In this document: piece after piece, positions 1 to 64,000 of the stretch
How the letters are laid out: each line of letters begins with the position of its first letter
Numbering within the stretch: position 1 is the first letter of the stretch
Assembly: GCA_963422365.1 (NCBI GenBank)
Contig: OY729426.1
Span: forward strand, 2,400,001-2,464,000
DNA: 64,000 nt
Direction: 5' to 3'
From: Nitrospirales bacterium
GTDB lineage: Bacteria > Nitrospirota > Nitrospiria > Nitrospirales > UBA8639
Program-made: the position numbers and the translations under genes
The notes under the pieces: generated by a model
Told to the model about the DNA's origin: nothing
The model's input: only the letters and a program-made list of their open reading frames with translations
The model's database searches: none

Positions 1-1561
1 CGACCTGAGGAACCGAGAGGCCTATTCGAACGTTGGCCGGGATGAAATACCCGTAACAGGCGACCCAGACATTATTAAGATGAGCCACCACAAAGAATGT
101 GATCAGGAAGATATTTCCGAACTTTGCCCACTTGACAGCCGGGACCCTATTGCCACGCTGATACCATATAAAACTGGCGATCGTGGTCATGATAATCGCG
201 TTAATTCCGCCATTCTTAGCCGACATGACGCCATAGTTACCTAAGACCGGATGCTGCTGACCTCCCATGGCCTTTAATTCAGCCGGCGTCATCACAATAG
301 TGTGTGGAGTGATAAAGACCAACAATCCCACCACCAAAATGAACACAAAATACTTAATATAAGGCCGAAACCTCTCCCCTCCGGTCATTCGTCCGAGGGC
401 TTGCCAGAGATAGTAGTTTGTCGTCAAAAACAGGATGCCGATCATTGTCGCCTGAATAATGAACAACCAAGCCAACAGCCCACCCATCAAGGTAATTCCC
501 ATTTGTTGACGGTAGGCATACACTTCGCGCATGAGCCAATAGCCGGCAAACGGCAGGGGAATCAGGAAAGCCACACCCAGCGACATCGCGATATATCCCA
601 TCCAATCGTAATGGGCGCGCTCTTCATCATTCTTTGCTGACAGGAACCGATACGCAGCATACGCCGCCACCACGCCACCACCAAAGGCCATATTCCCAAG
701 AATCCGATGCACATTCAGAGGATTCCAGAGCGCCGTATGAATGGCATGCCAAATATTTCCCAGATATCGTCCCTGCTCATCCACCCCAGCGGGCGACATC
801 ATGAAGCCAATCCATGAATTAGCCAGGAACATCAACACCGTCCCAATGACGTTCAACACCACCGACATACTGGCATGGAGCCATTTTAATAACCCATCTT
901 TCATCTTGTCCCATCCATAGTAGTAGATGTAGAGGGTTCCGCTTTCTGCCACGAACATCAGGGCATAGATATGCATCACTGGTCGAAAAATACTGGAAAG
1001 ATACCCAAAAAAGGCTGGATACAGCGTCAGGAATGTGAATATGAGAATACCACCGAGGATGGCAGTCAGCGAGTAGGCGGTCAGGCTGATTTTAACAAAG
1101 TCATAAGCCAACTGGTCATACTTCTTTGCCATTGCTCTGTCTTTACTCACCAACCCGGCAAACTCGATACACATACAGAAAATCGGCACGGCTAACACAA
1201 AGCTGCCATAGTACAGATGCTGCTGATTGGCCACCCAAAGCAGGACCCTGCTTTCGAAGTTATATCGTGGATAGAATTCTTCCGTATCGGCAGTTTTCGG
1301 GGCCGGAGCACCGACCGCAGGCCCCTCCGTTTTGTAGTAGACATCTCTGCCAATTTCGACTTTTGCTTCTTCACCTTCCACCCCTTCGGCTTCCTCAGCA
1401 GCTACGACATCAGGAGGCGGTGCCCCTGCTACGGGACCGCCTCCACCGGCCAAGGCCGGCAGTGCCACAAAAATCGGGAGCAACAACATGGCTCCCATTG
1501 CAAAAAGACCAGTGACTGCCAGGATTTTTTTTCTGGCCTGTCCATTTTTGAGGCGACCCAT
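1..1561 (-). CDS. Cytochrome bd-like oxidase subunit I (CydA-like), paralogue 1; 3' end runs off the window
   Basis: Missing from the ORF track because it has no stop in the window. Manual translation from ATG 1561 (RBS AAGGAGG) gives MGRLKNGQARKKILAV...DVYYKTEGP...LWVANQQHLYYGSFVLAVP...NPLNVHRILGN..., collinear with the 5115..6983 protein. Confidence 0.88.
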   Translation of the reverse strand, partial: MGRLKNGQARKKILAVTGLFAMGAMLLLPIFVALPALAGGGGPVAGAPPPDVVAAEEAEGVEGEEAKVEIGRDVYYKTEGPAVGAPAPKTADTEEFYPRYNFESRVLLWVANQQHLYYGSFVLAVPIFCMCIEFAGLVSKDRAMAKKYDQLAYDFVKISLTAYSLTAILGGILIFTFLTLYPAFFGYLSSIFRPVMHIYALMFVAESGTLYIYYYGWDKMKDGLLKWLHASMSVVLNVIGTVLMFLANSWIGFMMSPAGVDEQGRYLGNIWHAIHTALWNPLNVHRILGNMAFGGGVVAAYAAYRFLSAKNDEERAHYDWMGYIAMSLGVAFLIPLPFAGYWLMREVYAYRQQMGITLMGGLLAWLFIIQATMIGILFLTTNYYLWQALGRMTGGERFRPYIKYFVFILVVGLLVFITPHTIVMTPAELKAMGGQQHPVLGNYGVMSAKNGGINAIIMTTIASFIWYQRGNRVPAVKWAKFGNIFLITFFVVAHLNNVWVACYGYFIPANVRIGLSVPQV

Positions 1562-1648
1562 AACCAACCTCCTTCTTTCTTTGAAATTATTCAAAGAACA
1601 ATAAACCTATTATGTTGTTCATTTTTTTCAGAATGATTACTATCGGGG

Positions 1649-1765
1649 TTACCTGAGAATATAGAAATAATCCAAGCCCTGCATATCCATCAGCGCCCAG
1701 TCGATGAACTGAAAATAGGCCACGGAAATCACGATTGAAATGATGAGGTACAGAGCCGTCTGCAT
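1649..1765 (-). CDS. 38-aa single-TM micro-protein MQTALYLIISIVISVAYFQFIDWALMDMQGLDYFYILR
   Basis: Strong RBS (AGAGGAGG) before ATG 1765; hydrophobic helix; co-oriented directly upstream of the bd-like gene. Confidence 0.7.
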   Translation of the reverse strand: MQTALYLIISIVISVAYFQFIDWALMDMQGLDYFYILR

Positions 1766-1962
1766 ATGAAACCCTCCTCTTTAAACTCTATCCAGTCAGT
1801 TTTTTTCAACAAGGACATTGGATACCGGCAAACCAATAAAAAAACCACAAACTTATAGCACAGGTCACATAGAATATCCCCTTGCCCAGCTTGATTGGAA
1901 ACGGATCAGTTTTCGCCATCTTAGCTTTCCCTCTAGATGTTTGACCTTAATAAATTGTACGC

Positions 1963-1990
1963 TTGACACATTTCTTCGACATATGATAAT
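1963..1990 (+). promoter_or_regulatory. Possible sigma70 promoter TTGACA-16-GATAAT for the 2029..2133 micro-ORF
   Basis: Perfect -35 and 5/6 -10 in an AT-rich intergenic region. Confidence 0.4.
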
Positions 1991-2028
1991 GAACAGATAC
2001 TTTTACTTTTCACGAAATGGTGAAACGA

Positions 2029-2133
2029 ATGAGAAATAACGCAAAATTGTTCGACATTATAGTGTTGGCCGGAATGGTTGTCAATATTCTTTTGGCCGTC
2101 TTTTTGATACTGTATTACTTTGACTTTCTCTAG
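2029..2133 (+). CDS. 34-aa hydrophobic micro-protein MRNNAKLFDIIVLAGMVVNILLAVFLILYYFDFL
   Basis: ATG..TAG fills the gap before the convergent gene; single TM helix; promoter-like sequence upstream. Confidence 0.55.
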   Translation: MRNNAKLFDIIVLAGMVVNILLAVFLILYYFDFL

Positions 2134-2139
2134 CCTACG

Positions 2140-3051
2140 CTAAAGCTTAGGGTGAGGCTCCAGCGTGGGGTCCCGAGTATTTTGTCGCTCTGACGCAGCA
2201 CAACGAAAGCCGATAGTTTCATCCCGAAAATCTGGAACCATGAAATTTCTTGCCGTAATTCTCAAGTCGTTTCCATAACTTGTATACCCTGCCCCGCGAA
2301 GAGTCTTGTACCCCCCACGGTCGGCAACACTTGCCTCTCCAGTTTCACTGGAATGAGGCGTTTGCTCCTCATACCAATTGTCGGCCCATTCCATCAGGTT
2401 TCCAAAACCGTCATACACGCCAAAAGGGCTTCTATCCAATGGGAACGAGCCAACAGACGCCGTGGCTTCGTATCCATCTGCCTCTCCCCCCAAATTTGCC
2501 TTGTGGATCCTCGGAGAATTTCCCCAAGGCCATAACCGACCGTCTATCCCTCGCGTCGCTTTCTCCCACTCGGCTTCTCTCGGCAAACGCTTTCCTTTCC
2601 ATTTGCAATAGGCATCCGCATCATACCAAGAGACATAGGCAACAGGCTGATTCGGTCCACGCAATTGGGCTAACCGTTTGGCATATCGAGACGGAGGGCC
2701 TGGTTTTCGATGACCAGTTTGCTCCACAAATGTTCTATAGTGGTGATTCGTCACCTCATACCGATCGATCCAAAATCCCTCAAGAGGGACCAGACGCTCA
2801 GGGCGTTCATTAAATCCGCCTTGGCTGGTCCCTTGAACAAACTTTCCCGGAGGAATAAACACCATGTCTTCTTGAATGATGGTCTGCAAGGGTTCGGAGG
2901 GAGAAGACTCGATAGCCTGAAGAGGTTTGACAATCTCCGCAAGATCTGGATCGGGGGGAGGCGACTTCGTGCCACGCAAAATTCCTGATATTGGCATGCC
3001 CACCATGAATAAAATCACGGCAAGCAAGATCAGTTTCAATCTCCCATCCAT
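2140..3051 (-). CDS. SUMF1/EgtB/PvdO (FGE-sulfatase domain) membrane-anchored protein
   Basis: Motifs FWIDRYEVTN, PVAYVSWYDA, KRLPREAEWEKA, GNLMEW, GFRC; N-terminal TM; likely start ATG 3051. Confidence 0.88.
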   Translation of the reverse strand: MDGRLKLILLAVILFMVGMPISGILRGTKSPPPDPDLAEIVKPLQAIESSPSEPLQTIIQEDMVFIPPGKFVQGTSQGGFNERPERLVPLEGFWIDRYEVTNHHYRTFVEQTGHRKPGPPSRYAKRLAQLRGPNQPVAYVSWYDADAYCKWKGKRLPREAEWEKATRGIDGRLWPWGNSPRIHKANLGGEADGYEATASVGSFPLDRSPFGVYDGFGNLMEWADNWYEEQTPHSSETGEASVADRGGYKTLRGAGYTSYGNDLRITARNFMVPDFRDETIGFRCAASERQNTRDPTLEPHPKL

Positions 3052-3109
3052 GGTAGCGAAGCCTCGATAGATTTGATGAACACGGCCCTGACAACCGCCG
3101 TCAGGATGC

Positions 3110-4015
3110 TTATTTTCTGGCCTCGACATCTTTGGCGCAACGGAACCCGATCGTCGCATCGGCTCGCCACATTTTGGCTGAAAACCGTTTGGTCAATCTC
3201 GCGTTGAGTTTGGAATCACGCCAAGTTGCCCCTCGAATGACTCTAAATTCTGTGCTGTCCGGACCAGAAGGATCACGAAAGGGTGAATGTTGATAATATT
3301 GCGGGTCATAGGTATCCGCAACCCATTCGGCAACATTTCCCGTCATGTCGTAGACCCCATACGGACTCCGTCCGCCTTCAAAAGAACCCACAGGCGCCAA
3401 ATACTTAAACCCATCGTCTTCACCATCGATATTGGAAACCAGGTCACGAAATTCATGTCCCCAAGGATACAGTCGTCGCCCTTCACCACGAGCCGCTCTC
3501 TCCCATTCGGCTTCGGTCGGCAGCCGTTTCCCCGCCCACCGGCAATAGGCAAAGGCATCATTCCATCCAACGCCCACGACGGGAAAATCCGGATCAATGA
3601 GTTTTGCAATATCTTCTTCGAAAACCGGAACCTGAGGGTTCCCTCGCTTGACCATCTTGACAAAACGATCGTACTCCGACTGAGTGACTTCCTTGAGATC
3701 GATAAAGTACGTCCGCACATACACCGGGTGCGCAGGGGCCTCATCGGGATCCCCTTGATCATACCCCATGGTAAAAGGCCCTTCGGGGATTTCGACCATC
3801 TCACGACCCTCATCTCCAACCAAGGTACGATACATCGAAAAATCTTGAATTTTCACTGGAGTGATAACCCGAGGGTTGGGTTTTTGAGACTTCGAGACCA
3901 ACCGGTCTAGCTCTTCTTTCCCTTTATACGTTTCATAGATCAACATGGCCATCATCAAGATAAACGAGGCAAAGACAAAGATGATGGAGCCGATGAGCAC
4001 CCCGCGATTTTCCAT
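3110..4015 (-). CDS. SUMF1/EgtB/PvdO (FGE-sulfatase domain) membrane-anchored protein
   Basis: Motifs RLPTEAEWERAARG, YPWG, YDMTGNVAEW, GFRCA; N-terminal TM. Confidence 0.9.
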   Translation of the reverse strand: MENRGVLIGSIIFVFASFILMMAMLIYETYKGKEELDRLVSKSQKPNPRVITPVKIQDFSMYRTLVGDEGREMVEIPEGPFTMGYDQGDPDEAPAHPVYVRTYFIDLKEVTQSEYDRFVKMVKRGNPQVPVFEEDIAKLIDPDFPVVGVGWNDAFAYCRWAGKRLPTEAEWERAARGEGRRLYPWGHEFRDLVSNIDGEDDGFKYLAPVGSFEGGRSPYGVYDMTGNVAEWVADTYDPQYYQHSPFRDPSGPDSTEFRVIRGATWRDSKLNARLTKRFSAKMWRADATIGFRCAKDVEARK

Positions 4016-4078
4016 AACTCTCCAGAAGTCAGCTTCGCGTCAGGGTTTTCAACAAAGAGGACCTTTCCTATTCCCGCC

Positions 4079-4420
4079 TTAGGCTTCTTGGTCGGAAGAG
4101 GGAATGGTCTTCACTGGTTTTCGCCAAAACACATCAATCAACATTGAGATCCAAATGCCCAAAAATCCGCCCATCGCCGCCCCGGATCCCGCACCCACCG
4201 TAATATTTTCAGGGCCGGAAATAGCCCAAGCCAACGCACCCCCTGAAAACGTTCCAATAAAAATCCCGAGAAAAAACCGACGACCGCCAATGAGACCGAT
4301 ACCGATACCTAAAATGACCCCCAGCCCTGCCGCGAAATAAAAAAAGGAGTCGCCCAAAAGGATTCCAATGAGCACCCCGACCGTCCCCATGACCACAACG
4401 CCGAGGAGCACATCTATCAT
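4079..4420 (-). CDS. Small Gly-rich multi-TM membrane protein
   Basis: About four hydrophobic GxxxG-rich helices; start reassigned to ATG 4420. Confidence 0.7.
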
Positions 4421-4470
4421 GGTTCCCTTAGAAATCGACGACCTCCTCTTCGACACGCAGCCGCAAGGCG

Positions 4471-5118
4471 TTATTCCGCATGAACCTCGATTGAACCGAA
4501 ATCTATTTCCACCCCAGGCCCACTTTGAAGAGAAATTCCCCACGCCTTGGGAGCCGGTTCATGACCATGAATCTCTTGAAAATCTTTGTAGGTATTGACC
4601 GCTTCTTCTACCCATTCACCCAAGGGATGGGGGCCTGAACGAATCACGACCTCTGCCGCGCCAAACAATCCACCATCCGTGACAGAGCCTCTGCGTTTCG
4701 TGCCACTCCAGACATACTTCGTCGAAATTGGAATAAACATCAAATCCGTATCCAAATTCGCAAAGAGCGCCGCAATAAAATCAGCCTTCTCCGGGACGAC
4801 GTGCAGGCGCCATCTCCACGTGAGAATAGGGTGGGTTTGGGGATTCCAATCAATGTGCTTCGTATACACCCGCTGATTCGCCCCCTTGCCTTTCAGAAAT
4901 ACGGTGTCCCCTTGACTATGAAGAGAGTACGCCTCTTTTGCGGTGACGGTGCTTCGTGACCCTTCCCATCCCTTGGGGAACCTTTCCTCATCAGGATTTT
5001 GAAAATTTTCGAGCATCACCACCTGCGAGAAAGCCTGCCCGCTTCCCACGGAAAGGGGAACAACAAGCAGAAGAAGGACCAAGCACTCCTTGCGTATGCT
5101 TCCTTGAGCTGTTCTCAT
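4471..5118 (-). CDS. Secreted DUF3047-family protein
   Basis: Signal peptide; [14 protein letters not shown] and GEWVEE motifs; overlaps the upstream stop. Confidence 0.7.
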
Positions 5119-6983
5119 ACCGACTCCTCTCTTGAAAAAGCCCGCACGAAAGACATACGTTCGGTTCCCGCCGGCGTATCTTCTTCCACGGCTAACTGTC
5201 GGTCACGCGTAGACAACCAAAACATGAAAAATACCGAAACCCAAAATAACACCATATTGAGGGTCACCATTTGGGCCGCAAAAGTAATCGGAGGGGTAAA
5301 GGCCCAAGGAGAAAGATCCTCCATCAGTTCATTCACATGCCACCCTAAACGACCGGCTGACCGAATATACCCCATCAACCCCATCACCCAGGAAAAGATC
5401 GCGGCGACCCCAAACAACGCCACCATCCCTCGTATGGATATCTTGCCCCATTGGACGGGACCTCGAATTTCACTCCCCTTCAACAGAAAATAATTGATCA
5501 CCAACCCGACGAGCAAAACCGTCGCTGTAGTTGCACCCTGCGGAATGGACAATCCTACACGGATATGGGCGGGAATAAAAAACCCATAAATCGCAACCCA
5601 GACAATATTGGCCATGCCCAATACAAACAAAACCCCGATCGCAATATTTCCCGCTGGGGCCCAAGGGACAGTAATGATTCGATTGGCACGGCGATACAAC
5701 AGGTAGCTCAAGGCCGTCAGGCAAATCATGATATTAATGGCGCCATTTTTGGCGGACATCACCCCAAATTGCCCAATGACGGGATGTTGCGCCGCTCCCA
5801 CCGCTTTCATTTCACTGGGAGTCATGGCAAGGGTATGGGGAGTAAACCATACCAGAAACGACACCATCAGCCCCCCAAGGATTATTTTGAAACAAGGATG
5901 GTACCGTTCTCCGTCACGTAACCGTCCCAAGGATTGCCAGATATAATAATTAATGCCGAGGAACAGCGCCCCAATAGTGGTAGCCTGAACCACGAAAAGC
6001 CAGGACAGCAACCCGCCCATCATGGTCATGCCCATTTCTTGACGGAATTCAAAGACGGAGCGCATAAGCCAATACCCGGCAAAGGGCATGGGGAGCAAGG
6101 CGCACACCATCACGATAATGAACACATAGCTCACCCAATCATAATACGCCCGCTCTTCTTGGACCCTGGCCTTCAAAAACCGATACGCCGCATACGCCAC
6201 AACCACAGCCCCCCCGGACATAATATCCGCTAAGAACCGATGGGCATTGAGCGGATTCCATAATGGCGAATGCAATAAATGCCAGACATTCCCTAGAAAC
6301 TGTCCCTCGGCGTTCACCCCCGCCGGCGCCATCATAAAAGACGCCCAGGCATTGGCCAACAGGAGCAAAAGCACTCCCATGGCATTCGCAACTACCCCGA
6401 TCGACATGTGCACCCATTTCCTGGCTCCGTGGGCCAGACGGTCCCAACTGTAGTAGTACAACACGAGAAGAAAGAATTCGCCTAAAAACACCGCGGCATA
6501 AAACGGCATCATCTGTTTAAACGTCGATCCCATGTACTTCATAAAAACAGGATAGAACGTCAGAAACGCACCAAGCATAAAACTCCCAAGCAGCGCCGTG
6601 ACTGAGAGCGAGAGAACCCCGACACGAAGAATATCGCGACCGAGTCCATCGTAGCGTTTGGCCGCCTGCGGATCACGACGTGACACGCCAAAGAATTCCA
6701 GGAGAAACGCAAACAACGGGAGCGCGAGGACGAATCCTCCGAAATAGGTATGCTGCTGCGTGATAACCCAAATTACAATCCGGTTATCGAGCGGTCGCCA
6801 TTGTGGATAACCGGATTCAGTCTCTGCGGCTGGAGGGCCTTGCGGAGTTCCTGCAGTCTTATAATAGACATCTTGGTTCTGGTGATGAAGGGAGGAGGCC
6901 TCCGAACTCGCCCACAACGGCATTGGGGCGACAAGTGAACAGCCTACAAAGATCAGCAGGGAAACACGGAAAACGATTTTCAT
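5115..6983 (-). CDS. Cytochrome bd-like oxidase subunit I (CydA-like), paralogue 2
   Basis: QQHTYFGGFVLA, YYYSWDRL, ANAWASFMMAPAG, NPLNAHRFLAD; many TM helices. Confidence 0.88.
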   Translation of the reverse strand: MKIVFRVSLLIFVGCSLVAPMPLWASSEASSLHHQNQDVYYKTAGTPQGPPAAETESGYPQWRPLDNRIVIWVITQQHTYFGGFVLALPLFAFLLEFFGVSRRDPQAAKRYDGLGRDILRVGVLSLSVTALLGSFMLGAFLTFYPVFMKYMGSTFKQMMPFYAAVFLGEFFLLVLYYYSWDRLAHGARKWVHMSIGVVANAMGVLLLLLANAWASFMMAPAGVNAEGQFLGNVWHLLHSPLWNPLNAHRFLADIMSGGAVVVAYAAYRFLKARVQEERAYYDWVSYVFIIVMVCALLPMPFAGYWLMRSVFEFRQEMGMTMMGGLLSWLFVVQATTIGALFLGINYYIWQSLGRLRDGERYHPCFKIILGGLMVSFLVWFTPHTLAMTPSEMKAVGAAQHPVIGQFGVMSAKNGAINIMICLTALSYLLYRRANRIITVPWAPAGNIAIGVLFVLGMANIVWVAIYGFFIPAHIRVGLSIPQGATTATVLLVGLVINYFLLKGSEIRGPVQWGKISIRGMVALFGVAAIFSWVMGLMGYIRSAGRLGWHVNELMEDLSPWAFTPPITFAAQMVTLNMVLFWVSVFFMFWLSTRDRQLAVEEDTPAGTERMSFVRAFSREESV

Positions 6984-8074
6984 GAAAGCAGATCTCGCGG
7001 TTGTTCAGGTTGTCCCTGCCCTACCATAACGGGATTGGATTTCCGTCCTGACGCCACCCATCCTGTTTTGGCTAGAATTTCCATCACGAAGGGACAACGC
7101 GTTAACCCTTCGGAGAATCCGCCTTGTGTTTGAGCCTCCACAAACACTCGAGCCCCCAAGAAATACCCATACCCTGCCATCATACCCGCGGTGACCCCAC
7201 CAAGGGCCAAGTGAACGACAAGGGACCCTCCTTTAACCTGCAACACAAACGCAATAAGGCCAATCTGCACTAAATAGTAAGTCCAAGCAAAAGTCAAACA
7301 AGGCCACATCCAAAATCGACAGGCTTCCCACCATGATTGTCTTGTGAAGCGATCCGAGAAGTGTTCGAGAGGATGTTTCCCAGATAAAAATGCTCCATGA
7401 GCGAAACAGGCCGCCACAACACAAACCAGAATCGCCTGCCCAATCTCCTTCCCTACCCCTGTCCAGCCAAGTCGATAGACAACCGCAGCCGTTCCACCGG
7501 CAACCAACCCCGCGCCTACCCATCCGGCCAGACAAAGAAAGTCGCGCTGGAGCAATTCACGAAACGACCCACCGTCGGGAAAGGTCACCATATGCATACC
7601 AGAGGATTCCATGCGTACCACGTGCCCGATTTCAAAAGCATCACGGGTGACCGACGTGCAGGAGATAATCAAGGCCATCATGGCTGGCCCTTCAGGATGC
7701 AGCAGAAAATGATAATCGACAAAGAGGGCCAGAAGCGCCAACACCAACAACGAAAGCTGCACGCCATAGACAAACCCGATCCATCCGCCCACCCAGAGAA
7801 GACGGCTAAGACCATCTGTTTGGCAAACGTGGACAAGAGACGCTGTACGTCCCATCGTATACGCCCAAGACGAGGCGAGCATCGCGAGGACACCGCTCAT
7901 CGCCAACAACACAAATGGGTCGGATAGCGGAAGAACATCTTTGAAGAGATGGTAAAGGGCAAAGGCCACAAACCCTGGAATGAGCATCACCCGACGCTTC
8001 CGCTTTCGAACATCGGATTCAGTGACGGCTGCATTCAGTTGGGGAATTACTCGGAGTGCTAATCGATGGAGCAT
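6980..8074 (-). CDS. Polytopic membrane protein of unknown function
   Basis: 364-aa ORF with many TM segments; 4-nt overlap with the bd-like gene. Confidence 0.75.
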   Translation of the reverse strand: MLHRLALRVIPQLNAAVTESDVRKRKRRVMLIPGFVAFALYHLFKDVLPLSDPFVLLAMSGVLAMLASSWAYTMGRTASLVHVCQTDGLSRLLWVGGWIGFVYGVQLSLLVLALLALFVDYHFLLHPEGPAMMALIISCTSVTRDAFEIGHVVRMESSGMHMVTFPDGGSFRELLQRDFLCLAGWVGAGLVAGGTAAVVYRLGWTGVGKEIGQAILVCVVAACFAHGAFLSGKHPLEHFSDRFTRQSWWEACRFWMWPCLTFAWTYYLVQIGLIAFVLQVKGGSLVVHLALGGVTAGMMAGYGYFLGARVFVEAQTQGGFSEGLTRCPFVMEILAKTGWVASGRKSNPVMVGQGQPEQPRDLLS

Positions 8075-8175
8075 CGGAATTTCTCAAGCAGGTGACGTGG
8101 AATACGGGATGCAAGGAAACTACGCTTACGCTGAATGTCCATTATTCTTTGCCGGCACAGAGCACGTCTTATGCG

Positions 8176-8655
8176 TTACGACGTCGGTGTCGCCATCCCG
8201 AAATAGCGGACCTTGATTGCTTCCATCAGAGCCACCGTGACTTCTGACATGCCTCTGTCCTGAGCCGTACGCTCCAATTCCACACGCGCCATCGCACGAA
8301 CCGGTCCTGGGATTCGGGATAAACGTCTCTCAGCATCAGGATGCCACGACACCGGCCCCTGGTTCCTAGCTTCCGTCATCAAACCAGTTGAAATCAATGT
8401 GATACTTTTTCGACCCGCATGGTTTTCCACCTCTTGCCGAACAAGAGGTTCCACATACGGTGGCAGCCGATCTAACCCCTGCTGGGCCTCATCAGTCCAG
8501 ACTGGGCGGTCAAACAACACACTTGCTTCTCGATTATCCGTTTCGATTCCTAACCGAAACCCACAATGTTCACAGCGATAACGAAGCAAGGTATGCACGT
8601 CATCCCATTCTTCAAGAGCCTCACATCGGAAATCAGAGCCACAGGTACACTGCAT
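8176..8655 (-). CDS. Protein with N-terminal Cys motifs (CxC...CxxC) and two PCP_red-like (protochlorophyllide reductase C-terminal) domains
   Basis: WTDEAQQGLDRLPPYV and WHPDAERRLSRIPGPVRAMAR repeats. Confidence 0.75.
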   Translation of the reverse strand: MQCTCGSDFRCEALEEWDDVHTLLRYRCEHCGFRLGIETDNREASVLFDRPVWTDEAQQGLDRLPPYVEPLVRQEVENHAGRKSITLISTGLMTEARNQGPVSWHPDAERRLSRIPGPVRAMARVELERTAQDRGMSEVTVALMEAIKVRYFGMATPTS

Positions 8656-8662
8656 CACGCAA

Positions 8663-9379
8663 CTACCCAATTCTTCCAGGATACAAAATATACAGCATGG
8701 TATAGGTCATACTTCCAGTCACGAACAAGACGCAATACACCACCATGGTAAACCGTCCCAAGACTCGATGGCGTCGCGCACCATTCGGCCAAATGCGTTG
8801 TATGCTCACCTCAATTCCAAAAACAATGGCAATGAGAATGACGAGTCCGAGGTAGACGCTAAGTTTACCTACGGAAAATCCGCTCGCTGCCACGCGACTA
8901 ACAAATAACAGCAGCACAAGAGCCGTCACCCCACCCAATATGATCCCGATTTTTTTTCCGGTGGTTTGCAGGATGGCCTCTCGTAACTTTCGTTGGCCAT
9001 TGATAAAGGTCTGCGAGCGGAATCCCAGGACAATCATGTAAATGGCCATGACCAATCCGATCACGACCAAAATAATGTGAAAGGTTAAGAGGGGAATAAA
9101 CACATGATCATACAAAGCCTGGGAGCCACCGAACCCTTCTTTTCCTTCAAAGGCCAACACGCCAAGCTGACGAAATAAATAATAACTCGTGAAAAATGCC
9201 AACATGGCGATCATCCCACCCAGCATCAACCAATGGTGACCGCTCCCTTTACCTTTTTGGGCCTGCACCCATCCGACAAGAAACAGCACGGTGAATAACG
9301 TCGCCATCAATTGGCTGATATCAGCCCCTATTGTTGCATGCGTCCCGACAAACCCGGGTGCTTTTAACCATTCAGCCAT
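8663..9379 (-). CDS. DUF420-family membrane protein
   Basis: HHWLM, LTFHIIL, RRHRVLGR His-bearing TM helices. Confidence 0.75.
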   Translation of the reverse strand: MAEWLKAPGFVGTHATIGADISQLMATLFTVLFLVGWVQAQKGKGSGHHWLMLGGMIAMLAFFTSYYLFRQLGVLAFEGKEGFGGSQALYDHVFIPLLTFHIILVVIGLVMAIYMIVLGFRSQTFINGQRKLREAILQTTGKKIGIILGGVTALVLLLFVSRVAASGFSVGKLSVYLGLVILIAIVFGIEVSIQRIWPNGARRHRVLGRFTMVVYCVLFVTGSMTYTMLYILYPGRIG

Positions 9380-10369
9380 TTAATTCTCTCCTGGTTTGAT
9401 TCCCTGAACAATTGCCCGTGATTCCAGTTCTACGACAGATTCAAAGCCAGCCTGCGTCATCCAATCCATGACTTCTTGAGTCGTGAAACACTCCCCTTGT
9501 TCCGTATTGACCAGAATATGCACAGCAAACGCCGTGGTCCAAGCAGGACTCGTTCGGTCCGGGTCCAAAAACCGATCCTTTATCACCAACCGACCCGTTT
9601 CCGTGAGATGAGCAAATACTTTGTTCACCAACCCTGCATTGGTTTGAGAATTTTGGTAATGGAGAACGTCAGACAAGAACACCAGATCATAGAGGCCACC
9701 CAATGAATCCGTATTGAAATTTCCTGGCATTAGGGCAATACGGTCTTCCAGCCCGGCTTCCTTAATAGACCGTTCAGTCACCTGGAGGGTTGAAGGGAGA
9801 TCAAACACTGTGGCGTTGAGATGGGGATATTCCCGACAAAATGCAATCGCATTTGTCCCGGCTCCCCCTCCAACATCAAGCACACGTTCAACTCCATCCA
9901 GTTGCAAAAACTTCGCGAGGTTGACTCCACTCCCTCGGCCAATCCGATCCAACACCGCCAACACGTTGGCGGCCATTTCCGGGTCGGTTTCAAATACATG
10001 CTGACGGACCGGAGAAAGACCGGTTCGGATGGTATCTTCCAAGTTTCCCCAGTTCATCCATTCCGAATCGTGAAGAACCAGAAGGTGCCCGACGTAGTCA
10101 GGACTCGTTTTCACCAGATGTTTCCGGACGACTCTGGTATTAGAAAACTTCCCATCCTGTTTCGTTAAGATCCGCATCGCAACCAACGCATGTAATACGA
10201 GGCCCAACGCCCGTTCATCGAGAGATAATCGATGGGCTAAGTCAGAGAGAGCGTCAGCGTGACCATCTAAGGCTGAAAAAAGATCCAGCTTGATCGCCGT
10301 GAGGAGAATTTTCGTCTCCCAGTAGTACCCGATCTGAAATATTTCTGCGAGAGAGAGAGCCCGAGGCAC
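9380..10369 (-). CDS. SAM-dependent O-methyltransferase (dimerisation + Methyltransf_2 domains)
   Basis: VLDVGGGAG, VFDLP, LSDVLH; probable GTG start at 10369 (track start 10408). Confidence 0.88.
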   Translation of the reverse strand: MPRALSLAEIFQIGYYWETKILLTAIKLDLFSALDGHADALSDLAHRLSLDERALGLVLHALVAMRILTKQDGKFSNTRVVRKHLVKTSPDYVGHLLVLHDSEWMNWGNLEDTIRTGLSPVRQHVFETDPEMAANVLAVLDRIGRGSGVNLAKFLQLDGVERVLDVGGGAGTNAIAFCREYPHLNATVFDLPSTLQVTERSIKEAGLEDRIALMPGNFNTDSLGGLYDLVFLSDVLHYQNSQTNAGLVNKVFAHLTETGRLVIKDRFLDPDRTSPAWTTAFAVHILVNTEQGECFTTQEVMDWMTQAGFESVVELESRAIVQGIKPGEN

Positions 10370-10494
10370 AACATGTCCTTGAAATTTCGATGCGAGAAGC
10401 AAAAGCATGTCCCGGGCCGTACCACAGGACCGTTTGAATCTGTCGAGATATTAGCGGGCTAGAACTGACGAACGCAAGGGAAGAGGCCACGACA

Positions 10495-10532
10495 AAAAAC
10501 GGGCAGCAACGATGAGCCGCTGCTGCCCGTTT
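10495..10532 (-). terminator. Rho-independent terminator after 10560..11354
   Basis: AAACGGGCAGCA / TGCTGCCCGTTT stem followed by a T-run on the minus strand. Confidence 0.75.
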
Positions 10533-10559
10533 CATTTTCCCAAAAACGAAAGGAGTCTC

Positions 10560-11354
10560 TTACTGTTTAAACTTATTTTTCTTTTTGATGTCGAAGTTCG
10601 CTTCAGCGGTCGCGCCATCTTTGACTTCGACTTCCATCGTCACATTTCCAGCCACTGGATGCCAAGCTAAGACTTTGTGCTTGCCTGCGGGGACATCTGT
10701 AATTTCAAAAGACCCGTCGCCACCGGACATGCCAAAATGGGCATTGGTCACGGGCAAGAACCACGCTTGCATAAATTCATGCTGGTCACATTGTAACCGA
10801 AGGACGGAACCTTTTCTGGCCATACGCATCTTGATTTTCTTGTCAAGCCTGTCGCCCTTTTTCGCCAACCCAATATTGAACAGGGTCGAAGATTTGGCAC
10901 CAAGCACGTCAAAGCTATGGGGATTATGCAACACCCCTTCTTTAGACTTGGGATCATTGAGATCCGCATCGCCATTTTCCACGATAAAGTTCCCTTTGTT
11001 CACCAACACCCCGGTAAAGGGTAAGAACTCACACAGCTTAGCCATCACTTCCGGCGTAGACTTAAAGCCTTTGTCTTTAATGCCGCGAACCGATACGATT
11101 GCATTTTTAAGCCCTTTGTTCGCATCTACTTCGACTTCTTTCAACAAACGCGTATCATCCCCTTCTTGGCTGGGATTTTGTTTGCAGAAGGCTGGATTGG
11201 GAAATTTGGAAAAGGCAAATGTCTTGGGCGGAATTGGTTTGCCAGAATATATGACTTTGCCTTTAATCATTCCGCCGGCTTGGGCAATCAGTGGCATTGC
11301 ACACAGCAACCCACCAAGGAAGACAGACAAAGTAAGCGAGCGACGATTCATCAT
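10560..11354 (-). CDS. Secreted carboxypeptidase-regulatory-like domain protein with cupredoxin-type motif
   Basis: Signal peptide; LHNPH...CDQHEFM; C-terminal GSFEITDVPAGKHKVLAWHP. Confidence 0.8.
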   Translation of the reverse strand: MMNRRSLTLSVFLGGLLCAMPLIAQAGGMIKGKVIYSGKPIPPKTFAFSKFPNPAFCKQNPSQEGDDTRLLKEVEVDANKGLKNAIVSVRGIKDKGFKSTPEVMAKLCEFLPFTGVLVNKGNFIVENGDADLNDPKSKEGVLHNPHSFDVLGAKSSTLFNIGLAKKGDRLDKKIKMRMARKGSVLRLQCDQHEFMQAWFLPVTNAHFGMSGGDGSFEITDVPAGKHKVLAWHPVAGNVTMEVEVKDGATAEANFDIKKKNKFKQ

Positions 11355-11489
11355 GATATTCCTCCTAATCTTGAGAATAGTTTTTGTGCGAGTCAGGGAG
11401 AAAACATGACGTCTTTTAACTCCCTGGCCGCCTCAAATTCGTGCTGCAGGCGAGAAATGCCTCGATCTTCTTGAACGCAACCATTTCTG

Positions 11490-11518
11490 TTTATAGCAAC
11501 ATGACATGGGGGTGTCAA
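11490..11518 (-). promoter_or_regulatory. Sigma70 promoter TTGACA-17-TATAAA
   Basis: Near-consensus boxes at optimal spacing upstream of 10560..11354. Confidence 0.7.
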
Positions 11519-11558
11519 GTCTACCTCTCTCGGATCATATTTGTTGCGTTACGCTGCA

Positions 11559-13514
11559 TTAGCGGGCCTTGAAGTCTGACGTGTCATCGCTCGTCGAGAA
11601 GGGGTTCTGTACCTCCGTCAGTGCGATGAACACTTCTTGGAAACGGTCTGGCAACTCATCAGCCCGTGCAATAGGGCTAGAGCATAATCTCTCGGTGCAC
11701 ACGTACGCCAACGGGCCGGACACCTTCGGAAACGTGACCTCGCCGAGCGCAAGAGAATCGACGCGGGGATCCAGAAACCGGACTATTTTCCCGGGAACAT
11801 AGAACGCTAAGCTTTGGAGAAACAGGGATTGGGCTTCAACAGTAGATTTTTCACCCACGACCACAATATGAACGGGATATTGCAGGAACCGATTGATGGC
11901 ACGACCGGTTTGGGCTATTGGCAACGGACCGGCCCGACCCACGAGAAATTGAAGAACATTGCGGGCTTTGTCCCGATACAGCATGTTCCGGGTGAGGTAA
12001 AACAAGTCGGAAAAAACCATGGACAGTGCGGCATTCACCTCAAGGTCTTTATGAGGAAATTTCAGTAATCCCAAAGAGCCCTCCCCCGACATCCGATCAA
12101 AAAACCCCCATGCCTGTGGATCTTCAAGCAGGTGGACGGCGTCATCCACGACTGTCTTTGCCTGTTCCAGATAGAGGGATGCACCGGTGGTCAAAAAGGC
12201 TTCGAGCAAGGCTTCCGCAAAGAAGACCTGGTCCGCGAGTAACCCGAATCCCTGCGGGTGACCCTTCTGAGCCAGATGCGCCAAGCCACGCCCAGGTTGA
12301 TAGCGTTCTTTGTACAGCCGCTGAAGCGTTTTAAGGGCAAACTCCCGCGCCTGAGAATTTCCTATGGCTTGATCGACCTTGAGATACGCCGTGGCCATTA
12401 ACCCGTTCCAATCGGTCAAGATCGTCCGGTCAATAGAGGGGATGCCAATGGCCAGCCGCTCTGCTTCGTTCAGAGCAAAAAACGTGTCTCCCGCAATGGC
12501 GGTACCGGAACCAAGGACCTTTCGAACATCCGCATCCTGACTGGCGTAAAAGCCTCCATGCTCTCGATCCGAAAGAAACCGCATCACGTACTGCATCGTC
12601 CCTTCAACGACCTTGCGATATTGGGCTAGACCGGTGAGTTGGTACGCCTCCAGATAATTGAGCAGATTGGATGCTTGACCTGGCAACATCTTTTCATAAT
12701 GCGGGTTTGACCAATCAGCCGCCCCGGCATACCGGAAAAATCCACCCCAGACCGGATCATAGAGTTTCAACTGTTGATCCAGCGTGAACAACGCCATCTG
12801 CTGAAACTCCGAATCGTGACGCCAAAAATGATGCGAAAAGGCCAACTCAATGGCCTCAGGTTCAAAAAATTTGGGGGCATCTCGAAACCCACCATGCACC
12901 TGGTCATACTGCTCCTTCATCGCGTCGAGAATTTGGCCGACCATCACGGGGTGGAGGGGACCACGAGGCTGTACACTTGCCCTTCTGGCGGTTTCCACCT
13001 TTTCCCACACGTTCGCTGCCTGTTGGATCACGTCTCGCTTATTTTCTCGATAAAAAGAAGCCGACACGCGCAAGGCTTCAAGCATTGCGTCCGGAGCTAA
13101 GACATTCGCTTGAAAGAGAATTTCTCCGGAAGGGAGCAGAACACTGGTGGTTGGCCACCCGCCATGTCTATACCGAGCCGCAATATCCGGACGCTGATCG
13201 GTTTCGACTCTGACAGGGATAAATTCGGCATTCAGCAGCTTGGCCACCGTGGGATCGACATACGTCGTCTCATCCATCACGTGGCAGGCATGACACCACA
13301 CGGCCGTCAGATCAAGCAGAATCAGCTTGTCTTCAGCTTGAGCACGATCAAACGCCTTGGCTCCCCAGCCTAACCATTGGATAGCCGATGAAGAGAGCAC
13401 GGATGTCTCACTCGCTGCTACGGGAGTGGGCAGCACGGCAATCATGCACACACACAGGAGGTGACGAATGACTTGGGGCACATGAAGACGGCAAACCGGA
13501 GAAGGATGCATCAC
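11559..13514 (-). CDS. YyaL/SPATA20-like thioredoxin-domain protein (DUF255)
   Basis: WCHACHVMD, GGWPT, GGFFRY, PHYEKML, GGFYASQDAD. Confidence 0.9.
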   Translation of the reverse strand: MMHPSPVCRLHVPQVIRHLLCVCMIAVLPTPVAASETSVLSSSAIQWLGWGAKAFDRAQAEDKLILLDLTAVWCHACHVMDETTYVDPTVAKLLNAEFIPVRVETDQRPDIAARYRHGGWPTTSVLLPSGEILFQANVLAPDAMLEALRVSASFYRENKRDVIQQAANVWEKVETARRASVQPRGPLHPVMVGQILDAMKEQYDQVHGGFRDAPKFFEPEAIELAFSHHFWRHDSEFQQMALFTLDQQLKLYDPVWGGFFRYAGAADWSNPHYEKMLPGQASNLLNYLEAYQLTGLAQYRKVVEGTMQYVMRFLSDREHGGFYASQDADVRKVLGSGTAIAGDTFFALNEAERLAIGIPSIDRTILTDWNGLMATAYLKVDQAIGNSQAREFALKTLQRLYKERYQPGRGLAHLAQKGHPQGFGLLADQVFFAEALLEAFLTTGASLYLEQAKTVVDDAVHLLEDPQAWGFFDRMSGEGSLGLLKFPHKDLEVNAALSMVFSDLFYLTRNMLYRDKARNVLQFLVGRAGPLPIAQTGRAINRFLQYPVHIVVVGEKSTVEAQSLFLQSLAFYVPGKIVRFLDPRVDSLALGEVTFPKVSGPLAYVCTERLCSSPIARADELPDRFQEVFIALTEVQNPFSTSDDTSDFKAR

Positions 13515-13553
13515 CCGACTATTCTATACCAACGACGTTGATAATGTCTCATA

Positions 13554-13605
13554 CTGGATTTCTGTTTTTCACGGGAATGACGTTATGTCGTCCTGGATTC
13601 CCGCC
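13554..13605. repeat. Degenerate REP-like element (CTGGATT...CGGGAATGAC) plus a partial second copy
   Basis: CTGGATTTCTGTTTTTCACGGGAATGAC followed by CTGGATTCCCGCC in an intergenic region. Confidence 0.35.
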
Positions 13606-13770
13606 CCAGATCCCCATTATCAGGGCACGGGCCAAGGAGACGCCTTATGGCACTTTCTTCTCCTTCTTTTGTAGCAGCGGGATCTCATCCCGCCCTCTTC
13701 TTGGCCGCATGAAATGCGGCCCTGCAACTTCAGGAGGTTGGAAGTGCAAACGGTTTCTGAACTCATATCT

Positions 13771-15138
13771 TCAGGCTTCAGGTGGAAAGAAGAGGATACG
13801 CGCAACAGCTCCTGCTGCAGTGGCCCGTACGGATTCGTTCGAATCTTTCAGGAGATTTTTGAGATGGGGGATCATCTCTCGTCCACCCACTCTGCCCAAT
13901 GATCTGGCTGCTGAAATTCGAGGTGTTGGCACGGGGTCATTGAGCAGGAGGAGTAAGGGACCCATAACGTCACGGGCTCGCCCATGCCCCAACGCTTTCG
14001 CCACAGAGGAACGCAGGCCTGGATTTTGTTGCCCCATTAAATCCCGCACGGTTCCGACCACGACACGAAAGGGGCTCTGCAATTGAAGTAATCCTGCGAC
14101 TGCTGCCGCCCGCACGCCCCTATTGCGATCATGCAAGGTCCGCGTTAATGAAGAAACCGACTCTTCGGCCTTAAGCTTCCCTAACGTCACGGCAGCCACG
14201 CTTCGAACGGCTGGGACAGGGTCAGAGAGTGCGTCGAGCAAGAAGGGGGCGCCTTCGAGCAGACCGAGCTTTCCCAGCGAGGCTGCCGCCGCCGCGCGAA
14301 TCGATGGCTGTTGATCTCGAAGGCCTTGCTTGAGAAGCGGCAACCCTTTGGGATCCCCCATGTCGCCAAGCATCCGCAACGCTGCCCCTCGTTCATACCC
14401 CTCTGGCACATTGGTGGCCTGTTCCACCGTGTGCCAGTGTTCTTTTTGACCGAGTCGATATAATGCCGCTGCCGCCGCAACCCGCACGACTCCTTGCTCA
14501 TCCTGTAGCAAAGGGGTGATAAGAGGAATGGACGCAGAGTCTCCGAACCAACCAAGGGCTTGTAAGACCGTCACCTTGACTAACCCCGCTTGATCATTGA
14601 GCGCGCCACGAAAGGTTTCCGATTGGGCGACAATCGGAAACTTTCCCATGCCCTCGGCGACCAACACCCGAATCATGCCTGACCTGTCGCTGAGCCCATC
14701 CTGAAAGTATGAGACAACTTTGTCCGAAGGAATCTCTTTTAACGCTGAATAAGCCGCCCCTCTCACCTGCTCACGCATATCCGACCGAAGGGGGAGAATA
14801 CTGTGGACGGCGAGCTCTCGAAAAAGCAATTCATCCTCCCTGCCCGTAGCCTCTACGAATTGATGATAGGCATCGATGCCCTCAGTGGTTTTCCCAAGAC
14901 GCACCAAACTCAGCATGTTGAACCGGGAAGAAACTCGGAGAAATTGTGCATCGCCAAGGAGGGGCTCAACGAGTTCTATGGTTCTCTGGAAATCACCTTG
15001 CTCAAACGCCTGTTTGGCAAGGCTGACGATCTGCTCACGAGACGTATCGGCTTTCCCTGTACCCGTTCCACCCATCAACAAAACACTACAGGCAACACCC
15101 GCGAACACCGCTCTCCATTTCCACATCGTCACCATCAC
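13771..15138 (-). CDS. Exported HEAT-repeat protein
   Basis: Repeated L.D....VR..AA..LG units; signal peptide. Confidence 0.88.
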   Translation of the reverse strand: MMVTMWKWRAVFAGVACSVLLMGGTGTGKADTSREQIVSLAKQAFEQGDFQRTIELVEPLLGDAQFLRVSSRFNMLSLVRLGKTTEGIDAYHQFVEATGREDELLFRELAVHSILPLRSDMREQVRGAAYSALKEIPSDKVVSYFQDGLSDRSGMIRVLVAEGMGKFPIVAQSETFRGALNDQAGLVKVTVLQALGWFGDSASIPLITPLLQDEQGVVRVAAAAALYRLGQKEHWHTVEQATNVPEGYERGAALRMLGDMGDPKGLPLLKQGLRDQQPSIRAAAAASLGKLGLLEGAPFLLDALSDPVPAVRSVAAVTLGKLKAEESVSSLTRTLHDRNRGVRAAAVAGLLQLQSPFRVVVGTVRDLMGQQNPGLRSSVAKALGHGRARDVMGPLLLLLNDPVPTPRISAARSLGRVGGREMIPHLKNLLKDSNESVRATAAGAVARILFFPPEA

Positions 15139-15798
15139 TTATCCCTCATCGACCTGCTTTTCGGTCGCTTGAAATTTTCGATACCCTAACGGGGTTTCAA
15201 AATAATACTCCGGTTGTCTCAAGAGAACGACTCGACCATATTCTACCGACCAATCTCGATCTTGACTCACTAATTTTAACAACAACTGTCGCGATTCATC
15301 GACCCACTTATAATAGGTCTCCCGACGGTCGTCACGAGCGACCACCACTTCATACAACGTGGCCTCCTGGTCGCCAACCATGGCATCGCCGATCCGAGAT
15401 CTGGACACCTCACCTTCCAACGTAACCGACAGGGGAAGAACAGAGTCTAAGGTCAACGGAACCTCCATCACGAGACGTCGTTGAGAAAGGATATACCACA
15501 CCTGCTGCCTATCCAGCCGGACAATCGTGACCATGGCATATCCCAAATCCGTTTTGATCCCTCCCCGGTGTTCAATCCGGTAGCGATGACCTTTCACAAA
15601 TAATTGAGCATGTGAGGTTTTTCCACCAGTGCGCCACGTCATACGGGCTGAAAATTCTAAATCCCGCAGTGTCTGAACACCTACACCGGAAGCCTGAACA
15701 TCGGAAAGGTAGAAAAGGCAACCGGATAACAAACACGCGAAAAAAGGAAGGAGCCGATACCACCCCGTTAGGGTTGTACGGAATACTCTGACAACCAT
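15139..15798 (-). CDS. Exported DUF4412/LolA-like protein
   Basis: Signal peptide; RYRIE, TIVRLD, FETPLGY pattern. Confidence 0.6.
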   Translation of the reverse strand: MVVRVFRTTLTGWYRLLPFFACLLSGCLFYLSDVQASGVGVQTLRDLEFSARMTWRTGGKTSHAQLFVKGHRYRIEHRGGIKTDLGYAMVTIVRLDRQQVWYILSQRRLVMEVPLTLDSVLPLSVTLEGEVSRSRIGDAMVGDQEATLYEVVVARDDRRETYYKWVDESRQLLLKLVSQDRDWSVEYGRVVLLRQPEYYFETPLGYRKFQATEKQVDEG

Positions 15799-15801
15799 AC
15801 G

Positions 15802-16716
15802 TTACTGACGCTCAAGAAGGGGCTCGATCGTGAATTCTCGACCCAACGCTGCAGGAGTAAATCGTGGAGGCGTTCGAACCGTGAGAGCCGTCTTTCGTCG
15901 TCCCGGCGAGGGCAACTGAAAATCGATTGTAAAGGTGACTCCTCGCTGAATGGTCACTTTCTTCTTCATGACCTGCTTAAGACCGGGATGCCACGCCCGC
16001 AGGTCATACGTCCCAGAGGGAATGTCTTCAATGGAAAACCGCCCGTTCTCGTCAGTCAGAACGTAGTACGGATTGTCCACGGCGATTGCCCAGCTTTCCA
16101 TATATGCATGAAACCCGCATTGCATGACAAACGTTCGGCGTTTTTTGCTCAACTGGAATTGTCGAACTAACGACTCTCCAGGTCTATGGTCATGGGCCGC
16201 ATGTAAATCGCCTCGCCGATGACGGTGGTTAAAGGAAAGAGGTGAATTAAACAGCACTCTGGTCCCCATTTCGGTCGAGGTCTCGTAGGCCTGAATATCA
16301 TGCATCACAGGATCCATATTCACCACTTCGACGCCATGCCCACTTCTCACAACAGTCGTAAAGGGCAGAAATCGACAATCCCGCGCTTCCACGCGTGGAA
16401 CGGAAAGCGAGAACGGTTTCCCTTCCTTGACCCCTTCTAATAAGACGACCACGTCCTTGACCTGCCCTTGCTCGTTCACAAGAAAATCTCGAAGGAGTCG
16501 CCAACCATGACCGTTGGATATACGTCCACAATATTCAGGGTCAGGGAAAATGACCAAATTATAGGCCTTCGGATCCGGCACCGATCCCGAAAGGGTGACC
16601 GTCCCTCGAACCGTTCCGCCATTGGCCATCTCGTTCACTTCATAGCCCCAGAGTGAGGACGCCGAGCTTGAGAGGATCAGGGACATGCCGGTTATCAGAA
16701 AAACCTTCATCAACAC
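15802..16716 (-). CDS. Secreted carboxypeptidase-regulatory-like domain protein with cupredoxin-type motif
   Basis: NMDPVMHDIQ...CGFHAYM; GRFSIEDIPSGTYDLRAWHP. Confidence 0.82.
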   Translation of the reverse strand: MLMKVFLITGMSLILSSSASSLWGYEVNEMANGGTVRGTVTLSGSVPDPKAYNLVIFPDPEYCGRISNGHGWRLLRDFLVNEQGQVKDVVVLLEGVKEGKPFSLSVPRVEARDCRFLPFTTVVRSGHGVEVVNMDPVMHDIQAYETSTEMGTRVLFNSPLSFNHRHRRGDLHAAHDHRPGESLVRQFQLSKKRRTFVMQCGFHAYMESWAIAVDNPYYVLTDENGRFSIEDIPSGTYDLRAWHPGLKQVMKKKVTIQRGVTFTIDFQLPSPGRRKTALTVRTPPRFTPAALGREFTIEPLLERQ

Positions 16717-16725
16717 TCCAGAGAA

Positions 16726-17643
16726 TTATGGCTTCTGCAGCCGTACCGATGGAATAATTTCCACTCCCTCTCCGAGCAACTCCAATCCAAAGTGTGGATT
16801 CTCCTGCATTTCATGCACGCTTCTTCGCCCTTTCACGGCTTCATACTGGAAGTTGTGTATGACCGTGCCATGGGGGGGGATGGTAACCTGCTGTTCCAAG
16901 TATTTTTTCATGCCGGGATGCCAGACGGTCAAAGTATACTCTCCCGGAGGCACATCAGTCAGTTCAAATAATCCATCTTTCTTTGTAATGGCATAATAGG
17001 GATTTTTGACAACCACGCCCCAAGAAAACATATAGGGATGGAACCCACATTGCATAACAAAAAGGTCTCGTCCCTTCCTAAGCTGAACCTTTTGAATCAT
17101 GGGCCTACCCGGTAAATGCTGATGACTGTGCAACATTCCCAATACCTTGTGAAAAGGATTCATGGGCAAGGGTCGATTAAACAACACCCTTGCTCCTCTC
17201 ACCCGGGCCGTTTCGTATCCTTGGATATCATGCTCAACGGGATCCATATTCACCACCGTAATTTCGTCTTGGTCGCGCAACACATTCACAAAAGGCGAGA
17301 AATCGCAGTCGAGGGCCTCGATCAGCACTTTGGGTAATCCAAACGGCTTCCCCTTTTCAATACCGGCAAGCATGACGACAGCATCTTTGAGGCTGCCATC
17401 CGGCCCAATAATGAAATCTTCCACAATACGCCATCCCGTCCCGGTGGAAATTCGTCCACAATACACCGCATCGGGAATCGTAACTAAATTAAAGGCCATG
17501 GGCCTCGGCATCTCCCCTGCTATCGTCACGTGACCACTGATGGTTCCCCCGTTCGTGACCGACATCTCCTCATAGGCCCATCCCGGTGAACCCTGCACGA
17601 GAAGCCAAAAGGCCAGACACAACATCCACATCCGCACTGCCAT
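16726..17643 (-). CDS. Secreted carboxypeptidase-regulatory-like domain protein with cupredoxin-type motif (tandem paralogue)
   Basis: NMDPVEHDIQ...CGFHPYM; shares YCGRIS.G.GWR with its neighbour. Confidence 0.82.
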   Translation of the reverse strand: MAVRMWMLCLAFWLLVQGSPGWAYEEMSVTNGGTISGHVTIAGEMPRPMAFNLVTIPDAVYCGRISTGTGWRIVEDFIIGPDGSLKDAVVMLAGIEKGKPFGLPKVLIEALDCDFSPFVNVLRDQDEITVVNMDPVEHDIQGYETARVRGARVLFNRPLPMNPFHKVLGMLHSHQHLPGRPMIQKVQLRKGRDLFVMQCGFHPYMFSWGVVVKNPYYAITKKDGLFELTDVPPGEYTLTVWHPGMKKYLEQQVTIPPHGTVIHNFQYEAVKGRRSVHEMQENPHFGLELLGEGVEIIPSVRLQKP

Positions 17644-17721
17644 GAATTCCTCCCTTTACCCTCGCTCAACGCCCCTCATTGGGGGCACGGAAAACCACTC
17701 TTTGCCGCTCACGACTCATAG

Positions 17722-17756
17722 AAAAAAAACGGGGAAGCCGACGACCGGCTTCCCCG
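17722..17756 (-). terminator. Rho-independent terminator after the multicopper oxidase
   Basis: CGGGGAAGCCG-acgac-CGGCTTCCCCG stem with T8 on the minus strand. Confidence 0.8.
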
Positions 17757-17788
17757 CCATTCCCATCCACGCCGTATCCAACCACTTT

Positions 17789-20700
17789 TTATTTAAACGA
17801 GATTGGACGAACGTTACCTTTTTCAGGTTGGATCACCTTGGCTTCTTTGACTCCAGGGGAAGCCCCACTCAGCGGGAGAACTCTCTGATCGTTCTTAGAC
17901 AGAACACGGAAATACCCCCATTGACCGGACTGAGAATACGGCAAGCGTGCATTGCTGTACACGTAGTCCCCTGGCATAGCATACGGGCCACCAGCCGAGG
18001 CAATAAACACGTCTATTCCTTCAGAACCTGAAAATTCCACAACGCTGATTTGGTCGGCTCCTTGCATGAACGGCTCAATGGGCCACTCATGCTTTTCTAG
18101 AGTAAACATCCCATTTTGTTCATTGCTGGCGCCGAACACATGGATCCGAACAGCATCACCCGCATGGGCCTCGATAATCGGCGTCGCCGGTTCATTCGGT
18201 TCATCGACGTTACAGGGTTGAAACATCCGACCTAACGAACATCCTTGTTCTTCGCGATACAAATAGGGTTCGTTTCTGTAATTGACCCCTACCAACCCAG
18301 CCACGTTTTGGACGTACGGCATAAAGCTGGTTCCGATAATATTGTCTTCATCTTGGAAATACAGGGCCACGTCACGATAATTGGCTCGATGTTCATTTCC
18401 AGGGATCGTCCGATCAACAATGACATCGGCAATCCAGCTATTCTTCTGGGAAATATCAGCCCCTGTCTTCGGATCACGATATTGGGAACCCTGAGGACCG
18501 ATTACAATCCCGCCAAACAACCCGTTTCGCGGATTCATGGCGACATTCCCCCAATCCCACACCAGGGATTGAGTTTCCCCAATGGCCGGATCCGCATAAT
18601 AGGTATAGGTCCGGCTTGCTCCAGGAGCCACGGTTTGATCTCCAGGATTGTTGCCAAGGTTGACACCTTGGGAATCCTTGGGATCGAACGCCAGGGAAAA
18701 GGCAGAGAAAGACGCCCTGCTCTCTTTCATTTTGTTGGTGAGTTTCACTTGAAGACAATCACCAATATTGGCTCGTAAGGTGAGCGGCATGGGTTGGAAT
18801 TCTCCAGAAACCTTCGCCACTTCTTCCTCCAGGATGTAGATCTTGGCATCTGGATTCCGAACTTCAATGGCTCGTTCAAAGTCCACTTCAATGGCTTCTT
18901 CCACATTGGGATTAAAGGCCATTTGTGGGTAATCAATAGCCACAACATTGAAATTTTTCACCGGGGCCTTGGCGGGACACAGCGGCAACGACTGCTTAAT
19001 GCCTGGTCCACCGAACGCCGCATTGGGTAAGGGTTTCAAATCAGGCACTGTTTGATCCAACACTCGAATCATACCCCAGGAACCCTCGGACAGTTTTGAG
19101 CTCCGACCATTGAAATACATGTAATCCCCGGATTGGAGTCTCGGGCCACCGGCCTGCGGAACAACCAAGTCGTATCGTTCGGCGATGCCGATGTGAATGG
19201 AATTCTTCCGATTGGCATCACCGGCATAACGCTCAGTCAAAAAGTTATGCCCGGAGACGGTAAAGACATTACTCTCGTTCATCGTCACATCGATAAGCCG
19301 AAAAACAATGGCATCACCCAGGTACGCCCGCAACGTGACCGTGCTCGGATCGCCATGGGTCCTGCTGCTGAAAAGCTGCGAGGTGTCCGGGTTATTGGCT
19401 AACCGTTGGGCAAAGGGTTCGGCCCGGAAATTCAGGGCGCCACCCGTCGTATGCGTCCCTCCGTTGAGGAACGGCATCGGCGTCATGTTAATCAGATCGT
19501 TCGGTGGCATTTGAAATGACACGGTTCGCCCAGCTTCCAACGCCACGTCGACGGGTTGACCAGGGGGATTCCCTGCCGTCACCACGTTGACCGTGTGCGG
19601 AACCGTATCCATGATCTGAACCATCAATTCACGGAAGCTTCCGCTCACCCCGTACCCCACGGGCTCCACCGTATGGATATCCATCACAGGGCCGGTCCGC
19701 TTGGCCTCACCAGTCGCCGGATCATGCCACGTCGATCCGAACGGCTCGATCAGGAAAGAACACACCGCGCCATGAGGCCACGTCGTTCCGCCAAACGCAT
19801 GATCGTGACAGAACACGGAGCCCACATCGGCATCCGCCCAAAATCGTTGACGCACAAATTCCACGGTCACAATGTCTCCGACTGGGTGATCATATTCCAA
19901 CGGGGACTTGAAGGTGAGAGTCTGTGCCTCCGACGCCGCTTCTCCTCCACCGGCACCGGGCACTTGTAACTGTTGCCCGACGTAAATCACATCGACATTC
20001 GCCAAACCATTCAAGTCTTTCAACGCCTCCGCGTCGGCGCCGTGCCGTATTGCGATCGCCCCGAGGGTGTCGCCCGGGCTTACCGTATACGTTCCACTGC
20101 TCGCCGAGGCGAACCCACCTGAACTCCCAATGGCGACGATACGCTTCACTTCCGAGCCTTCAACATTATCTGCCCCCACAAGAAGCACTGTACCGACGTG
20201 ATACTGCTGAGCATTTGTGACATGAATGGTCCGATCACCCTTACCGGCTGCCTTGGTGACTTTGGCATTCATGGGAACCGGCAACCCCTTTTCAGTCGTC
20301 TTTTCGAATTGGGTAAAGGGCCGCATGGATTGTTCATAAGAAAATCCTGAAATCACTCCATCAGAAGCTTGATTGTCAAACTGCACAAAATGGAAGTGCG
20401 TGTTGATTTTTGAAGATTGGAAATTCGTAAAGTCATCGTCCAGCCATTCGCTGGTTAATATCCAATCCATACAATCATAAATATTGGCACGAAACACCAA
20501 CGGCACTTTCAAATCATTATTGTTCCGGATCGCTTCTTCTTCGTCATGCACGACGTACAACAACCCATTAGGATCAACCACGGCTGGTTGATCACCCTGG
20601 GCGGCCGACAACTCGATCGGAAGCTTAATGAAGTGGATATTGTACTTTTGGGAACCTGCCCGATCCGGACACAGGCTCCACCGCCCATTTTCCCCTGGCT

Positions 20701-22918
20701 TCGCTGGCTCTACCGACGGCTGGCCATCTTCATCCAGGTGGATCATTTCCAACCACGGAGCAGGATTCCGGTCAGGAGAAAATGGCACTCGTTTGCCGAA
20801 ATGAGGAGTCAGCCACGGCCACGCGACCTTTCCCGTAGTCGGCTCAAACCAAATTGGTCGCCGGGTTCCTGGTGCATAGCCCTGCCATTCCGCATGGTAT
20901 TTGGGATTCTCGATTGTGCTTTCTCTCTCACTCATCGCACGCTCGCCGTCCCAGACCCAATCGATCACAGTCGCATCATAAGATTTAAGCTGACCAATTT
21001 CATCTTCTGCATGACCGGGAAGACCGCGAGTCGGCAATTGCATTTCGACCCAATCGTAAATCCGAACGACAGCCGGATTTCCTGTCCAATTCGTTTTTTG
21101 GCTGTTATCGACGATCTGGAACTTCTTGCCAAACCAATCCACAGTGGTGCCCACCAAGTGGTCGGATGTCACCGGCTTGGCAATACGCCCAAGACGATCG
21201 GGCAACTCACGAAGCGGTGCCATCACGTCGTTTTGGATGCCAGGCACTTGCAGGGTATTGTAGACCCGCCAGTAACCCCACATACCAGCCACGTAGTGGT
21301 GTGCCACGTGGCAATGGAATAAGAAGTCACCAGCCAGATATTGACATAACCCTGATCCGCATTCGGTTTCCAAATCCAGGGCTTCAGATGGCCCAATCAC
21401 TTCCACATCCACCCGATCGGATTTGGCACGAATGAGCGGATACTTCACAGGCCCATTCTGCCCCTTGTGCCACATTGGCATCTGATCAACCGCTCGCGGG
21501 CTTCGGGCCCATCGAATGGCTCCACCATGAGGATGATGGGAATGGAACACTTCGGACCCGCCGTGGACGAGTCGATACTTCGCAGGATCCCCTAAATAAC
21601 TCCGTGGAATCGTGGGGCCCGCATCACCAAAGGTATAGGAACTATAGGCCATTGATTCATCTTCAAAGCCAAAGTATTCATGTTGAACATGCATATTGTT
21701 AATGCCGAATGGTTCGCTTCGGTAGTTCAGAGCCCTGGCTCCGGGCCGATAGGCATCGGTTAACGGATCACGTTGCGGCAGGAAGTCTCCATGTTTGTTC
21801 ACCGGCCGGAAGGCTTCATCACCCACTTCATGATAAATCAACACAAATTCCCGGAAATCCGGGCCCATTCCATTTTGGATAATCGCTTGCCAGCCACTCC
21901 GCATTTCAGGAGCCGGACCCGTCCCCAGAGGATCCAGATAGGCCGAACCTGCTGGCTCGACGACAAAAACCCCAAACAAACCCATCACGGTCAACTCACG
22001 GTCATTGCTGTAGCTGTGGAACTGCCGACCCCCTTCCTGCGTGTCGGGATGGATATACCATTCCAGGTCCACAGGCGCGGCTTCACAATTTTCTTCACAT
22101 TCCTCGTCAGGACCATAGGCGATGGCATCAGGGTTCGTCGTCGTCGCGGGTTGGCCGGTTTTGCTGACCACCATGCTGGACCCATTGACGTGGAGGCTGA
22201 CATCTTCACCGAATTCCAGTTGGTTTCGCAGCGTAACTTTCACGCAATCGCCCTGGTTGCCACGAATCACTAGTGGTTGGATGTATTGCCCCTGGATCCC
22301 GTTCTTGACACCACCGGGATTATGATGTCCTTCTTCTTCACGAGCTTCCGCGTTCATGGCTTCTTCTTCACGGACTTTCTCGATATTTTCCGTCAGCACG
22401 TACATATAGCCGGGGTAGTAATCCAGCCATTGATTTAATGTAATTTCCACATTGATGGCAGCAATATCATACTGTTTCACGGGAGCCGCCGCCGGACATT
22501 TTCCCCCACCCGTCATTGAGACCGGTTCAAGATCGCTATCGGACGCCAACAAGTAGTTCCCTTTTCCGGCACCGTATTGATGCATCATGGACATTGTGCC
22601 GTAGCCACCCGTGTCGGATTCAGCCGTTTCTTGTTGCATTTGCTTCATCAACCGCTCATGTTGCTTTTCAACAAGCGCGGCACGTTCAGCTCTCCCTTCT
22701 TTGGCATTTTCGACGATGGTCTGCCCTTTGAGGCGTTCGGCCCAGGCAGGGGGCTGATGATTCATCCCTGTGGTTTGGATCACTGATGGTAAATCTGGAG
22801 CTTCGGATTCAGCGTTGGCAAGAGGAAGCAAAAGGCACGTCAGGGCTAACAGGCTTCCCCCTCCCAGGAAGGCAAATTGCTTCACGGATAAACGGGAAAA
22901 AGGATTAAAATGAAACAT
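17789..22918 (-). CDS. Large secreted multicopper oxidase of MnxG-type architecture with internal LysM domain
   Basis: Cu motifs VFHSHHPH, FHCHVAHHYVAGM, THFHFVQFD, FCHDH; signal peptide; RBS GAAGGAGG before ATG 22918. Confidence 0.88.
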   Translation of the reverse strand: MFHFNPFSRLSVKQFAFLGGGSLLALTCLLLPLANAESEAPDLPSVIQTTGMNHQPPAWAERLKGQTIVENAKEGRAERAALVEKQHERLMKQMQQETAESDTGGYGTMSMMHQYGAGKGNYLLASDSDLEPVSMTGGGKCPAAAPVKQYDIAAINVEITLNQWLDYYPGYMYVLTENIEKVREEEAMNAEAREEEGHHNPGGVKNGIQGQYIQPLVIRGNQGDCVKVTLRNQLEFGEDVSLHVNGSSMVVSKTGQPATTTNPDAIAYGPDEECEENCEAAPVDLEWYIHPDTQEGGRQFHSYSNDRELTVMGLFGVFVVEPAGSAYLDPLGTGPAPEMRSGWQAIIQNGMGPDFREFVLIYHEVGDEAFRPVNKHGDFLPQRDPLTDAYRPGARALNYRSEPFGINNMHVQHEYFGFEDESMAYSSYTFGDAGPTIPRSYLGDPAKYRLVHGGSEVFHSHHPHGGAIRWARSPRAVDQMPMWHKGQNGPVKYPLIRAKSDRVDVEVIGPSEALDLETECGSGLCQYLAGDFLFHCHVAHHYVAGMWGYWRVYNTLQVPGIQNDVMAPLRELPDRLGRIAKPVTSDHLVGTTVDWFGKKFQIVDNSQKTNWTGNPAVVRIYDWVEMQLPTRGLPGHAEDEIGQLKSYDATVIDWVWDGERAMSERESTIENPKYHAEWQGYAPGTRRPIWFEPTTGKVAWPWLTPHFGKRVPFSPDRNPAPWLEMIHLDEDGQPSVEPAKPGENGRWSLCPDRAGSQKYNIHFIKLPIELSAAQGDQPAVVDPNGLLYVVHDEEEAIRNNNDLKVPLVFRANIYDCMDWILTSEWLDDDFTNFQSSKINTHFHFVQFDNQASDGVISGFSYEQSMRPFTQFEKTTEKGLPVPMNAKVTKAAGKGDRTIHVTNAQQYHVGTVLLVGADNVEGSEVKRIVAIGSSGGFASASSGTYTVSPGDTLGAIAIRHGADAEALKDLNGLANVDVIYVGQQLQVPGAGGGEAASEAQTLTFKSPLEYDHPVGDIVTVEFVRQRFWADADVGSVFCHDHAFGGTTWPHGAVCSFLIEPFGSTWHDPATGEAKRTGPVMDIHTVEPVGYGVSGSFRELMVQIMDTVPHTVNVVTAGNPPGQPVDVALEAGRTVSFQMPPNDLINMTPMPFLNGGTHTTGGALNFRAEPFAQRLANNPDTSQLFSSRTHGDPSTVTLRAYLGDAIVFRLIDVTMNESNVFTVSGHNFLTERYAGDANRKNSIHIGIAERYDLVVPQAGGPRLQSGDYMYFNGRSSKLSEGSWGMIRVLDQTVPDLKPLPNAAFGGPGIKQSLPLCPAKAPVKNFNVVAIDYPQMAFNPNVEEAIEVDFERAIEVRNPDAKIYILEEEVAKVSGEFQPMPLTLRANIGDCLQVKLTNKMKESRASFSAFSLAFDPKDSQGVNLGNNPGDQTVAPGASRTYTYYADPAIGETQSLVWDWGNVAMNPRNGLFGGIVIGPQGSQYRDPKTGADISQKNSWIADVIVDRTIPGNEHRANYRDVALYFQDEDNIIGTSFMPYVQNVAGLVGVNYRNEPYLYREEQGCSLGRMFQPCNVDEPNEPATPIIEAHAGDAVRIHVFGASNEQNGMFTLEKHEWPIEPFMQGADQISVVEFSGSEGIDVFIASAGGPYAMPGDYVYSNARLPYSQSGQWGYFRVLSKNDQRVLPLSGASPGVKEAKVIQPEKGNVRPISFK

Positions 22919-23015
22919 GGACCGGCCTCCTTCAAAAAGAAACATCATCGATAAGCAGGGATAACATTTACTGAATTGTTCATCGTCACGGATGACCCAT
23001 TTGCAGTGCAAGAAA

Positions 23016-23045
23016 AAGTTACTGAAAACAACCTGGAAGTGTCAA
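23016..23045 (-). promoter_or_regulatory. Possible sigma70 promoter TTGACA-18-TAACTT for the oxidase
   Basis: Perfect -35 in the intergenic region; weaker -10. Confidence 0.4.
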
Positions 23046-23103
23046 GGGTTCTTGGGCTGAAGAAATGACAACGGACAGATGCAAGAAGTGGGGAAGTGCG
23101 TCC

Positions 23104-23967
23104 TTACACGGCTCTTTGTCCGGTTTCGGACAGCATGCAACTCCGCAAGGCCTCTCGCACCGCTTGAGTCACTTTTCCTGGTCTTCCATCCCCCACCGGA
23201 AGGCCATTCAGCTTAGAAACGGGCAACACCTCAATAGTCGTACCAATCAGAAAAATTTCCTCAGCCCGGGTCAATTCCTCCTCACGAACCTCCCGTTCGT
23301 CTATCATGATGCTGTGCTTTCTCACTAACTCCAATACGACGGCACGGGTGACTCCGGCCAACAAGTGGTCACTTAATGAGGGCGTGATGATTATCCCATC
23401 CTTGACCAGACACACGTTGCTTGAGGTGCCTTCTGTGACCAACCCATCCTTCACCAAAATCGCTTCAAACGCACCGACATCGTTCGCTTTCTGCTTGGCC
23501 AATACATTCGGAAGCAAATTTAAACTTTTAATTGAGCACCGGGCCCATCGCAGATCAGACAGAGTGACAGCTGGGACGCCTTGCCGCTGAAGGCCGACCT
23601 CGATTTCAGCGATTTTTCGAAACGTCATCACAACGGTGGGACTCGTCGAACTCGGGAAAAGGTGGGCTCTCGGAGCCACTCCACGAGTCAATTGGATGTA
23701 CACCTTGCACTCTGCATACTGACTCCTTTGTATGCCTTCCTGTATCAACGCCTCCCATTCGGTTGAGGAAAGCGGGACCGGAATGGAAACCGCCTGGGCA
23801 CTCCACTCCAATCGTGAGAGGTGGTCATGAAGCCGGAAAGGAACGCCACCATACACCTGAATCACCTCATAGACACCATCGCCAAACTGAAATCCTCGAT
23901 CCTCAATTGAGATTTTCGCTTGTTCAAGGGTGGAAAAATACCCGTTGACATATGCGATATTGGGCAT
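23104..23967 (-). CDS. dat: D-amino-acid aminotransferase (class IV PLP enzyme)
   Basis: EDRGFQFGDGVYEV, IKSLNLL, TEGTSSN, LLAGVTR. Confidence 0.85.
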   Translation of the reverse strand: MPNIAYVNGYFSTLEQAKISIEDRGFQFGDGVYEVIQVYGGVPFRLHDHLSRLEWSAQAVSIPVPLSSTEWEALIQEGIQRSQYAECKVYIQLTRGVAPRAHLFPSSTSPTVVMTFRKIAEIEVGLQRQGVPAVTLSDLRWARCSIKSLNLLPNVLAKQKANDVGAFEAILVKDGLVTEGTSSNVCLVKDGIIITPSLSDHLLAGVTRAVVLELVRKHSIMIDEREVREEELTRAEEIFLIGTTIEVLPVSKLNGLPVGDGRPGKVTQAVREALRSCMLSETGQRAV

Positions 23968-23981
23968 AAAGATAACGAACG

Positions 23982-24308
23982 TTATGAACCCGGCTCCTGA
24001 ACATGGACCAGAAACACGCGTCGGAATTCGGCGGTAAATTTCCACGCCATCCGCTTGTGAAATTCCAATCGGTGGGTCCCTGATTGGAGTGGCTCAAATT
24101 CAAACCGCCGGTTGCCGGATTCAACCGCATTATTGCTGGTTGTCAGAAAGAACTCATCCCCCGTCAGCACAAGCTGACTCGGATCATATGCAGGCACCCA
24201 CTGTTCGCCCCGCGTTCGATCCTCCCAAAGATTCACGGTCAATGGAAGACCCACCGTGGCGTCAAGACGTTTATACTCAGACTGTTCTGCGTCCATTAGG
24301 CTATCCAT
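23982..24308 (-). CDS. Small Ig-like protein, chagasin/inhibitor I42-like
   Basis: Pattern LTVNL...TRGEQW...G.RRFEF....G...L.F..R.AW. Confidence 0.55.
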   Translation of the reverse strand: MDSLMDAEQSEYKRLDATVGLPLTVNLWEDRTRGEQWVPAYDPSQLVLTGDEFFLTTSNNAVESGNRRFEFEPLQSGTHRLEFHKRMAWKFTAEFRRVFLVHVQEPGS

Positions 24309-24326
24309 TCGGGATTGTCGGACAAT

Positions 24327-24662
24327 CTATAATTCTCGGCAGGTGGAACGGACAAAAATTTCACCATCCTGAAGCAGGACGTCATAGCTTGCGACACAAT
24401 ACCCCCCTCCATCCGTACCAAATCCATTACGAACGTCAAATTGGAGATCATGCCAGGGACACCCCACAACATGCCCTTTCAACTTCCCTTTATGGAGTGG
24501 TCCACCTTTATGCGGACAGATATTATTGATCGCAAAAAACGTCCCTGACACGTTAAAGAGCGCAAGGGTCTTGCCCTTCACCTTGACGGCTTTTGATTGT
24601 CCTGGAGGAAAATCCTCTGACTTCCCGATTCGCACAAAATTTTCTGATGGTTGGGGTTTCAT
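24327..24662 (-). CDS. Rieske [2Fe-2S] ferredoxin (NirD-like size)
   Basis: CPHKGGPL and CPWHDLQFD motifs. Confidence 0.9.
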   Translation of the reverse strand: MKPQPSENFVRIGKSEDFPPGQSKAVKVKGKTLALFNVSGTFFAINNICPHKGGPLHKGKLKGHVVGCPWHDLQFDVRNGFGTDGGGYCVASYDVLLQDGEIFVRSTCREL

Positions 24663-24727
24663 GGTACCTACGGGCTGTCTTCGTTACGAAAGAAAGACTT
24701 TCTTCGTCAAGCGCCCCCTTTGACATT

Positions 24728-25234
24728 TTACAGCCGCAAGGCAAAGACGAGTTCGTGACCCACAGAGACTTGGGCCCGGGCAACAAATCCGCTATTCGCC
24801 TGAATCAGATACCGTGCCCGTTCAGGGGGAGGCCCATACCACTCACAGGGATCGTTCGGACAGGGAACCGCTGTTTCGACGATATGAACCACATGTTTAC
24901 TTTCATCCACCCAAATCAAATCGACATTGAACTGGTATTGTTTGGTCCAGACTTTGTGAAGACCGGACGTTTCAAAAAAGAAAAGCATACCGTGATTTTC
25001 TGGAAGAATCTCTCGGAACGCCAACCCGAACAATAACTTTTCCGGAGTCTCAGCCACCTCTGCCTGAAGCTTGGTGCCACTAGGAAACCGGACTTCGATG
25101 ATCTCTGTTTCTTGGGGAGCATTAAACAGCATTGCCCCGGAGATTAACAACAGCGACATGAGGACCAGAAACAGGATTCGTTTCCTGTTAGGGGTCAACG
25201 GGCCTTCTGCTGCACGAGTTTTTTTTGAAACCAT
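24728..25234 (-). CDS. DUF192-family protein
   Basis: AEVAETPE..LFGL.FRE.LP..HGMLFFF. Confidence 0.85.
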   Translation of the reverse strand: MVSKKTRAAEGPLTPNRKRILFLVLMSLLLISGAMLFNAPQETEIIEVRFPSGTKLQAEVAETPEKLLFGLAFREILPENHGMLFFFETSGLHKVWTKQYQFNVDLIWVDESKHVVHIVETAVPCPNDPCEWYGPPPERARYLIQANSGFVARAQVSVGHELVFALRL

Positions 25235-25490
25235 ACGCCCTTAGATAGGATCGGGAAAAATGACGGAGTACGAATTGCCGGAGCCTTGGGAGCTCTTCCC
25301 TGTATATCAGGCTCTCAGAACGTATGTCCAACGCAAACATTGTTTGAACAAAAACCATCGCCTGTTTCCGCCTCACTCAAAGCAAGACACTACCCTCAAC
25401 ACCATTTACCCTTTGGCCCATATAATTTATAGTTCCAAAGTATAGACTTCTGAAACCTGCCCTTTCACCTTCAATCAGGAGGCTTGCGCC

Positions 25491-25850
25491 ATGAAGAACA
25501 AGACGCTCGGATTCTTCGTTATTCTTATCATTTTTCTTGCAGGCATTGCCTTCCCTCTCTCGTTTTCAATGTCGGCATGTGCCTCATCTGCCCTCATGCC
25601 CATCACCATCGACCATTTTGTCTCCGCTCTCTTTCCCCAAGCCAATCACTATTTTTGGGTGGTGAACAACAGCAAAAAGGAAACTCAACGGGAAATGATC
25701 GTCGACATCAATACCTTCGTCACTCACAAAGAGGGGGCAACTCCACTGGAAAACCGGTTTTTACTTCTGATCCTTGATGGGAACATCTTTGCTGCCCAAA
25801 ATATCCCTCTCAACGCGACAGTCGATTGCGGGGCAGACGAAGAAGTGTAA
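25491..25850 (+). CDS. Small exported hypothetical protein
   Basis: RBS AGGAGG, signal peptide, ends just before the terminator. Confidence 0.65.
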   Translation: MKNKTLGFFVILIIFLAGIAFPLSFSMSACASSALMPITIDHFVSALFPQANHYFWVVNNSKKETQREMIVDINTFVTHKEGATPLENRFLLLILDGNIFAAQNIPLNATVDCGADEEV

Positions 25851-25869
25851 TCCTTGGAGATCAGACGAC

Positions 25870-25909
25870 AAAAAAGCCCCGTTCCACACTTATGGAACGG
25901 GGCTTTTTT
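25870..25909. terminator. Bidirectional rho-independent terminator
   Basis: A6-GCCCCGTTCCA-loop-TGGAACGGGGC-T6 between convergent genes. Confidence 0.9.
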
Positions 25910-25943
25910 GTCATCCACATTCAAAAGACTGAGGATCGACCGT

Positions 25944-26438
25944 TTACTTAAAGATCACAAGATGCGACGTAAGATGAGCCGCATGCAGCTGACATCTGAC
26001 CTTCATATTCCTGGCGGCGGTGACGAACGTCAGATCACTCATGGGAATACCAATATACTTGGTTTCCCCAGCCTTCACGACAATCTCGATTTGCATCGAC
26101 GTGGGACCGGCAAAGGCTGAATCGGCAGAAAGGCTGAATCCATGGTCACCATCCAGTGCATTGGTGACTTTGATTAAGACAGGCTGACCTCTCCGACCTA
26201 AGGTTCCCTGGTTTCTCAGATCCAAAATCGCTGTTCCAGGATACCAGGCTTTTTTCCCACCAATCATTAAAGCGGTGAATTCAAGGTCGACATCAAGGCT
26301 TTTAAATGGTTGCCCAACGACCGAGCCGGTTTCGAGATCACCCGTTGTGAAACCGCCTGACTGCAACGCAAATGCAACTGATGACCCAGTTGCAATCAAA
26401 ATAAGACCCAAAAGGACGGATAGAAGCACCTTGTGCAT
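25944..26438 (-). CDS. Exported cupredoxin, nitrosocyanin-like
   Basis: Signal peptide; KVTN...HGFSL...VVKAGETK.I...CQLHAAH. Confidence 0.75.
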   Translation of the reverse strand: MHKVLLSVLLGLILIATGSSVAFALQSGGFTTGDLETGSVVGQPFKSLDVDLEFTALMIGGKKAWYPGTAILDLRNQGTLGRRGQPVLIKVTNALDGDHGFSLSADSAFAGPTSMQIEIVVKAGETKYIGIPMSDLTFVTAARNMKVRCQLHAAHLTSHLVIFK

Positions 26439-26562
26439 TGCCTACCTCCTCACTATAAAAAATGACGTTAATAAAAAAGTGACGCTCAAAAACCTCAAAC
26501 CAACTTCAGTTTTCCAAGAACCCTACCTGTTTGTATCCATTTTCTTGCGTATTGAGTTTTCA

Positions 26563-26591
26563 ATTATAGCATATGCCACCATAGGACGCAA
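26563..26591 (-). promoter_or_regulatory. Sigma70 promoter TTGCGT-17-TATAAT with extended -10 (TGn)
   Basis: Perfect -10, TG extension and 17-bp spacer upstream of the cupredoxin gene. Confidence 0.7.
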
Positions 26592-26784
26592 GGCTGTTTT
26601 TGAGATGAATATACCAACATAATGGAGGGGCTGGGAAATGTATCTGACACTGTTCCGGTCCCCTTTCCCTCAGAAACTCGACTCCCCATTCCTGAGGGCC
26701 CACAACGACCGCGAACCTCATTGAGGGCAGGGACTCCTCAACCGTTGCAGTCTTCCTTGCATAGGGGTCTTCCACGAATGTAGA

Positions 26785-27840
26785 GTGGAGATGGAGCTTA
26801 ATCCATTGGGTCCTGGTAAGGCCGTTATGAAATTCCTCTTTCCCGTTGCCTTCAGTCTACTCTTCCTCATCCTCTTGCCCTTTTCTGAAATTCTGCCGAA
26901 TGCCGTAGCCTTTTCTATCGAACAACCGAAGAACCACAGCACCCACCCTTCAAACAAAAACATTTCCGTCGTCATCAATATGGGGGAGGCGGCAGGAATT
27001 ACCAAAGTTCGATTCTATTGGTATGAGGAACAGGAAGACATGCTCAAGGAATTCGTCGAAGAAAAGTTAGCCAACGTTGCAACCTCCCCGCCATTCGGAG
27101 CGAACCTCCGACCCCCTCAAGCGGCCATGGGTCTCTATCGCCTTCTAGCCGTTGCCGAACAAGAACACCGACAAGCCAGCGACAAAGAATGGGCGATCTT
27201 TGACGAAATCCTGCTCTGTCTCGAACCAAAGAGCTCGTTGAAAGAAATCGATTTTCAAACCGACAAACCTTTAAGGTTTGGGCGAGCAGGTGCTGTTCGA
27301 GTCTATGATCAGCTAGATTTTTTAGGAAAAATCATCGACCTTCCAGTCGTAGGACGATTTTCAGACGACACGACGCGATCGATTCGCAGCGCAAGCACCG
27401 GGACGACCTATCATGTCGACGATGAATCTGTTATCACCGTCAGCAAAAACGGGCAGCTTCGGTTAGTCGGAAACGGCGCCACGACCGTCACCGTCAGAAA
27501 TAGTGGGGTAGAGCATACGCTTGATGTCCTCGTGGAAGTGAATTTTGAACCAAACCATCCACCCATGGCTGACCCAGGCCCAACCCAGACTGTTTATTCA
27601 GGCGAGACGGTTACACTCAATGGCCTCAAAAGCTATGATCCAGAAGGAGGATCCTTACGGTACGCTTGGGCTCAAATTCGAGGCAGCAAGATTGCTCTTC
27701 TTGACCCCTATTCGCCAAAAGCTCGCTTTCTCGCGCCTTTCGTGGTCGAACCCCGTCTCTTTCGATTTAAACTCAAGGTCACGGATATCCAAGGGGCCAA
27801 CAGTTTGCCCGCCTTTGTCGATATCGTGGTGGAACCGTAG
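26785..27840 (+). CDS. Exported protein with Ig-like (Big_2) and PKD-type domains
   Basis: NHPPMADPGPTQTV..G.TVTLNG..SYDPEG.SL.Y.W.Q motif; signal peptide. Confidence 0.8.
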   Translation: MEMELNPLGPGKAVMKFLFPVAFSLLFLILLPFSEILPNAVAFSIEQPKNHSTHPSNKNISVVINMGEAAGITKVRFYWYEEQEDMLKEFVEEKLANVATSPPFGANLRPPQAAMGLYRLLAVAEQEHRQASDKEWAIFDEILLCLEPKSSLKEIDFQTDKPLRFGRAGAVRVYDQLDFLGKIIDLPVVGRFSDDTTRSIRSASTGTTYHVDDESVITVSKNGQLRLVGNGATTVTVRNSGVEHTLDVLVEVNFEPNHPPMADPGPTQTVYSGETVTLNGLKSYDPEGGSLRYAWAQIRGSKIALLDPYSPKARFLAPFVVEPRLFRFKLKVTDIQGANSLPAFVDIVVEP

Positions 27841-28349
27841 CTTTACAGCATTATTTGCGAATCCCCCCCCCAGATTTTCTCCTTTTCGAGTTCTTTCTAA
27901 GAACGCTTCTTCTATAAAGATGGGAGTGCCAAAATGAATCGCCAAGGCAATCCCGTCTGAAGAACGACCATCGAACACTTGGGTTTGGCCGGCACCTGCC
28001 ATCATCAACTCACCATAAAAGACCTGCCCTTTTAGACTGATCAGAACCTGAACAACCATCATACCATAGGCCCGCAACATGGTGTGCATTCAATCATAAG
28101 ACAACGGGCGTGGAGATTTTTGCCCTGTCAGCGTCCCTCTGCATTGACCCCGCCACCGTCGGATCCACAAAAATGGGGGATCATGGATTCTCCTGCCGCC
28201 AATAACACGACAAGTCCCACCTCCGACCAAACGACCTTCACTTCATCCACCGTGACTTGACCTGAAGGAGCCAGGGATTGCGCCTGAATCTGGGTGGCTC
28301 CAACCGCCTCACATCCGACAATGAGAAGCAGCCGTCTGAGATGTCGCAT
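27840..28349 (-). pseudogene. Disrupted bifunctional nuclease (DUF151) gene
   Basis: PRPLSYD*MH in-frame stop; D.RSSDGIALA motif; frameshifts near 28140-28180 (an IFVDPTVAGSMQR frame differs from the N-terminal frame). Confidence 0.75.
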
Positions 28350-28539
28350 TCCGCTCTCCTTGAGAGAACCTCTGCTTTATGGTGATAGCAGGATGCAGAG
28401 GGCAAGTCGTCCCGCAGCGAAACCCGAGACCTATCGAGTCGAGAGGTGAGGGGTGAGCAAGGACACAACACGGCAATGCGCCCGATCATGCAAGAAATCA
28501 GAGGTTCCTTTCGTTTGTGGTTCACGGACGAATGCACCG

Positions 28540-29178
28540 TTATCCCGACACGAACGGGTTATGCTCCCGTTCAAGTCCAATCTGCGTAGCCGGACCATGT
28601 CCGGGAATGACTTGAGTGGCAGGATCCAAGGAAAAGAGTCGCTCCCGAATGGAAGACTGAATGGCGCGCGCATCACCTTCCCACAAATCCGTTCGTCCAA
28701 TACCACCACGAAACAGGGTATCTCCCGACAGGACCAATTGCTGGCCAGCAAAATAGAAGCTGAGAGACCCCGGAGTGTGTCCCGGAGTATGTAACACCTG
28801 TCCTGACACATGCCCTAATGACAGCAACTCCCCATCTTGAATCCAACAATCTGGATCCGGTGCAGGGATATAAGGCACCCCAAAAGCCTGACATTGAATG
28901 GCAAGCATCTTCCACAATGCCTGATCATGGGGATGCAAACAAATAGGCGCCTGAGTGGCCTTTTGAATATCTCCGGAAGCTAAAAAATGATCAAAGTGGG
29001 CATGGGTGTGCAGAATACGAACGACCGTCAGTCCAAGACGCTGAACTTCAGCAAGAAGTTGCTCGGGGTTCCCTCCCGGATCAACAATGACCGCCTGGTT
29101 GGATTCCGTATCTCCTAAAATAGAACAATTACACCCGAGCGGAGGAACCACAAAGGTTTTTTGAATAAAATCTTGCAC
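28540..29178 (-). CDS. MBL-fold metallo-hydrolase (glyoxalase II/YcbL-like)
   Basis: HTHAHFDH, HTPGHTPG, GDTLF, PGHG. Confidence 0.92.
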   Translation of the reverse strand: MQDFIQKTFVVPPLGCNCSILGDTESNQAVIVDPGGNPEQLLAEVQRLGLTVVRILHTHAHFDHFLASGDIQKATQAPICLHPHDQALWKMLAIQCQAFGVPYIPAPDPDCWIQDGELLSLGHVSGQVLHTPGHTPGSLSFYFAGQQLVLSGDTLFRGGIGRTDLWEGDARAIQSSIRERLFSLDPATQVIPGHGPATQIGLEREHNPFVSG

Positions 29179-29273
29179 GAATCGCCTTTCCTTTCCTCAC
29201 GCGCAGCCAACCACCGCCATAGGAAATGGTTGTGGACGGCCTGATCATGCACCCGCCGGATTTGCATTAGCTT

Positions 29274-30242
29274 TTGAAGACACCTACAATCCTGGTCAAC
29301 AGTAGGCTAAGGCAGGTTTCGTCCTCAGTGAAGTTTAACATTTTCTCTTTGGATCGTGTGCCCACGATTGACTCACACCCCATTGTGATCCGCGAGCAAC
29401 CATCCCAAGGCATCCCAACCTCAGCTTGGCATCTGGTCCAGATCTTCCTCCTAAGCCTTCCCTGGGTCTTGTTGACCGGATGCCCTCCTGACAACACGCC
29501 CATTCTTGAGGAAAACGAACAGATCAAAAAACAAATCGTCAAGCAAGAAAGCATCTTGAAGACCCTTCAAGCAGGAAACAGGGTCCTGCAAGAACAGATC
29601 GATCTGCTCAATCAGGAACTTCGAGAAAAGGAGAACAAGTTTGCGAAACAACTTGAACTCTCGCAACAAACAGGGCAAGGCCTTTCCACTGAAAAGCAGA
29701 ACCTGCTCCAACACATGACGGCGTTAACTCAAGAAAATCAGAAACTGCAGTTAGAGAGTCAAAAACTCAAAGGCGATGCCCAATGGCTACGCAAGCAACG
29801 AGAGATTTTTCGACAATCCCTTCAAGCCAATAACCAGAGGGTTAAAGTTCAAAAACTGCCACACAAATTGCCGGATGTGACCAAAGCCGCCTTGCGAGCC
29901 TTAGCGCAAAATGGATACACGTTGATGGCGAAAATGGAAACCGATCAAAAATCGGTGTTTGTCACGGAACGAAAAGACTCCCCCTCTTCCTCGATTGAGT
30001 TGCCCGGTTACCGAAACCAGTACCTCGTGGAATTAGAAGTTCACCCCAACAACCAGACCGCTCTGAAGGTCAAGGCACAGTATGAGAAGATGGGCCAAGG
30101 AGGAAAAATCCTCGAGGTGGGCGACAAAGAAGTCACAGAGATTGAACATCGATTCATTCAGGCCATTCAGCAAGTCCTGAATCAGCCAAAAGAGAAGGCC
30201 AAGCCCAAGGCCATCAAAAAAAACAACCAGCCCCCCCTCTGA
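29274..30242 (+). CDS. Coiled-coil lipoprotein of unknown function (start uncertain)
   Basis: LLTGC lipobox followed by a long Q/E/K heptad region. Confidence 0.7.
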   Translation: MKTPTILVNSRLRQVSSSVKFNIFSLDRVPTIDSHPIVIREQPSQGIPTSAWHLVQIFLLSLPWVLLTGCPPDNTPILEENEQIKKQIVKQESILKTLQAGNRVLQEQIDLLNQELREKENKFAKQLELSQQTGQGLSTEKQNLLQHMTALTQENQKLQLESQKLKGDAQWLRKQREIFRQSLQANNQRVKVQKLPHKLPDVTKAALRALAQNGYTLMAKMETDQKSVFVTERKDSPSSSIELPGYRNQYLVELEVHPNNQTALKVKAQYEKMGQGGKILEVGDKEVTEIEHRFIQAIQQVLNQPKEKAKPKAIKKNNQPPL

Positions 30243-30394
30243 GACCCCTTAACCCGAATTTCTCCAGTCCAACTCATCACTTGCCAGCGACCCTCTGCTG
30301 CCCCCTGCCGATGCAGCAGTGCGTGGCGTCATCTCGTTGACACAGTCGACGAACCGAAGAAAAGTCGTTGCTTGTTGACTGAAGGAACATTGAA

Positions 30395-31840
30395 TCAGGA
30401 ACGCGAGCGGGAGGCAGCAAACACACTGTGTCCGGCCTTGAGGTAGGCATCAATCCCAGCAGCGGCTTTGCGGCCTTCTGCAATGGCCCAGACAATAAGC
30501 GAGGCACCGCGTTTGGTATCACCAGCGGCAAAGATGCCCGCTTTGTTGGTCATGAAATTCTGGTCCACCGCCACGTTCCCACGAGCATCGTACTCCACGC
30601 CGAGATTATCGAGCAGTTCGTTTTTGACGGGTCCGGTGAAGCCCATGGCTAAGAGAACCAAATCGACCCCTATGTCGAATTCCGTTCCGGGGACAGGGAT
30701 AAATTTTCCTCCATTACACGAGACTTGATGAGCATGTAATCTGGCAACTTGGCCATTGTCGCCGGAGAACCTCGTTGTCGATACACTCCACTGTCGATCA
30801 CAGCCTTCTTCATGGGCGTGGGAGGTACGCAGCTGCATGGGCCACAGAGGCCACGGTGTGGATTCCGCACGCTGAGGAGGAGGCTCTGGCAACAACTCGA
30901 ACTGATGAACATCCTTACACCCCTGACGGTGTGTCGTGCCCAAACAGTCGGATCCGGTATCGCCGCCACCAATAATCACCACCCGTTTACCTTTCGCAGT
31001 GATCTGTTCGACCGGCAGGCTATCCCCGGCATTCACTTTATTCTGTTGAATAAGATAGTCCATGGCAAAATGGATGCCCTGCAGTTCCCGACCAGGCACC
31101 GGCAAATCACGCGCGTGTTCAGCCCCCAGGGTGAGACACACCGCATCGAACTGCTGGGCCAAGACTTCTCCCGTCACGTCCACACCAACATTCACGCTGG
31201 GTTCGAACTGCACGCCTTCAGCGATCATCTGGTCCAAGCGTCGGTCAATGACCCACTTTTCCATTTTGAAATCCGGAATGCCGTAGCGCAGCAACCCGCC
31301 AATGCGGTCTGCCTTTTCATACACGGTGACACGGTGTCCCGCCCGGACTAATTGTTGGGCAGCCGCCAAACCCGCAGGGCCTGACCCGACAACCGCCACG
31401 GTCTTGCCTGTTTCGGCCACCGGCATGACCGGCTCAATCCAACATTCATCGAACCCGCGATCGATGATGTTCCACTCAATGACACGGATGGAGACAGGAT
31501 CGGAATTGATACCCAGCACACAAGCTGGTTCGCACGGCGCCGGGCACAAGCGACCGGTGAATTCAGGAAAATTATTCGTCGCATGAAGCGCTTTGAGGGC
31601 ATCCTTCCACCGACCACGATGCACCAGATCATTCCACTCAGGAATCAGGTTGCTCACCGGGCATCCAGAGGCGCTCTGACAAAATGGTACGCCGCAATCC
31701 ATACACCGTCCGCCCTGAGCGCGCAGCTTCTCTTCGGGAAACGGTTCATACATTTCCTTCCAATCCAACACCCGTAGCTCGACCGAACGCCGGGGCGGCA
31801 TTTCCCTCGAAACGTTCAAAAACCCGCGTGGATCACCCAT
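30395..31840 (-). CDS. gltD: Glutamate synthase small subunit
   Basis: MGDPRGF, RCMDCGVPFC, GSGPAG, GGGDTGSDC; overlaps the gltB stop. Confidence 0.97.
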   Translation of the reverse strand: MGDPRGFLNVSREMPPRRSVELRVLDWKEMYEPFPEEKLRAQGGRCMDCGVPFCQSASGCPVSNLIPEWNDLVHRGRWKDALKALHATNNFPEFTGRLCPAPCEPACVLGINSDPVSIRVIEWNIIDRGFDECWIEPVMPVAETGKTVAVVGSGPAGLAAAQQLVRAGHRVTVYEKADRIGGLLRYGIPDFKMEKWVIDRRLDQMIAEGVQFEPSVNVGVDVTGEVLAQQFDAVCLTLGAEHARDLPVPGRELQGIHFAMDYLIQQNKVNAGDSLPVEQITAKGKRVVIIGGGDTGSDCLGTTHRQGCKDVHQFELLPEPPPQRAESTPWPLWPMQLRTSHAHEEGCDRQWSVSTTRFSGDNGQVARLHAHQVSCNGGKFIPVPGTEFDIGVDLVLLAMGFTGPVKNELLDNLGVEYDARGNVAVDQNFMTNKAGIFAAGDTKRGASLIVWAIAEGRKAAAGIDAYLKAGHSVFAASRSRS

Positions 31841-34800
31841 GAGCATGTACCTCTTTCTCTTGGATGCTTTTTTTCGCCGCTGCTTTGCGTTCCGCCAACA
31901 CCCGCTTGTAATCCAAGGGCATAACCTTGACAAACTTGGGAAGCATGATTGACCAGGAGTCCAACATCATCCGGGCCTTGCGGCTTCCCGTCTCGCGGGC
32001 ATGATTGCCAATCATGGTTTTTAAGGTTTGAATGTCTTCAGCCTCCACAACCTTTTCTAATTCCACCATCCCGAGATTACACCGAGATTCAAACTTTCCG
32101 TCTTCATTCCAGACATAGGCTTCACCACCCGACATCCCGGCAGCAAAATTCCGACCGGTTTTGCCCAACACGACGACCACTCCTCCCGTCATATACTCAC
32201 ACCCGTGATCTCCTGTTCCCTCAATCACCGTGCGGACGCCGCTGTTTCTCACCGCAAACCGTTCACCGGCCGTCCCATAAAAATAACACTCTCCGCGAGT
32301 GGCACCGTAGAGTGACGTATTGCCGATCAGAATCGTGTGTTCGGGTTGAAACATCGCACCTTGAGGTGGGGTCACGATGATCTTGCCGCCGGAGAGTCCC
32401 TTGCCCAGATAGTCGTTCGACTCGCCTTCGAGATAGAGGGTGATGCCTTTGCTCAAAAAGGCACCAAACGATTGGCCAGCGGATCCCTTGAAGTTGATGG
32501 TAATGGTATCGGTGGGCAATCCTTCTTCACCGTATTGCCGTGCGATACGACTGGACAGGATCGTCCCGGTCGTTCGATCGGTGTTATGGATCGGCAAATC
32601 CAGCGTCACCTTTTCCTGCCGTTGAATCGCCGGCTCACACAGTTGCACCAACGTCACGTCCAACACCTTATCCAACCCGTGATCTTGTGGTTGGACGTTG
32701 GACGTCGCCACCTCAGGCCCGATGTCTGGGCTCCACAGTAAAGGCGAGAGATCCAAGCCACTCGCCTTCCAATGGTCGATGGCTGTTTTCACTTTTAATT
32801 TGTCATTGCGGCCAATCATCTCTGGAAACGTTCTAAACCCAAGTTGCGCCATCAACTGTCGAACGTCTTCCGCCACGAAGAAAAAGAAATTCACCACGTG
32901 ATCCGGTTGGCCCGCAAACCGTTTCCGAAGTTCAGGATCTTGTGTCGCGATTCCAACCGGACAGGTGTTGAGATGACATTTCCGCATCATGATACAGCCT
33001 TCGACAATTAACGGCGCGGTGGAAAATCCAAATTCCTCAGCACCGAGCAACGCAGCCACGACGACGTCGCGACCGGTTTTCATTTGTCCGTCGGTTTCAA
33101 CCTTGATGCGTCCCCGAAGGTCATTGAGGACGAGGGTTTGATGGGTCTCTGCCAAGCCCAACTCCCAAGGAATCCCTGCCGACTTAATCGACGACAAGGG
33201 AGACGCCCCCGTGCCACCGGAATCACCACTGATCAACACTTTGTCGGCATGCGCTTTCGAAACGCCTGCGGCCACCGTGCCCACGCCGACTTCAGACACC
33301 AACTTCACGGATACGTCTGCGGCGGGACTCGAGTTTTTTAAATCAAAAATGAGTTGGGCCAAATCTTCGATCGAATAAATATCATGATGGGGTGGCGGTG
33401 AAATGAGCCCCACACCAGGCATTGAAAACCGGAGCCTGGCAATGACTTCGTCGACTTTATGACCGGGAAGTTGGCCTCCTTCCCCAGGCTTTGCCCCTTG
33501 CGCCATTTTGATTTGCAGTTCTTTCGCATTGACCAAATAATTCGCCGTGACCCCAAATCGACCTGAAGCCACTTGTTTGATAGACGAATTTTTCGAATCG
33601 CCGTTCGGCAGAGGAATAAATCGTTCCGAATCTTCCCCGCCCTCACCCGTGTTACTCTTGGCTCCGATCCGATTCATCGCGATCGCAAGGGTTTCATGGG
33701 CCTCTTTACTGATTGCCCCATACGACATCGCGCCGGTGGTAAACCGTTTCACGATTTCCTTGGCGGGTTCCACTTCTTCTAATGCCAAAGGGCTCGGCAC
33801 AAATTTGAACTCAAACAAACCGCGCAAATTCGATCGGTCCTGGGTTTCATCATTCACCAGTTGAGCATAGGCTTTGTACGTCTTGGCATCGTTGGTTTGG
33901 GTCGCATGCTGCAGGGTGGAGATGGTCTCCGGATTCCAATTATGATGTTCGCCCTGCATGCGATAGTGAATCTCACTGCCGAAGTCCAACTGCCGAATGG
34001 GAACCGGTTCGTACGCGACCAGATGGCGTCGTAGGGTCTCTTCGGCAATTTCCCGCATGCCCATGCCCTGAATGCGTGAAGGGGTCCCCGTGAAATATCG
34101 ATTCACAAGTTCTTCATTCAGTCCAACGGCTTCGAAGATTTGCGCGCCGCAATAGGACTGCACCGTCGAGATTCCCATTTTCGAAAAGATTTTGAGCAGG
34201 CCCTTGTTGATGGCTTTGATAAATTTCCCCGACGCGGTTTCTGCATCAATACCTTCCGGCAAATAGCCTTCGCGTTCCAAATCCTTATAGGTTTCAAACA
34301 CCAGATACGGATTGACCACACCGGCGCCGTATCCAAGCAAACACGCAAAATGATGCGTATCCCGCGGCTCGCCAGTCTCAAGAATCAATCCAACTTCCGT
34401 TCGCGTGGCCTCACGCACCAGATGATGATGGACCGCGGAAATCCCCAACAAACTGGAGATCGACGCCCATTCCTCATCCACGCCGCGATCACTCAAGATC
34501 AAAAACTTAAAGCCCTCTTTAATGGCCTTGGACGCTTCCTGACACAGTTGGTCGACAGCCATCCCCAATCCCTCAGGACCGTCGGCCACACGAAACAACA
34601 AGGGCAACGTCTTGCTCACAAAATGGGGGTCTTCGATCTCTCGGATTTTTTGCAACTGCGCATTGGTCAGAATCGGCTGCTGGACTTTGATTCTGCGACA
34701 GGCCTCTGGGATCTCAGCCGTCAGATTGGGCTTCGGTCCAATATTCGTGACCAACGACATGACCAACTGTTCCCGAATGGGATCAATAGGGGGATTCGTG

Positions 34801-36389
34801 ACCTGTGCGAAAAGTTGTTTGAAATATTTTGGCAACAGTTGCGGACGATTGGAAAGCACCGCCAAGGGAGTATCCGTTCCCATAGACGAAACGGGCTCTT
34901 CGCCATTGATCCCCATCGGCGACAACACCATTTTGATTTCCTCAATGGTATAGCCGAACACTTGTTGTCGTTGACGGAGGGTCGGGTGATCCGGTTGAGG
35001 CACATTCAACGGCTCAGGCAGCTCATCCAACGACACGCGATACTGGGTCAGCCAGGAGCGGTAGGGCTTACGCCCGACCATTTCCGCTTTGATCTCTTCG
35101 TCGTCGATAATTCGACCTTGAACCGTATCAACCAGAAACATGCGGCCCGGTTGGAGACGTCCTTTTTCACGAATGGTGTTCACATCGGCAGGCAAAACCC
35201 CGGCCTCAGAAGCCAGGACGACTAAATCATCCGTCGTCACCTGATACCGGCAGGGCCGTAACCCATTTCGATCCAATGTGGCCCCGATAAGTTTGCCGTC
35301 CGTAAACGCGACAGCCGCCGGGCCGTCCCAGGGTTCCATCATTGAGGCGTGATATTCATAAAATCCTCGTCGGCTCAAATCCATGTGAGGATTCCCCACC
35401 CACGGTTCAGGAATCAACATCATCATGGCATGAGGCAGAGACCGGCCGGCCATCACGAGAAATTCCACCGCATTATCGAGACATGCAGAATCGCTTTGTT
35501 CTTCATAGACAATGGGGTAGAGTTTTTCGAGATCATCACCAAACAGATCAGACGCCAAGCGCCCTTGGCGAGCTCGCATCCAATTGACGTTGCCTCGCAA
35601 CGTATTAATTTCGCCGTTATGCACGACATACCGATAGGGGTGCGCTAACGACCACGTGGGGAAGGTATTTGTACTAAAACGGGAATGAACAAGCGCTAAG
35701 GCCGATACCATGCTGGAATCGGCTAAGTCAGGGAAGAAGCATTCAAGCTGTTCAGGCAACAGCATGCCTTTATAGACGATGGTGTTGGAAGACAAACTGC
35801 AGACGTAGACTCGGCCTCGTTCCACCAACGCGGACTCACGAATCGCTCGGGCGATACGTTTCCGAACGACATACAACTTCCGTTCAAACTGAGCCTCATT
35901 CAGAATATCGCGCGCAATAAAAAACTGTCGAATAGAGGGAAGGGTCTTTTGTGCAAGCGCGCCAACATATTCGAGCTTCACCGGAACATCGCGCCATCCC
36001 AAAAATCTCAGCCCTTCTTCGCGAAGAATCGATTCAAAGAGGCCTTCGCATTGCCTGCGAAGCGGTTCATCTTGGGGCAGGAATACCATTCCCACCCCAT
36101 AGCCACCCGATTCGGGCAATTGTAGACCGACGTTTTCGCAAGCACGCCTAAAAAATTCATGGGAGACTTGGAGAAGAATCCCTGCGCCATCACCGGTACA
36201 CGGATCACAACCTTGTGCCCCGCGATGGTACAAGTTTCTCAAAACTGTCAACGACTTTTCGACGATATCGTGTGACTTATGGCCTTTAATGTTGACGACA
36301 AATCCAATGCCACACCCATCCTTCTCAAACCGCGGGTCATAGAGTCCCTGTTTGAGCGGCAGCCCATCTAGTGGTCGTTGATGATTCAT
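31833..36389 (-). CDS. gltB: Glutamate synthase large subunit (start uncertain, 36389-36422)
   Basis: CGIGF, HSRFSTNT, QGAKPGEGGQLPG, CHLNTCPVG. Confidence 0.98.
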   Translation of the reverse strand: MNHQRPLDGLPLKQGLYDPRFEKDGCGIGFVVNIKGHKSHDIVEKSLTVLRNLYHRGAQGCDPCTGDGAGILLQVSHEFFRRACENVGLQLPESGGYGVGMVFLPQDEPLRRQCEGLFESILREEGLRFLGWRDVPVKLEYVGALAQKTLPSIRQFFIARDILNEAQFERKLYVVRKRIARAIRESALVERGRVYVCSLSSNTIVYKGMLLPEQLECFFPDLADSSMVSALALVHSRFSTNTFPTWSLAHPYRYVVHNGEINTLRGNVNWMRARQGRLASDLFGDDLEKLYPIVYEEQSDSACLDNAVEFLVMAGRSLPHAMMMLIPEPWVGNPHMDLSRRGFYEYHASMMEPWDGPAAVAFTDGKLIGATLDRNGLRPCRYQVTTDDLVVLASEAGVLPADVNTIREKGRLQPGRMFLVDTVQGRIIDDEEIKAEMVGRKPYRSWLTQYRVSLDELPEPLNVPQPDHPTLRQRQQVFGYTIEEIKMVLSPMGINGEEPVSSMGTDTPLAVLSNRPQLLPKYFKQLFAQVTNPPIDPIREQLVMSLVTNIGPKPNLTAEIPEACRRIKVQQPILTNAQLQKIREIEDPHFVSKTLPLLFRVADGPEGLGMAVDQLCQEASKAIKEGFKFLILSDRGVDEEWASISSLLGISAVHHHLVREATRTEVGLILETGEPRDTHHFACLLGYGAGVVNPYLVFETYKDLEREGYLPEGIDAETASGKFIKAINKGLLKIFSKMGISTVQSYCGAQIFEAVGLNEELVNRYFTGTPSRIQGMGMREIAEETLRRHLVAYEPVPIRQLDFGSEIHYRMQGEHHNWNPETISTLQHATQTNDAKTYKAYAQLVNDETQDRSNLRGLFEFKFVPSPLALEEVEPAKEIVKRFTTGAMSYGAISKEAHETLAIAMNRIGAKSNTGEGGEDSERFIPLPNGDSKNSSIKQVASGRFGVTANYLVNAKELQIKMAQGAKPGEGGQLPGHKVDEVIARLRFSMPGVGLISPPPHHDIYSIEDLAQLIFDLKNSSPAADVSVKLVSEVGVGTVAAGVSKAHADKVLISGDSGGTGASPLSSIKSAGIPWELGLAETHQTLVLNDLRGRIKVETDGQMKTGRDVVVAALLGAEEFGFSTAPLIVEGCIMMRKCHLNTCPVGIATQDPELRKRFAGQPDHVVNFFFFVAEDVRQLMAQLGFRTFPEMIGRNDKLKVKTAIDHWKASGLDLSPLLWSPDIGPEVATSNVQPQDHGLDKVLDVTLVQLCEPAIQRQEKVTLDLPIHNTDRTTGTILSSRIARQYGEEGLPTDTITINFKGSAGQSFGAFLSKGITLYLEGESNDYLGKGLSGGKIIVTPPQGAMFQPEHTILIGNTSLYGATRGECYFYGTAGERFAVRNSGVRTVIEGTGDHGCEYMTGGVVVVLGKTGRNFAAGMSGGEAYVWNEDGKFESRCNLGMVELEKVVEAEDIQTLKTMIGNHARETGSRKARMMLDSWSIMLPKFVKVMPLDYKRVLAERKAAAKKSIQEKEVHAHG

Positions 36390-36512
36390 AAAAAATTCGT
36401 GGCCCATCTCACACACATCCACGAGGAAAACATTTCAGGCCCCCTGACCGGTCATTTCGCCTCACGCAAGAAAAGCATGAGGAAATCCAAGGAGAAGCAG
36501 AGGCATGACGGA

Positions 36513-36542
36513 AATCTACTGGATACGAAAAAATGGTGTCAA
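36513..36542 (-). promoter_or_regulatory. Possible gltBD promoter TTGACA-18-TAGATT
   Basis: Perfect -35 and plausible -10 in the divergent intergenic region. Confidence 0.45.
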
Positions 36543-36647
36543 GGCAGACCCCGGAAAACCCCGCACCCCTTCTTGCGATATCCGGGGTTCAAGCATTGAT
36601 GGACACGTACCTTGACAAACACCAGACCCTCCCCTAGGATCGCCGAA

Positions 36648-37655
36648 ATGGCCAATGGGCAACCAGTCATTCAGCGTTCCCTCACGATGGATGAGGTATG
36701 GGAGCATTATCGCCATGACCTCGAAGAAATCGAATCGCAAATTCGGCATCACCTCAATTCCGAAGCACCCCTCATTAACGAAATTGCCGCCCACATTCTC
36801 GATGGTGGCGGCAAACGCATTCGCCCCCTCCTGTTGAGTCTCTGTGCTCGACTCACGGGCTATGACCCCAAAAACGACTTGGTCCTTGGCAGTCTCATTG
36901 AATTCATCCATACGGCGACTCTGCTCCATGACGATGTATTGGATGAAGCGACGCTTCGCCGAGGTCAACCCACTGCTCGATGCATTTGGGGAAATCGGGC
37001 CAGTATTTTGGTGGGAGACTATCTCTACTCACGAGCGATGCAGCATATTGCCGCATTTAAGAACCACGGTATTAATAATACCATGGCCGTGGCCTGCCGG
37101 AAAATGGCGGAAGGAGAAATTCTTCAGCTGTGTGCCAACCAGCACCCACTGTTACCTGAATCGGATTATTTACGGATCGTCGAGTACAAAACCGGAGCCT
37201 TAGTGGCGGCCGCGTGCAAAGTAGGGGGCCTGCTGGGAGACACCTTCCTCCTTCAACAGGAAGCGTTATATCAATTCGGTTTAAACTTGGGCATTGCCTT
37301 TCAACTAGCTGATGATTGGCTCGATTATACGGCCAATGACAAAAGCCTGGGAAAGACCCTTGGCCAAGATTTGATGCAAGGAATGGTCACCCTGCCCCTT
37401 ATCCATTTATTGCCGTGTTTGCCGGATGAAGACCAACAAATCCTGGTCTCCAAAATTGGAAACGACGCCATTGAAGAGGATGATTTACTCCAGATCACGG
37501 CACGCATGCATCAGCATGGATCGTTGCGATACACCAAGGCCCGTTCCCAGGAATACATCGATGCCGCGCTTGTGAATCTCACCGCCTTTGAAGATTCCAC
37601 GGCCAAACGTGCCCTCATCGTCGTAGCCGATTACATGGTCAACCGCGACTGCTAA
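36648..37655 (+). CDS. ispB: Polyprenyl (octaprenyl-type) diphosphate synthase
   Basis: GGKRIRP, LLHDDVLD, RRG, FQLADD. Confidence 0.9.
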   Translation: MANGQPVIQRSLTMDEVWEHYRHDLEEIESQIRHHLNSEAPLINEIAAHILDGGGKRIRPLLLSLCARLTGYDPKNDLVLGSLIEFIHTATLLHDDVLDEATLRRGQPTARCIWGNRASILVGDYLYSRAMQHIAAFKNHGINNTMAVACRKMAEGEILQLCANQHPLLPESDYLRIVEYKTGALVAAACKVGGLLGDTFLLQQEALYQFGLNLGIAFQLADDWLDYTANDKSLGKTLGQDLMQGMVTLPLIHLLPCLPDEDQQILVSKIGNDAIEEDDLLQITARMHQHGSLRYTKARSQEYIDAALVNLTAFEDSTAKRALIVVADYMVNRDC

Positions 37656-37661
37656 GGCTTT

Positions 37662-38639
37662 TCAAGTCGTAAGCGTCATTTTTTCTCGTCGTGCGGCTAG
37701 AAAGACGAGCCCTATGAGAATCCACATGATTTCGCGAATCCGACGGATTACGGCAAAGGTGATCCCTGTCACCTCGCTGTACCCTAATGCCGTCAATAAA
37801 AAAAGATAGCCTCCTTCTTGCGCCCCCAGTCCACCGGGAACAAACGACACACTTCCCTTGATCAATACCGCAATCGCGGCGATAGACAAAGACGACAACC
37901 ACCCGACCTCCGCGCCCAGGAAATATAGAATCGCATACACTTCAAACAACTCCGTCAACCATGCGACAAAGTATACCCCCATTGACAACAAAAACGTCTG
38001 GCGGCGCTGTTGATAAAAATTTCGAATCGTCCGATCCAACTCCAATAACTGCGACCGATGGTTCTCCAGCCACTGCGACCGAATCCTGCACGTTTCGGCA
38101 ACCGTTAACAGCCCTGCTCCGATTCCATAGTGCTGGACGACGAGAAACAAGAAGACTCCAAACCCAAGCATGCCCACGCCGACGAAAGCGATCAAGGCGC
38201 TGTACGGTCCTCCCCCTACGAGCCACAACATCAGGACTAACCCCAACAACATAAACAGGATCTGTGCAATGGACATGATTGTCTTGGCTGTCACCACAGA
38301 GGCTAACCCTTCGACCATGGGGACCTCATACCGTGTGAGCAGATAGGCCTTCATGGGTTCACCGCCAAGCATAGCCGTCGGGGTTGTCACGTTAATGGCT
38401 TCGCCCGCCATTCTCACCATAAACAACCGGACAAACCCCACTCGACTCGCCCACTGACCCAAGGTCAGGAACCATCCATAGGTCTCGAGAAGATACACCA
38501 CCAGAAGCGGGGTGAGAATAATGCAGAAAGAGACAACCCCAACGTGTTCAACCGTCTCCCATACTCGAGAGGGGCCGATATGCCAGATCAACCCACCCAG
38601 AACACCAAGACCCACGGCAAGGAGGACACACCGAATCAT
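37662..38639 (-). CDS. Lysylphosphatidylglycerol synthase TM/flippase-like protein (UPF0104)
   Basis: GGEPMK, VPGGLGAQEG, multiple TM helices. Confidence 0.85.
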   Translation of the reverse strand: MIRCVLLAVGLGVLGGLIWHIGPSRVWETVEHVGVVSFCIILTPLLVVYLLETYGWFLTLGQWASRVGFVRLFMVRMAGEAINVTTPTAMLGGEPMKAYLLTRYEVPMVEGLASVVTAKTIMSIAQILFMLLGLVLMLWLVGGGPYSALIAFVGVGMLGFGVFLFLVVQHYGIGAGLLTVAETCRIRSQWLENHRSQLLELDRTIRNFYQQRRQTFLLSMGVYFVAWLTELFEVYAILYFLGAEVGWLSSLSIAAIAVLIKGSVSFVPGGLGAQEGGYLFLLTALGYSEVTGITFAVIRRIREIMWILIGLVFLAARREKMTLTT

Positions 38640-38747
38640 GGGATTAACTTAGCATGAAAAGCGAAGAGGGAAGGCATGATGCGTAAAGAAATTTGTTGAA
38701 CCTTACGCCCCATGTCACTGTGTTCGGGATAACGCTTAAAGAGCGCG

Positions 38748-40232
38748 TCAGGATTGATGAGGGGGAAAAGCTCGACGAAGGCTCCACGCCATCATGACGG
38801 CAAAAAAACTTGCCCCCACTGCGCCGAGCCAGAGAAACCAAGGCAGCACTCCCAAACAGGCCGACACCGCCACTACAATCGAAAAATCGCGATTGGCCAC
38901 ATGGTCGAGAATAAAATCAAAACGGGTTCGACAGGCTCGACTCAGACGTCGCCAATTCAAGGCTTTGGCTTTTAGGGACCTTATCCGATTGACACCCCAT
39001 AGAGAAAACCCTGTAGAGACAACGGCAAGGGCTCCTAATAGCAGTGGGAGGGAGGGAAAGTCCCAAGGATTTTCTAGATACGTGCCCCAGGCAATTCCCG
39101 CAAACACCGCCATATGCACAATATTGTCTGACACAAGATCTAATGCTTGGCCCAACCGAGATTCTGCAAAGGTGAGGCGCGCCACTTCTCCATCACAACA
39201 ATCGATAAGCACTGCGAATTGAAACAGGAGGGCCCCAATCATGCCCAGATGATACGAGCCTCTGGCAAAACACGCCGCACCAATGAGGCCAATCACCAAC
39301 GACAAAAGAGTAATGGCATTTGGCGAAAATCCCAGTTTGATAAAGAATCGGCTCAAAAGCCGGGAGAACTTCCGATTCACATAGCGGTCGATGAACCCAT
39401 CCATGGAACCTTTCACGTCTTGCAACGAACGAAACAAGATGTGTTCCGCTTTAGAGAGCCCACCGGGCTCTCTGACGTCTTGATATCCATGGGACGAGGC
39501 AGACAGGGTTTGCAGGACTTCTTCCGCAGCTGCCTGCTCCAACGCCAACCGAACCGGACTCGTTTCCAGGGTGCTCCATGCACTAGATATCCCTAATAAC
39601 CGAGCCGGCAAGACAACCAGGTCCTCCACAGGAGCAAGCCCCGTGCCTGCAACCTCAACAGGGTCCACCTTGGAGCTCTGCTGGTCACAAAATACGACTC
39701 GAGGCCTGTGTCCGCTCGTGTGAGAATCAGTTCGCATCACCACACGAGGATTCGCGCTCCACCCGGGTTCACCCGGCCGACCGACCGCCACCACGGCTCG
39801 TCCCTCTTTCCCTTCTTCTCTGAAAGATTCGAGCAACGACGGAGGAAACACCATATGACAACTGAGAATGAAACATGATCCCTTCATCTCACTCGCCAAG
39901 GCTTCCCACGTCTGAGGATCCGACGGAGGAAATTCACGAATAGGAAGCCAGCGGATCGCCGCTTGGATACGATCATCGCCATCAATCAACGAGCGAAGCC
40001 GTTGTTCCTCCTGACCCACTAATGTCAGAATTTGTGAGATCCCTGCATCCTGAAGGGTGAAAACGGTTCGTTGAAAGAGCGTAAGCCCACCAACGTGGGT
40101 CAAGGCCCCAACAGCAGATTGATCAGACGCCCCAACTAAATCAAATACACCTGACGAGGCTAAAACGATGGCCGTGTCGATCATGCCGATTTCAGGTTTA
40201 TTGAGTGTTCCGTCCATAGGTGCGGGGTTCAC
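38748..40232 (-). CDS. CDP-alcohol phosphotransferase with N-terminal NTP-transferase-like domain
   Basis: DCCDGEVAR...G..LD...D signature; SPNAIT. Confidence 0.88.
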   Translation of the reverse strand: MNPAPMDGTLNKPEIGMIDTAIVLASSGVFDLVGASDQSAVGALTHVGGLTLFQRTVFTLQDAGISQILTLVGQEEQRLRSLIDGDDRIQAAIRWLPIREFPPSDPQTWEALASEMKGSCFILSCHMVFPPSLLESFREEGKEGRAVVAVGRPGEPGWSANPRVVMRTDSHTSGHRPRVVFCDQQSSKVDPVEVAGTGLAPVEDLVVLPARLLGISSAWSTLETSPVRLALEQAAAEEVLQTLSASSHGYQDVREPGGLSKAEHILFRSLQDVKGSMDGFIDRYVNRKFSRLLSRFFIKLGFSPNAITLLSLVIGLIGAACFARGSYHLGMIGALLFQFAVLIDCCDGEVARLTFAESRLGQALDLVSDNIVHMAVFAGIAWGTYLENPWDFPSLPLLLGALAVVSTGFSLWGVNRIRSLKAKALNWRRLSRACRTRFDFILDHVANRDFSIVVAVSACLGVLPWFLWLGAVGASFFAVMMAWSLRRAFPPHQS

Positions 40233-40265
40233 CTTCGCACGACTATGCTTGGCAAGAAATGGGCC

Positions 40266-41000
40266 TTACCCTCTAACATGTTCTCCCAACCGGGGCAAAA
40301 TGTCTTTTCGTGCCCGTTCCAGATCTTCAGGGAAGTCAATCTCAATCCAAGGCAGGCCCCCAATTTTCTCAACCCCGACCGGGATGTCGCGAAAAAAGTC
40401 TTCCAACGCATCTTCATATTCTATATCCAGCAGCCCCTGATTCACACGCATCTCTACCGATCGGAGCAAACGAGGCACGGCAGCATGCTCCACGCGTAAA
40501 AATCCCACGCCTTCGCCCACCAGGTCATACTCTCCCTGCACGTACTTGGACAACATCACCACCCGTCCCTCCCGTACCACGACCATGCATTCCTCTGTTT
40601 GTTGCGTCACCGTTTCATCCATCAACAGGGAATTGGCATACGGAGAAGTGAACAATCGCTCAAGGATAGCGGGATGAAACAGGACGTCGGCATCCATGAT
40701 CACCACATCATCATCCAATGCTTGTCGGGCCACCCACAAAGAGCCAAGGCTTCCACGTTCAAATTGGCTATTGACCAAGAACCTCACATCCAATGGGGAG
40801 GGGTATGAAGCCACCGCCTCACGAATGAATTCTTGTTTGTACCCGACCACCAGACAGATTTGGGTCACGCTCAGATCAAGCAGCGCATCGAAATAGCGAT
40901 ACAGAAGGGGCCGCTTTCCAATCTCAATCAAACATTTAGGGTGATGGGTCAGAATATGAAGCCGACTCCCACGCCCTGCAGCCAAAATGACCGCTTTCAT
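40266..41000 (-). CDS. LicC/PntC-like phosphocholine/phosphonate cytidylyltransferase
   Basis: ILAAGRGSRL, PKCL, WIEIDFPEDL. Confidence 0.85.
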   Translation of the reverse strand: MKAVILAAGRGSRLHILTHHPKCLIEIGKRPLLYRYFDALLDLSVTQICLVVGYKQEFIREAVASYPSPLDVRFLVNSQFERGSLGSLWVARQALDDDVVIMDADVLFHPAILERLFTSPYANSLLMDETVTQQTEECMVVVREGRVVMLSKYVQGEYDLVGEGVGFLRVEHAAVPRLLRSVEMRVNQGLLDIEYEDALEDFFRDIPVGVEKIGGLPWIEIDFPEDLERARKDILPRLGEHVRG

Positions 41001-42091
41001 GTCCCCCTGTTCTCCTGCTGCAAGACTTCCTCAAACGCCCCCAGGAAATCTTCGATGTGTTGTGCCTGTAAAGCGCCCATATTCGCCACGCGGAAAATCT
41101 TCGACTCTAAATGTCCTTGGCCGGCATAGATAACATAGCCGCGCTCTTTCAGACGGTCATGGAGGACGGGATACGTCAGTCCTTCCGGCAAATAAAAGGC
41201 TGTCAACGAATTCGACTGATGCTCCGCAGGAAGCACGGCTTGCACCCCAAGGGTTTCCATCCGTTCCCGAATCAGAGAGGCCATCCGTCCATATCGCTTG
41301 ATCCGATTGCCAACTCCTTCTTCCAAGAGTTCCGATAAGGCTTCACCGAATGCGGCATACAACTGAATAGCCGGCGTAAAGGGAAGACGGCTTTTTTCTT
41401 GTGTCTCGTAATAATTGCCCAGGTTCAAATACCACGAGCGCTTGGGGTACTTCACCACATTTTCCATAAAGCCTTTTCGAACCAGAACAAACGAAACTCC
41501 TGGGAATCCCTGAATACACTTTCCCGCGGTCCCAGCCACCATATACATATGACGACCGGCAATATCCAAGGATTCCCCTCCTAACCCACTGACAGAATCC
41601 AGTACAAAGACCCCCCCACGGCTATCGACGTGTTCTGCAATTTCGTGAACGGGATTGAGAAGCCCCAGAGTCGTTTCATGATGAACCATGACCACCGCAT
41701 GAGCCGACGGCTGTTGCTTCAGAGATTTAAGAATTGTTTCCGGATCGGGCTGGGTATCCCACTTACATTTGATTTCAGCAATCCCAAGGCGTTGTGTCGC
41801 AACGATTGAAGAAATCCGTTCTCCATACACCCCGTTATTGACATGAACCAGGCGCTTCCCTGCCGGCAAACACGACATGATGGAGGCCTCTACCGCAGCC
41901 GTACCCGAGCCAGTCAGAAGAATCGCGGTGTAATCCGATTCCGCACCCGGAACAAAGGCTTCCAGAAGTTTCCGACGAATCTTGCCAATCAATTCCGCGC
42001 ATTCGGATTCCCGATGACAGAGATCCGGACCTATCAAGGCATTTCGGACGCGATCTGAGACATTGACCGGACCTGGATTGAGCAGTATCAT
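40997..42091 (-). CDS. 2-aminoethylphosphonate aminotransferase-like class V enzyme (PhnW/AepZ family)
   Basis: LLNPGP, GSGTAA, VHHETT.G.LNP, KCIQG.PG, IYAGQG, FRVANMG. Confidence 0.85.
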   Translation of the reverse strand: MILLNPGPVNVSDRVRNALIGPDLCHRESECAELIGKIRRKLLEAFVPGAESDYTAILLTGSGTAAVEASIMSCLPAGKRLVHVNNGVYGERISSIVATQRLGIAEIKCKWDTQPDPETILKSLKQQPSAHAVVMVHHETTLGLLNPVHEIAEHVDSRGGVFVLDSVSGLGGESLDIAGRHMYMVAGTAGKCIQGFPGVSFVLVRKGFMENVVKYPKRSWYLNLGNYYETQEKSRLPFTPAIQLYAAFGEALSELLEEGVGNRIKRYGRMASLIRERMETLGVQAVLPAEHQSNSLTAFYLPEGLTYPVLHDRLKERGYVIYAGQGHLESKIFRVANMGALQAQHIEDFLGAFEEVLQQENRGT

Positions 42092-42147
42092 GAGCTTGAC
42101 GTTATCCTTTTTTCCTTAGTTATGACATCCATTGAGACCCAAATGAG

Positions 42148-42738
42148 CTAGCCGTGACCCACGGCTGCACGAAAACGTTTTGTCATATCAGGGGGATCGA
42201 GGGCCACTCGATCGGCATCTTCAATCTGCTCGTTGACTTTAATCAGCAAAAAATTCGGGCCCTCGCTGTTCAGCATGTCTTTAAATTCATAGACAATATC
42301 CTCTCGTTCCCAAACCCGTTCGACAGTGGCGTAGCCGGCAGCCTTGGCTACGTGGTCCAGCCGAACGAACCGCGAATAGGAAGGCTGATTGCCGGTTGTC
42401 CCGTACACCTCGTTATCAAAGACCACATGAGTCAGGTTTTTCGGGTGTAATGCTCCGATAGTGGCCAATGTACCCATCCCCATGAGCACGTTCCCATCAC
42501 CATCGAACACGACGACTGGCTGTTCCGGTTTGGCCAAAGCAAGACCCAATCCAATTGAGGCAGCGACCCCCATCGACCCAATCATATAAAAATTGCCTGC
42601 CCGGTCCTGGATTTTTTGGGCTTCCCGTGAGGGGAACCCATTACAAATGATCACAGGTTGGTCAGACAGAACCTCAAAGAGCGCTTGAATCGCCTGGGCT
42701 CTGCTCTGCATCACGCCTTCTTCAGGTCGCAAACTCAC
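42148..42738 (-). CDS. ThDP decarboxylase beta subunit (ComE/phosphonopyruvate decarboxylase C-half)
   Basis: NFYMIGSMG, DGDGNVLM, DNEVYGTTGNQ. Confidence 0.88.
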   Translation of the reverse strand: MSLRPEEGVMQSRAQAIQALFEVLSDQPVIICNGFPSREAQKIQDRAGNFYMIGSMGVAASIGLGLALAKPEQPVVVFDGDGNVLMGMGTLATIGALHPKNLTHVVFDNEVYGTTGNQPSYSRFVRLDHVAKAAGYATVERVWEREDIVYEFKDMLNSEGPNFLLIKVNEQIEDADRVALDPPDMTKRFRAAVGHG

Positions 42739-42754
42739 TGACTCTCGCCCTTTC

Positions 42755-43258
42755 TTAAGGTTGGATGGTTTTCACCACACCCTTTTTCAAAAACAACGCA
42801 ACAGGGATTCGTTGCTCCATAAAGGTTTGCGCGGTCCATTGAAGATCATCCGCCAGGGTTTCCTGGGATAACGTTCGATGAGGAATCCGAATCGTCTCCA
42901 TCAACTGCGGCATGGTTTGCCCCATCACCACGTGTTCCGGGGCATCTTTCCCTTCAAAACCTCTCCAAGAAATAATCAGCAAGCAAGGGATCCTGTAGAT
43001 CAAATGAAGTGACATCAGCACATTCAAGGCATTCCCCAGCCCTGAATTCTGCATAAGAACGACAGGGATTTTTCCACCCAAAAACGCCCCTGCGGCCATG
43101 GCAACCGCCTCATCTTCACGCACCGACGGTGTATAGAGCCGGCGTTCACTTAACACTTCAATGATCCCGCCTAAAATCGTATCTGGCACACCGGTAAAAA
43201 AATCAAATCCAATATCCCTGAGTGCTTTCACAAAATCATCACTGTCGATCACGGCCAT
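42755..43258 (-). CDS. ThDP decarboxylase alpha subunit (ComD/phosphonopyruvate decarboxylase N-half)
   Basis: FFTGVPD, REDEAVA, MQNSGLGN, WRG....DAPEH. Confidence 0.88.
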   Translation of the reverse strand: MAVIDSDDFVKALRDIGFDFFTGVPDTILGGIIEVLSERRLYTPSVREDEAVAMAAGAFLGGKIPVVLMQNSGLGNALNVLMSLHLIYRIPCLLIISWRGFEGKDAPEHVVMGQTMPQLMETIRIPHRTLSQETLADDLQWTAQTFMEQRIPVALFLKKGVVKTIQP

Positions 43259-43560
43259 GACATCGTTCCTGAATGTGTTTAAAAAACATGCCTTCCTGGA
43301 AAAAGAATGTCTTTCCAAAAGTAGAGGGATTGGGGAAGCAAGAAGATCCACTCCGTGTCAAAACAAAAAACGGCACGGAATCATCTCTTTCTCCTAGCGA
43401 AAGAGATTATAACGAAGGGGTCGCATGCTTCTCAACAAACAGAACTGATTTCTTTTGAAACCGCCTCTCACAATTGCGGAGATTTGGTCCAGCAATGTAC
43501 ACTCTCAGGCGTTACGCACAGAGTGTTGAGAGATAACCCGTTACAAGGAGCGTGGAGTGT

Positions 43561-43986
43561 ATGAAACGTGGACAGACAGGAGAGGCGCTAGATACGAAAC
43601 GACATGCCAAAAGCGGTATTACCACACCACTCCCCCCTTTGGAAACCTGGCCTAACCAATTTCCCGGGACTGAGATCACGATCGAGATACCGGAATATAC
43701 CGCCATGTGTCCGAAAACCCAACTCCCGGACTTTGGTACAATCACAATTCGTTACATGCCGCAAAAATCCTGCGTCGAGCTCAAGTCGCTCAAGCTCTAC
43801 ATCCATGCCTATCGCAACGTCGGCATCTTTTACGAAAACGCCGTCAACCGCATCCTTCAAGATTTCGTGAAAGCCTGCCGACCCGAATGGGCCATCGTGA
43901 CCGGAATGTTTACGGCTCGCGGCGGTCTCAGCAGCACCATTCAAGCGAACTACCCGAAAGACGGATCACGACTTCGCAAAGGTTGA
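43561..43986 (+). CDS. queF: preQ0 (7-cyano-7-deazaguanine) reductase, short type
   Basis: CPKTQLPDFG, VELKSLKLY, ARGG. Confidence 0.95.
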   Translation: MKRGQTGEALDTKRHAKSGITTPLPPLETWPNQFPGTEITIEIPEYTAMCPKTQLPDFGTITIRYMPQKSCVELKSLKLYIHAYRNVGIFYENAVNRILQDFVKACRPEWAIVTGMFTARGGLSSTIQANYPKDGSRLRKG

Positions 43987-44038
43987 CCGCTTCTGACACC
44001 CTGAGTAAGTCTGCAATCCAGACTCTGTTGAGCAAGCA

Positions 44039-44436
44039 ATGGGCCTAACCTTCATCAAAGCAAGTATTATCAATCCCGCGAGTCCACGAAGGAAGACCCG
44101 CCTAGCTTTTTTAGTGGATTCGGGAACGGTCTACTCTGTTGTCCCCAAACAACACTTAAAGCGAATCGGCATCCAACCGCACAGCACTCGGATCTTCACA
44201 CTCACCGACGGCACCCAAATTACCAGGGAAATCGGTGACGCGATCTTGCCATTAACGGAGATCGAGCAGCATCCCCCGTCATTTTCGGTGAGGCTGGGGA
44301 TAGCCTGCTTTTTGGCACGGTTTCCCTCGAAGCTCTAGGGCTGATCCTCGACCCGATCCGGCGTGAGCTCCGTCCTCTCCCCATGGTCCTTGGTCAAAGG
44401 CGACCGAACGTACAGGAATGTCGGATACGGCTTTAA
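44039..44436 (+). pseudogene. Clan AA (retropepsin-like) aspartyl protease with a single-base frameshift
   Basis: FLVDSG motif; after ~44245 the homologous tail AINGDRAASPVIFGE...LEALGLILDP...L.P continues in another frame. Confidence 0.75.
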
Positions 44437-45575
44437 TGGCTATGGTAGAACTCGCCGATACGCTGAACAACCAATTCCATCTGCGAGTCAGTGAGTTCAG
44501 GATAAATCGGCAGGGACAACACTTCTCGAGCCATTCGCTCCGAGACTGGAAGATCACCTTTCTGGTACCCAAGGTGTTGGTAACATTCCTGAAGATGAAG
44601 GGGGACAGGGTAATACACTTTATGACCAATTTCATGTTCCTTCAAATAGGCCATCAACTCGTCGCGCCGTTGGGCACGAATGGTATATTGGTTAAAGACA
44701 TGGACGTTGCTTGGATCCGTCGTTGGCAGCGTGATGCGCTCCAATAAACCCACTTCAGCAAAAAGCCGATCATAGTTCGCCGCGTTCCAAGCCCGTTTTT
44801 CATTCCAGCCGCCCAGGCGGTGCAGCTTGACGTGCAGCACCGCCGCCTCAAGCGCATCAAGCCGACTGTTGAGCCCAATATGGTCGTGATGGTAGTCTGA
44901 CCGGCTTCCATGGACTCGCAACGAGAGGAGCCGTTCACGAAGGTTTCGATCATTCGTCACGATTAACCCTCCATCACCCACGCCTCCAAGATTTTTAGAC
45001 GGGAAAAAGCTGAAGCACCCCGAATACCCGAAAGTCCCGGCTTTTCGGCCACGTCGACTGGCCCCTATGGATTGGCAGGCATCTTCGATGACCTTGACGC
45101 CATGTCGATCAGCCACTTCCATGATATGCTCCATATCGGAACATTGACCGAAGAGATGCACAGGGATGATGGCTTTCGTGCGAGGCGTGATGGCTTTGTC
45201 AAGCTGGTCGGGATCCATCGTAAAGGTGTCGGCCCGGATATCGACAAAGACCGGCACGCCGTGTAACAGGGAGACCACCCCTGCCGTGGAAAAAAAGGTA
45301 AACGGCACGGTAATCACTTCATCGCCAGGCTCCACTCCTACCGTCATTAAGGACAACCATAACGCATCGCTTCCCGAGGCCACGCCAACGGCATACCGAC
45401 ACTCAAGATAGTCGGCGATGGCTGCTTCAAAGGCCTCAACCCGTTGACCGAGGATAAAGCTTTGATCCTCGCAGACCCCTTGGATCGCTGACAGGACATC
45501 CGAACGAATCTGCTGAAACTGCGCTTTCAAATCCAATAAGGGGATCTTCACGGACGGTCTCGCTCCTGTTACCAT
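44433..45575 (-). CDS. DegT/DnrJ/EryC1/StrS aminotransferase
   Basis: IEDACQS, SFFPSKNLG, NSRLD. Confidence 0.93.
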   Translation of the reverse strand: MVTGARPSVKIPLLDLKAQFQQIRSDVLSAIQGVCEDQSFILGQRVEAFEAAIADYLECRYAVGVASGSDALWLSLMTVGVEPGDEVITVPFTFFSTAGVVSLLHGVPVFVDIRADTFTMDPDQLDKAITPRTKAIIPVHLFGQCSDMEHIMEVADRHGVKVIEDACQSIGASRRGRKAGTFGYSGCFSFFPSKNLGGVGDGGLIVTNDRNLRERLLSLRVHGSRSDYHHDHIGLNSRLDALEAAVLHVKLHRLGGWNEKRAWNAANYDRLFAEVGLLERITLPTTDPSNVHVFNQYTIRAQRRDELMAYLKEHEIGHKVYYPVPLHLQECYQHLGYQKGDLPVSERMAREVLSLPIYPELTDSQMELVVQRIGEFYHSH

Positions 45576-45692
45576 AGGTGAATCGAGGATAGCGTATTCA
45601 AGCATACCCGAAAGGAACGAGCAAGTCAGAAGCGCCACCCTTTTTCCTCTTGATGCTCCAGCCCCATTGTCTCCATACTATTGGTGAATGTC

Positions 45693-46229
45693 ATGAACTA
45701 TTGCAGCAACTGTGGAGCACGACTCATCATGAAAATCCCCGTTGGGGATACGTTGCTCCGATTCGTCTGTAAGCATTGCCAGACCATTCATTATGAAAAT
45801 CCAAAAATTGTGGTGGGCTGTCTTCCTGAATGGGAAGACCAGATCCTCCTGTGCAAACGAGCCATTGAGCCACGTTATGGACTCTGGACGTTTCCCGCAG
45901 GGTTTATGGAAAAGCACGAAACCCTTGAAGACGCTGCCGCTCGTGAGACCTTAGAAGAAGCCGAAGCCTGGGTGGAGATCTCCCAGCTTTACGCGATTTT
46001 CAGCATTCCGCACGTGAACCAAGTGTATATCGTTTTTCGCGGAACCATGAAACATGCAACATTCGGCGCAGGGAGGGAAAGTCTGGAAGTCGCTCTTTTT
46101 AAACGAGAAGAGATTCCATGGTCGAAGCTGGCCTTTCGAGTGATTCATGAAATATTAGAGCGCTATTGCAAAGACAGCAATCATGTTCCGGTTCACCTGG
46201 GAACCATCCTTGACACTCCTCAACCATAA
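45693..46229 (+). CDS. Nudix hydrolase with N-terminal zinc ribbon
   Basis: CSNCG...CKHC; GFMEKHETLEDAAARETLEEA Nudix box. Confidence 0.92.
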   Translation: MNYCSNCGARLIMKIPVGDTLLRFVCKHCQTIHYENPKIVVGCLPEWEDQILLCKRAIEPRYGLWTFPAGFMEKHETLEDAAARETLEEAEAWVEISQLYAIFSIPHVNQVYIVFRGTMKHATFGAGRESLEVALFKREEIPWSKLAFRVIHEILERYCKDSNHVPVHLGTILDTPQP

Positions 46230-46274
46230 CTCGTCGATTGCTGCTTTTCCACGCTACAAGTTCCGAACAACGGC

Positions 46275-46703
46275 TCACGAGGCCGCATAGACAATCACTC
46301 CATACCGCGTTGCTTTACCAATGGCTATCCACAACAAGGCCTGAAGCCAATGAAGGCGGAGCCACCCACCGACCAAACACAGCGAATCCCCCACGACAGG
46401 CACCCAAGACAAGATCAAGGCTGGGCTCCCCCATTGCCGCACCCATTGAAGAGGTCGGTGATACTTGGGTTGAGTGAAATGGTTGGCCGGATACCACCAA
46501 CCGAAAAAACATCCGACGCCCCACAGGCTCATCCCGCCCAACGTATTCCCTGCCGAGGCAACGCCCAAAAGGATCCATGGATCATACTCATCCTGGACGG
46601 CCAAGATCGCCAACACGGCCTCAGATCCACCAGGGAGAAGAGTCGAAGCAAGAAAGGCACTCAGAAACAAGACCCACAGGCCTGAACCGTCAATCGTCGT
46701 CAC
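46275..46703 (-). CDS. YqaA/DedA-family membrane protein
   Basis: FLASTLLPGGSE, GNTLGG, SWVPVVGD, GKATRY. Confidence 0.9.
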   Translation of the reverse strand: MTTIDGSGLWVLFLSAFLASTLLPGGSEAVLAILAVQDEYDPWILLGVASAGNTLGGMSLWGVGCFFGWWYPANHFTQPKYHRPLQWVRQWGSPALILSWVPVVGDSLCLVGGWLRLHWLQALLWIAIGKATRYGVIVYAAS

Positions 46704-47057
46704 ACCCTGTCATCATAGGATTGTGCAAAAGCCTGTGGATGGCAAGAGAGTCAGGGTGAGTGCCCGTTCATTGCGCCAACAAACCCGGCACCAGGACGAG
46801 GATCTCGCCATCGTCACAAGACCTCGCTACACGCTCCACCAGCCTGGGAGTGCGCCTTGGCTTCTTGAAGACTTTGGAGAATCATTCGAGACATCCCAGC
46901 GCACGAGTAGTGTCAATACAACCTAAAACAAGCCTTTTTCGATCCTGAAAATATCCGGATCCTTGGTATTTTCAATATAGGAGAGCCATAGTGAAGCAAC
47001 CCGGTCCTGCGATTCGTCATTCTCGTCTCCTTCTCCCTCTGCAGCAGGCACCTTTCT
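46595..47057. repeat. Direct repeat copy A (matches 63538..64000)
   Basis: Near-identical 463 bp at offset 16,943. Confidence 0.95.
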
Positions 47058-47621
47058 ACTGATAAGTTGCAGCAGCACCATTCGTTCCCGTTCGTCGGTT
47101 GCGCGAAAAACGACAAAAACGCTGTCGTCAAGGCGCGTGTTTATCAACGTCCTATCAGGAGCAAAGCCTAATGCACTGAAGTATTTTCGAATGACGTTGG
47201 CGGTCGTTACCAACGCTTGTGGGTCCGGATCCTCGGTCACGGGCAATCCCCACAAAATATTAATCTGAATCAGTTTTTCTTGCTTGTAACCGTGAATATA
47301 AACGACGCGAGCCGGTCCGCTGCCAGGGAAGAGGCCCGTCACAGTCGCCACCAGACTGGAAGTCCTGTCTTCGTCATTCGGCTGCACCACGATATCTTCT
47401 TGCCCAAGCTGAAAATCGCGTTGTATGGCCTCCAGAGTTTTCGACTGCGACATCCCGAAGAGAGCCGAACGAAACCCCGTTATTTGGGGACCGACGGCTT
47501 CTTTGATAGTCGTATTCTCTAGCGCCGCAAAACTCTCCGCATCAACGCATAAAATAGGCACTCCAGCCAAGACAGCAAGGGCAGCGACAATAAACGCAGA
47601 GGTCCTAACCGTATCCATCAT
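46923..47621 (-). CDS. Exported accessory protein of the TPS cassette, unknown function
   Basis: Signal peptide; GFRSALFGMS motif; 18 bp downstream of tpsA. Confidence 0.8.
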   Translation of the reverse strand: MMDTVRTSAFIVAALAVLAGVPILCVDAESFAALENTTIKEAVGPQITGFRSALFGMSQSKTLEAIQRDFQLGQEDIVVQPNDEDRTSSLVATVTGLFPGSGPARVVYIHGYKQEKLIQINILWGLPVTEDPDPQALVTTANVIRKYFSALGFAPDRTLINTRLDDSVFVVFRATDERERMVLLQLISRKVPAAEGEGDENDESQDRVASLWLSYIENTKDPDIFRIEKGLF

Positions 47622-47639
47622 AACCTGATTTCCCCCTAA

Positions 47640-50600
47640 CTATCGCTTATAGTGGTCTTCATCATTCCCACCATGCGTATTCATCATGGCATCCGTTCCG
47701 AGGTGCCTCCACACGTCTCGCATGCCACCGGGCAACGTATCGTAGATCGACTCCATTCCGGTTTGCGGTTTCAACAACGCAAATGGCATCTCAAAGACAT
47801 TGACTGGATACGAACGATCCATTGCACCCATAACAGAAGCCCTCAATATCGGGGAGAACGGCAGAAAAACGACATCGCCTGGTGCCCCTCCCCAGCGCCA
47901 TGTTGTATTCGGAAGCGGCAAAGCAGCCAGTTCTGCATATTGTCGTATCTCTGGTCCGATGCCGAGACTGGTGAAGTCATTCAATTTGTACATGCCTGGG
48001 ACCTTGTTGCGGATTATAGTCTTACTGGCAGCACCCTGTCCGGCTTCACCGCCAACCGTACCCTTGATATCTACACTTTTTGCCTCAATCGTCAAAGAGT
48101 CAACTTCCACGGTCACGCCAATATGATTACTACTCTTTAACGTAACATCTTTCGCAATGATCCTTCCCTTGATATCTTTCGTGCTGACGTTGACAAAGGT
48201 ATCGGAATAAAGGGTGCTGAATCCGAAATCACTTGTTCCGGTCCCCGCAAGCTGTTGGAAAGAAGTCACTCTCATCGAAGTGCCTACTGTGACGTCATGG
48301 GCCTTGGTGATCGTCATCGCCCCCAGTTTGGCAGTGGAGCCGACATCTCCCTCGAAATGTATAGTCCCGGTATCCGCGTCCAGGCTCAGCGCATACCCGC
48401 CGTCGATCGTCGACGTGAACCGGATGTCGCCGTCCGTGCCGTCAGCGTTGGCGTCACTGTTGACCGTCACGGCCCCGGCTAACGTCACCGGGCCGGTGAA
48501 GGTCACGTGGCCGTCGTCACTGCGGTACGCCCCGGCCAGCGTGAGGCCCGTGGTGCCCGTCACATCCATGTCGCCCGTCGCCGTCACTGCAGCCAGCGCC
48601 ACCGCGCCACCCGTCACCGTGAGGCTCGTTACCGCGGTCGTGCCACCCACCGCCCCGACCAGCGTGATCGCGCCGGTATCCGCGTCCAGGCTCAACGCCT
48701 GCCCCCCGTCAATGGTCGACGTGAACCGGATGGCGCCAGCCGTGCTGTCAGCGTTGGCGTCACTGTTGACCGTCACGGCCCCGGCTAACGTCACCGGGCC
48801 GGTGAAGGTCACGTTACCATCGTCACTGCGGTACACCCCCGCCAGCGTGAGGCCCGTGGTGCCCGTCACATCCATGTCGCCCGTCGCCGTCACCGCAGCC
48901 AGCGCCACCGCGCCACCCGCCACCGTGAGGCTCGCCACCGCGGTGGTGCCACCCACCGCCCCGACCAGCGTGATCGCGCCGGTATCCGCATCCAGCACCA
49001 GCGCCTGCCCGCCGTCAATGGTCGACGTGAACCGGATGGCCCCGTCCGTGCCGTCGCCGTTGGCGTCACTGTTGACCGTCACGGCCCCGGCTAACGTCAC
49101 CGGGCCGGTGAAGGTCACGTCGCCGTCGTTACTGCGGTACGCCCCGGCCAGCGTGAGGCCCGTGCCCGTCACATCAATGTCGCCCGTCGCCGTCACCGCA
49201 GCCAGCGCCACCGCGCCACCCCTCACCGTGAGGCTCGTTACCTTTACCGCCCCGGCCAGCGTGAGGCCCGCGATCCCCCTCACATCAACAGCCCCCGTCG
49301 CCGTCACCGCAGCCAGCAACACCGCGCCACCCGCCACCGTGAGGCTCGCCACCGGGGTGGTGCCACCCACCGCCCCGGCCAGCGTGATCGCGCCGGTATC
49401 CGCATCCAGCACCAGCGCCTGCCCGCCGTCAATGGTCGACGTGAACTCAATGGCCCCGTCCGTGCCGTCGCCGTTGGCGTCACTGTTGACCGTCACGTCC
49501 CCGGCTAACGTCACCGGGCCGGTGAAGATCATGTTACCGTCGTCACTGCGGTACACCCCGGCCAGGGTGAGGCCCGTCCCCGTCACATCAATGTCGCCCG
49601 TCGCCGTCACCGCAGCCAACGCCACCGCGCCACCCGCCACCGTGAGGCTCGCCACCGCGGTGGTGCCACCCACCGCCCCGGCCAGCGTGATCGCGCCGGT
49701 ATCCGCGTCCAGCGTCAGCGCATACCCCCCGTCGATCGTCGACGTGAACTCAATGTCGCCGGCTGTGCCGTCGCCGTCGGCGTCACTGTTGACCGTCACG
49801 TCCCCGGCTAACGTCACCGGGCCGGTGAAGGTAATAGTGCCGTCGTCACTGCTGTACTCCCCAGCCAGCGTGATGCCCGTCGTAGCCGTCACCACCATGT
49901 TGCCCGTACCGGCTTCACCGCCAACCGTACCCTTGATATCTACACTTTTTGCCTCAATCGTCAAAGAGTCAACTTCCACGGTCACGCCAATATGATTACT
50001 ACTCTTTAACGTAACATCTTTCGCAATGATCCTTCCCTTGATATCTTTCGTGCTGACGTTGACAAAGGTATCGGAATAAAGGGTGCTGAATCCGAAATCA
50101 CTTGTTCCGGTCCCCGCAAGCTGTTGGAAAGAAGTCACTCTCATCGAAGTGCCTACTGTGACGTCATGGGCCTTGGTGATCGTCATCGCCCCCAGTTTGG
50201 CAGTGGAGCCGACATCTCCCTCGAAATGTATAGTCCCGGTATCCGCGTCCAGGCTCAGCGCATACCCCCCGTCGATCGTCGACGTGAACCGGATGTCGCC
50301 GTCCGTGCCGTCAGCGTTGGCGTCACTGTTGACCGTCACGGCCCCGGCTAACGTCACCGGGCCGGTGAAGGTCACGTTACCATCGTCACTGCGGTACGCC
50401 CCCGCCAGCGTGAGGCCCGTGCCCGTCACATCAATGTCGCCCGTCGCCGTCACTGCGGCCAGCGCCACCGCGCCACCCGTCACCGTGAGGCTCGTTACCG
50501 CGGTGGTGCCACCCACCGCCCCGGCCAATGTGATCGCGCCGGTATCCGCATCCAGGCTCAGCGCCTGCCCCCCGTCGATGGTCGACGTGAACTCAATGGC

Positions 50601-53600
50601 GCCAGCCGTGCCGTCGCCGTTGGCGTCACTATTGACCGTCACGGCCCCGGCTAACGTCACCGGGCCGGTGAAGGTCACGTCGCCATCGTCACTGCGGTAC
50701 GCCCCGGCCAGCGTGAGGCCCGTGCCCGTCACATCCATGTCGCCCGTCGCCGTCACCGCAGCCAGCGCCACCGCGCCACCCGTCACCGTGAGGCTCGCCA
50801 CCGCGGTGGTGCCACCCACCGCCCCGACCAGCTGGATCGCGCCGGTATCCGCGTCCAGGCTCAGCGCCTGCCCCCCGTCGATGGTCGACGTGAACCGGAT
50901 GGCGCCGGCCGTGCCGTCAGCGTTGGCGTCACTGTTGACCGTCACGGCCCCGGCTAACGTCACCGGGCCGGTGAAGGTCACGTTACCATCGTCACTGCGG
51001 TACACCCCCGCCAGCGTGAGGCCCGTGGTGCCCGTCACCGCCATGTCGCCCGTCGCCGTCACCGCAGCCAGCGCCACCGCGCCACCCCTCACCGTGAGGC
51101 TCGCCACCGGGGTCGTGCCACCCACCGCCCCGGCCAATGTGATCGCGCCGGTATCCGCATCCAGGCCAAGCGCATACCCCCCGTCGATCGTCGACGTGAA
51201 CTCAATGTCGCCGTCCGTGCCGTCAGTGTTGGCGTCACTGTTGACCCACACGAAGTCGGCTAACGTCACCGGGCCGGTGAAGGTCACGTGGCCGTCGTCA
51301 CTGCGGTACGCCCCCGCCAGCGTGAGGCCCGTGCCCGTCACATCAATGTCGCCCGTCGCCGTCACCGCGGGCAGCGCCACCACCGCACCCGAGGTCGTCA
51401 CCGTGAGGCTCGCCACCGCGGTGGTGCCACCCACCGCCCCGGCCAGCGTGATTGCACCGGTATCCGCGTCCAGCGTCAGCGCATACCCCCCGTCGATCGT
51501 CGACGTAAACTCAATGCCGCCGTCCGTGCCGTCAGCGTTGGCGTCACTGTCGACCGTCACAGCCCCGGCTAACGTCACCGGGCCGGTGAAGGTCACGTTA
51601 CCATCGTCACTGCGGTACACCCCCGCCAGCGTGAGGCCCGTGCCCGTCACCGCCACGGCCCCCGTCGCCGTCACCCCAACCAGCGCCACCGCGCCACCCG
51701 TCACCGTGAGGCTCGTTACCGCGGTCGTGCCACCCACCGCCCCGACCAGCGTGATCGCGCCGGTATCCGCGTCCAACTCCAGCACCTGCCCGCCGTCGAT
51801 GGTCGACGTGAACTCAATGTCGCCGCCCGTGCCGTCAGCGTCGGCGTCACTGTTGACCCACACGAAGTTGGCTAACGTCACCGGGCCGGTGAAGGTCACG
51901 TTACCGTCATTCGAGAGCACGTTTCCCGCCAGCGTGAGGCCCGTCGCCGTCACATCAATGTCGCCCGTCGCCGTCACCGCAGCCAGCGCCACCGCGCCAC
52001 CCCTCACCGTGAGGCTCGCCACCGGGGTCGTGCCACCCACCGCCCCAGCCAGCGTGATCGCGCCGGTATCCGCGTCCAGGCTCAACGCATACCCCCCGTC
52101 AATCGTCGACGTGAACTCAATGGCCCCAGCCGTGCCGTCGCCGTCGGCGTCACTGTTGACCGTCACGGCCCCGGCTAACGTCACCGGGCCGGTGAAGGTG
52201 ATGTGGCCGTCGCTCGAGAGCACGTTTCCCGCCAGCGTGAGGCCTGTGCCCCTCACCGCCACAGCCCCCGTCGCCGTCACCGCGGGCAGCGCCACCGCGC
52301 CCGAGGTCATCACCGTGAGGCTCGCCACCGCGGTGCTGCCACCCACCACCCCGGCCAGCCGGATCGCGCCGGTATCCGCGTCCAGGCTCAGCGCATACCC
52401 CCCGTCAATCGTCGACGTGAACTCAATGGCGCCGTCCGTGCCGTCGTAGTCGGCGTCACTGTTGACCGTCACGGCCCCGGCTAACGTCACCGGGCCGGTG
52501 AAGGTGATGTGGCCGTCGCTCGAGAGCACGTTTCCCGCCAGCGTGAGGCCCATGCCCGTCACCGCCACAGCCCCCGTCGCCGTCACCGCAGCCAGCGCCA
52601 CCGCGCCCGAGGTCGTCACCGTGAGGCTCGCCACCGCGGTGCTGCCACCCACCGCCCCGACCAGCCGGATCGCGCCGGTATCCGCGTCCAGGCTCAGCGC
52701 ATACCCCCCGTCAATCGTCGACGTGAACCGGATGACCCCGTCCGTGCCGTCGTCGTTGGCGTCACTGTTGACCGTCACGGCCCCGGCTAACGTCACCGGG
52801 CCGGTGAAGATCACGTTACCGTCATTCGAGAGCACGTTTCCCGCCAGCGTGAGGCCCGTCCCCGTCACCGCCACGGCCCCCGTCACCGTCACCGCAGCCA
52901 GCGACACCGCGCCACCCGTCACCGTGAGGCTCGTCACCGTGGTGGTGCCACCCACCGCCCCGGCCAGCGTGATCGTGCCGCTGCCAGCGGCCAGCGTCAG
53001 CGCATACCCCCCGTCGATGGTCGACGTGAACCGGATGTCGCCGTCCGTGCTGTCGTCGTTGGCGTCACTGTTGACCGTCACGGCCCCGGCTAACGTCACC
53101 GGGCCGGTGAAGATCACGTGGCCGTCGCTCGAGAGCACGTTTCCCGCCAGCGTGAGGCCTGTCGCCGTCACCGCTATGTTGCCCGTCGCCGTCACCGCAG
53201 CCAGCGACACCGCGCCACCCGTCACCGTGAGGCTCGTTACCGCGGTGGCGCCACCCACCGCCCCGACCAGCGTGATCGCGCCGGTATCCGCGTCCAGGCT
53301 CAGCGCCTGCCCCCCGTCAATCGTCGACGTGAACCGGATGACCCCGTCCGTGCCGTCGTCGTCGGCGTCACTGTTGACCGTCACAGCCCCGGCTAACGTC
53401 ACCGGGCCGGTGAAGGTCACGTTACCATCGTCACTGCGGTACGCCCCCGCCAGCGTGATCCTCGTGGTGCCCGTCACCGCTATGTTCCCCGTCGCCGTCA
53501 CCGCGGCCAGCGACACCGCGCCACCCGTCACCGTGAGGCTCGTTACCTCTACCACCCCGGCCAGCGTGAGGCCCGTGCCCGTCACCGCCACAGCCCCCGT

Positions 53601-56600
53601 CGCCCTCACCGCAGCCAGCGACACCGCGCCACCCGCCACCGTGAGGCTCGTTACCGCGGTGGTGCCACCCACCGCCCCGACCAGCGTGATCGCGCCGGTA
53701 TCCGCGTCCAGCGTCAGCGCATACCCCCCGTCAATCGTCGACGTGAACCGGATGACCCCGTCCGTGCCGTCGTCGTTGGCGTCACTGTCCACTCGCACGG
53801 CCCCGGCTAACGTCACCGGGCCGGTGAAGATCACGTTACCATCGTCACTGCGGTACACCCCGGCCAGCGTGAGGCTCGTGGTGCCCGTCACCGCTATGTT
53901 CCCCGTCGCCGTCACCGCGGCCAGCGACACCGCGCCACCCGTCACCGTGAGGCTCGTTACCTCTACCGCCCCGGCCAGCGTGAGGCCCGTGCCCGTCACC
54001 GCCACAGCCCCCGTCGCCGTCACCGCAGCCAGCGACACCGCGCCACCCGCCACCGTGAGGCTCGTTACCGCGGTGGTGCCACCCACCGCCCCGACCAGCG
54101 TGATCGCGCCGGTATCCGCGTCCAGCGTCAGCGCATACCCCCCGTCAATCGTCGACGTGAACCGGATGACCCCGGCCGTGCCGTCGTCGTTGGCGTCACT
54201 GTCCACTCGCACGGCCCCGGCTAACGTCACCGGGCCGGTGAAGATCATGTTACCATCGTCACTCCGGTACACCCCCGCCAGCGTGAGGCCCGTGCCCCTC
54301 ACATCAATGTCGCCCGTCGCCCTCACCCCGGCCAGCGCCACCGCGCCCGCGGTCACCACCGTGAGGCTCGTTACCGCGGTGGTGCCACCCACCGCCCCGA
54401 CCAGCGTGATCGTGCCGGTATCCGCATCCAGCACCAGCGCCTGCCCCCCGTCAATCGTCGACGTGAACCGGATGGCCCCGTCCGTGCTGTCGCCGTTGGC
54501 GTCACTGTCCACTCGCACGGCCCCGGCTAACGTCACCGGGCCGGTGAAGGTCATGTTACCATCGTCACTCCGGTACGCCCCCGCCAGCGTGAGGCCCGTC
54601 CCCGTCACCGCCACGGCCCCCGTCGCCCTCACCCCGGCCAGCGCCACCGCTCCCCTGGTCGCCACCGTGAGGCTCGCCACCGCGGTCCTGCCACCCACCG
54701 CCCCGACCAGCGTGATCGCGCCGGTATCTGCATCCAGGCTCAGCGCATACCCCCCGTCAATGGTCGACGTGAACCGGATGGCCCCGTCCGTGCCGTCGTC
54801 GTTGGCGTCACTGTTGACCGTCACAGCCCCGGCTAACGTCACCGGGCCGGTGAAGGTCACGTGGCCGTCATTCGAGAGCACGTTTCCCGCCAGCGTGATG
54901 CCCGTGCCCGTCACCGCCACGGCCCCCGTCGCCGTCACCGCGGCCAGCGACACCGCTCTCCTGGTCGCCACCGTCAGGCTCGTTACCTCTACCGCCCCGG
55001 CCAGCGTGATGCCCGCGATCCCCCTCACATCAACAGCCCCCGTCGCCGTCACCGCAGCCAGCGACACCGCGCCACCCGTCACCGTGAGGCTCGCTACCGG
55101 GGTCGTGCCACCCACCGCCCCGACCAGCGTGATCGCGTCGGTATCCGCGTCCAGGCTCAGCGCATACCCCCCGTCAATCGTCGACGTGAACCGGACCCCG
55201 TCCGTACTGTCGTCGTCGGCGTCACTGTTGACCGTCACGGCCCCGGCTAACGTCACCGGGCCGGTGAAGGTCACCTTGCCGTCGTCACTCCGGTACGCCC
55301 CCGCCAGCCTGAGGCCCGTGCCCGTCACCGCCACGTCGCCCGTCGCCGTCACCGCAGCCAGCGACACCGCGCCACTGGTCACCACCGTGAGGCTCGCCAC
55401 CGCGGTCCTGCCACCCACCGCCCCAACCAGCGTGATCGCGCCGGTATCTGCATCCAGGCTCAGCGCCTGCCCCCCGTCAATCGTCGACGTGAACCGGATG
55501 GCGCCGTCCGTGCCGTCGTCGTCGGCGTCACTGTTGACCGTCACGGCCCCGGCTAACGTCACCGGGCCGGTGAAGATCATGTTACCATCGTCACTGCGGT
55601 ACGCCCCCGCCAGCCTGAGGCCCGTGCCCGTCACCGCCACGGCCCCCGTCGCCGTCACCGCAGCCAGCGACACCGCGCCACCCGTCACCGTGAGGCTCGC
55701 CACCGCGGTGCTGCCACCCACCGCCCCGACCAGCCGGATCGCGCCGGTATCCGCGTCCAGCGTCAGCGCCTGCCCCCCGTTAATCGTCGACGTGAACCGG
55801 ATGACCCCGTCCGTGCCGTCGTCGTCGGCGTCGCTGTTGACCGTCACAGCCCCGGTTAACGTCACCGGGCCGGTGAAGGTGATGTTGCCGTCGCTCGAGA
55901 GTACGTTCCCCGCCAGCGTGATGCCCCTAGCCGTCACATCAATGTCGCCCGTCGCCGTCACCGCGAGCAGCGCCACCGCGCCCGAGGTCGTCACCGTGAG
56001 GCTCGCCACCGGGGTGCTGCCACCCACCCCGGCCAGCGTGATCGTGCCGGTATCCGCATCCAGCACCAGCGCCTGCCCCCCGTCGATGGTCGACGTGAAC
56101 CGGATGGCCCCGTCCGTACTGTCGTCGTCAGCGTCACTGTCCACCGTCACGGCCCCGGTTAACGTCACCGGGCCGGTGAAGGTCATGTTACCATCGTCAC
56201 TCCGGTACTCCCCCGCCAGCGTGAGGCCCGTCCCCGTCACCGCCACGGCCCCCGTCGCCGTCACCGCAGCCAGCGACACCGCGCCACCCGCCACCGTCAG
56301 GCTCGCTACCGCGGTGGTGCCACCCACCGCCCCGACCAGCGTGATCGCGCCGGTATCCGCGTCCAGGCTCAACGCCTGCCCGCCGTTGATGGTCGACGTG
56401 AACTCAATGGCCCCGTCCGTACTGTCGTCGTTGGCGTCACTGTCCACCGTCACGGCCCCGGTTAACGTCACCGGGCCGGTGAAGGTGACGTGGCCGTCAT
56501 CACTGCGGTACGCCCCTGCCAGCCTGATGCCCGTGCCCGTCACATCAATGTCGCCCGTCGCCGTCACCGCAGCCAGCGACACCGCGCCACCCGTCACCGT

Positions 56601-59600
56601 CAGGCTCGCCACCGCGGTCGTGCCACCCACCGCCCCGGCCAGGGTGATCGCGCCGGTATCCGCATCCAGGCTCAGCGCATACCCGCCGTCAATGGTCGAC
56701 GTGAACGCAATGGCCCCGTCCGTGCCGGCGCCGTCGGCGTCACTGTTGACCCGCACGCCCCTGGCTAACGTCACCGGGCCGGTGAAGGTGATGTTACCGT
56801 CGCTCGAGAACACGTTTCCTGCCAGCGTGAGGCCCGTGCCCGTCACCGCCATGTTGCCCGTCGCCAACACCGTGGCCAGCGACACCGCGCCACCCGTCAC
56901 CGTCAGGCTCGTTACCGCGGTGGCGCCACCTACCGTCCCGGCCAGCGTGATCGCGCCGGTATCCGCATCCAGGCTCAACGCATACCCGCCGTCAATGGTC
57001 GACGTGAACCGGATGGCGCCGTCCGTGCCGTCGTCGTCGGCGTCACTGTTGACCGTCACGGCCCCGGCTAACGTCACCGGGCCGGTGAAGGTGATGTGGC
57101 CGTCATTCGAGAGCACGTTTCCCGCCAGCGTGAGGCCCCTAGCCGTCACCTCAATGTCGCCCGTCGCCGTCACCGCAGCCAGCGACACCGCGCCACCCCT
57201 CACCTTCAGGCTCGTCACCCTGGTGGTACCACCCACCGTCCCGGCCAGCGTGATCGCGCCGGTCTCCGCGTCCAGGCCCAGCACCTGCCCGCCGTCAATG
57301 GTCGACGTGAACTCAATGGCGCCGGCCGTGTCGTCGTTGTCGGCGTTACTGTCCACCCACACGAAGTTGGCTAACGTCACCGGGCCGGTGAAGGTGATGT
57401 TACCGTCGCTCGTTGCAATGTCTGCGGCCAATGTGATCCTCGTGGTGCCCGTCACCGCCACGGCCCCCGTCGCCGTCACCGCAGCCAGCTCCACCGCGCC
57501 ACCCGTCACCGTCAGGCTCGCCACCGCGGTGGTGCCACCCACCGCCCCGACCAGCCGGATCGCGCCGGTATCCGCGTCCAGGCTCAACGCCTGCCCGCCG
57601 TTGATGGTCGACGTGAACCGGATGGCGCCGTCCGTGCCGCTGTTGTTTTGGTCACTGTTGACCGTCACGTCCCCGGCTAACGTCACCGGGCCGGTGAAGG
57701 TGATGTTGCCGTCGTTACTGCGGTACGCCCCCGCCAGCGTGATACCCCTAGCCGTCACCGCCACGGCCCCCGTCGCCGTCACCGCGGGCAGCACCACCAC
57801 CGCGCCACTCCTCACCTTCAGGCTCGCCACCGGGGTCCTGCCACCCACCGCCCCGGCCAGCCGGATCACGCCGGTATCCGCGTCCAGGCTCAGCGCATAC
57901 CCGCCGTCGATGGTCGACGTGAACGCAATGGCCCCGTCCGTGCTGTCATCGTCGGCGTCACTGTCCACCCGCACAGCCCCGGCTAACGTCACCGGGCCGG
58001 TGAAGGTGATGTTACCGTCGTTACTCTGGTACTGCCCGTCCAGCCGGATCGTGCCGCCCGTCACCGCCACGGCCCCCGTCGCCTTCACCGCAGCCAGCGA
58101 CACCGTGCCACTGGTCACCACCGTGAGGCTCTTCACCATGGTCCCGCCACCCACCGCCCTGACCAGCCGGATCGCGCCGGTATCCGCGTCCAGCGTCAGC
58201 GCATACCAGCCGTTGATGTTCAAACTAAACGCAATGTTGCCGTCCCTGCCGTCGTTGTCGGCGTCACTGTTGACCGTCACCGCCCCGGTTAACACCACCG
58301 AGCCGGTGAAGGTGATATTGCCGTCGTCACTCCGGTACGCCCCGGCCAGCCGGATCGTGCCGCCCGTCGTCACCGCCACGGCCCCCGTCGCCCTCACCGC
58401 GGCCAGCGACACCGAGCCAGCCGTCACCGTCAGGCTCGCCACCGGGGTCCTGCCACCCACCGCCGCAGCCAGCCGGATCACGCCGGTATCCGCGTCCAGC
58501 GTCAGCGCATACCCGCCGTTGATGGTCGACGCGAACCGGATGGCGCCGTCCGTGCCGTCGTTGTCGGCGTCACTGTCCACCGTCACGTCCCCGGTTAACG
58601 CCACCGTGCCGACGGCGAAGGTAATATTGCCGTCGTCACTCCGGTACGCCCCGGCCAGCCGGCCCGTGCCGCCCTTCACATCAATCTTGCCCGTCGCCCT
58701 CACCCCGGCCATCAACACCTCGACACCCGACACCGTGAGGCTCGCCACCGGGGTGGTGCCACCCACCGCCCCGCCCAGTGTGGTCGTGCCGCTGCCCGAG
58801 TCCACCTCCAGCGCCTGCCCGCCGTCGATGGTCGACGTGAACTGAATGTCGCCGTCCGTGCTGTCGTCGTCGGCGTCACTGTTGACCGTCACGGCCCAGC
58901 CTAACGTCACCGGGCCGGTGAAGGTCACGTGGCCGTCGTCACTGCGGTACGCCCCCGCCAGCCGGATCGTGCCGCCCGTCACATGAATGTTGCCCGTCGC
59001 CGTCACCGCAGCCAGCGACACCGCGCCCGAGGTCGTCACCGTGAAGCTCGTCACCGGGGTCCTGCCACCCACCGCCCCGCCCAGCGTGATCGCGCCGCTG
59101 CCCGCGTCCAGATCCAGATCCTGCCCGCTACTCGTCTTCTTGCTGTTGATGGTCAACGTGAACCGGATGGCGCCGGCCGTGCCGTCGGCGTTGGCGTCAC
59201 TGTCCACCCGCACGGCCCCGGCTAACGTCACCGGGCCGGTGAAGGTCACGTCGCCGTCGTTACTCTGGTATTCCCCCACCAGCCGGATGATCGTGCCGCC
59301 CGTCACATCAATGTTACCCGTCGCCGTCACCGCCCGCAGCGACACCGCGCCACCCGTCACCGTGAGGCTCGCCACCGCGGTGGTGCCACCCACCGCCCCG
59401 ACCAGCTGGATCGCGCCGGTATCCGCGTCCAGGCTCAGCGCCTGCCCCCCGTCGATGGTCGACGTGAACCGGATGGCGCCGGCCGTGCCGTCAGCGTTGG
59501 CGTCACTGTTGACCGTCACGTCCCCGGTTAACGTCACCGGGCCGGTGAAGGTGATGTTACCGTCGTTCGTTCGAATGTCTGCGGCCAGCGTGATTGTGCC

Positions 59601-61619
59601 GCTGGACCTCACAACAAGTGATGCACTGCCGCCAATGCTCAGCGATTCGCCTACTGTGATAGCGGACGCCACAATCGAACTGCCGGCCTGGCCGGTACCG
59701 GTCGGGCCTGTGGTCGCTGTGCCGATGATGATGGACCCGGAAGTGACAAACCTCCCTATTTCCGCATTGCTGAGATTGCCAGCCCCAGCAGAAATTGTCA
59801 TCAGGACGGATTGGGACGGCGCCACATGTATGTCTCCCGTTCCGGCGTCTATGCTACTGGCGAGGTCAATCGCGAACCCGGCGCCAATCAGCGTGACGTC
59901 GCCGTTGTTGGAGGTAATGGAACCACTGCTGCCAATCGTCAGTGTTCCGATGCCGTCGTTATTACCTGACCTCGGCGAGTCCGCTTCAAATATAAAATTG
60001 TGTGCGCCGTTGGTGCCGGTAATGGCAGCATTGATTGTCAGATGACGCCCTGCCTGCAGGCTCAGGGTGCTGCTTGAACTACCGCTCCTGTCGATAGGAG
60101 AACTGACTGTCATGTCCCGCTGCGCTTGAAGGGTGACATCTCCATCGATGGCTTCGAATGCCACAGGCTGAATGTTATAATCGTTGCTATCGGAGCCGAA
60201 ACTGATCTCGCCGTCGGCGGACACCTCATTGTTATTGGTTCCATCCCCATCGGAAATGGTGATATCCCTCGGGTCCAGGAGCAACTCGCCGGCTGAGCCG
60301 CCTGGCGCACGCAGATCGACCGCGGCTGCGGCAAATTGCAGATGACGCTTGCCCGATACTTCCGCAAAACCGCCATCGCCGGAATGGGTGCCACCGCGAG
60401 CGGAAATGCTCCCCAAAAAGCGAGTTACCCGTTCCGACCAAACGATGACTTTGCCCCCGTTGCCGGTGCCGGTGGCGTCGGCCCGGATTGTCACGTCGCC
60501 GCCAACCGTGGCGTATTCGGCGTTGCGCTCCGGTCCCTTGCCCTGGAAATTGCCGCCAATCAGGGTCGTGCCGCCGCCAGAATGCCCGGACGCATCGATC
60601 TTGGCCTGCTCAACGACGCCGACTTTCTCGCCCAGCACTTTCACGCTGCCACCGGTCTCACCTCGCCCCTTGCCGGAAGCGTCCAGCTTGCCGGCGACCC
60701 GGACGATGCCCTCGCCATTGCCCAGCAGTTGAATGTGGCCGTTGCGCATTCCCACTGAGCGCGCTTCGACGATGCCGTCCATGTTGATGACGCGGTCAAC
60801 CACGTCCTTCGCCGCACTGGCTGCCAGCCACACGGCTCCGCCGTCGGCATTGATCGTGCCGCTGTTGTCAACCAGCGCTGCCAGAGGGGCTCCATCGGGG
60901 GCCGTCAGGCGCTCGGCCACGCGGTCATCAACCCTGAGCCGGATCAAGCTGTCGCCGTGGAGATCAAACGTGAAGGCATTGCCCGAAGCCAGCGCAACAC
61001 GACCGAGCCGGGCGCGAATCACCCCGCTGTTCTCGACGCCGGGTGCCACCAGCGCTACCAAGCCGCCTTCGGCTGCGGTGATCCTGCCGCGGTTGACGAC
61101 CGTCCCGCCAGGATTATGGTTGATAGCAAAGTTGAAACGACCGGCCATGAAGTCTTCATTGCGGATATCGATCGTTGTCGCGACCAGGCCGGCGACGTCC
61201 ACCACGGCGGTTTTGCCGAACAGGATGCCATTCGGGTTGAGCAGCATGACCCGGCCGTTGGCGGTCAGCTTCCCGAGAAGATTGGAGTACGAATCGCCCC
61301 TGACCCGGTTCAGCGTCATCGAAGAAGCGGACGGCTGCCGAAAGTGGGTATGCTCGTCCACGTCAATCGAGAACGAACGCCAATCGATGACGGCGTTGGC
61401 GGAGCGCTGGTTGATATCAAGACGATTGGGCGTGGACTGTACGATGTCAGCCCCGCCGGCAATCACCTTGCCGTCCTTCGGCATTGCCTGCACCAGCCCG
61501 CCGGCCGTCAGCACCCCGCAAGACAGGGCCAACAGCAGTACGAGAAATGTCAATCGCCGACCAGAGATTCCATGATGGGCCTCGCTGATTCGCTCCGCAA
61601 CATTAGGGAAAGCCGTCAT
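47640..61619 (-). CDS. Giant filamentous-haemagglutinin-like TpsA exoprotein (4659 aa)
   Basis: Signal peptide; TPS domain (IDWRSFSI, LNRV, LNPNGILFG); GGFAEVSG, LLLDP; about 35 ~101-aa repeats. Confidence 0.93.
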   Translation of the reverse strand: MTAFPNVAERISEAHHGISGRRLTFLVLLLALSCGVLTAGGLVQAMPKDGKVIAGGADIVQSTPNRLDINQRSANAVIDWRSFSIDVDEHTHFRQPSASSMTLNRVRGDSYSNLLGKLTANGRVMLLNPNGILFGKTAVVDVAGLVATTIDIRNEDFMAGRFNFAINHNPGGTVVNRGRITAAEGGLVALVAPGVENSGVIRARLGRVALASGNAFTFDLHGDSLIRLRVDDRVAERLTAPDGAPLAALVDNSGTINADGGAVWLAASAAKDVVDRVINMDGIVEARSVGMRNGHIQLLGNGEGIVRVAGKLDASGKGRGETGGSVKVLGEKVGVVEQAKIDASGHSGGGTTLIGGNFQGKGPERNAEYATVGGDVTIRADATGTGNGGKVIVWSERVTRFLGSISARGGTHSGDGGFAEVSGKRHLQFAAAAVDLRAPGGSAGELLLDPRDITISDGDGTNNNEVSADGEISFGSDSNDYNIQPVAFEAIDGDVTLQAQRDMTVSSPIDRSGSSSSTLSLQAGRHLTINAAITGTNGAHNFIFEADSPRSGNNDGIGTLTIGSSGSITSNNGDVTLIGAGFAIDLASSIDAGTGDIHVAPSQSVLMTISAGAGNLSNAEIGRFVTSGSIIIGTATTGPTGTGQAGSSIVASAITVGESLSIGGSASLVVRSSGTITLAADIRTNDGNITFTGPVTLTGDVTVNSDANADGTAGAIRFTSTIDGGQALSLDADTGAIQLVGAVGGTTAVASLTVTGGAVSLRAVTATGNIDVTGGTIIRLVGEYQSNDGDVTFTGPVTLAGAVRVDSDANADGTAGAIRFTLTINSKKTSSGQDLDLDAGSGAITLGGAVGGRTPVTSFTVTTSGAVSLAAVTATGNIHVTGGTIRLAGAYRSDDGHVTFTGPVTLGWAVTVNSDADDDSTDGDIQFTSTIDGGQALEVDSGSGTTTLGGAVGGTTPVASLTVSGVEVLMAGVRATGKIDVKGGTGRLAGAYRSDDGNITFAVGTVALTGDVTVDSDADNDGTDGAIRFASTINGGYALTLDADTGVIRLAAAVGGRTPVASLTVTAGSVSLAAVRATGAVAVTTGGTIRLAGAYRSDDGNITFTGSVVLTGAVTVNSDADNDGRDGNIAFSLNINGWYALTLDADTGAIRLVRAVGGGTMVKSLTVVTSGTVSLAAVKATGAVAVTGGTIRLDGQYQSNDGNITFTGPVTLAGAVRVDSDADDDSTDGAIAFTSTIDGGYALSLDADTGVIRLAGAVGGRTPVASLKVRSGAVVVLPAVTATGAVAVTARGITLAGAYRSNDGNITFTGPVTLAGDVTVNSDQNNSGTDGAIRFTSTINGGQALSLDADTGAIRLVGAVGGTTAVASLTVTGGAVELAAVTATGAVAVTGTTRITLAADIATSDGNITFTGPVTLANFVWVDSNADNDDTAGAIEFTSTIDGGQVLGLDAETGAITLAGTVGGTTRVTSLKVRGGAVSLAAVTATGDIEVTARGLTLAGNVLSNDGHITFTGPVTLAGAVTVNSDADDDGTDGAIRFTSTIDGGYALSLDADTGAITLAGTVGGATAVTSLTVTGGAVSLATVLATGNMAVTGTGLTLAGNVFSSDGNITFTGPVTLARGVRVNSDADGAGTDGAIAFTSTIDGGYALSLDADTGAITLAGAVGGTTAVASLTVTGGAVSLAAVTATGDIDVTGTGIRLAGAYRSDDGHVTFTGPVTLTGAVTVDSDANDDSTDGAIEFTSTINGGQALSLDADTGAITLVGAVGGTTAVASLTVAGGAVSLAAVTATGAVAVTGTGLTLAGEYRSDDGNMTFTGPVTLTGAVTVDSDADDDSTDGAIRFTSTIDGGQALVLDADTGTITLAGVGGSTPVASLTVTTSGAVALLAVTATGDIDVTARGITLAGNVLSSDGNITFTGPVTLTGAVTVNSDADDDGTDGVIRFTSTINGGQALTLDADTGAIRLVGAVGGSTAVASLTVTGGAVSLAAVTATGAVAVTGTGLRLAGAYRSDDGNMIFTGPVTLAGAVTVNSDADDDGTDGAIRFTSTIDGGQALSLDADTGAITLVGAVGGRTAVASLTVVTSGAVSLAAVTATGDVAVTGTGLRLAGAYRSDDGKVTFTGPVTLAGAVTVNSDADDDSTDGVRFTSTIDGGYALSLDADTDAITLVGAVGGTTPVASLTVTGGAVSLAAVTATGAVDVRGIAGITLAGAVEVTSLTVATRRAVSLAAVTATGAVAVTGTGITLAGNVLSNDGHVTFTGPVTLAGAVTVNSDANDDGTDGAIRFTSTIDGGYALSLDADTGAITLVGAVGGRTAVASLTVATRGAVALAGVRATGAVAVTGTGLTLAGAYRSDDGNMTFTGPVTLAGAVRVDSDANGDSTDGAIRFTSTIDGGQALVLDADTGTITLVGAVGGTTAVTSLTVVTAGAVALAGVRATGDIDVRGTGLTLAGVYRSDDGNMIFTGPVTLAGAVRVDSDANDDGTAGVIRFTSTIDGGYALTLDADTGAITLVGAVGGTTAVTSLTVAGGAVSLAAVTATGAVAVTGTGLTLAGAVEVTSLTVTGGAVSLAAVTATGNIAVTGTTSLTLAGVYRSDDGNVIFTGPVTLAGAVRVDSDANDDGTDGVIRFTSTIDGGYALTLDADTGAITLVGAVGGTTAVTSLTVAGGAVSLAAVRATGAVAVTGTGLTLAGVVEVTSLTVTGGAVSLAAVTATGNIAVTGTTRITLAGAYRSDDGNVTFTGPVTLAGAVTVNSDADDDGTDGVIRFTSTIDGGQALSLDADTGAITLVGAVGGATAVTSLTVTGGAVSLAAVTATGNIAVTATGLTLAGNVLSSDGHVIFTGPVTLAGAVTVNSDANDDSTDGDIRFTSTIDGGYALTLAAGSGTITLAGAVGGTTTVTSLTVTGGAVSLAAVTVTGAVAVTGTGLTLAGNVLSNDGNVIFTGPVTLAGAVTVNSDANDDGTDGVIRFTSTIDGGYALSLDADTGAIRLVGAVGGSTAVASLTVTTSGAVALAAVTATGAVAVTGMGLTLAGNVLSSDGHITFTGPVTLAGAVTVNSDADYDGTDGAIEFTSTIDGGYALSLDADTGAIRLAGVVGGSTAVASLTVMTSGAVALPAVTATGAVAVRGTGLTLAGNVLSSDGHITFTGPVTLAGAVTVNSDADGDGTAGAIEFTSTIDGGYALSLDADTGAITLAGAVGGTTPVASLTVRGGAVALAAVTATGDIDVTATGLTLAGNVLSNDGNVTFTGPVTLANFVWVNSDADADGTGGDIEFTSTIDGGQVLELDADTGAITLVGAVGGTTAVTSLTVTGGAVALVGVTATGAVAVTGTGLTLAGVYRSDDGNVTFTGPVTLAGAVTVDSDANADGTDGGIEFTSTIDGGYALTLDADTGAITLAGAVGGTTAVASLTVTTSGAVVALPAVTATGDIDVTGTGLTLAGAYRSDDGHVTFTGPVTLADFVWVNSDANTDGTDGDIEFTSTIDGGYALGLDADTGAITLAGAVGGTTPVASLTVRGGAVALAAVTATGDMAVTGTTGLTLAGVYRSDDGNVTFTGPVTLAGAVTVNSDANADGTAGAIRFTSTIDGGQALSLDADTGAIQLVGAVGGTTAVASLTVTGGAVALAAVTATGDMDVTGTGLTLAGAYRSDDGDVTFTGPVTLAGAVTVNSDANGDGTAGAIEFTSTIDGGQALSLDADTGAITLAGAVGGTTAVTSLTVTGGAVALAAVTATGDIDVTGTGLTLAGAYRSDDGNVTFTGPVTLAGAVTVNSDANADGTDGDIRFTSTIDGGYALSLDADTGTIHFEGDVGSTAKLGAMTITKAHDVTVGTSMRVTSFQQLAGTGTSDFGFSTLYSDTFVNVSTKDIKGRIIAKDVTLKSSNHIGVTVEVDSLTIEAKSVDIKGTVGGEAGTGNMVVTATTGITLAGEYSSDDGTITFTGPVTLAGDVTVNSDADGDGTAGDIEFTSTIDGGYALTLDADTGAITLAGAVGGTTAVASLTVAGGAVALAAVTATGDIDVTGTGLTLAGVYRSDDGNMIFTGPVTLAGDVTVNSDANGDGTDGAIEFTSTIDGGQALVLDADTGAITLAGAVGGTTPVASLTVAGGAVLLAAVTATGAVDVRGIAGLTLAGAVKVTSLTVRGGAVALAAVTATGDIDVTGTGLTLAGAYRSNDGDVTFTGPVTLAGAVTVNSDANGDGTDGAIRFTSTIDGGQALVLDADTGAITLVGAVGGTTAVASLTVAGGAVALAAVTATGDMDVTGTTGLTLAGVYRSDDGNVTFTGPVTLAGAVTVNSDANADSTAGAIRFTSTIDGGQALSLDADTGAITLVGAVGGTTAVTSLTVTGGAVALAAVTATGDMDVTGTTGLTLAGAYRSDDGHVTFTGPVTLAGAVTVNSDANADGTDGDIRFTSTIDGGYALSLDADTGTIHFEGDVGSTAKLGAMTITKAHDVTVGTSMRVTSFQQLAGTGTSDFGFSTLYSDTFVNVSTKDIKGRIIAKDVTLKSSNHIGVTVEVDSLTIEAKSVDIKGTVGGEAGQGAASKTIIRNKVPGMYKLNDFTSLGIGPEIRQYAELAALPLPNTTWRWGGAPGDVVFLPFSPILRASVMGAMDRSYPVNVFEMPFALLKPQTGMESIYDTLPGGMRDVWRHLGTDAMMNTHGGNDEDHYKR
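48370..59580 (-). repeat. Intragenic tandem array of about 35 x ~303-bp units
   Basis: 35 DGx(I/V/M)xF(TGPVTL) starts counted in the translation; GC-rich recurring AACGTCACCGGGCCGGTGAAG. Confidence 0.92.
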
Positions 61620-61639
61620 AGACCAATCTCCCTCTTCAG

Positions 61640-63395
<1,756 letters not shown>

Positions 63396-63453
63396 ACCCA
63401 GTTGTGTCTTATTGGAAGGCTTCCGCCCGTGTACACCATGTCCACCTTACAAT

Positions 63454-63487
63454 AGTTTAGGGGGGGGGGGTACTCAGGATATGTCAA
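63454..63487 (-). promoter_or_regulatory. tpsB promoter TTGACA-(11 nt + C11)-TAAACT with a homopolymer in the spacer
   Basis: Perfect -35 at 63482..63487; -10-like TAAACT at 63454..63459; 22-nt spacer. Confidence 0.65.
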
Positions 63488-63502
63488 GTGTTCACTCATA
63501 AT

Positions 63503-63646
63503 TCAAACCCGCGCGCTTGTACGTCTCCCCCCATATGGGACGGCCAAGATCGCCAACACGGCCTCAGATCCACCAGGGAGAAGAGTCGAAGCAAGAAAGG
63601 CACTCAGAAACAAGACCCACAGGCCTGAACCGTCAATCGTCGTCAC
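63503..63646 (-). pseudogene. Truncated duplicate of the yqaA 5' end (36 codons, then unrelated tail VPYGGRRTSARV*)
   Basis: Identical to 46595..46703 up to the breakpoint at 63538. Confidence 0.85.
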
Positions 63647-64000
63647 ACCCTGTCATCATAGGATTGTACAAAAGCCTGTGGATGACAAGAGAGTCAGGGT
63701 GAGTAGCCCGTTCATTGCGCCCAAAAAAAGGCACTAGGACGAGGATCTCGCCATCGTCACAGAACTCGCTAAACGCTCCACCAGCCTGGGAGTGCGCCTT
63801 GGCTTCTTGAAGACTTTTTGAGAATCATTCGAGACATCCCATCGCGCGAGTAGTGTCAATACAACCTAAAACAAGCCTTTTTCGATCCTGAAAATATCCG
63901 GATCCTTGGTATTTTCAATATAGGAGAGCCATAGTGAAACAACCCGGTCCTGCGATTCGTCATTCTCGTCTCCTTCTCCCTCTGCGGCAGGCACCTTTCT
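63538..64000. repeat. Direct repeat copy B (matches 46595..47057), runs off the window
   Basis: Near-identical, with several substitutions and indels in the intergenic part. Confidence 0.95.
63866..64000 (-). CDS. 3' end of a second copy of the TPS accessory gene (partial)
   Basis: Encodes ...LWLSYIENTKDPDIFRIEKGLF*, as in 46923..47621. Confidence 0.85.
   Translation of the reverse strand, partial: RKVPAAEGEGDENDESQDRVVSLWLSYIENTKDPDIFRIEKGLF

Follow-up and report, generated by a model that had tools for sequence, protein, structure and literature searches.

This study examined a repeated sequence in a 64,000-nt window of the genome of a Nitrospirales bacterium. On balance, and with somewhat more confidence than doubt, the locus is read as two tandem cassettes with the transcription order tpsB-tpsA-accessory, likely derived from proteobacteria and predicted to export giant beta-helical adhesins, with a poly-C run in each tpsB that likely serves as an on/off switch by slipped-strand frameshifting. 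The features are listed in Table 1; the gene name yqaA is the label given in the first-pass annotation.

Table 1. Features of the two cassettes and their flanks, in window numbering continued along the contig past 64000.
Feature	Position	Strand	Remarks
Intact yqaA-like (VTT/DedA-type) membrane protein gene, host gene, downstream flank	46275..46703	-	VTT_dom E 5e-5, below cut-off
Spacer with decayed 3' end of split MOSC gene, copy 1	46704..46922	-	DNA alignment to G001, G008; tblastn weak, E 1.1
Accessory gene 1, 232 aa	46923..47621	-	Signal-like hydrophobic N-terminus, predicted alpha/beta fold
tpsA1, 4,659 aa	47640..61619	-	TPS domain aa 57-303, repeats, conserved C-terminal tail
tpsB1 (POTRA_2 + ShlB barrel)	61640..63395	-	Assembled version stops directly after poly-C run
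tpsB1 poly-C run (G38 on + strand), codon ~36	63252..63289	-	Directly after signal-like sequence
Unique 141-bp junction insert, possible copy 1 promoter	63397..63537	-	TTGACA-11 nt-C11-TAAACT, spacing 22; C11 at 63460-63470
Truncated yqaA duplicate, 5' 109 nt, end of unit 2	63538..63646	-	
MOSC 3' remnant, copy 2	63647..63865	-	tblastn E 1.8e-5; alignment
Accessory gene 2	63866-64564	-	3' end inside window (63866..64000)
tpsA2, ~6,220 codons	64583-83258		One frame break per assembled version
tpsB2	83279-85016		C20 run (84891-84910), out of frame in the assembly
MOSC 5' remnant	from ~85136		

The poly-C tracts of tpsB

In each of the two tpsB genes a poly-C run follows directly on the signal peptide segment, and the length of this run sets the reading frame (in frame when equal to 1 mod 3); none of eight relatives (0/8) has a C or G run of at least 7 near the tpsB 5' end. 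The tpsB1 tract was 38 in the window and 41, with one A fewer, at the other end of the same contig, both out of frame, and all four assembled tpsB versions stop directly after the tract. In contigs of runs X1 and X3 the tract was 19 C and in frame, apparently in both copies (by length arithmetic, 3,381 vs 3,362). Many 1-bp indels occur near the contig end, and the between-sample lengths (19 vs 20 and 38/41) are confounded with consensus error; because long-read consensus is unreliable at homopolymers, the out-of-frame "off" states may themselves be errors. A fixed "on" state would account equally well for the single, in-frame majority length in X1 and X3.

The first-pass annotation had proposed that each cassette is gated by homopolymers. 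Tracts are indeed present in both tpsB genes, but the promoter-region C11 belongs to copy 1 only and was unchanged in 3/3 runs. A promoter scan of the 141-bp insert did not call TTGACA/TAAACT as a sigma-70 pair, and inspection of the sequence upstream of either tpsB revealed no heptamer array, poly-C runs being present instead.

Long G/C runs are a feature of the genome as a whole, with 9 runs of at least 13 observed against 0.12 expected, while A/T runs of at least 10 were absent. All nine lie in coding sequence and read C on the coding strand (six out of frame, three in frame), in the two tpsB genes and in genes for two FN3 proteins, an Ig-like protein, a GT2, a UbiA, a sulfatase-domain protein and an MFS transporter. 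Mismatch-repair loss was unsupported as an explanation for the long tracts, as MutS and MutL motifs were found within long open frames.

If the tracts are switches, an out-of-frame tract would stop tpsB after about 40-50 codons and, with Rho, which is present in the genome, transcription would probably terminate within the untranslated 1.6 kb of the message, leaving the cassette's own tpsA and accessory gene silent. Since both TpsB proteins and TPS domains are the same, the two switches would be independent only if the frameshift is polar, in which case cells with the long, the short, both or no adhesin could arise. Without polarity, either TpsB could serve both TpsA proteins, and only the double-off state would matter.

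A possible, though rather unlikely, alternative is a constitutive adhesin duplication, providing dosage or two lengths, in which the C run is a proline linker that keeps its length of 19 in the living bacterium, the out-of-frame lengths being errors of assembly. Where the tract lies, relatives have a short linker that includes Pro; the in-frame 19 of both X1 and X3 and the inconsistency of the assembly at the tract point the same way. However, a Pro linker needs no pure CCC codons, and six such codons would be expected from codon usage alone with a probability of only ~7e-4. The copy 1 run is about twice 19, the X5 contigs, in the pieces shown, stop short of crossing the tract, and across the genome the long runs are found selectively in envelope-type genes, where the coding strand reads C. 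In a wider metagenome scan the closest tpsB relative was only 52% identical, and a C/G run of at least 9 occurred in 1/76 loci.

It is improbable that the cassettes are simply decaying in this strain, with both tpsB genes stuck out of frame and tpsA2 broken. The stops in the four tpsB versions and a frame break in both tpsA2 versions would agree with decay, but the tpsA2 breaks (at 71848 and 78864) differ between the assembled versions, each being open where the other is broken, and are likely consensus errors; moreover, tpsA1 is open over 14 kb and the in-frame 19 was found in two other samples.

Passenger, transporter and accessory protein

The genes are those of a two-partner (type Vb) secretion locus, from which export of TpsA via TpsB is predicted. 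TpsB has POTRA_2 (PF08479, E 1e-21) and ShlB/FhaC barrel (PF03865, E 2.6e-21) domains, and tpsA lies 20 nt downstream of tpsB in the same orientation. TpsA1 begins with a TPS domain (PF05860, E 2e-34; also TIGR01901), followed by 35 repeats of ~101 aa with a predicted beta-helical fold, a ~110-aa module that occurs twice and, at the C-terminus, a conserved tail. Its AF2 model, a predicted beta-helix, has a pLDDT of 95.7, and was matched by VIA to EtpA (Z 22.5, rmsd 2.7, 269 aligned) and HMW1 (Z 20.2), while Foldseek gave no match at E<=0.001. Two other Pfam matches within the repeats, SPP1_Dit and YiiD_C, were dismissed as summed noise, with no passing stretches. TpsA is thus predicted, from its modelled fold, to be a giant surface adhesin.

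The accessory protein (232 aa) had no Pfam or NCBIfam match, and belongs to a family with 68 homologues and 787 representatives. Its AF2 model (pLDDT 79) retrieved nothing by Foldseek at E<=0.001, and its Atlas neighbours were without names, as were the results of cluster look-ups. The best VIA match was YdcD (Z 7.8), and RhsI1 was also matched (Z 6.6, rmsd 4.8, 126 aligned), both within noise, and a literature search for the YdcD "double-wing" returned nothing relevant. A complex prediction for the TpsA tail and accessory protein scored 0.01 and was not counted either way. The family is not exclusive to TPS loci, as a TpsB or TPS domain was nearby in only 17/66 distant loci, and at 11 Nitrospinota loci the neighbour is a flavin-reductase gene instead. 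Most probably, the protein acts in the periplasm as a helper (chaperone or anchor), with one for each TpsA; this is the weakest step of the explanation.

The arrangement resembles the cdiB-cdiA-cdiI order of contact-dependent toxin systems, with one small downstream gene per TpsA (as described in the available parts of PMC6211672 and PMC5472700), which, with the RhsI1 and YdcD matches, could suggest that the accessory gene encodes immunity. This is very unlikely, as neither a VENN motif nor a pretoxin or toxin Pfam match was found in TpsA, and, in contrast to the polymorphic ends of those systems, the last 260 aa of TpsA show conservation (96% from copy to copy, 43-59% across phyla), as does the accessory partner; orphan C-terminal cassettes were not seen.

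Duplication of the cassette

The sequence at 46595-47057 recurs at 63538-64000, as the first-pass annotation had reported, at an offset of 16,943 and with 96.1% identity over 465 columns. In the gapped alignment, 17 columns differ in 46595-46922, none of them within the 109-nt yqaA 5' piece, and two in 46923-47057, at the end of the accessory gene. The clustering of differences noted earlier was therefore real, but the diverged DNA is a decayed MOSC remnant rather than intergenic sequence. Past 64000, a complete second cassette (tpsB2, tpsA2 and accessory gene 2) was found on the single contig that makes up the genome. The cassette does restart, as had been proposed, but the second unit measures ~21.5 kb, not 16.9 kb, and the supposed array has only two units, a third copy being absent from the genome. 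Four genome matches represent two copies each counted twice, because the contig carries an untrimmed 58,333-bp terminal overlap. No transposase or integrase was found in the unit (ORFs, Pfam), in agreement with the earlier view.

The junction at 63538 was spanned without mismatch in all three contig-bearing runs (X1, X3 and X5) by a 217-nt contig covering 63351-63567, and their loose contig ends at 63396 and 63538 correspond to sequence upstream of tpsB2 and to the intact yqaA; a fourth run, X12 (raw reads, about 1% of them covered), yielded none. Both intergenic alleles were found in the contig-bearing runs and, together with both assembled versions, these data uphold the duplication as real and aged. 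That two strain haplotypes were misassembled is highly improbable: the genes are highly repetitive, the contig overlap is untrimmed, and the X3 junction contig is at half the flank depth (34.6 vs ~71), but the same junction contig occurs in 3 samples from 2 studies, and in X3 the two alleles have similar depth (58.7, 60.6) with the common part at 128.6, about twice the flank, although depth does not equal copy number. The low depth of the X3 junction contig also hints at collapse of the pair to one copy.

The tpsB bodies of the two copies differ at 1/1,632 nt and the accessory genes at 10/699 nt. TpsB proteins and TPS domains are the same in both copies, while the beta-helix repeat arrays differ (4,659 vs ~6,220 aa). 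The pattern is one of a homogenised 5' 3.7 kb with repeat expansion inside each gene. The reshuffling by recombination that had been suggested was not borne out: repeat swapping between copies is not evident, because the only exact block of at least 150 nt common to both arrays is a 192-nt piece of a terminal module.

Insertion of the cassette split a MOSC gene, as judged by alignment to two congeners (G001 and G008), a MOSC Pfam match on the G001 ORF, and tblastn; MOSC is intact at 27/29 congener loci, and the yqaA-like gene is present in 29/37 congeners. A search for the origin of the 141-bp junction insert was negative: it is absent elsewhere in the genome, and among 37 congeners gave a weak 27-nt match in one. 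The history may then have involved a single cassette insertion, the origin of a poly-C run in this lineage, either ahead of the duplication or with later copying between the units, and duplication of a unit that begins at the tpsB start and reaches 109 nt into yqaA, with the insert at the seam. Afterwards, the repeat arrays would have drifted apart in both sequence and length, with the tpsB-TPS block kept identical, probably via gene conversion.

Origin and distribution

The cassette was not detected in congeners (TPS domain 0/37, TpsB 0/24). A ShlB search was also negative in congeners (0/37), but its sensitivity is unproven because the same search matched 0/14 control genomes. Relatives of the cassette occur in Rhodospirillales and Arenicellales MAGs (52-71% identical), and a quick, unrooted tree places the accessory protein with proteins from alpha- and gammaproteobacterial MAGs (SH-aLRT 99). 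Acquisition from proteobacteria is likely on this sequence evidence; as the tree is unrooted, the direction of transfer is judged from the absence of the cassette in congeners and the split MOSC gene. Tandem amplification is also seen in G059, which has tpsB-(tpsA-accessory)x3 plus a fourth tpsA-accessory pair, again with one accessory gene per tpsA. The Nitrospirales host is probably a sponge symbiont, its host association being inferred from lineage.

Comparison with known systems and significance

The best reading, by analogy, is that the locus works like HMW1/HMW2 of Haemophilus influenzae yet lies outside that family. As described in the available parts of two reports (PMC13192263, PMC8262952), those are two paralogous three-gene TPS adhesin loci with interchangeable transporters, divergent passengers, repeat-driven phase variation and gene conversion between loci. 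Two paralogous TPS adhesin loci are present in both cases, but, going by those parts, they are tandem here and dispersed there, the putative switch is a poly-C frameshift in tpsB here and a promoter heptamer there, and the third gene is a signal-bearing protein without a family name here and the HMW1C glycosyltransferase there. The C-terminal cysteine anchor is also absent here, the sole Cys of TpsA1 being residue 34, and the passengers are 4,659 and ~6,220 aa long. Like EtpA (PDB 8VBA), the predicted passenger has a TPS domain leading into a long, repetitive beta-helix, but the aligned part is only 17% identical, the passenger is much longer and the accessory gene is different, so that the likeness is one of fold. 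Poly-C runs in the coding region of type V secretion genes are described for Neisseria nalP and ausI/mspA, in the part of PMC5472700 available; these are autotransporters, whereas here the transporter gene, tpsB, carries the run and precedes the passenger gene. A published poly-C switch in a TpsB transporter gene was not found in the literature searched, including the available parts of PMC6211672, PMC4202330 and PMC5472700.

Every single ingredient of the locus is already known. Phase-variable adhesin pairs are textbook features of mucosal pathogens, and none were found for Nitrospira relatives or sponge symbionts in the literature searched. A broader reading, tentative and at present doubtful, is that a three-gene giant-adhesin module passes between animal-associated bacteria that are not related to one another (Rhodospirillales, Arenicellales, Nitrospirales), with separate amplification in each genome, that its periplasmic third gene is a new dedicated component of two-partner secretion, one per TpsA, and that in a nitrifier symbiont it has been wired, via polar tpsB frameshifts, into a genome-wide poly-C contingency system, giving pathogen-style surface variation. 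The accessory family, whose many representatives lie outside Pfam, may represent an uncharacterised group of helpers for giant secreted proteins. Should the switch be real, it would have been gained after horizontal transfer, because the tpsB genes of relatives lack the tract, and the locus would offer a read-assayable marker of alternation between symbiont attachment and release, or of avoidance of host cells or phage.

Structure and assembly of the tandem cassette

The source genome (G000) carries two tandem copies of a cassette encoding an exporter (tpsB), a giant repeat passenger (tpsA) and a 232-aa accessory protein, the second copy lying mostly beyond position 64000 (Table). The first-pass annotation had noted that 46595-47057 recurs at 63538-64000, and this 463-bp repeat was confirmed, with 96.1% identity at an offset of 16,943. 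The second tpsA and tpsB it anticipated were both found past 64000, and the junction was crossed by a 217-nt contig, with 0 differences, in all three contig-bearing sequencing runs (X1, X3, X5). While the observation was confirmed, its interpretation as a switchable adhesin array was partly supported: the duplication and the tracts in both tpsB genes were borne out, but exactly two cassettes are present, and no third was found in the G000 genome. The differences between copies do cluster, with 17 differing columns of the gapped alignment in 46595-46922 and 2 in the next 135 nt (accessory gene), but the DNA labelled intergenic is a spacer containing a decayed MOSC 3' remnant, which accounts for the clustering. 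The 109-nt yqaA 5' piece had 0 differing columns in the same alignment.

G000 is a single contig of 2,495,695 bp, and the window is close to its end. The last 58 kb repeat the first 58,333 bp, giving a non-redundant genome of 2.44 Mb, so that the locus was assembled twice and anything in 37343-64000 is counted twice in the assembly. Past window coordinate ~85,400, the contig-tail version has many 1-bp deletions, which break a glmS-like and other genes.

Four of 19 listed runs were compared with 60000-64000, and the contigs obtained (X1, X3, X5) represent three samples from two studies, one possibly the source of the assembly itself; X12, the fourth run, yielded 0 reads. Loose contig ends at 63396 and 63538 corresponded to tpsB2 upstream DNA and intact yqaA, and both spacer alleles were present among the contigs. 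The common tpsB contig of X3 had a depth of 128.6 against ~71 for the flanks, which is consistent with two copies, contig depth not being a copy-number measure. A subpopulation reduced to a single cassette, or a loss of words at G11, may lie behind the low depth of the X3 junction contig; additional loose ends in X5 are candidates for variant alleles or for a related cassette of another organism.

Table. Coordinates of the cassettes and other features (window numbering, continued along the contig, unless a genome is named; cassette genes are on the minus strand, listed in transcription direction, in the same order in both assembled versions)
Feature	Position	Remarks
tpsB2	85016-83279	
tpsA2	83258-64583	
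Accessory 2, spacer, yqaA piece		yqaA piece 109 nt
Junction insert		141 bp
tpsB1, tpsA1, accessory 1, spacer, intact yqaA		
Untrimmed circular overlap	37343 to contig end	equals G000:C1:1-58333
Disagreements of assembled versions	37832-37857; 43831	26-nt indel; 1-nt indel
X3 junction contig	63351-63567	depth 34.6, half of single-copy flanks
Additional loose ends, X5 only	62572, 62822; 63884	tpsB; accessory 2
Gene cluster	37662-43351	LPG-synthase-like, CDP-alcohol phosphotransferase, NTP transferase, class-V aminotransferase, split TPP-enzyme; presumably resembles phosphonate or phosphonolipid synthesis
1,740-aa ORF	17789-23011	weak multicopper-oxidase domains, LysM match; possibly two genes or a fusion
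Inverted repeat	25864-25915	52 bp, near-perfect
Internal direct similarity	390-805 and 5923-6338	69%
Arenicellales array (L150-L152)	G059:C1:3091422-3141570	three tpsA-accessory units, open frames of 5,038, 8,020 and 1,217 aa
Interrupted tpsB relative	G063:C1:2715170-2718922	~2.2 kb of other DNA inside gene
tpsB relatives with frame breaks	G055:C13:193037-194607; G054:C99	
Large secreted FN3 or Ig-like repeat proteins (L166-L168)	G000:C1:891249, 1666590, 1777135	near-identical leaders, poly-C at ~codon 29; one in frame, two out
GT2, UbiA-type, sulfatase-domain and MFS genes with poly-C (L163-L165, L169)	G000:C1:940703, 1396855, 1964137, 1428451	

Encoded proteins

Profile searches identified POTRA_2 and ShlB domains in the tpsB product and a TPS domain in that of tpsA. 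TpsA1 (4,659 aa) contains 35 repeats of ~101 aa and TpsA2 (~6,220 codons) ~50; the single frame break of tpsA2 in each assembled version, at differing positions, was read as a consensus error. The best structural matches of a three-repeat TpsA model (pLDDT 95.7) were beta-helical TPS adhesins, EtpA (Z 22.5, rmsd 2.7, 269 aligned) and HMW1 (Z 20.2); Foldseek with this model returned nothing significant. TpsA lacks a VENN motif, its single cysteine lies within the leader, and its last 260 aa, which had no Pfam match, are kept across phyla.

The accessory family is without a name (68 matches; 787 representatives), and its structure model has a confident alpha/beta core for which fold searches gave no clear match. 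The gene lies directly 3' of the tpsA C-terminal module or tail in 13/13 closest loci. Among more distant loci, TpsB or a TPS domain was within the fetched flank in 17 of 66, and ten Azospirillum-type loci had repeat-like matches on the opposite strand. Pfam searches of neighbours (84 of 110 ORFs from 36 loci, plus 2 others) gave SapC at 7 loci, HlyD at 2, CHASE2 at 2 and flavin reductase at 11. These mixed neighbourhoods tie the family to large secreted proteins, though not exclusively. The protein is a candidate helper.

Origin and divergence of the copies

A flanking gene product matches a protein of Ca. Nitronereus thalassa at 77% identity and one from a Nitrospira sp. MAG at 80%. Nitrospirales lineage IVb includes the genus Ca. 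Nitrosymbion, described as mostly sponge-associated (PMC11812461). The TPS region was found in 0/37 congeners and TpsB in 0/24; ShlB was also found in 0/37, by a search that returned 0/14 control genomes as well. A yqaA gene is present in 29 of the 37, and at 27 of these 29 loci an intact MOSC gene occupies the insertion site; in G000, MOSC remnants flank the cassettes. The nearest relatives of the cassette come from MAGs of Rhodospirillales, other Alphaproteobacteria and Arenicellales, with identities of 52-71% for the accessory protein, 53-63% for TpsB (8/10 genomes) and 66-70% for the TPS region (6/10 genomes). A quick unrooted tree (83 rows) placed the accessory proteins of G000 and these relatives in a single clade, with SH-aLRT 99. 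Copies from one genome grouped together in it, so cassette amplification is an independently recurring event. One relative, G061, has two tpsA and one tpsB, and the Arenicellales genome G059 has tpsB followed by three tpsA-accessory pairs, plus a fourth pair. The G059 locus, an array in which no long homopolymers were found, is a better example of an array than the window.

Between the two G000 copies, 1 of 1,632 nt differs in the tpsB body, 14 of 745 at the tpsA 3' end and 10 of 699 in the accessory gene; tpsA shows no difference over its first 2,011 nt. The tpsA1 repeat units that could be delimited by DNA pattern (26 of 35) had best tpsA2 matches of just 78-93%, and tpsA2 contains exact internal repeats of up to 811 nt. 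Exchange of repeats between the copies, as in the proposed reshuffling by recombination, was not evident. These sequence patterns suggest an older duplication, recent homogenisation of the 5' block, and expansion of repeats inside each gene.

Poly-C tracts as candidate switches

A C run begins 106 nt past the ATG of both tpsB genes, directly behind a signal-like sequence, and the frame is open when its length is 1 mod 3. In copy 1 it was assembled as 38 and, in the version with one A less, as 41; in copy 2 it was assembled as 20. All four assembled tpsB versions terminate directly behind it. Contigs of X1 and X3 across the tract measured 3,362 against 3,381, a shortfall of 19 nt; provided that the entire gap falls in the run, this would imply 19 C, which leaves the frame open. 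Counting against a switch, homopolymer consensus in this contig is unreliable, contigs conceal minority tract lengths, and the C11 of the junction insert had the same length in 3/3 runs. At the corresponding tpsB site, a C/G run of at least 7 was found in 0/8 relatives. Since the copies do not differ in TpsB protein or TPS domain, switching per cassette would require transcriptional polarity. An untranslated message can exert polarity on downstream genes, and Rho is present in G000.

Poly-C switches inside coding DNA of type V genes are already known from nalP and ausI (PMC5472700), and the cassette pair in G000 probably operates in the manner of HMW1/HMW2 (PMC13192263, PMC8262952). However, three features of the HMW family are absent here (an HMW1C-type glycosyltransferase, a C-terminal Cys anchor and heptanucleotide promoter repeats), and the toxin features of CDI (PMC6211672, PMC5472700) were not found in this cassette. 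Among open-licence papers, the listings and abstract openings searched revealed no switch of a TPS system in either Nitrospirales or symbionts of sponges.

The non-redundant G000 genome has nine G/C runs of at least 13, against 0.12 expected, and no A/T runs of at least 10. They lie in both tpsB genes and in genes for two FN3 proteins, an Ig-like protein, a GT2, a UbiA, a sulfatase-domain protein and an MFS transporter. The coding strand reads C in 9/9, seven fall within the first 40 codons, and six are out of frame and three in frame. The FN3 and Ig-like proteins are a candidate second switchable surface family, and the GT2, UbiA-type, sulfatase-domain and MFS genes are candidate envelope-modification contingency genes. 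G/C runs of at least 13 also occur in 30/37 congeners, and are very numerous in some of them (G005, G048 and G052); a contingency repertoire that is genus-wide is possible.
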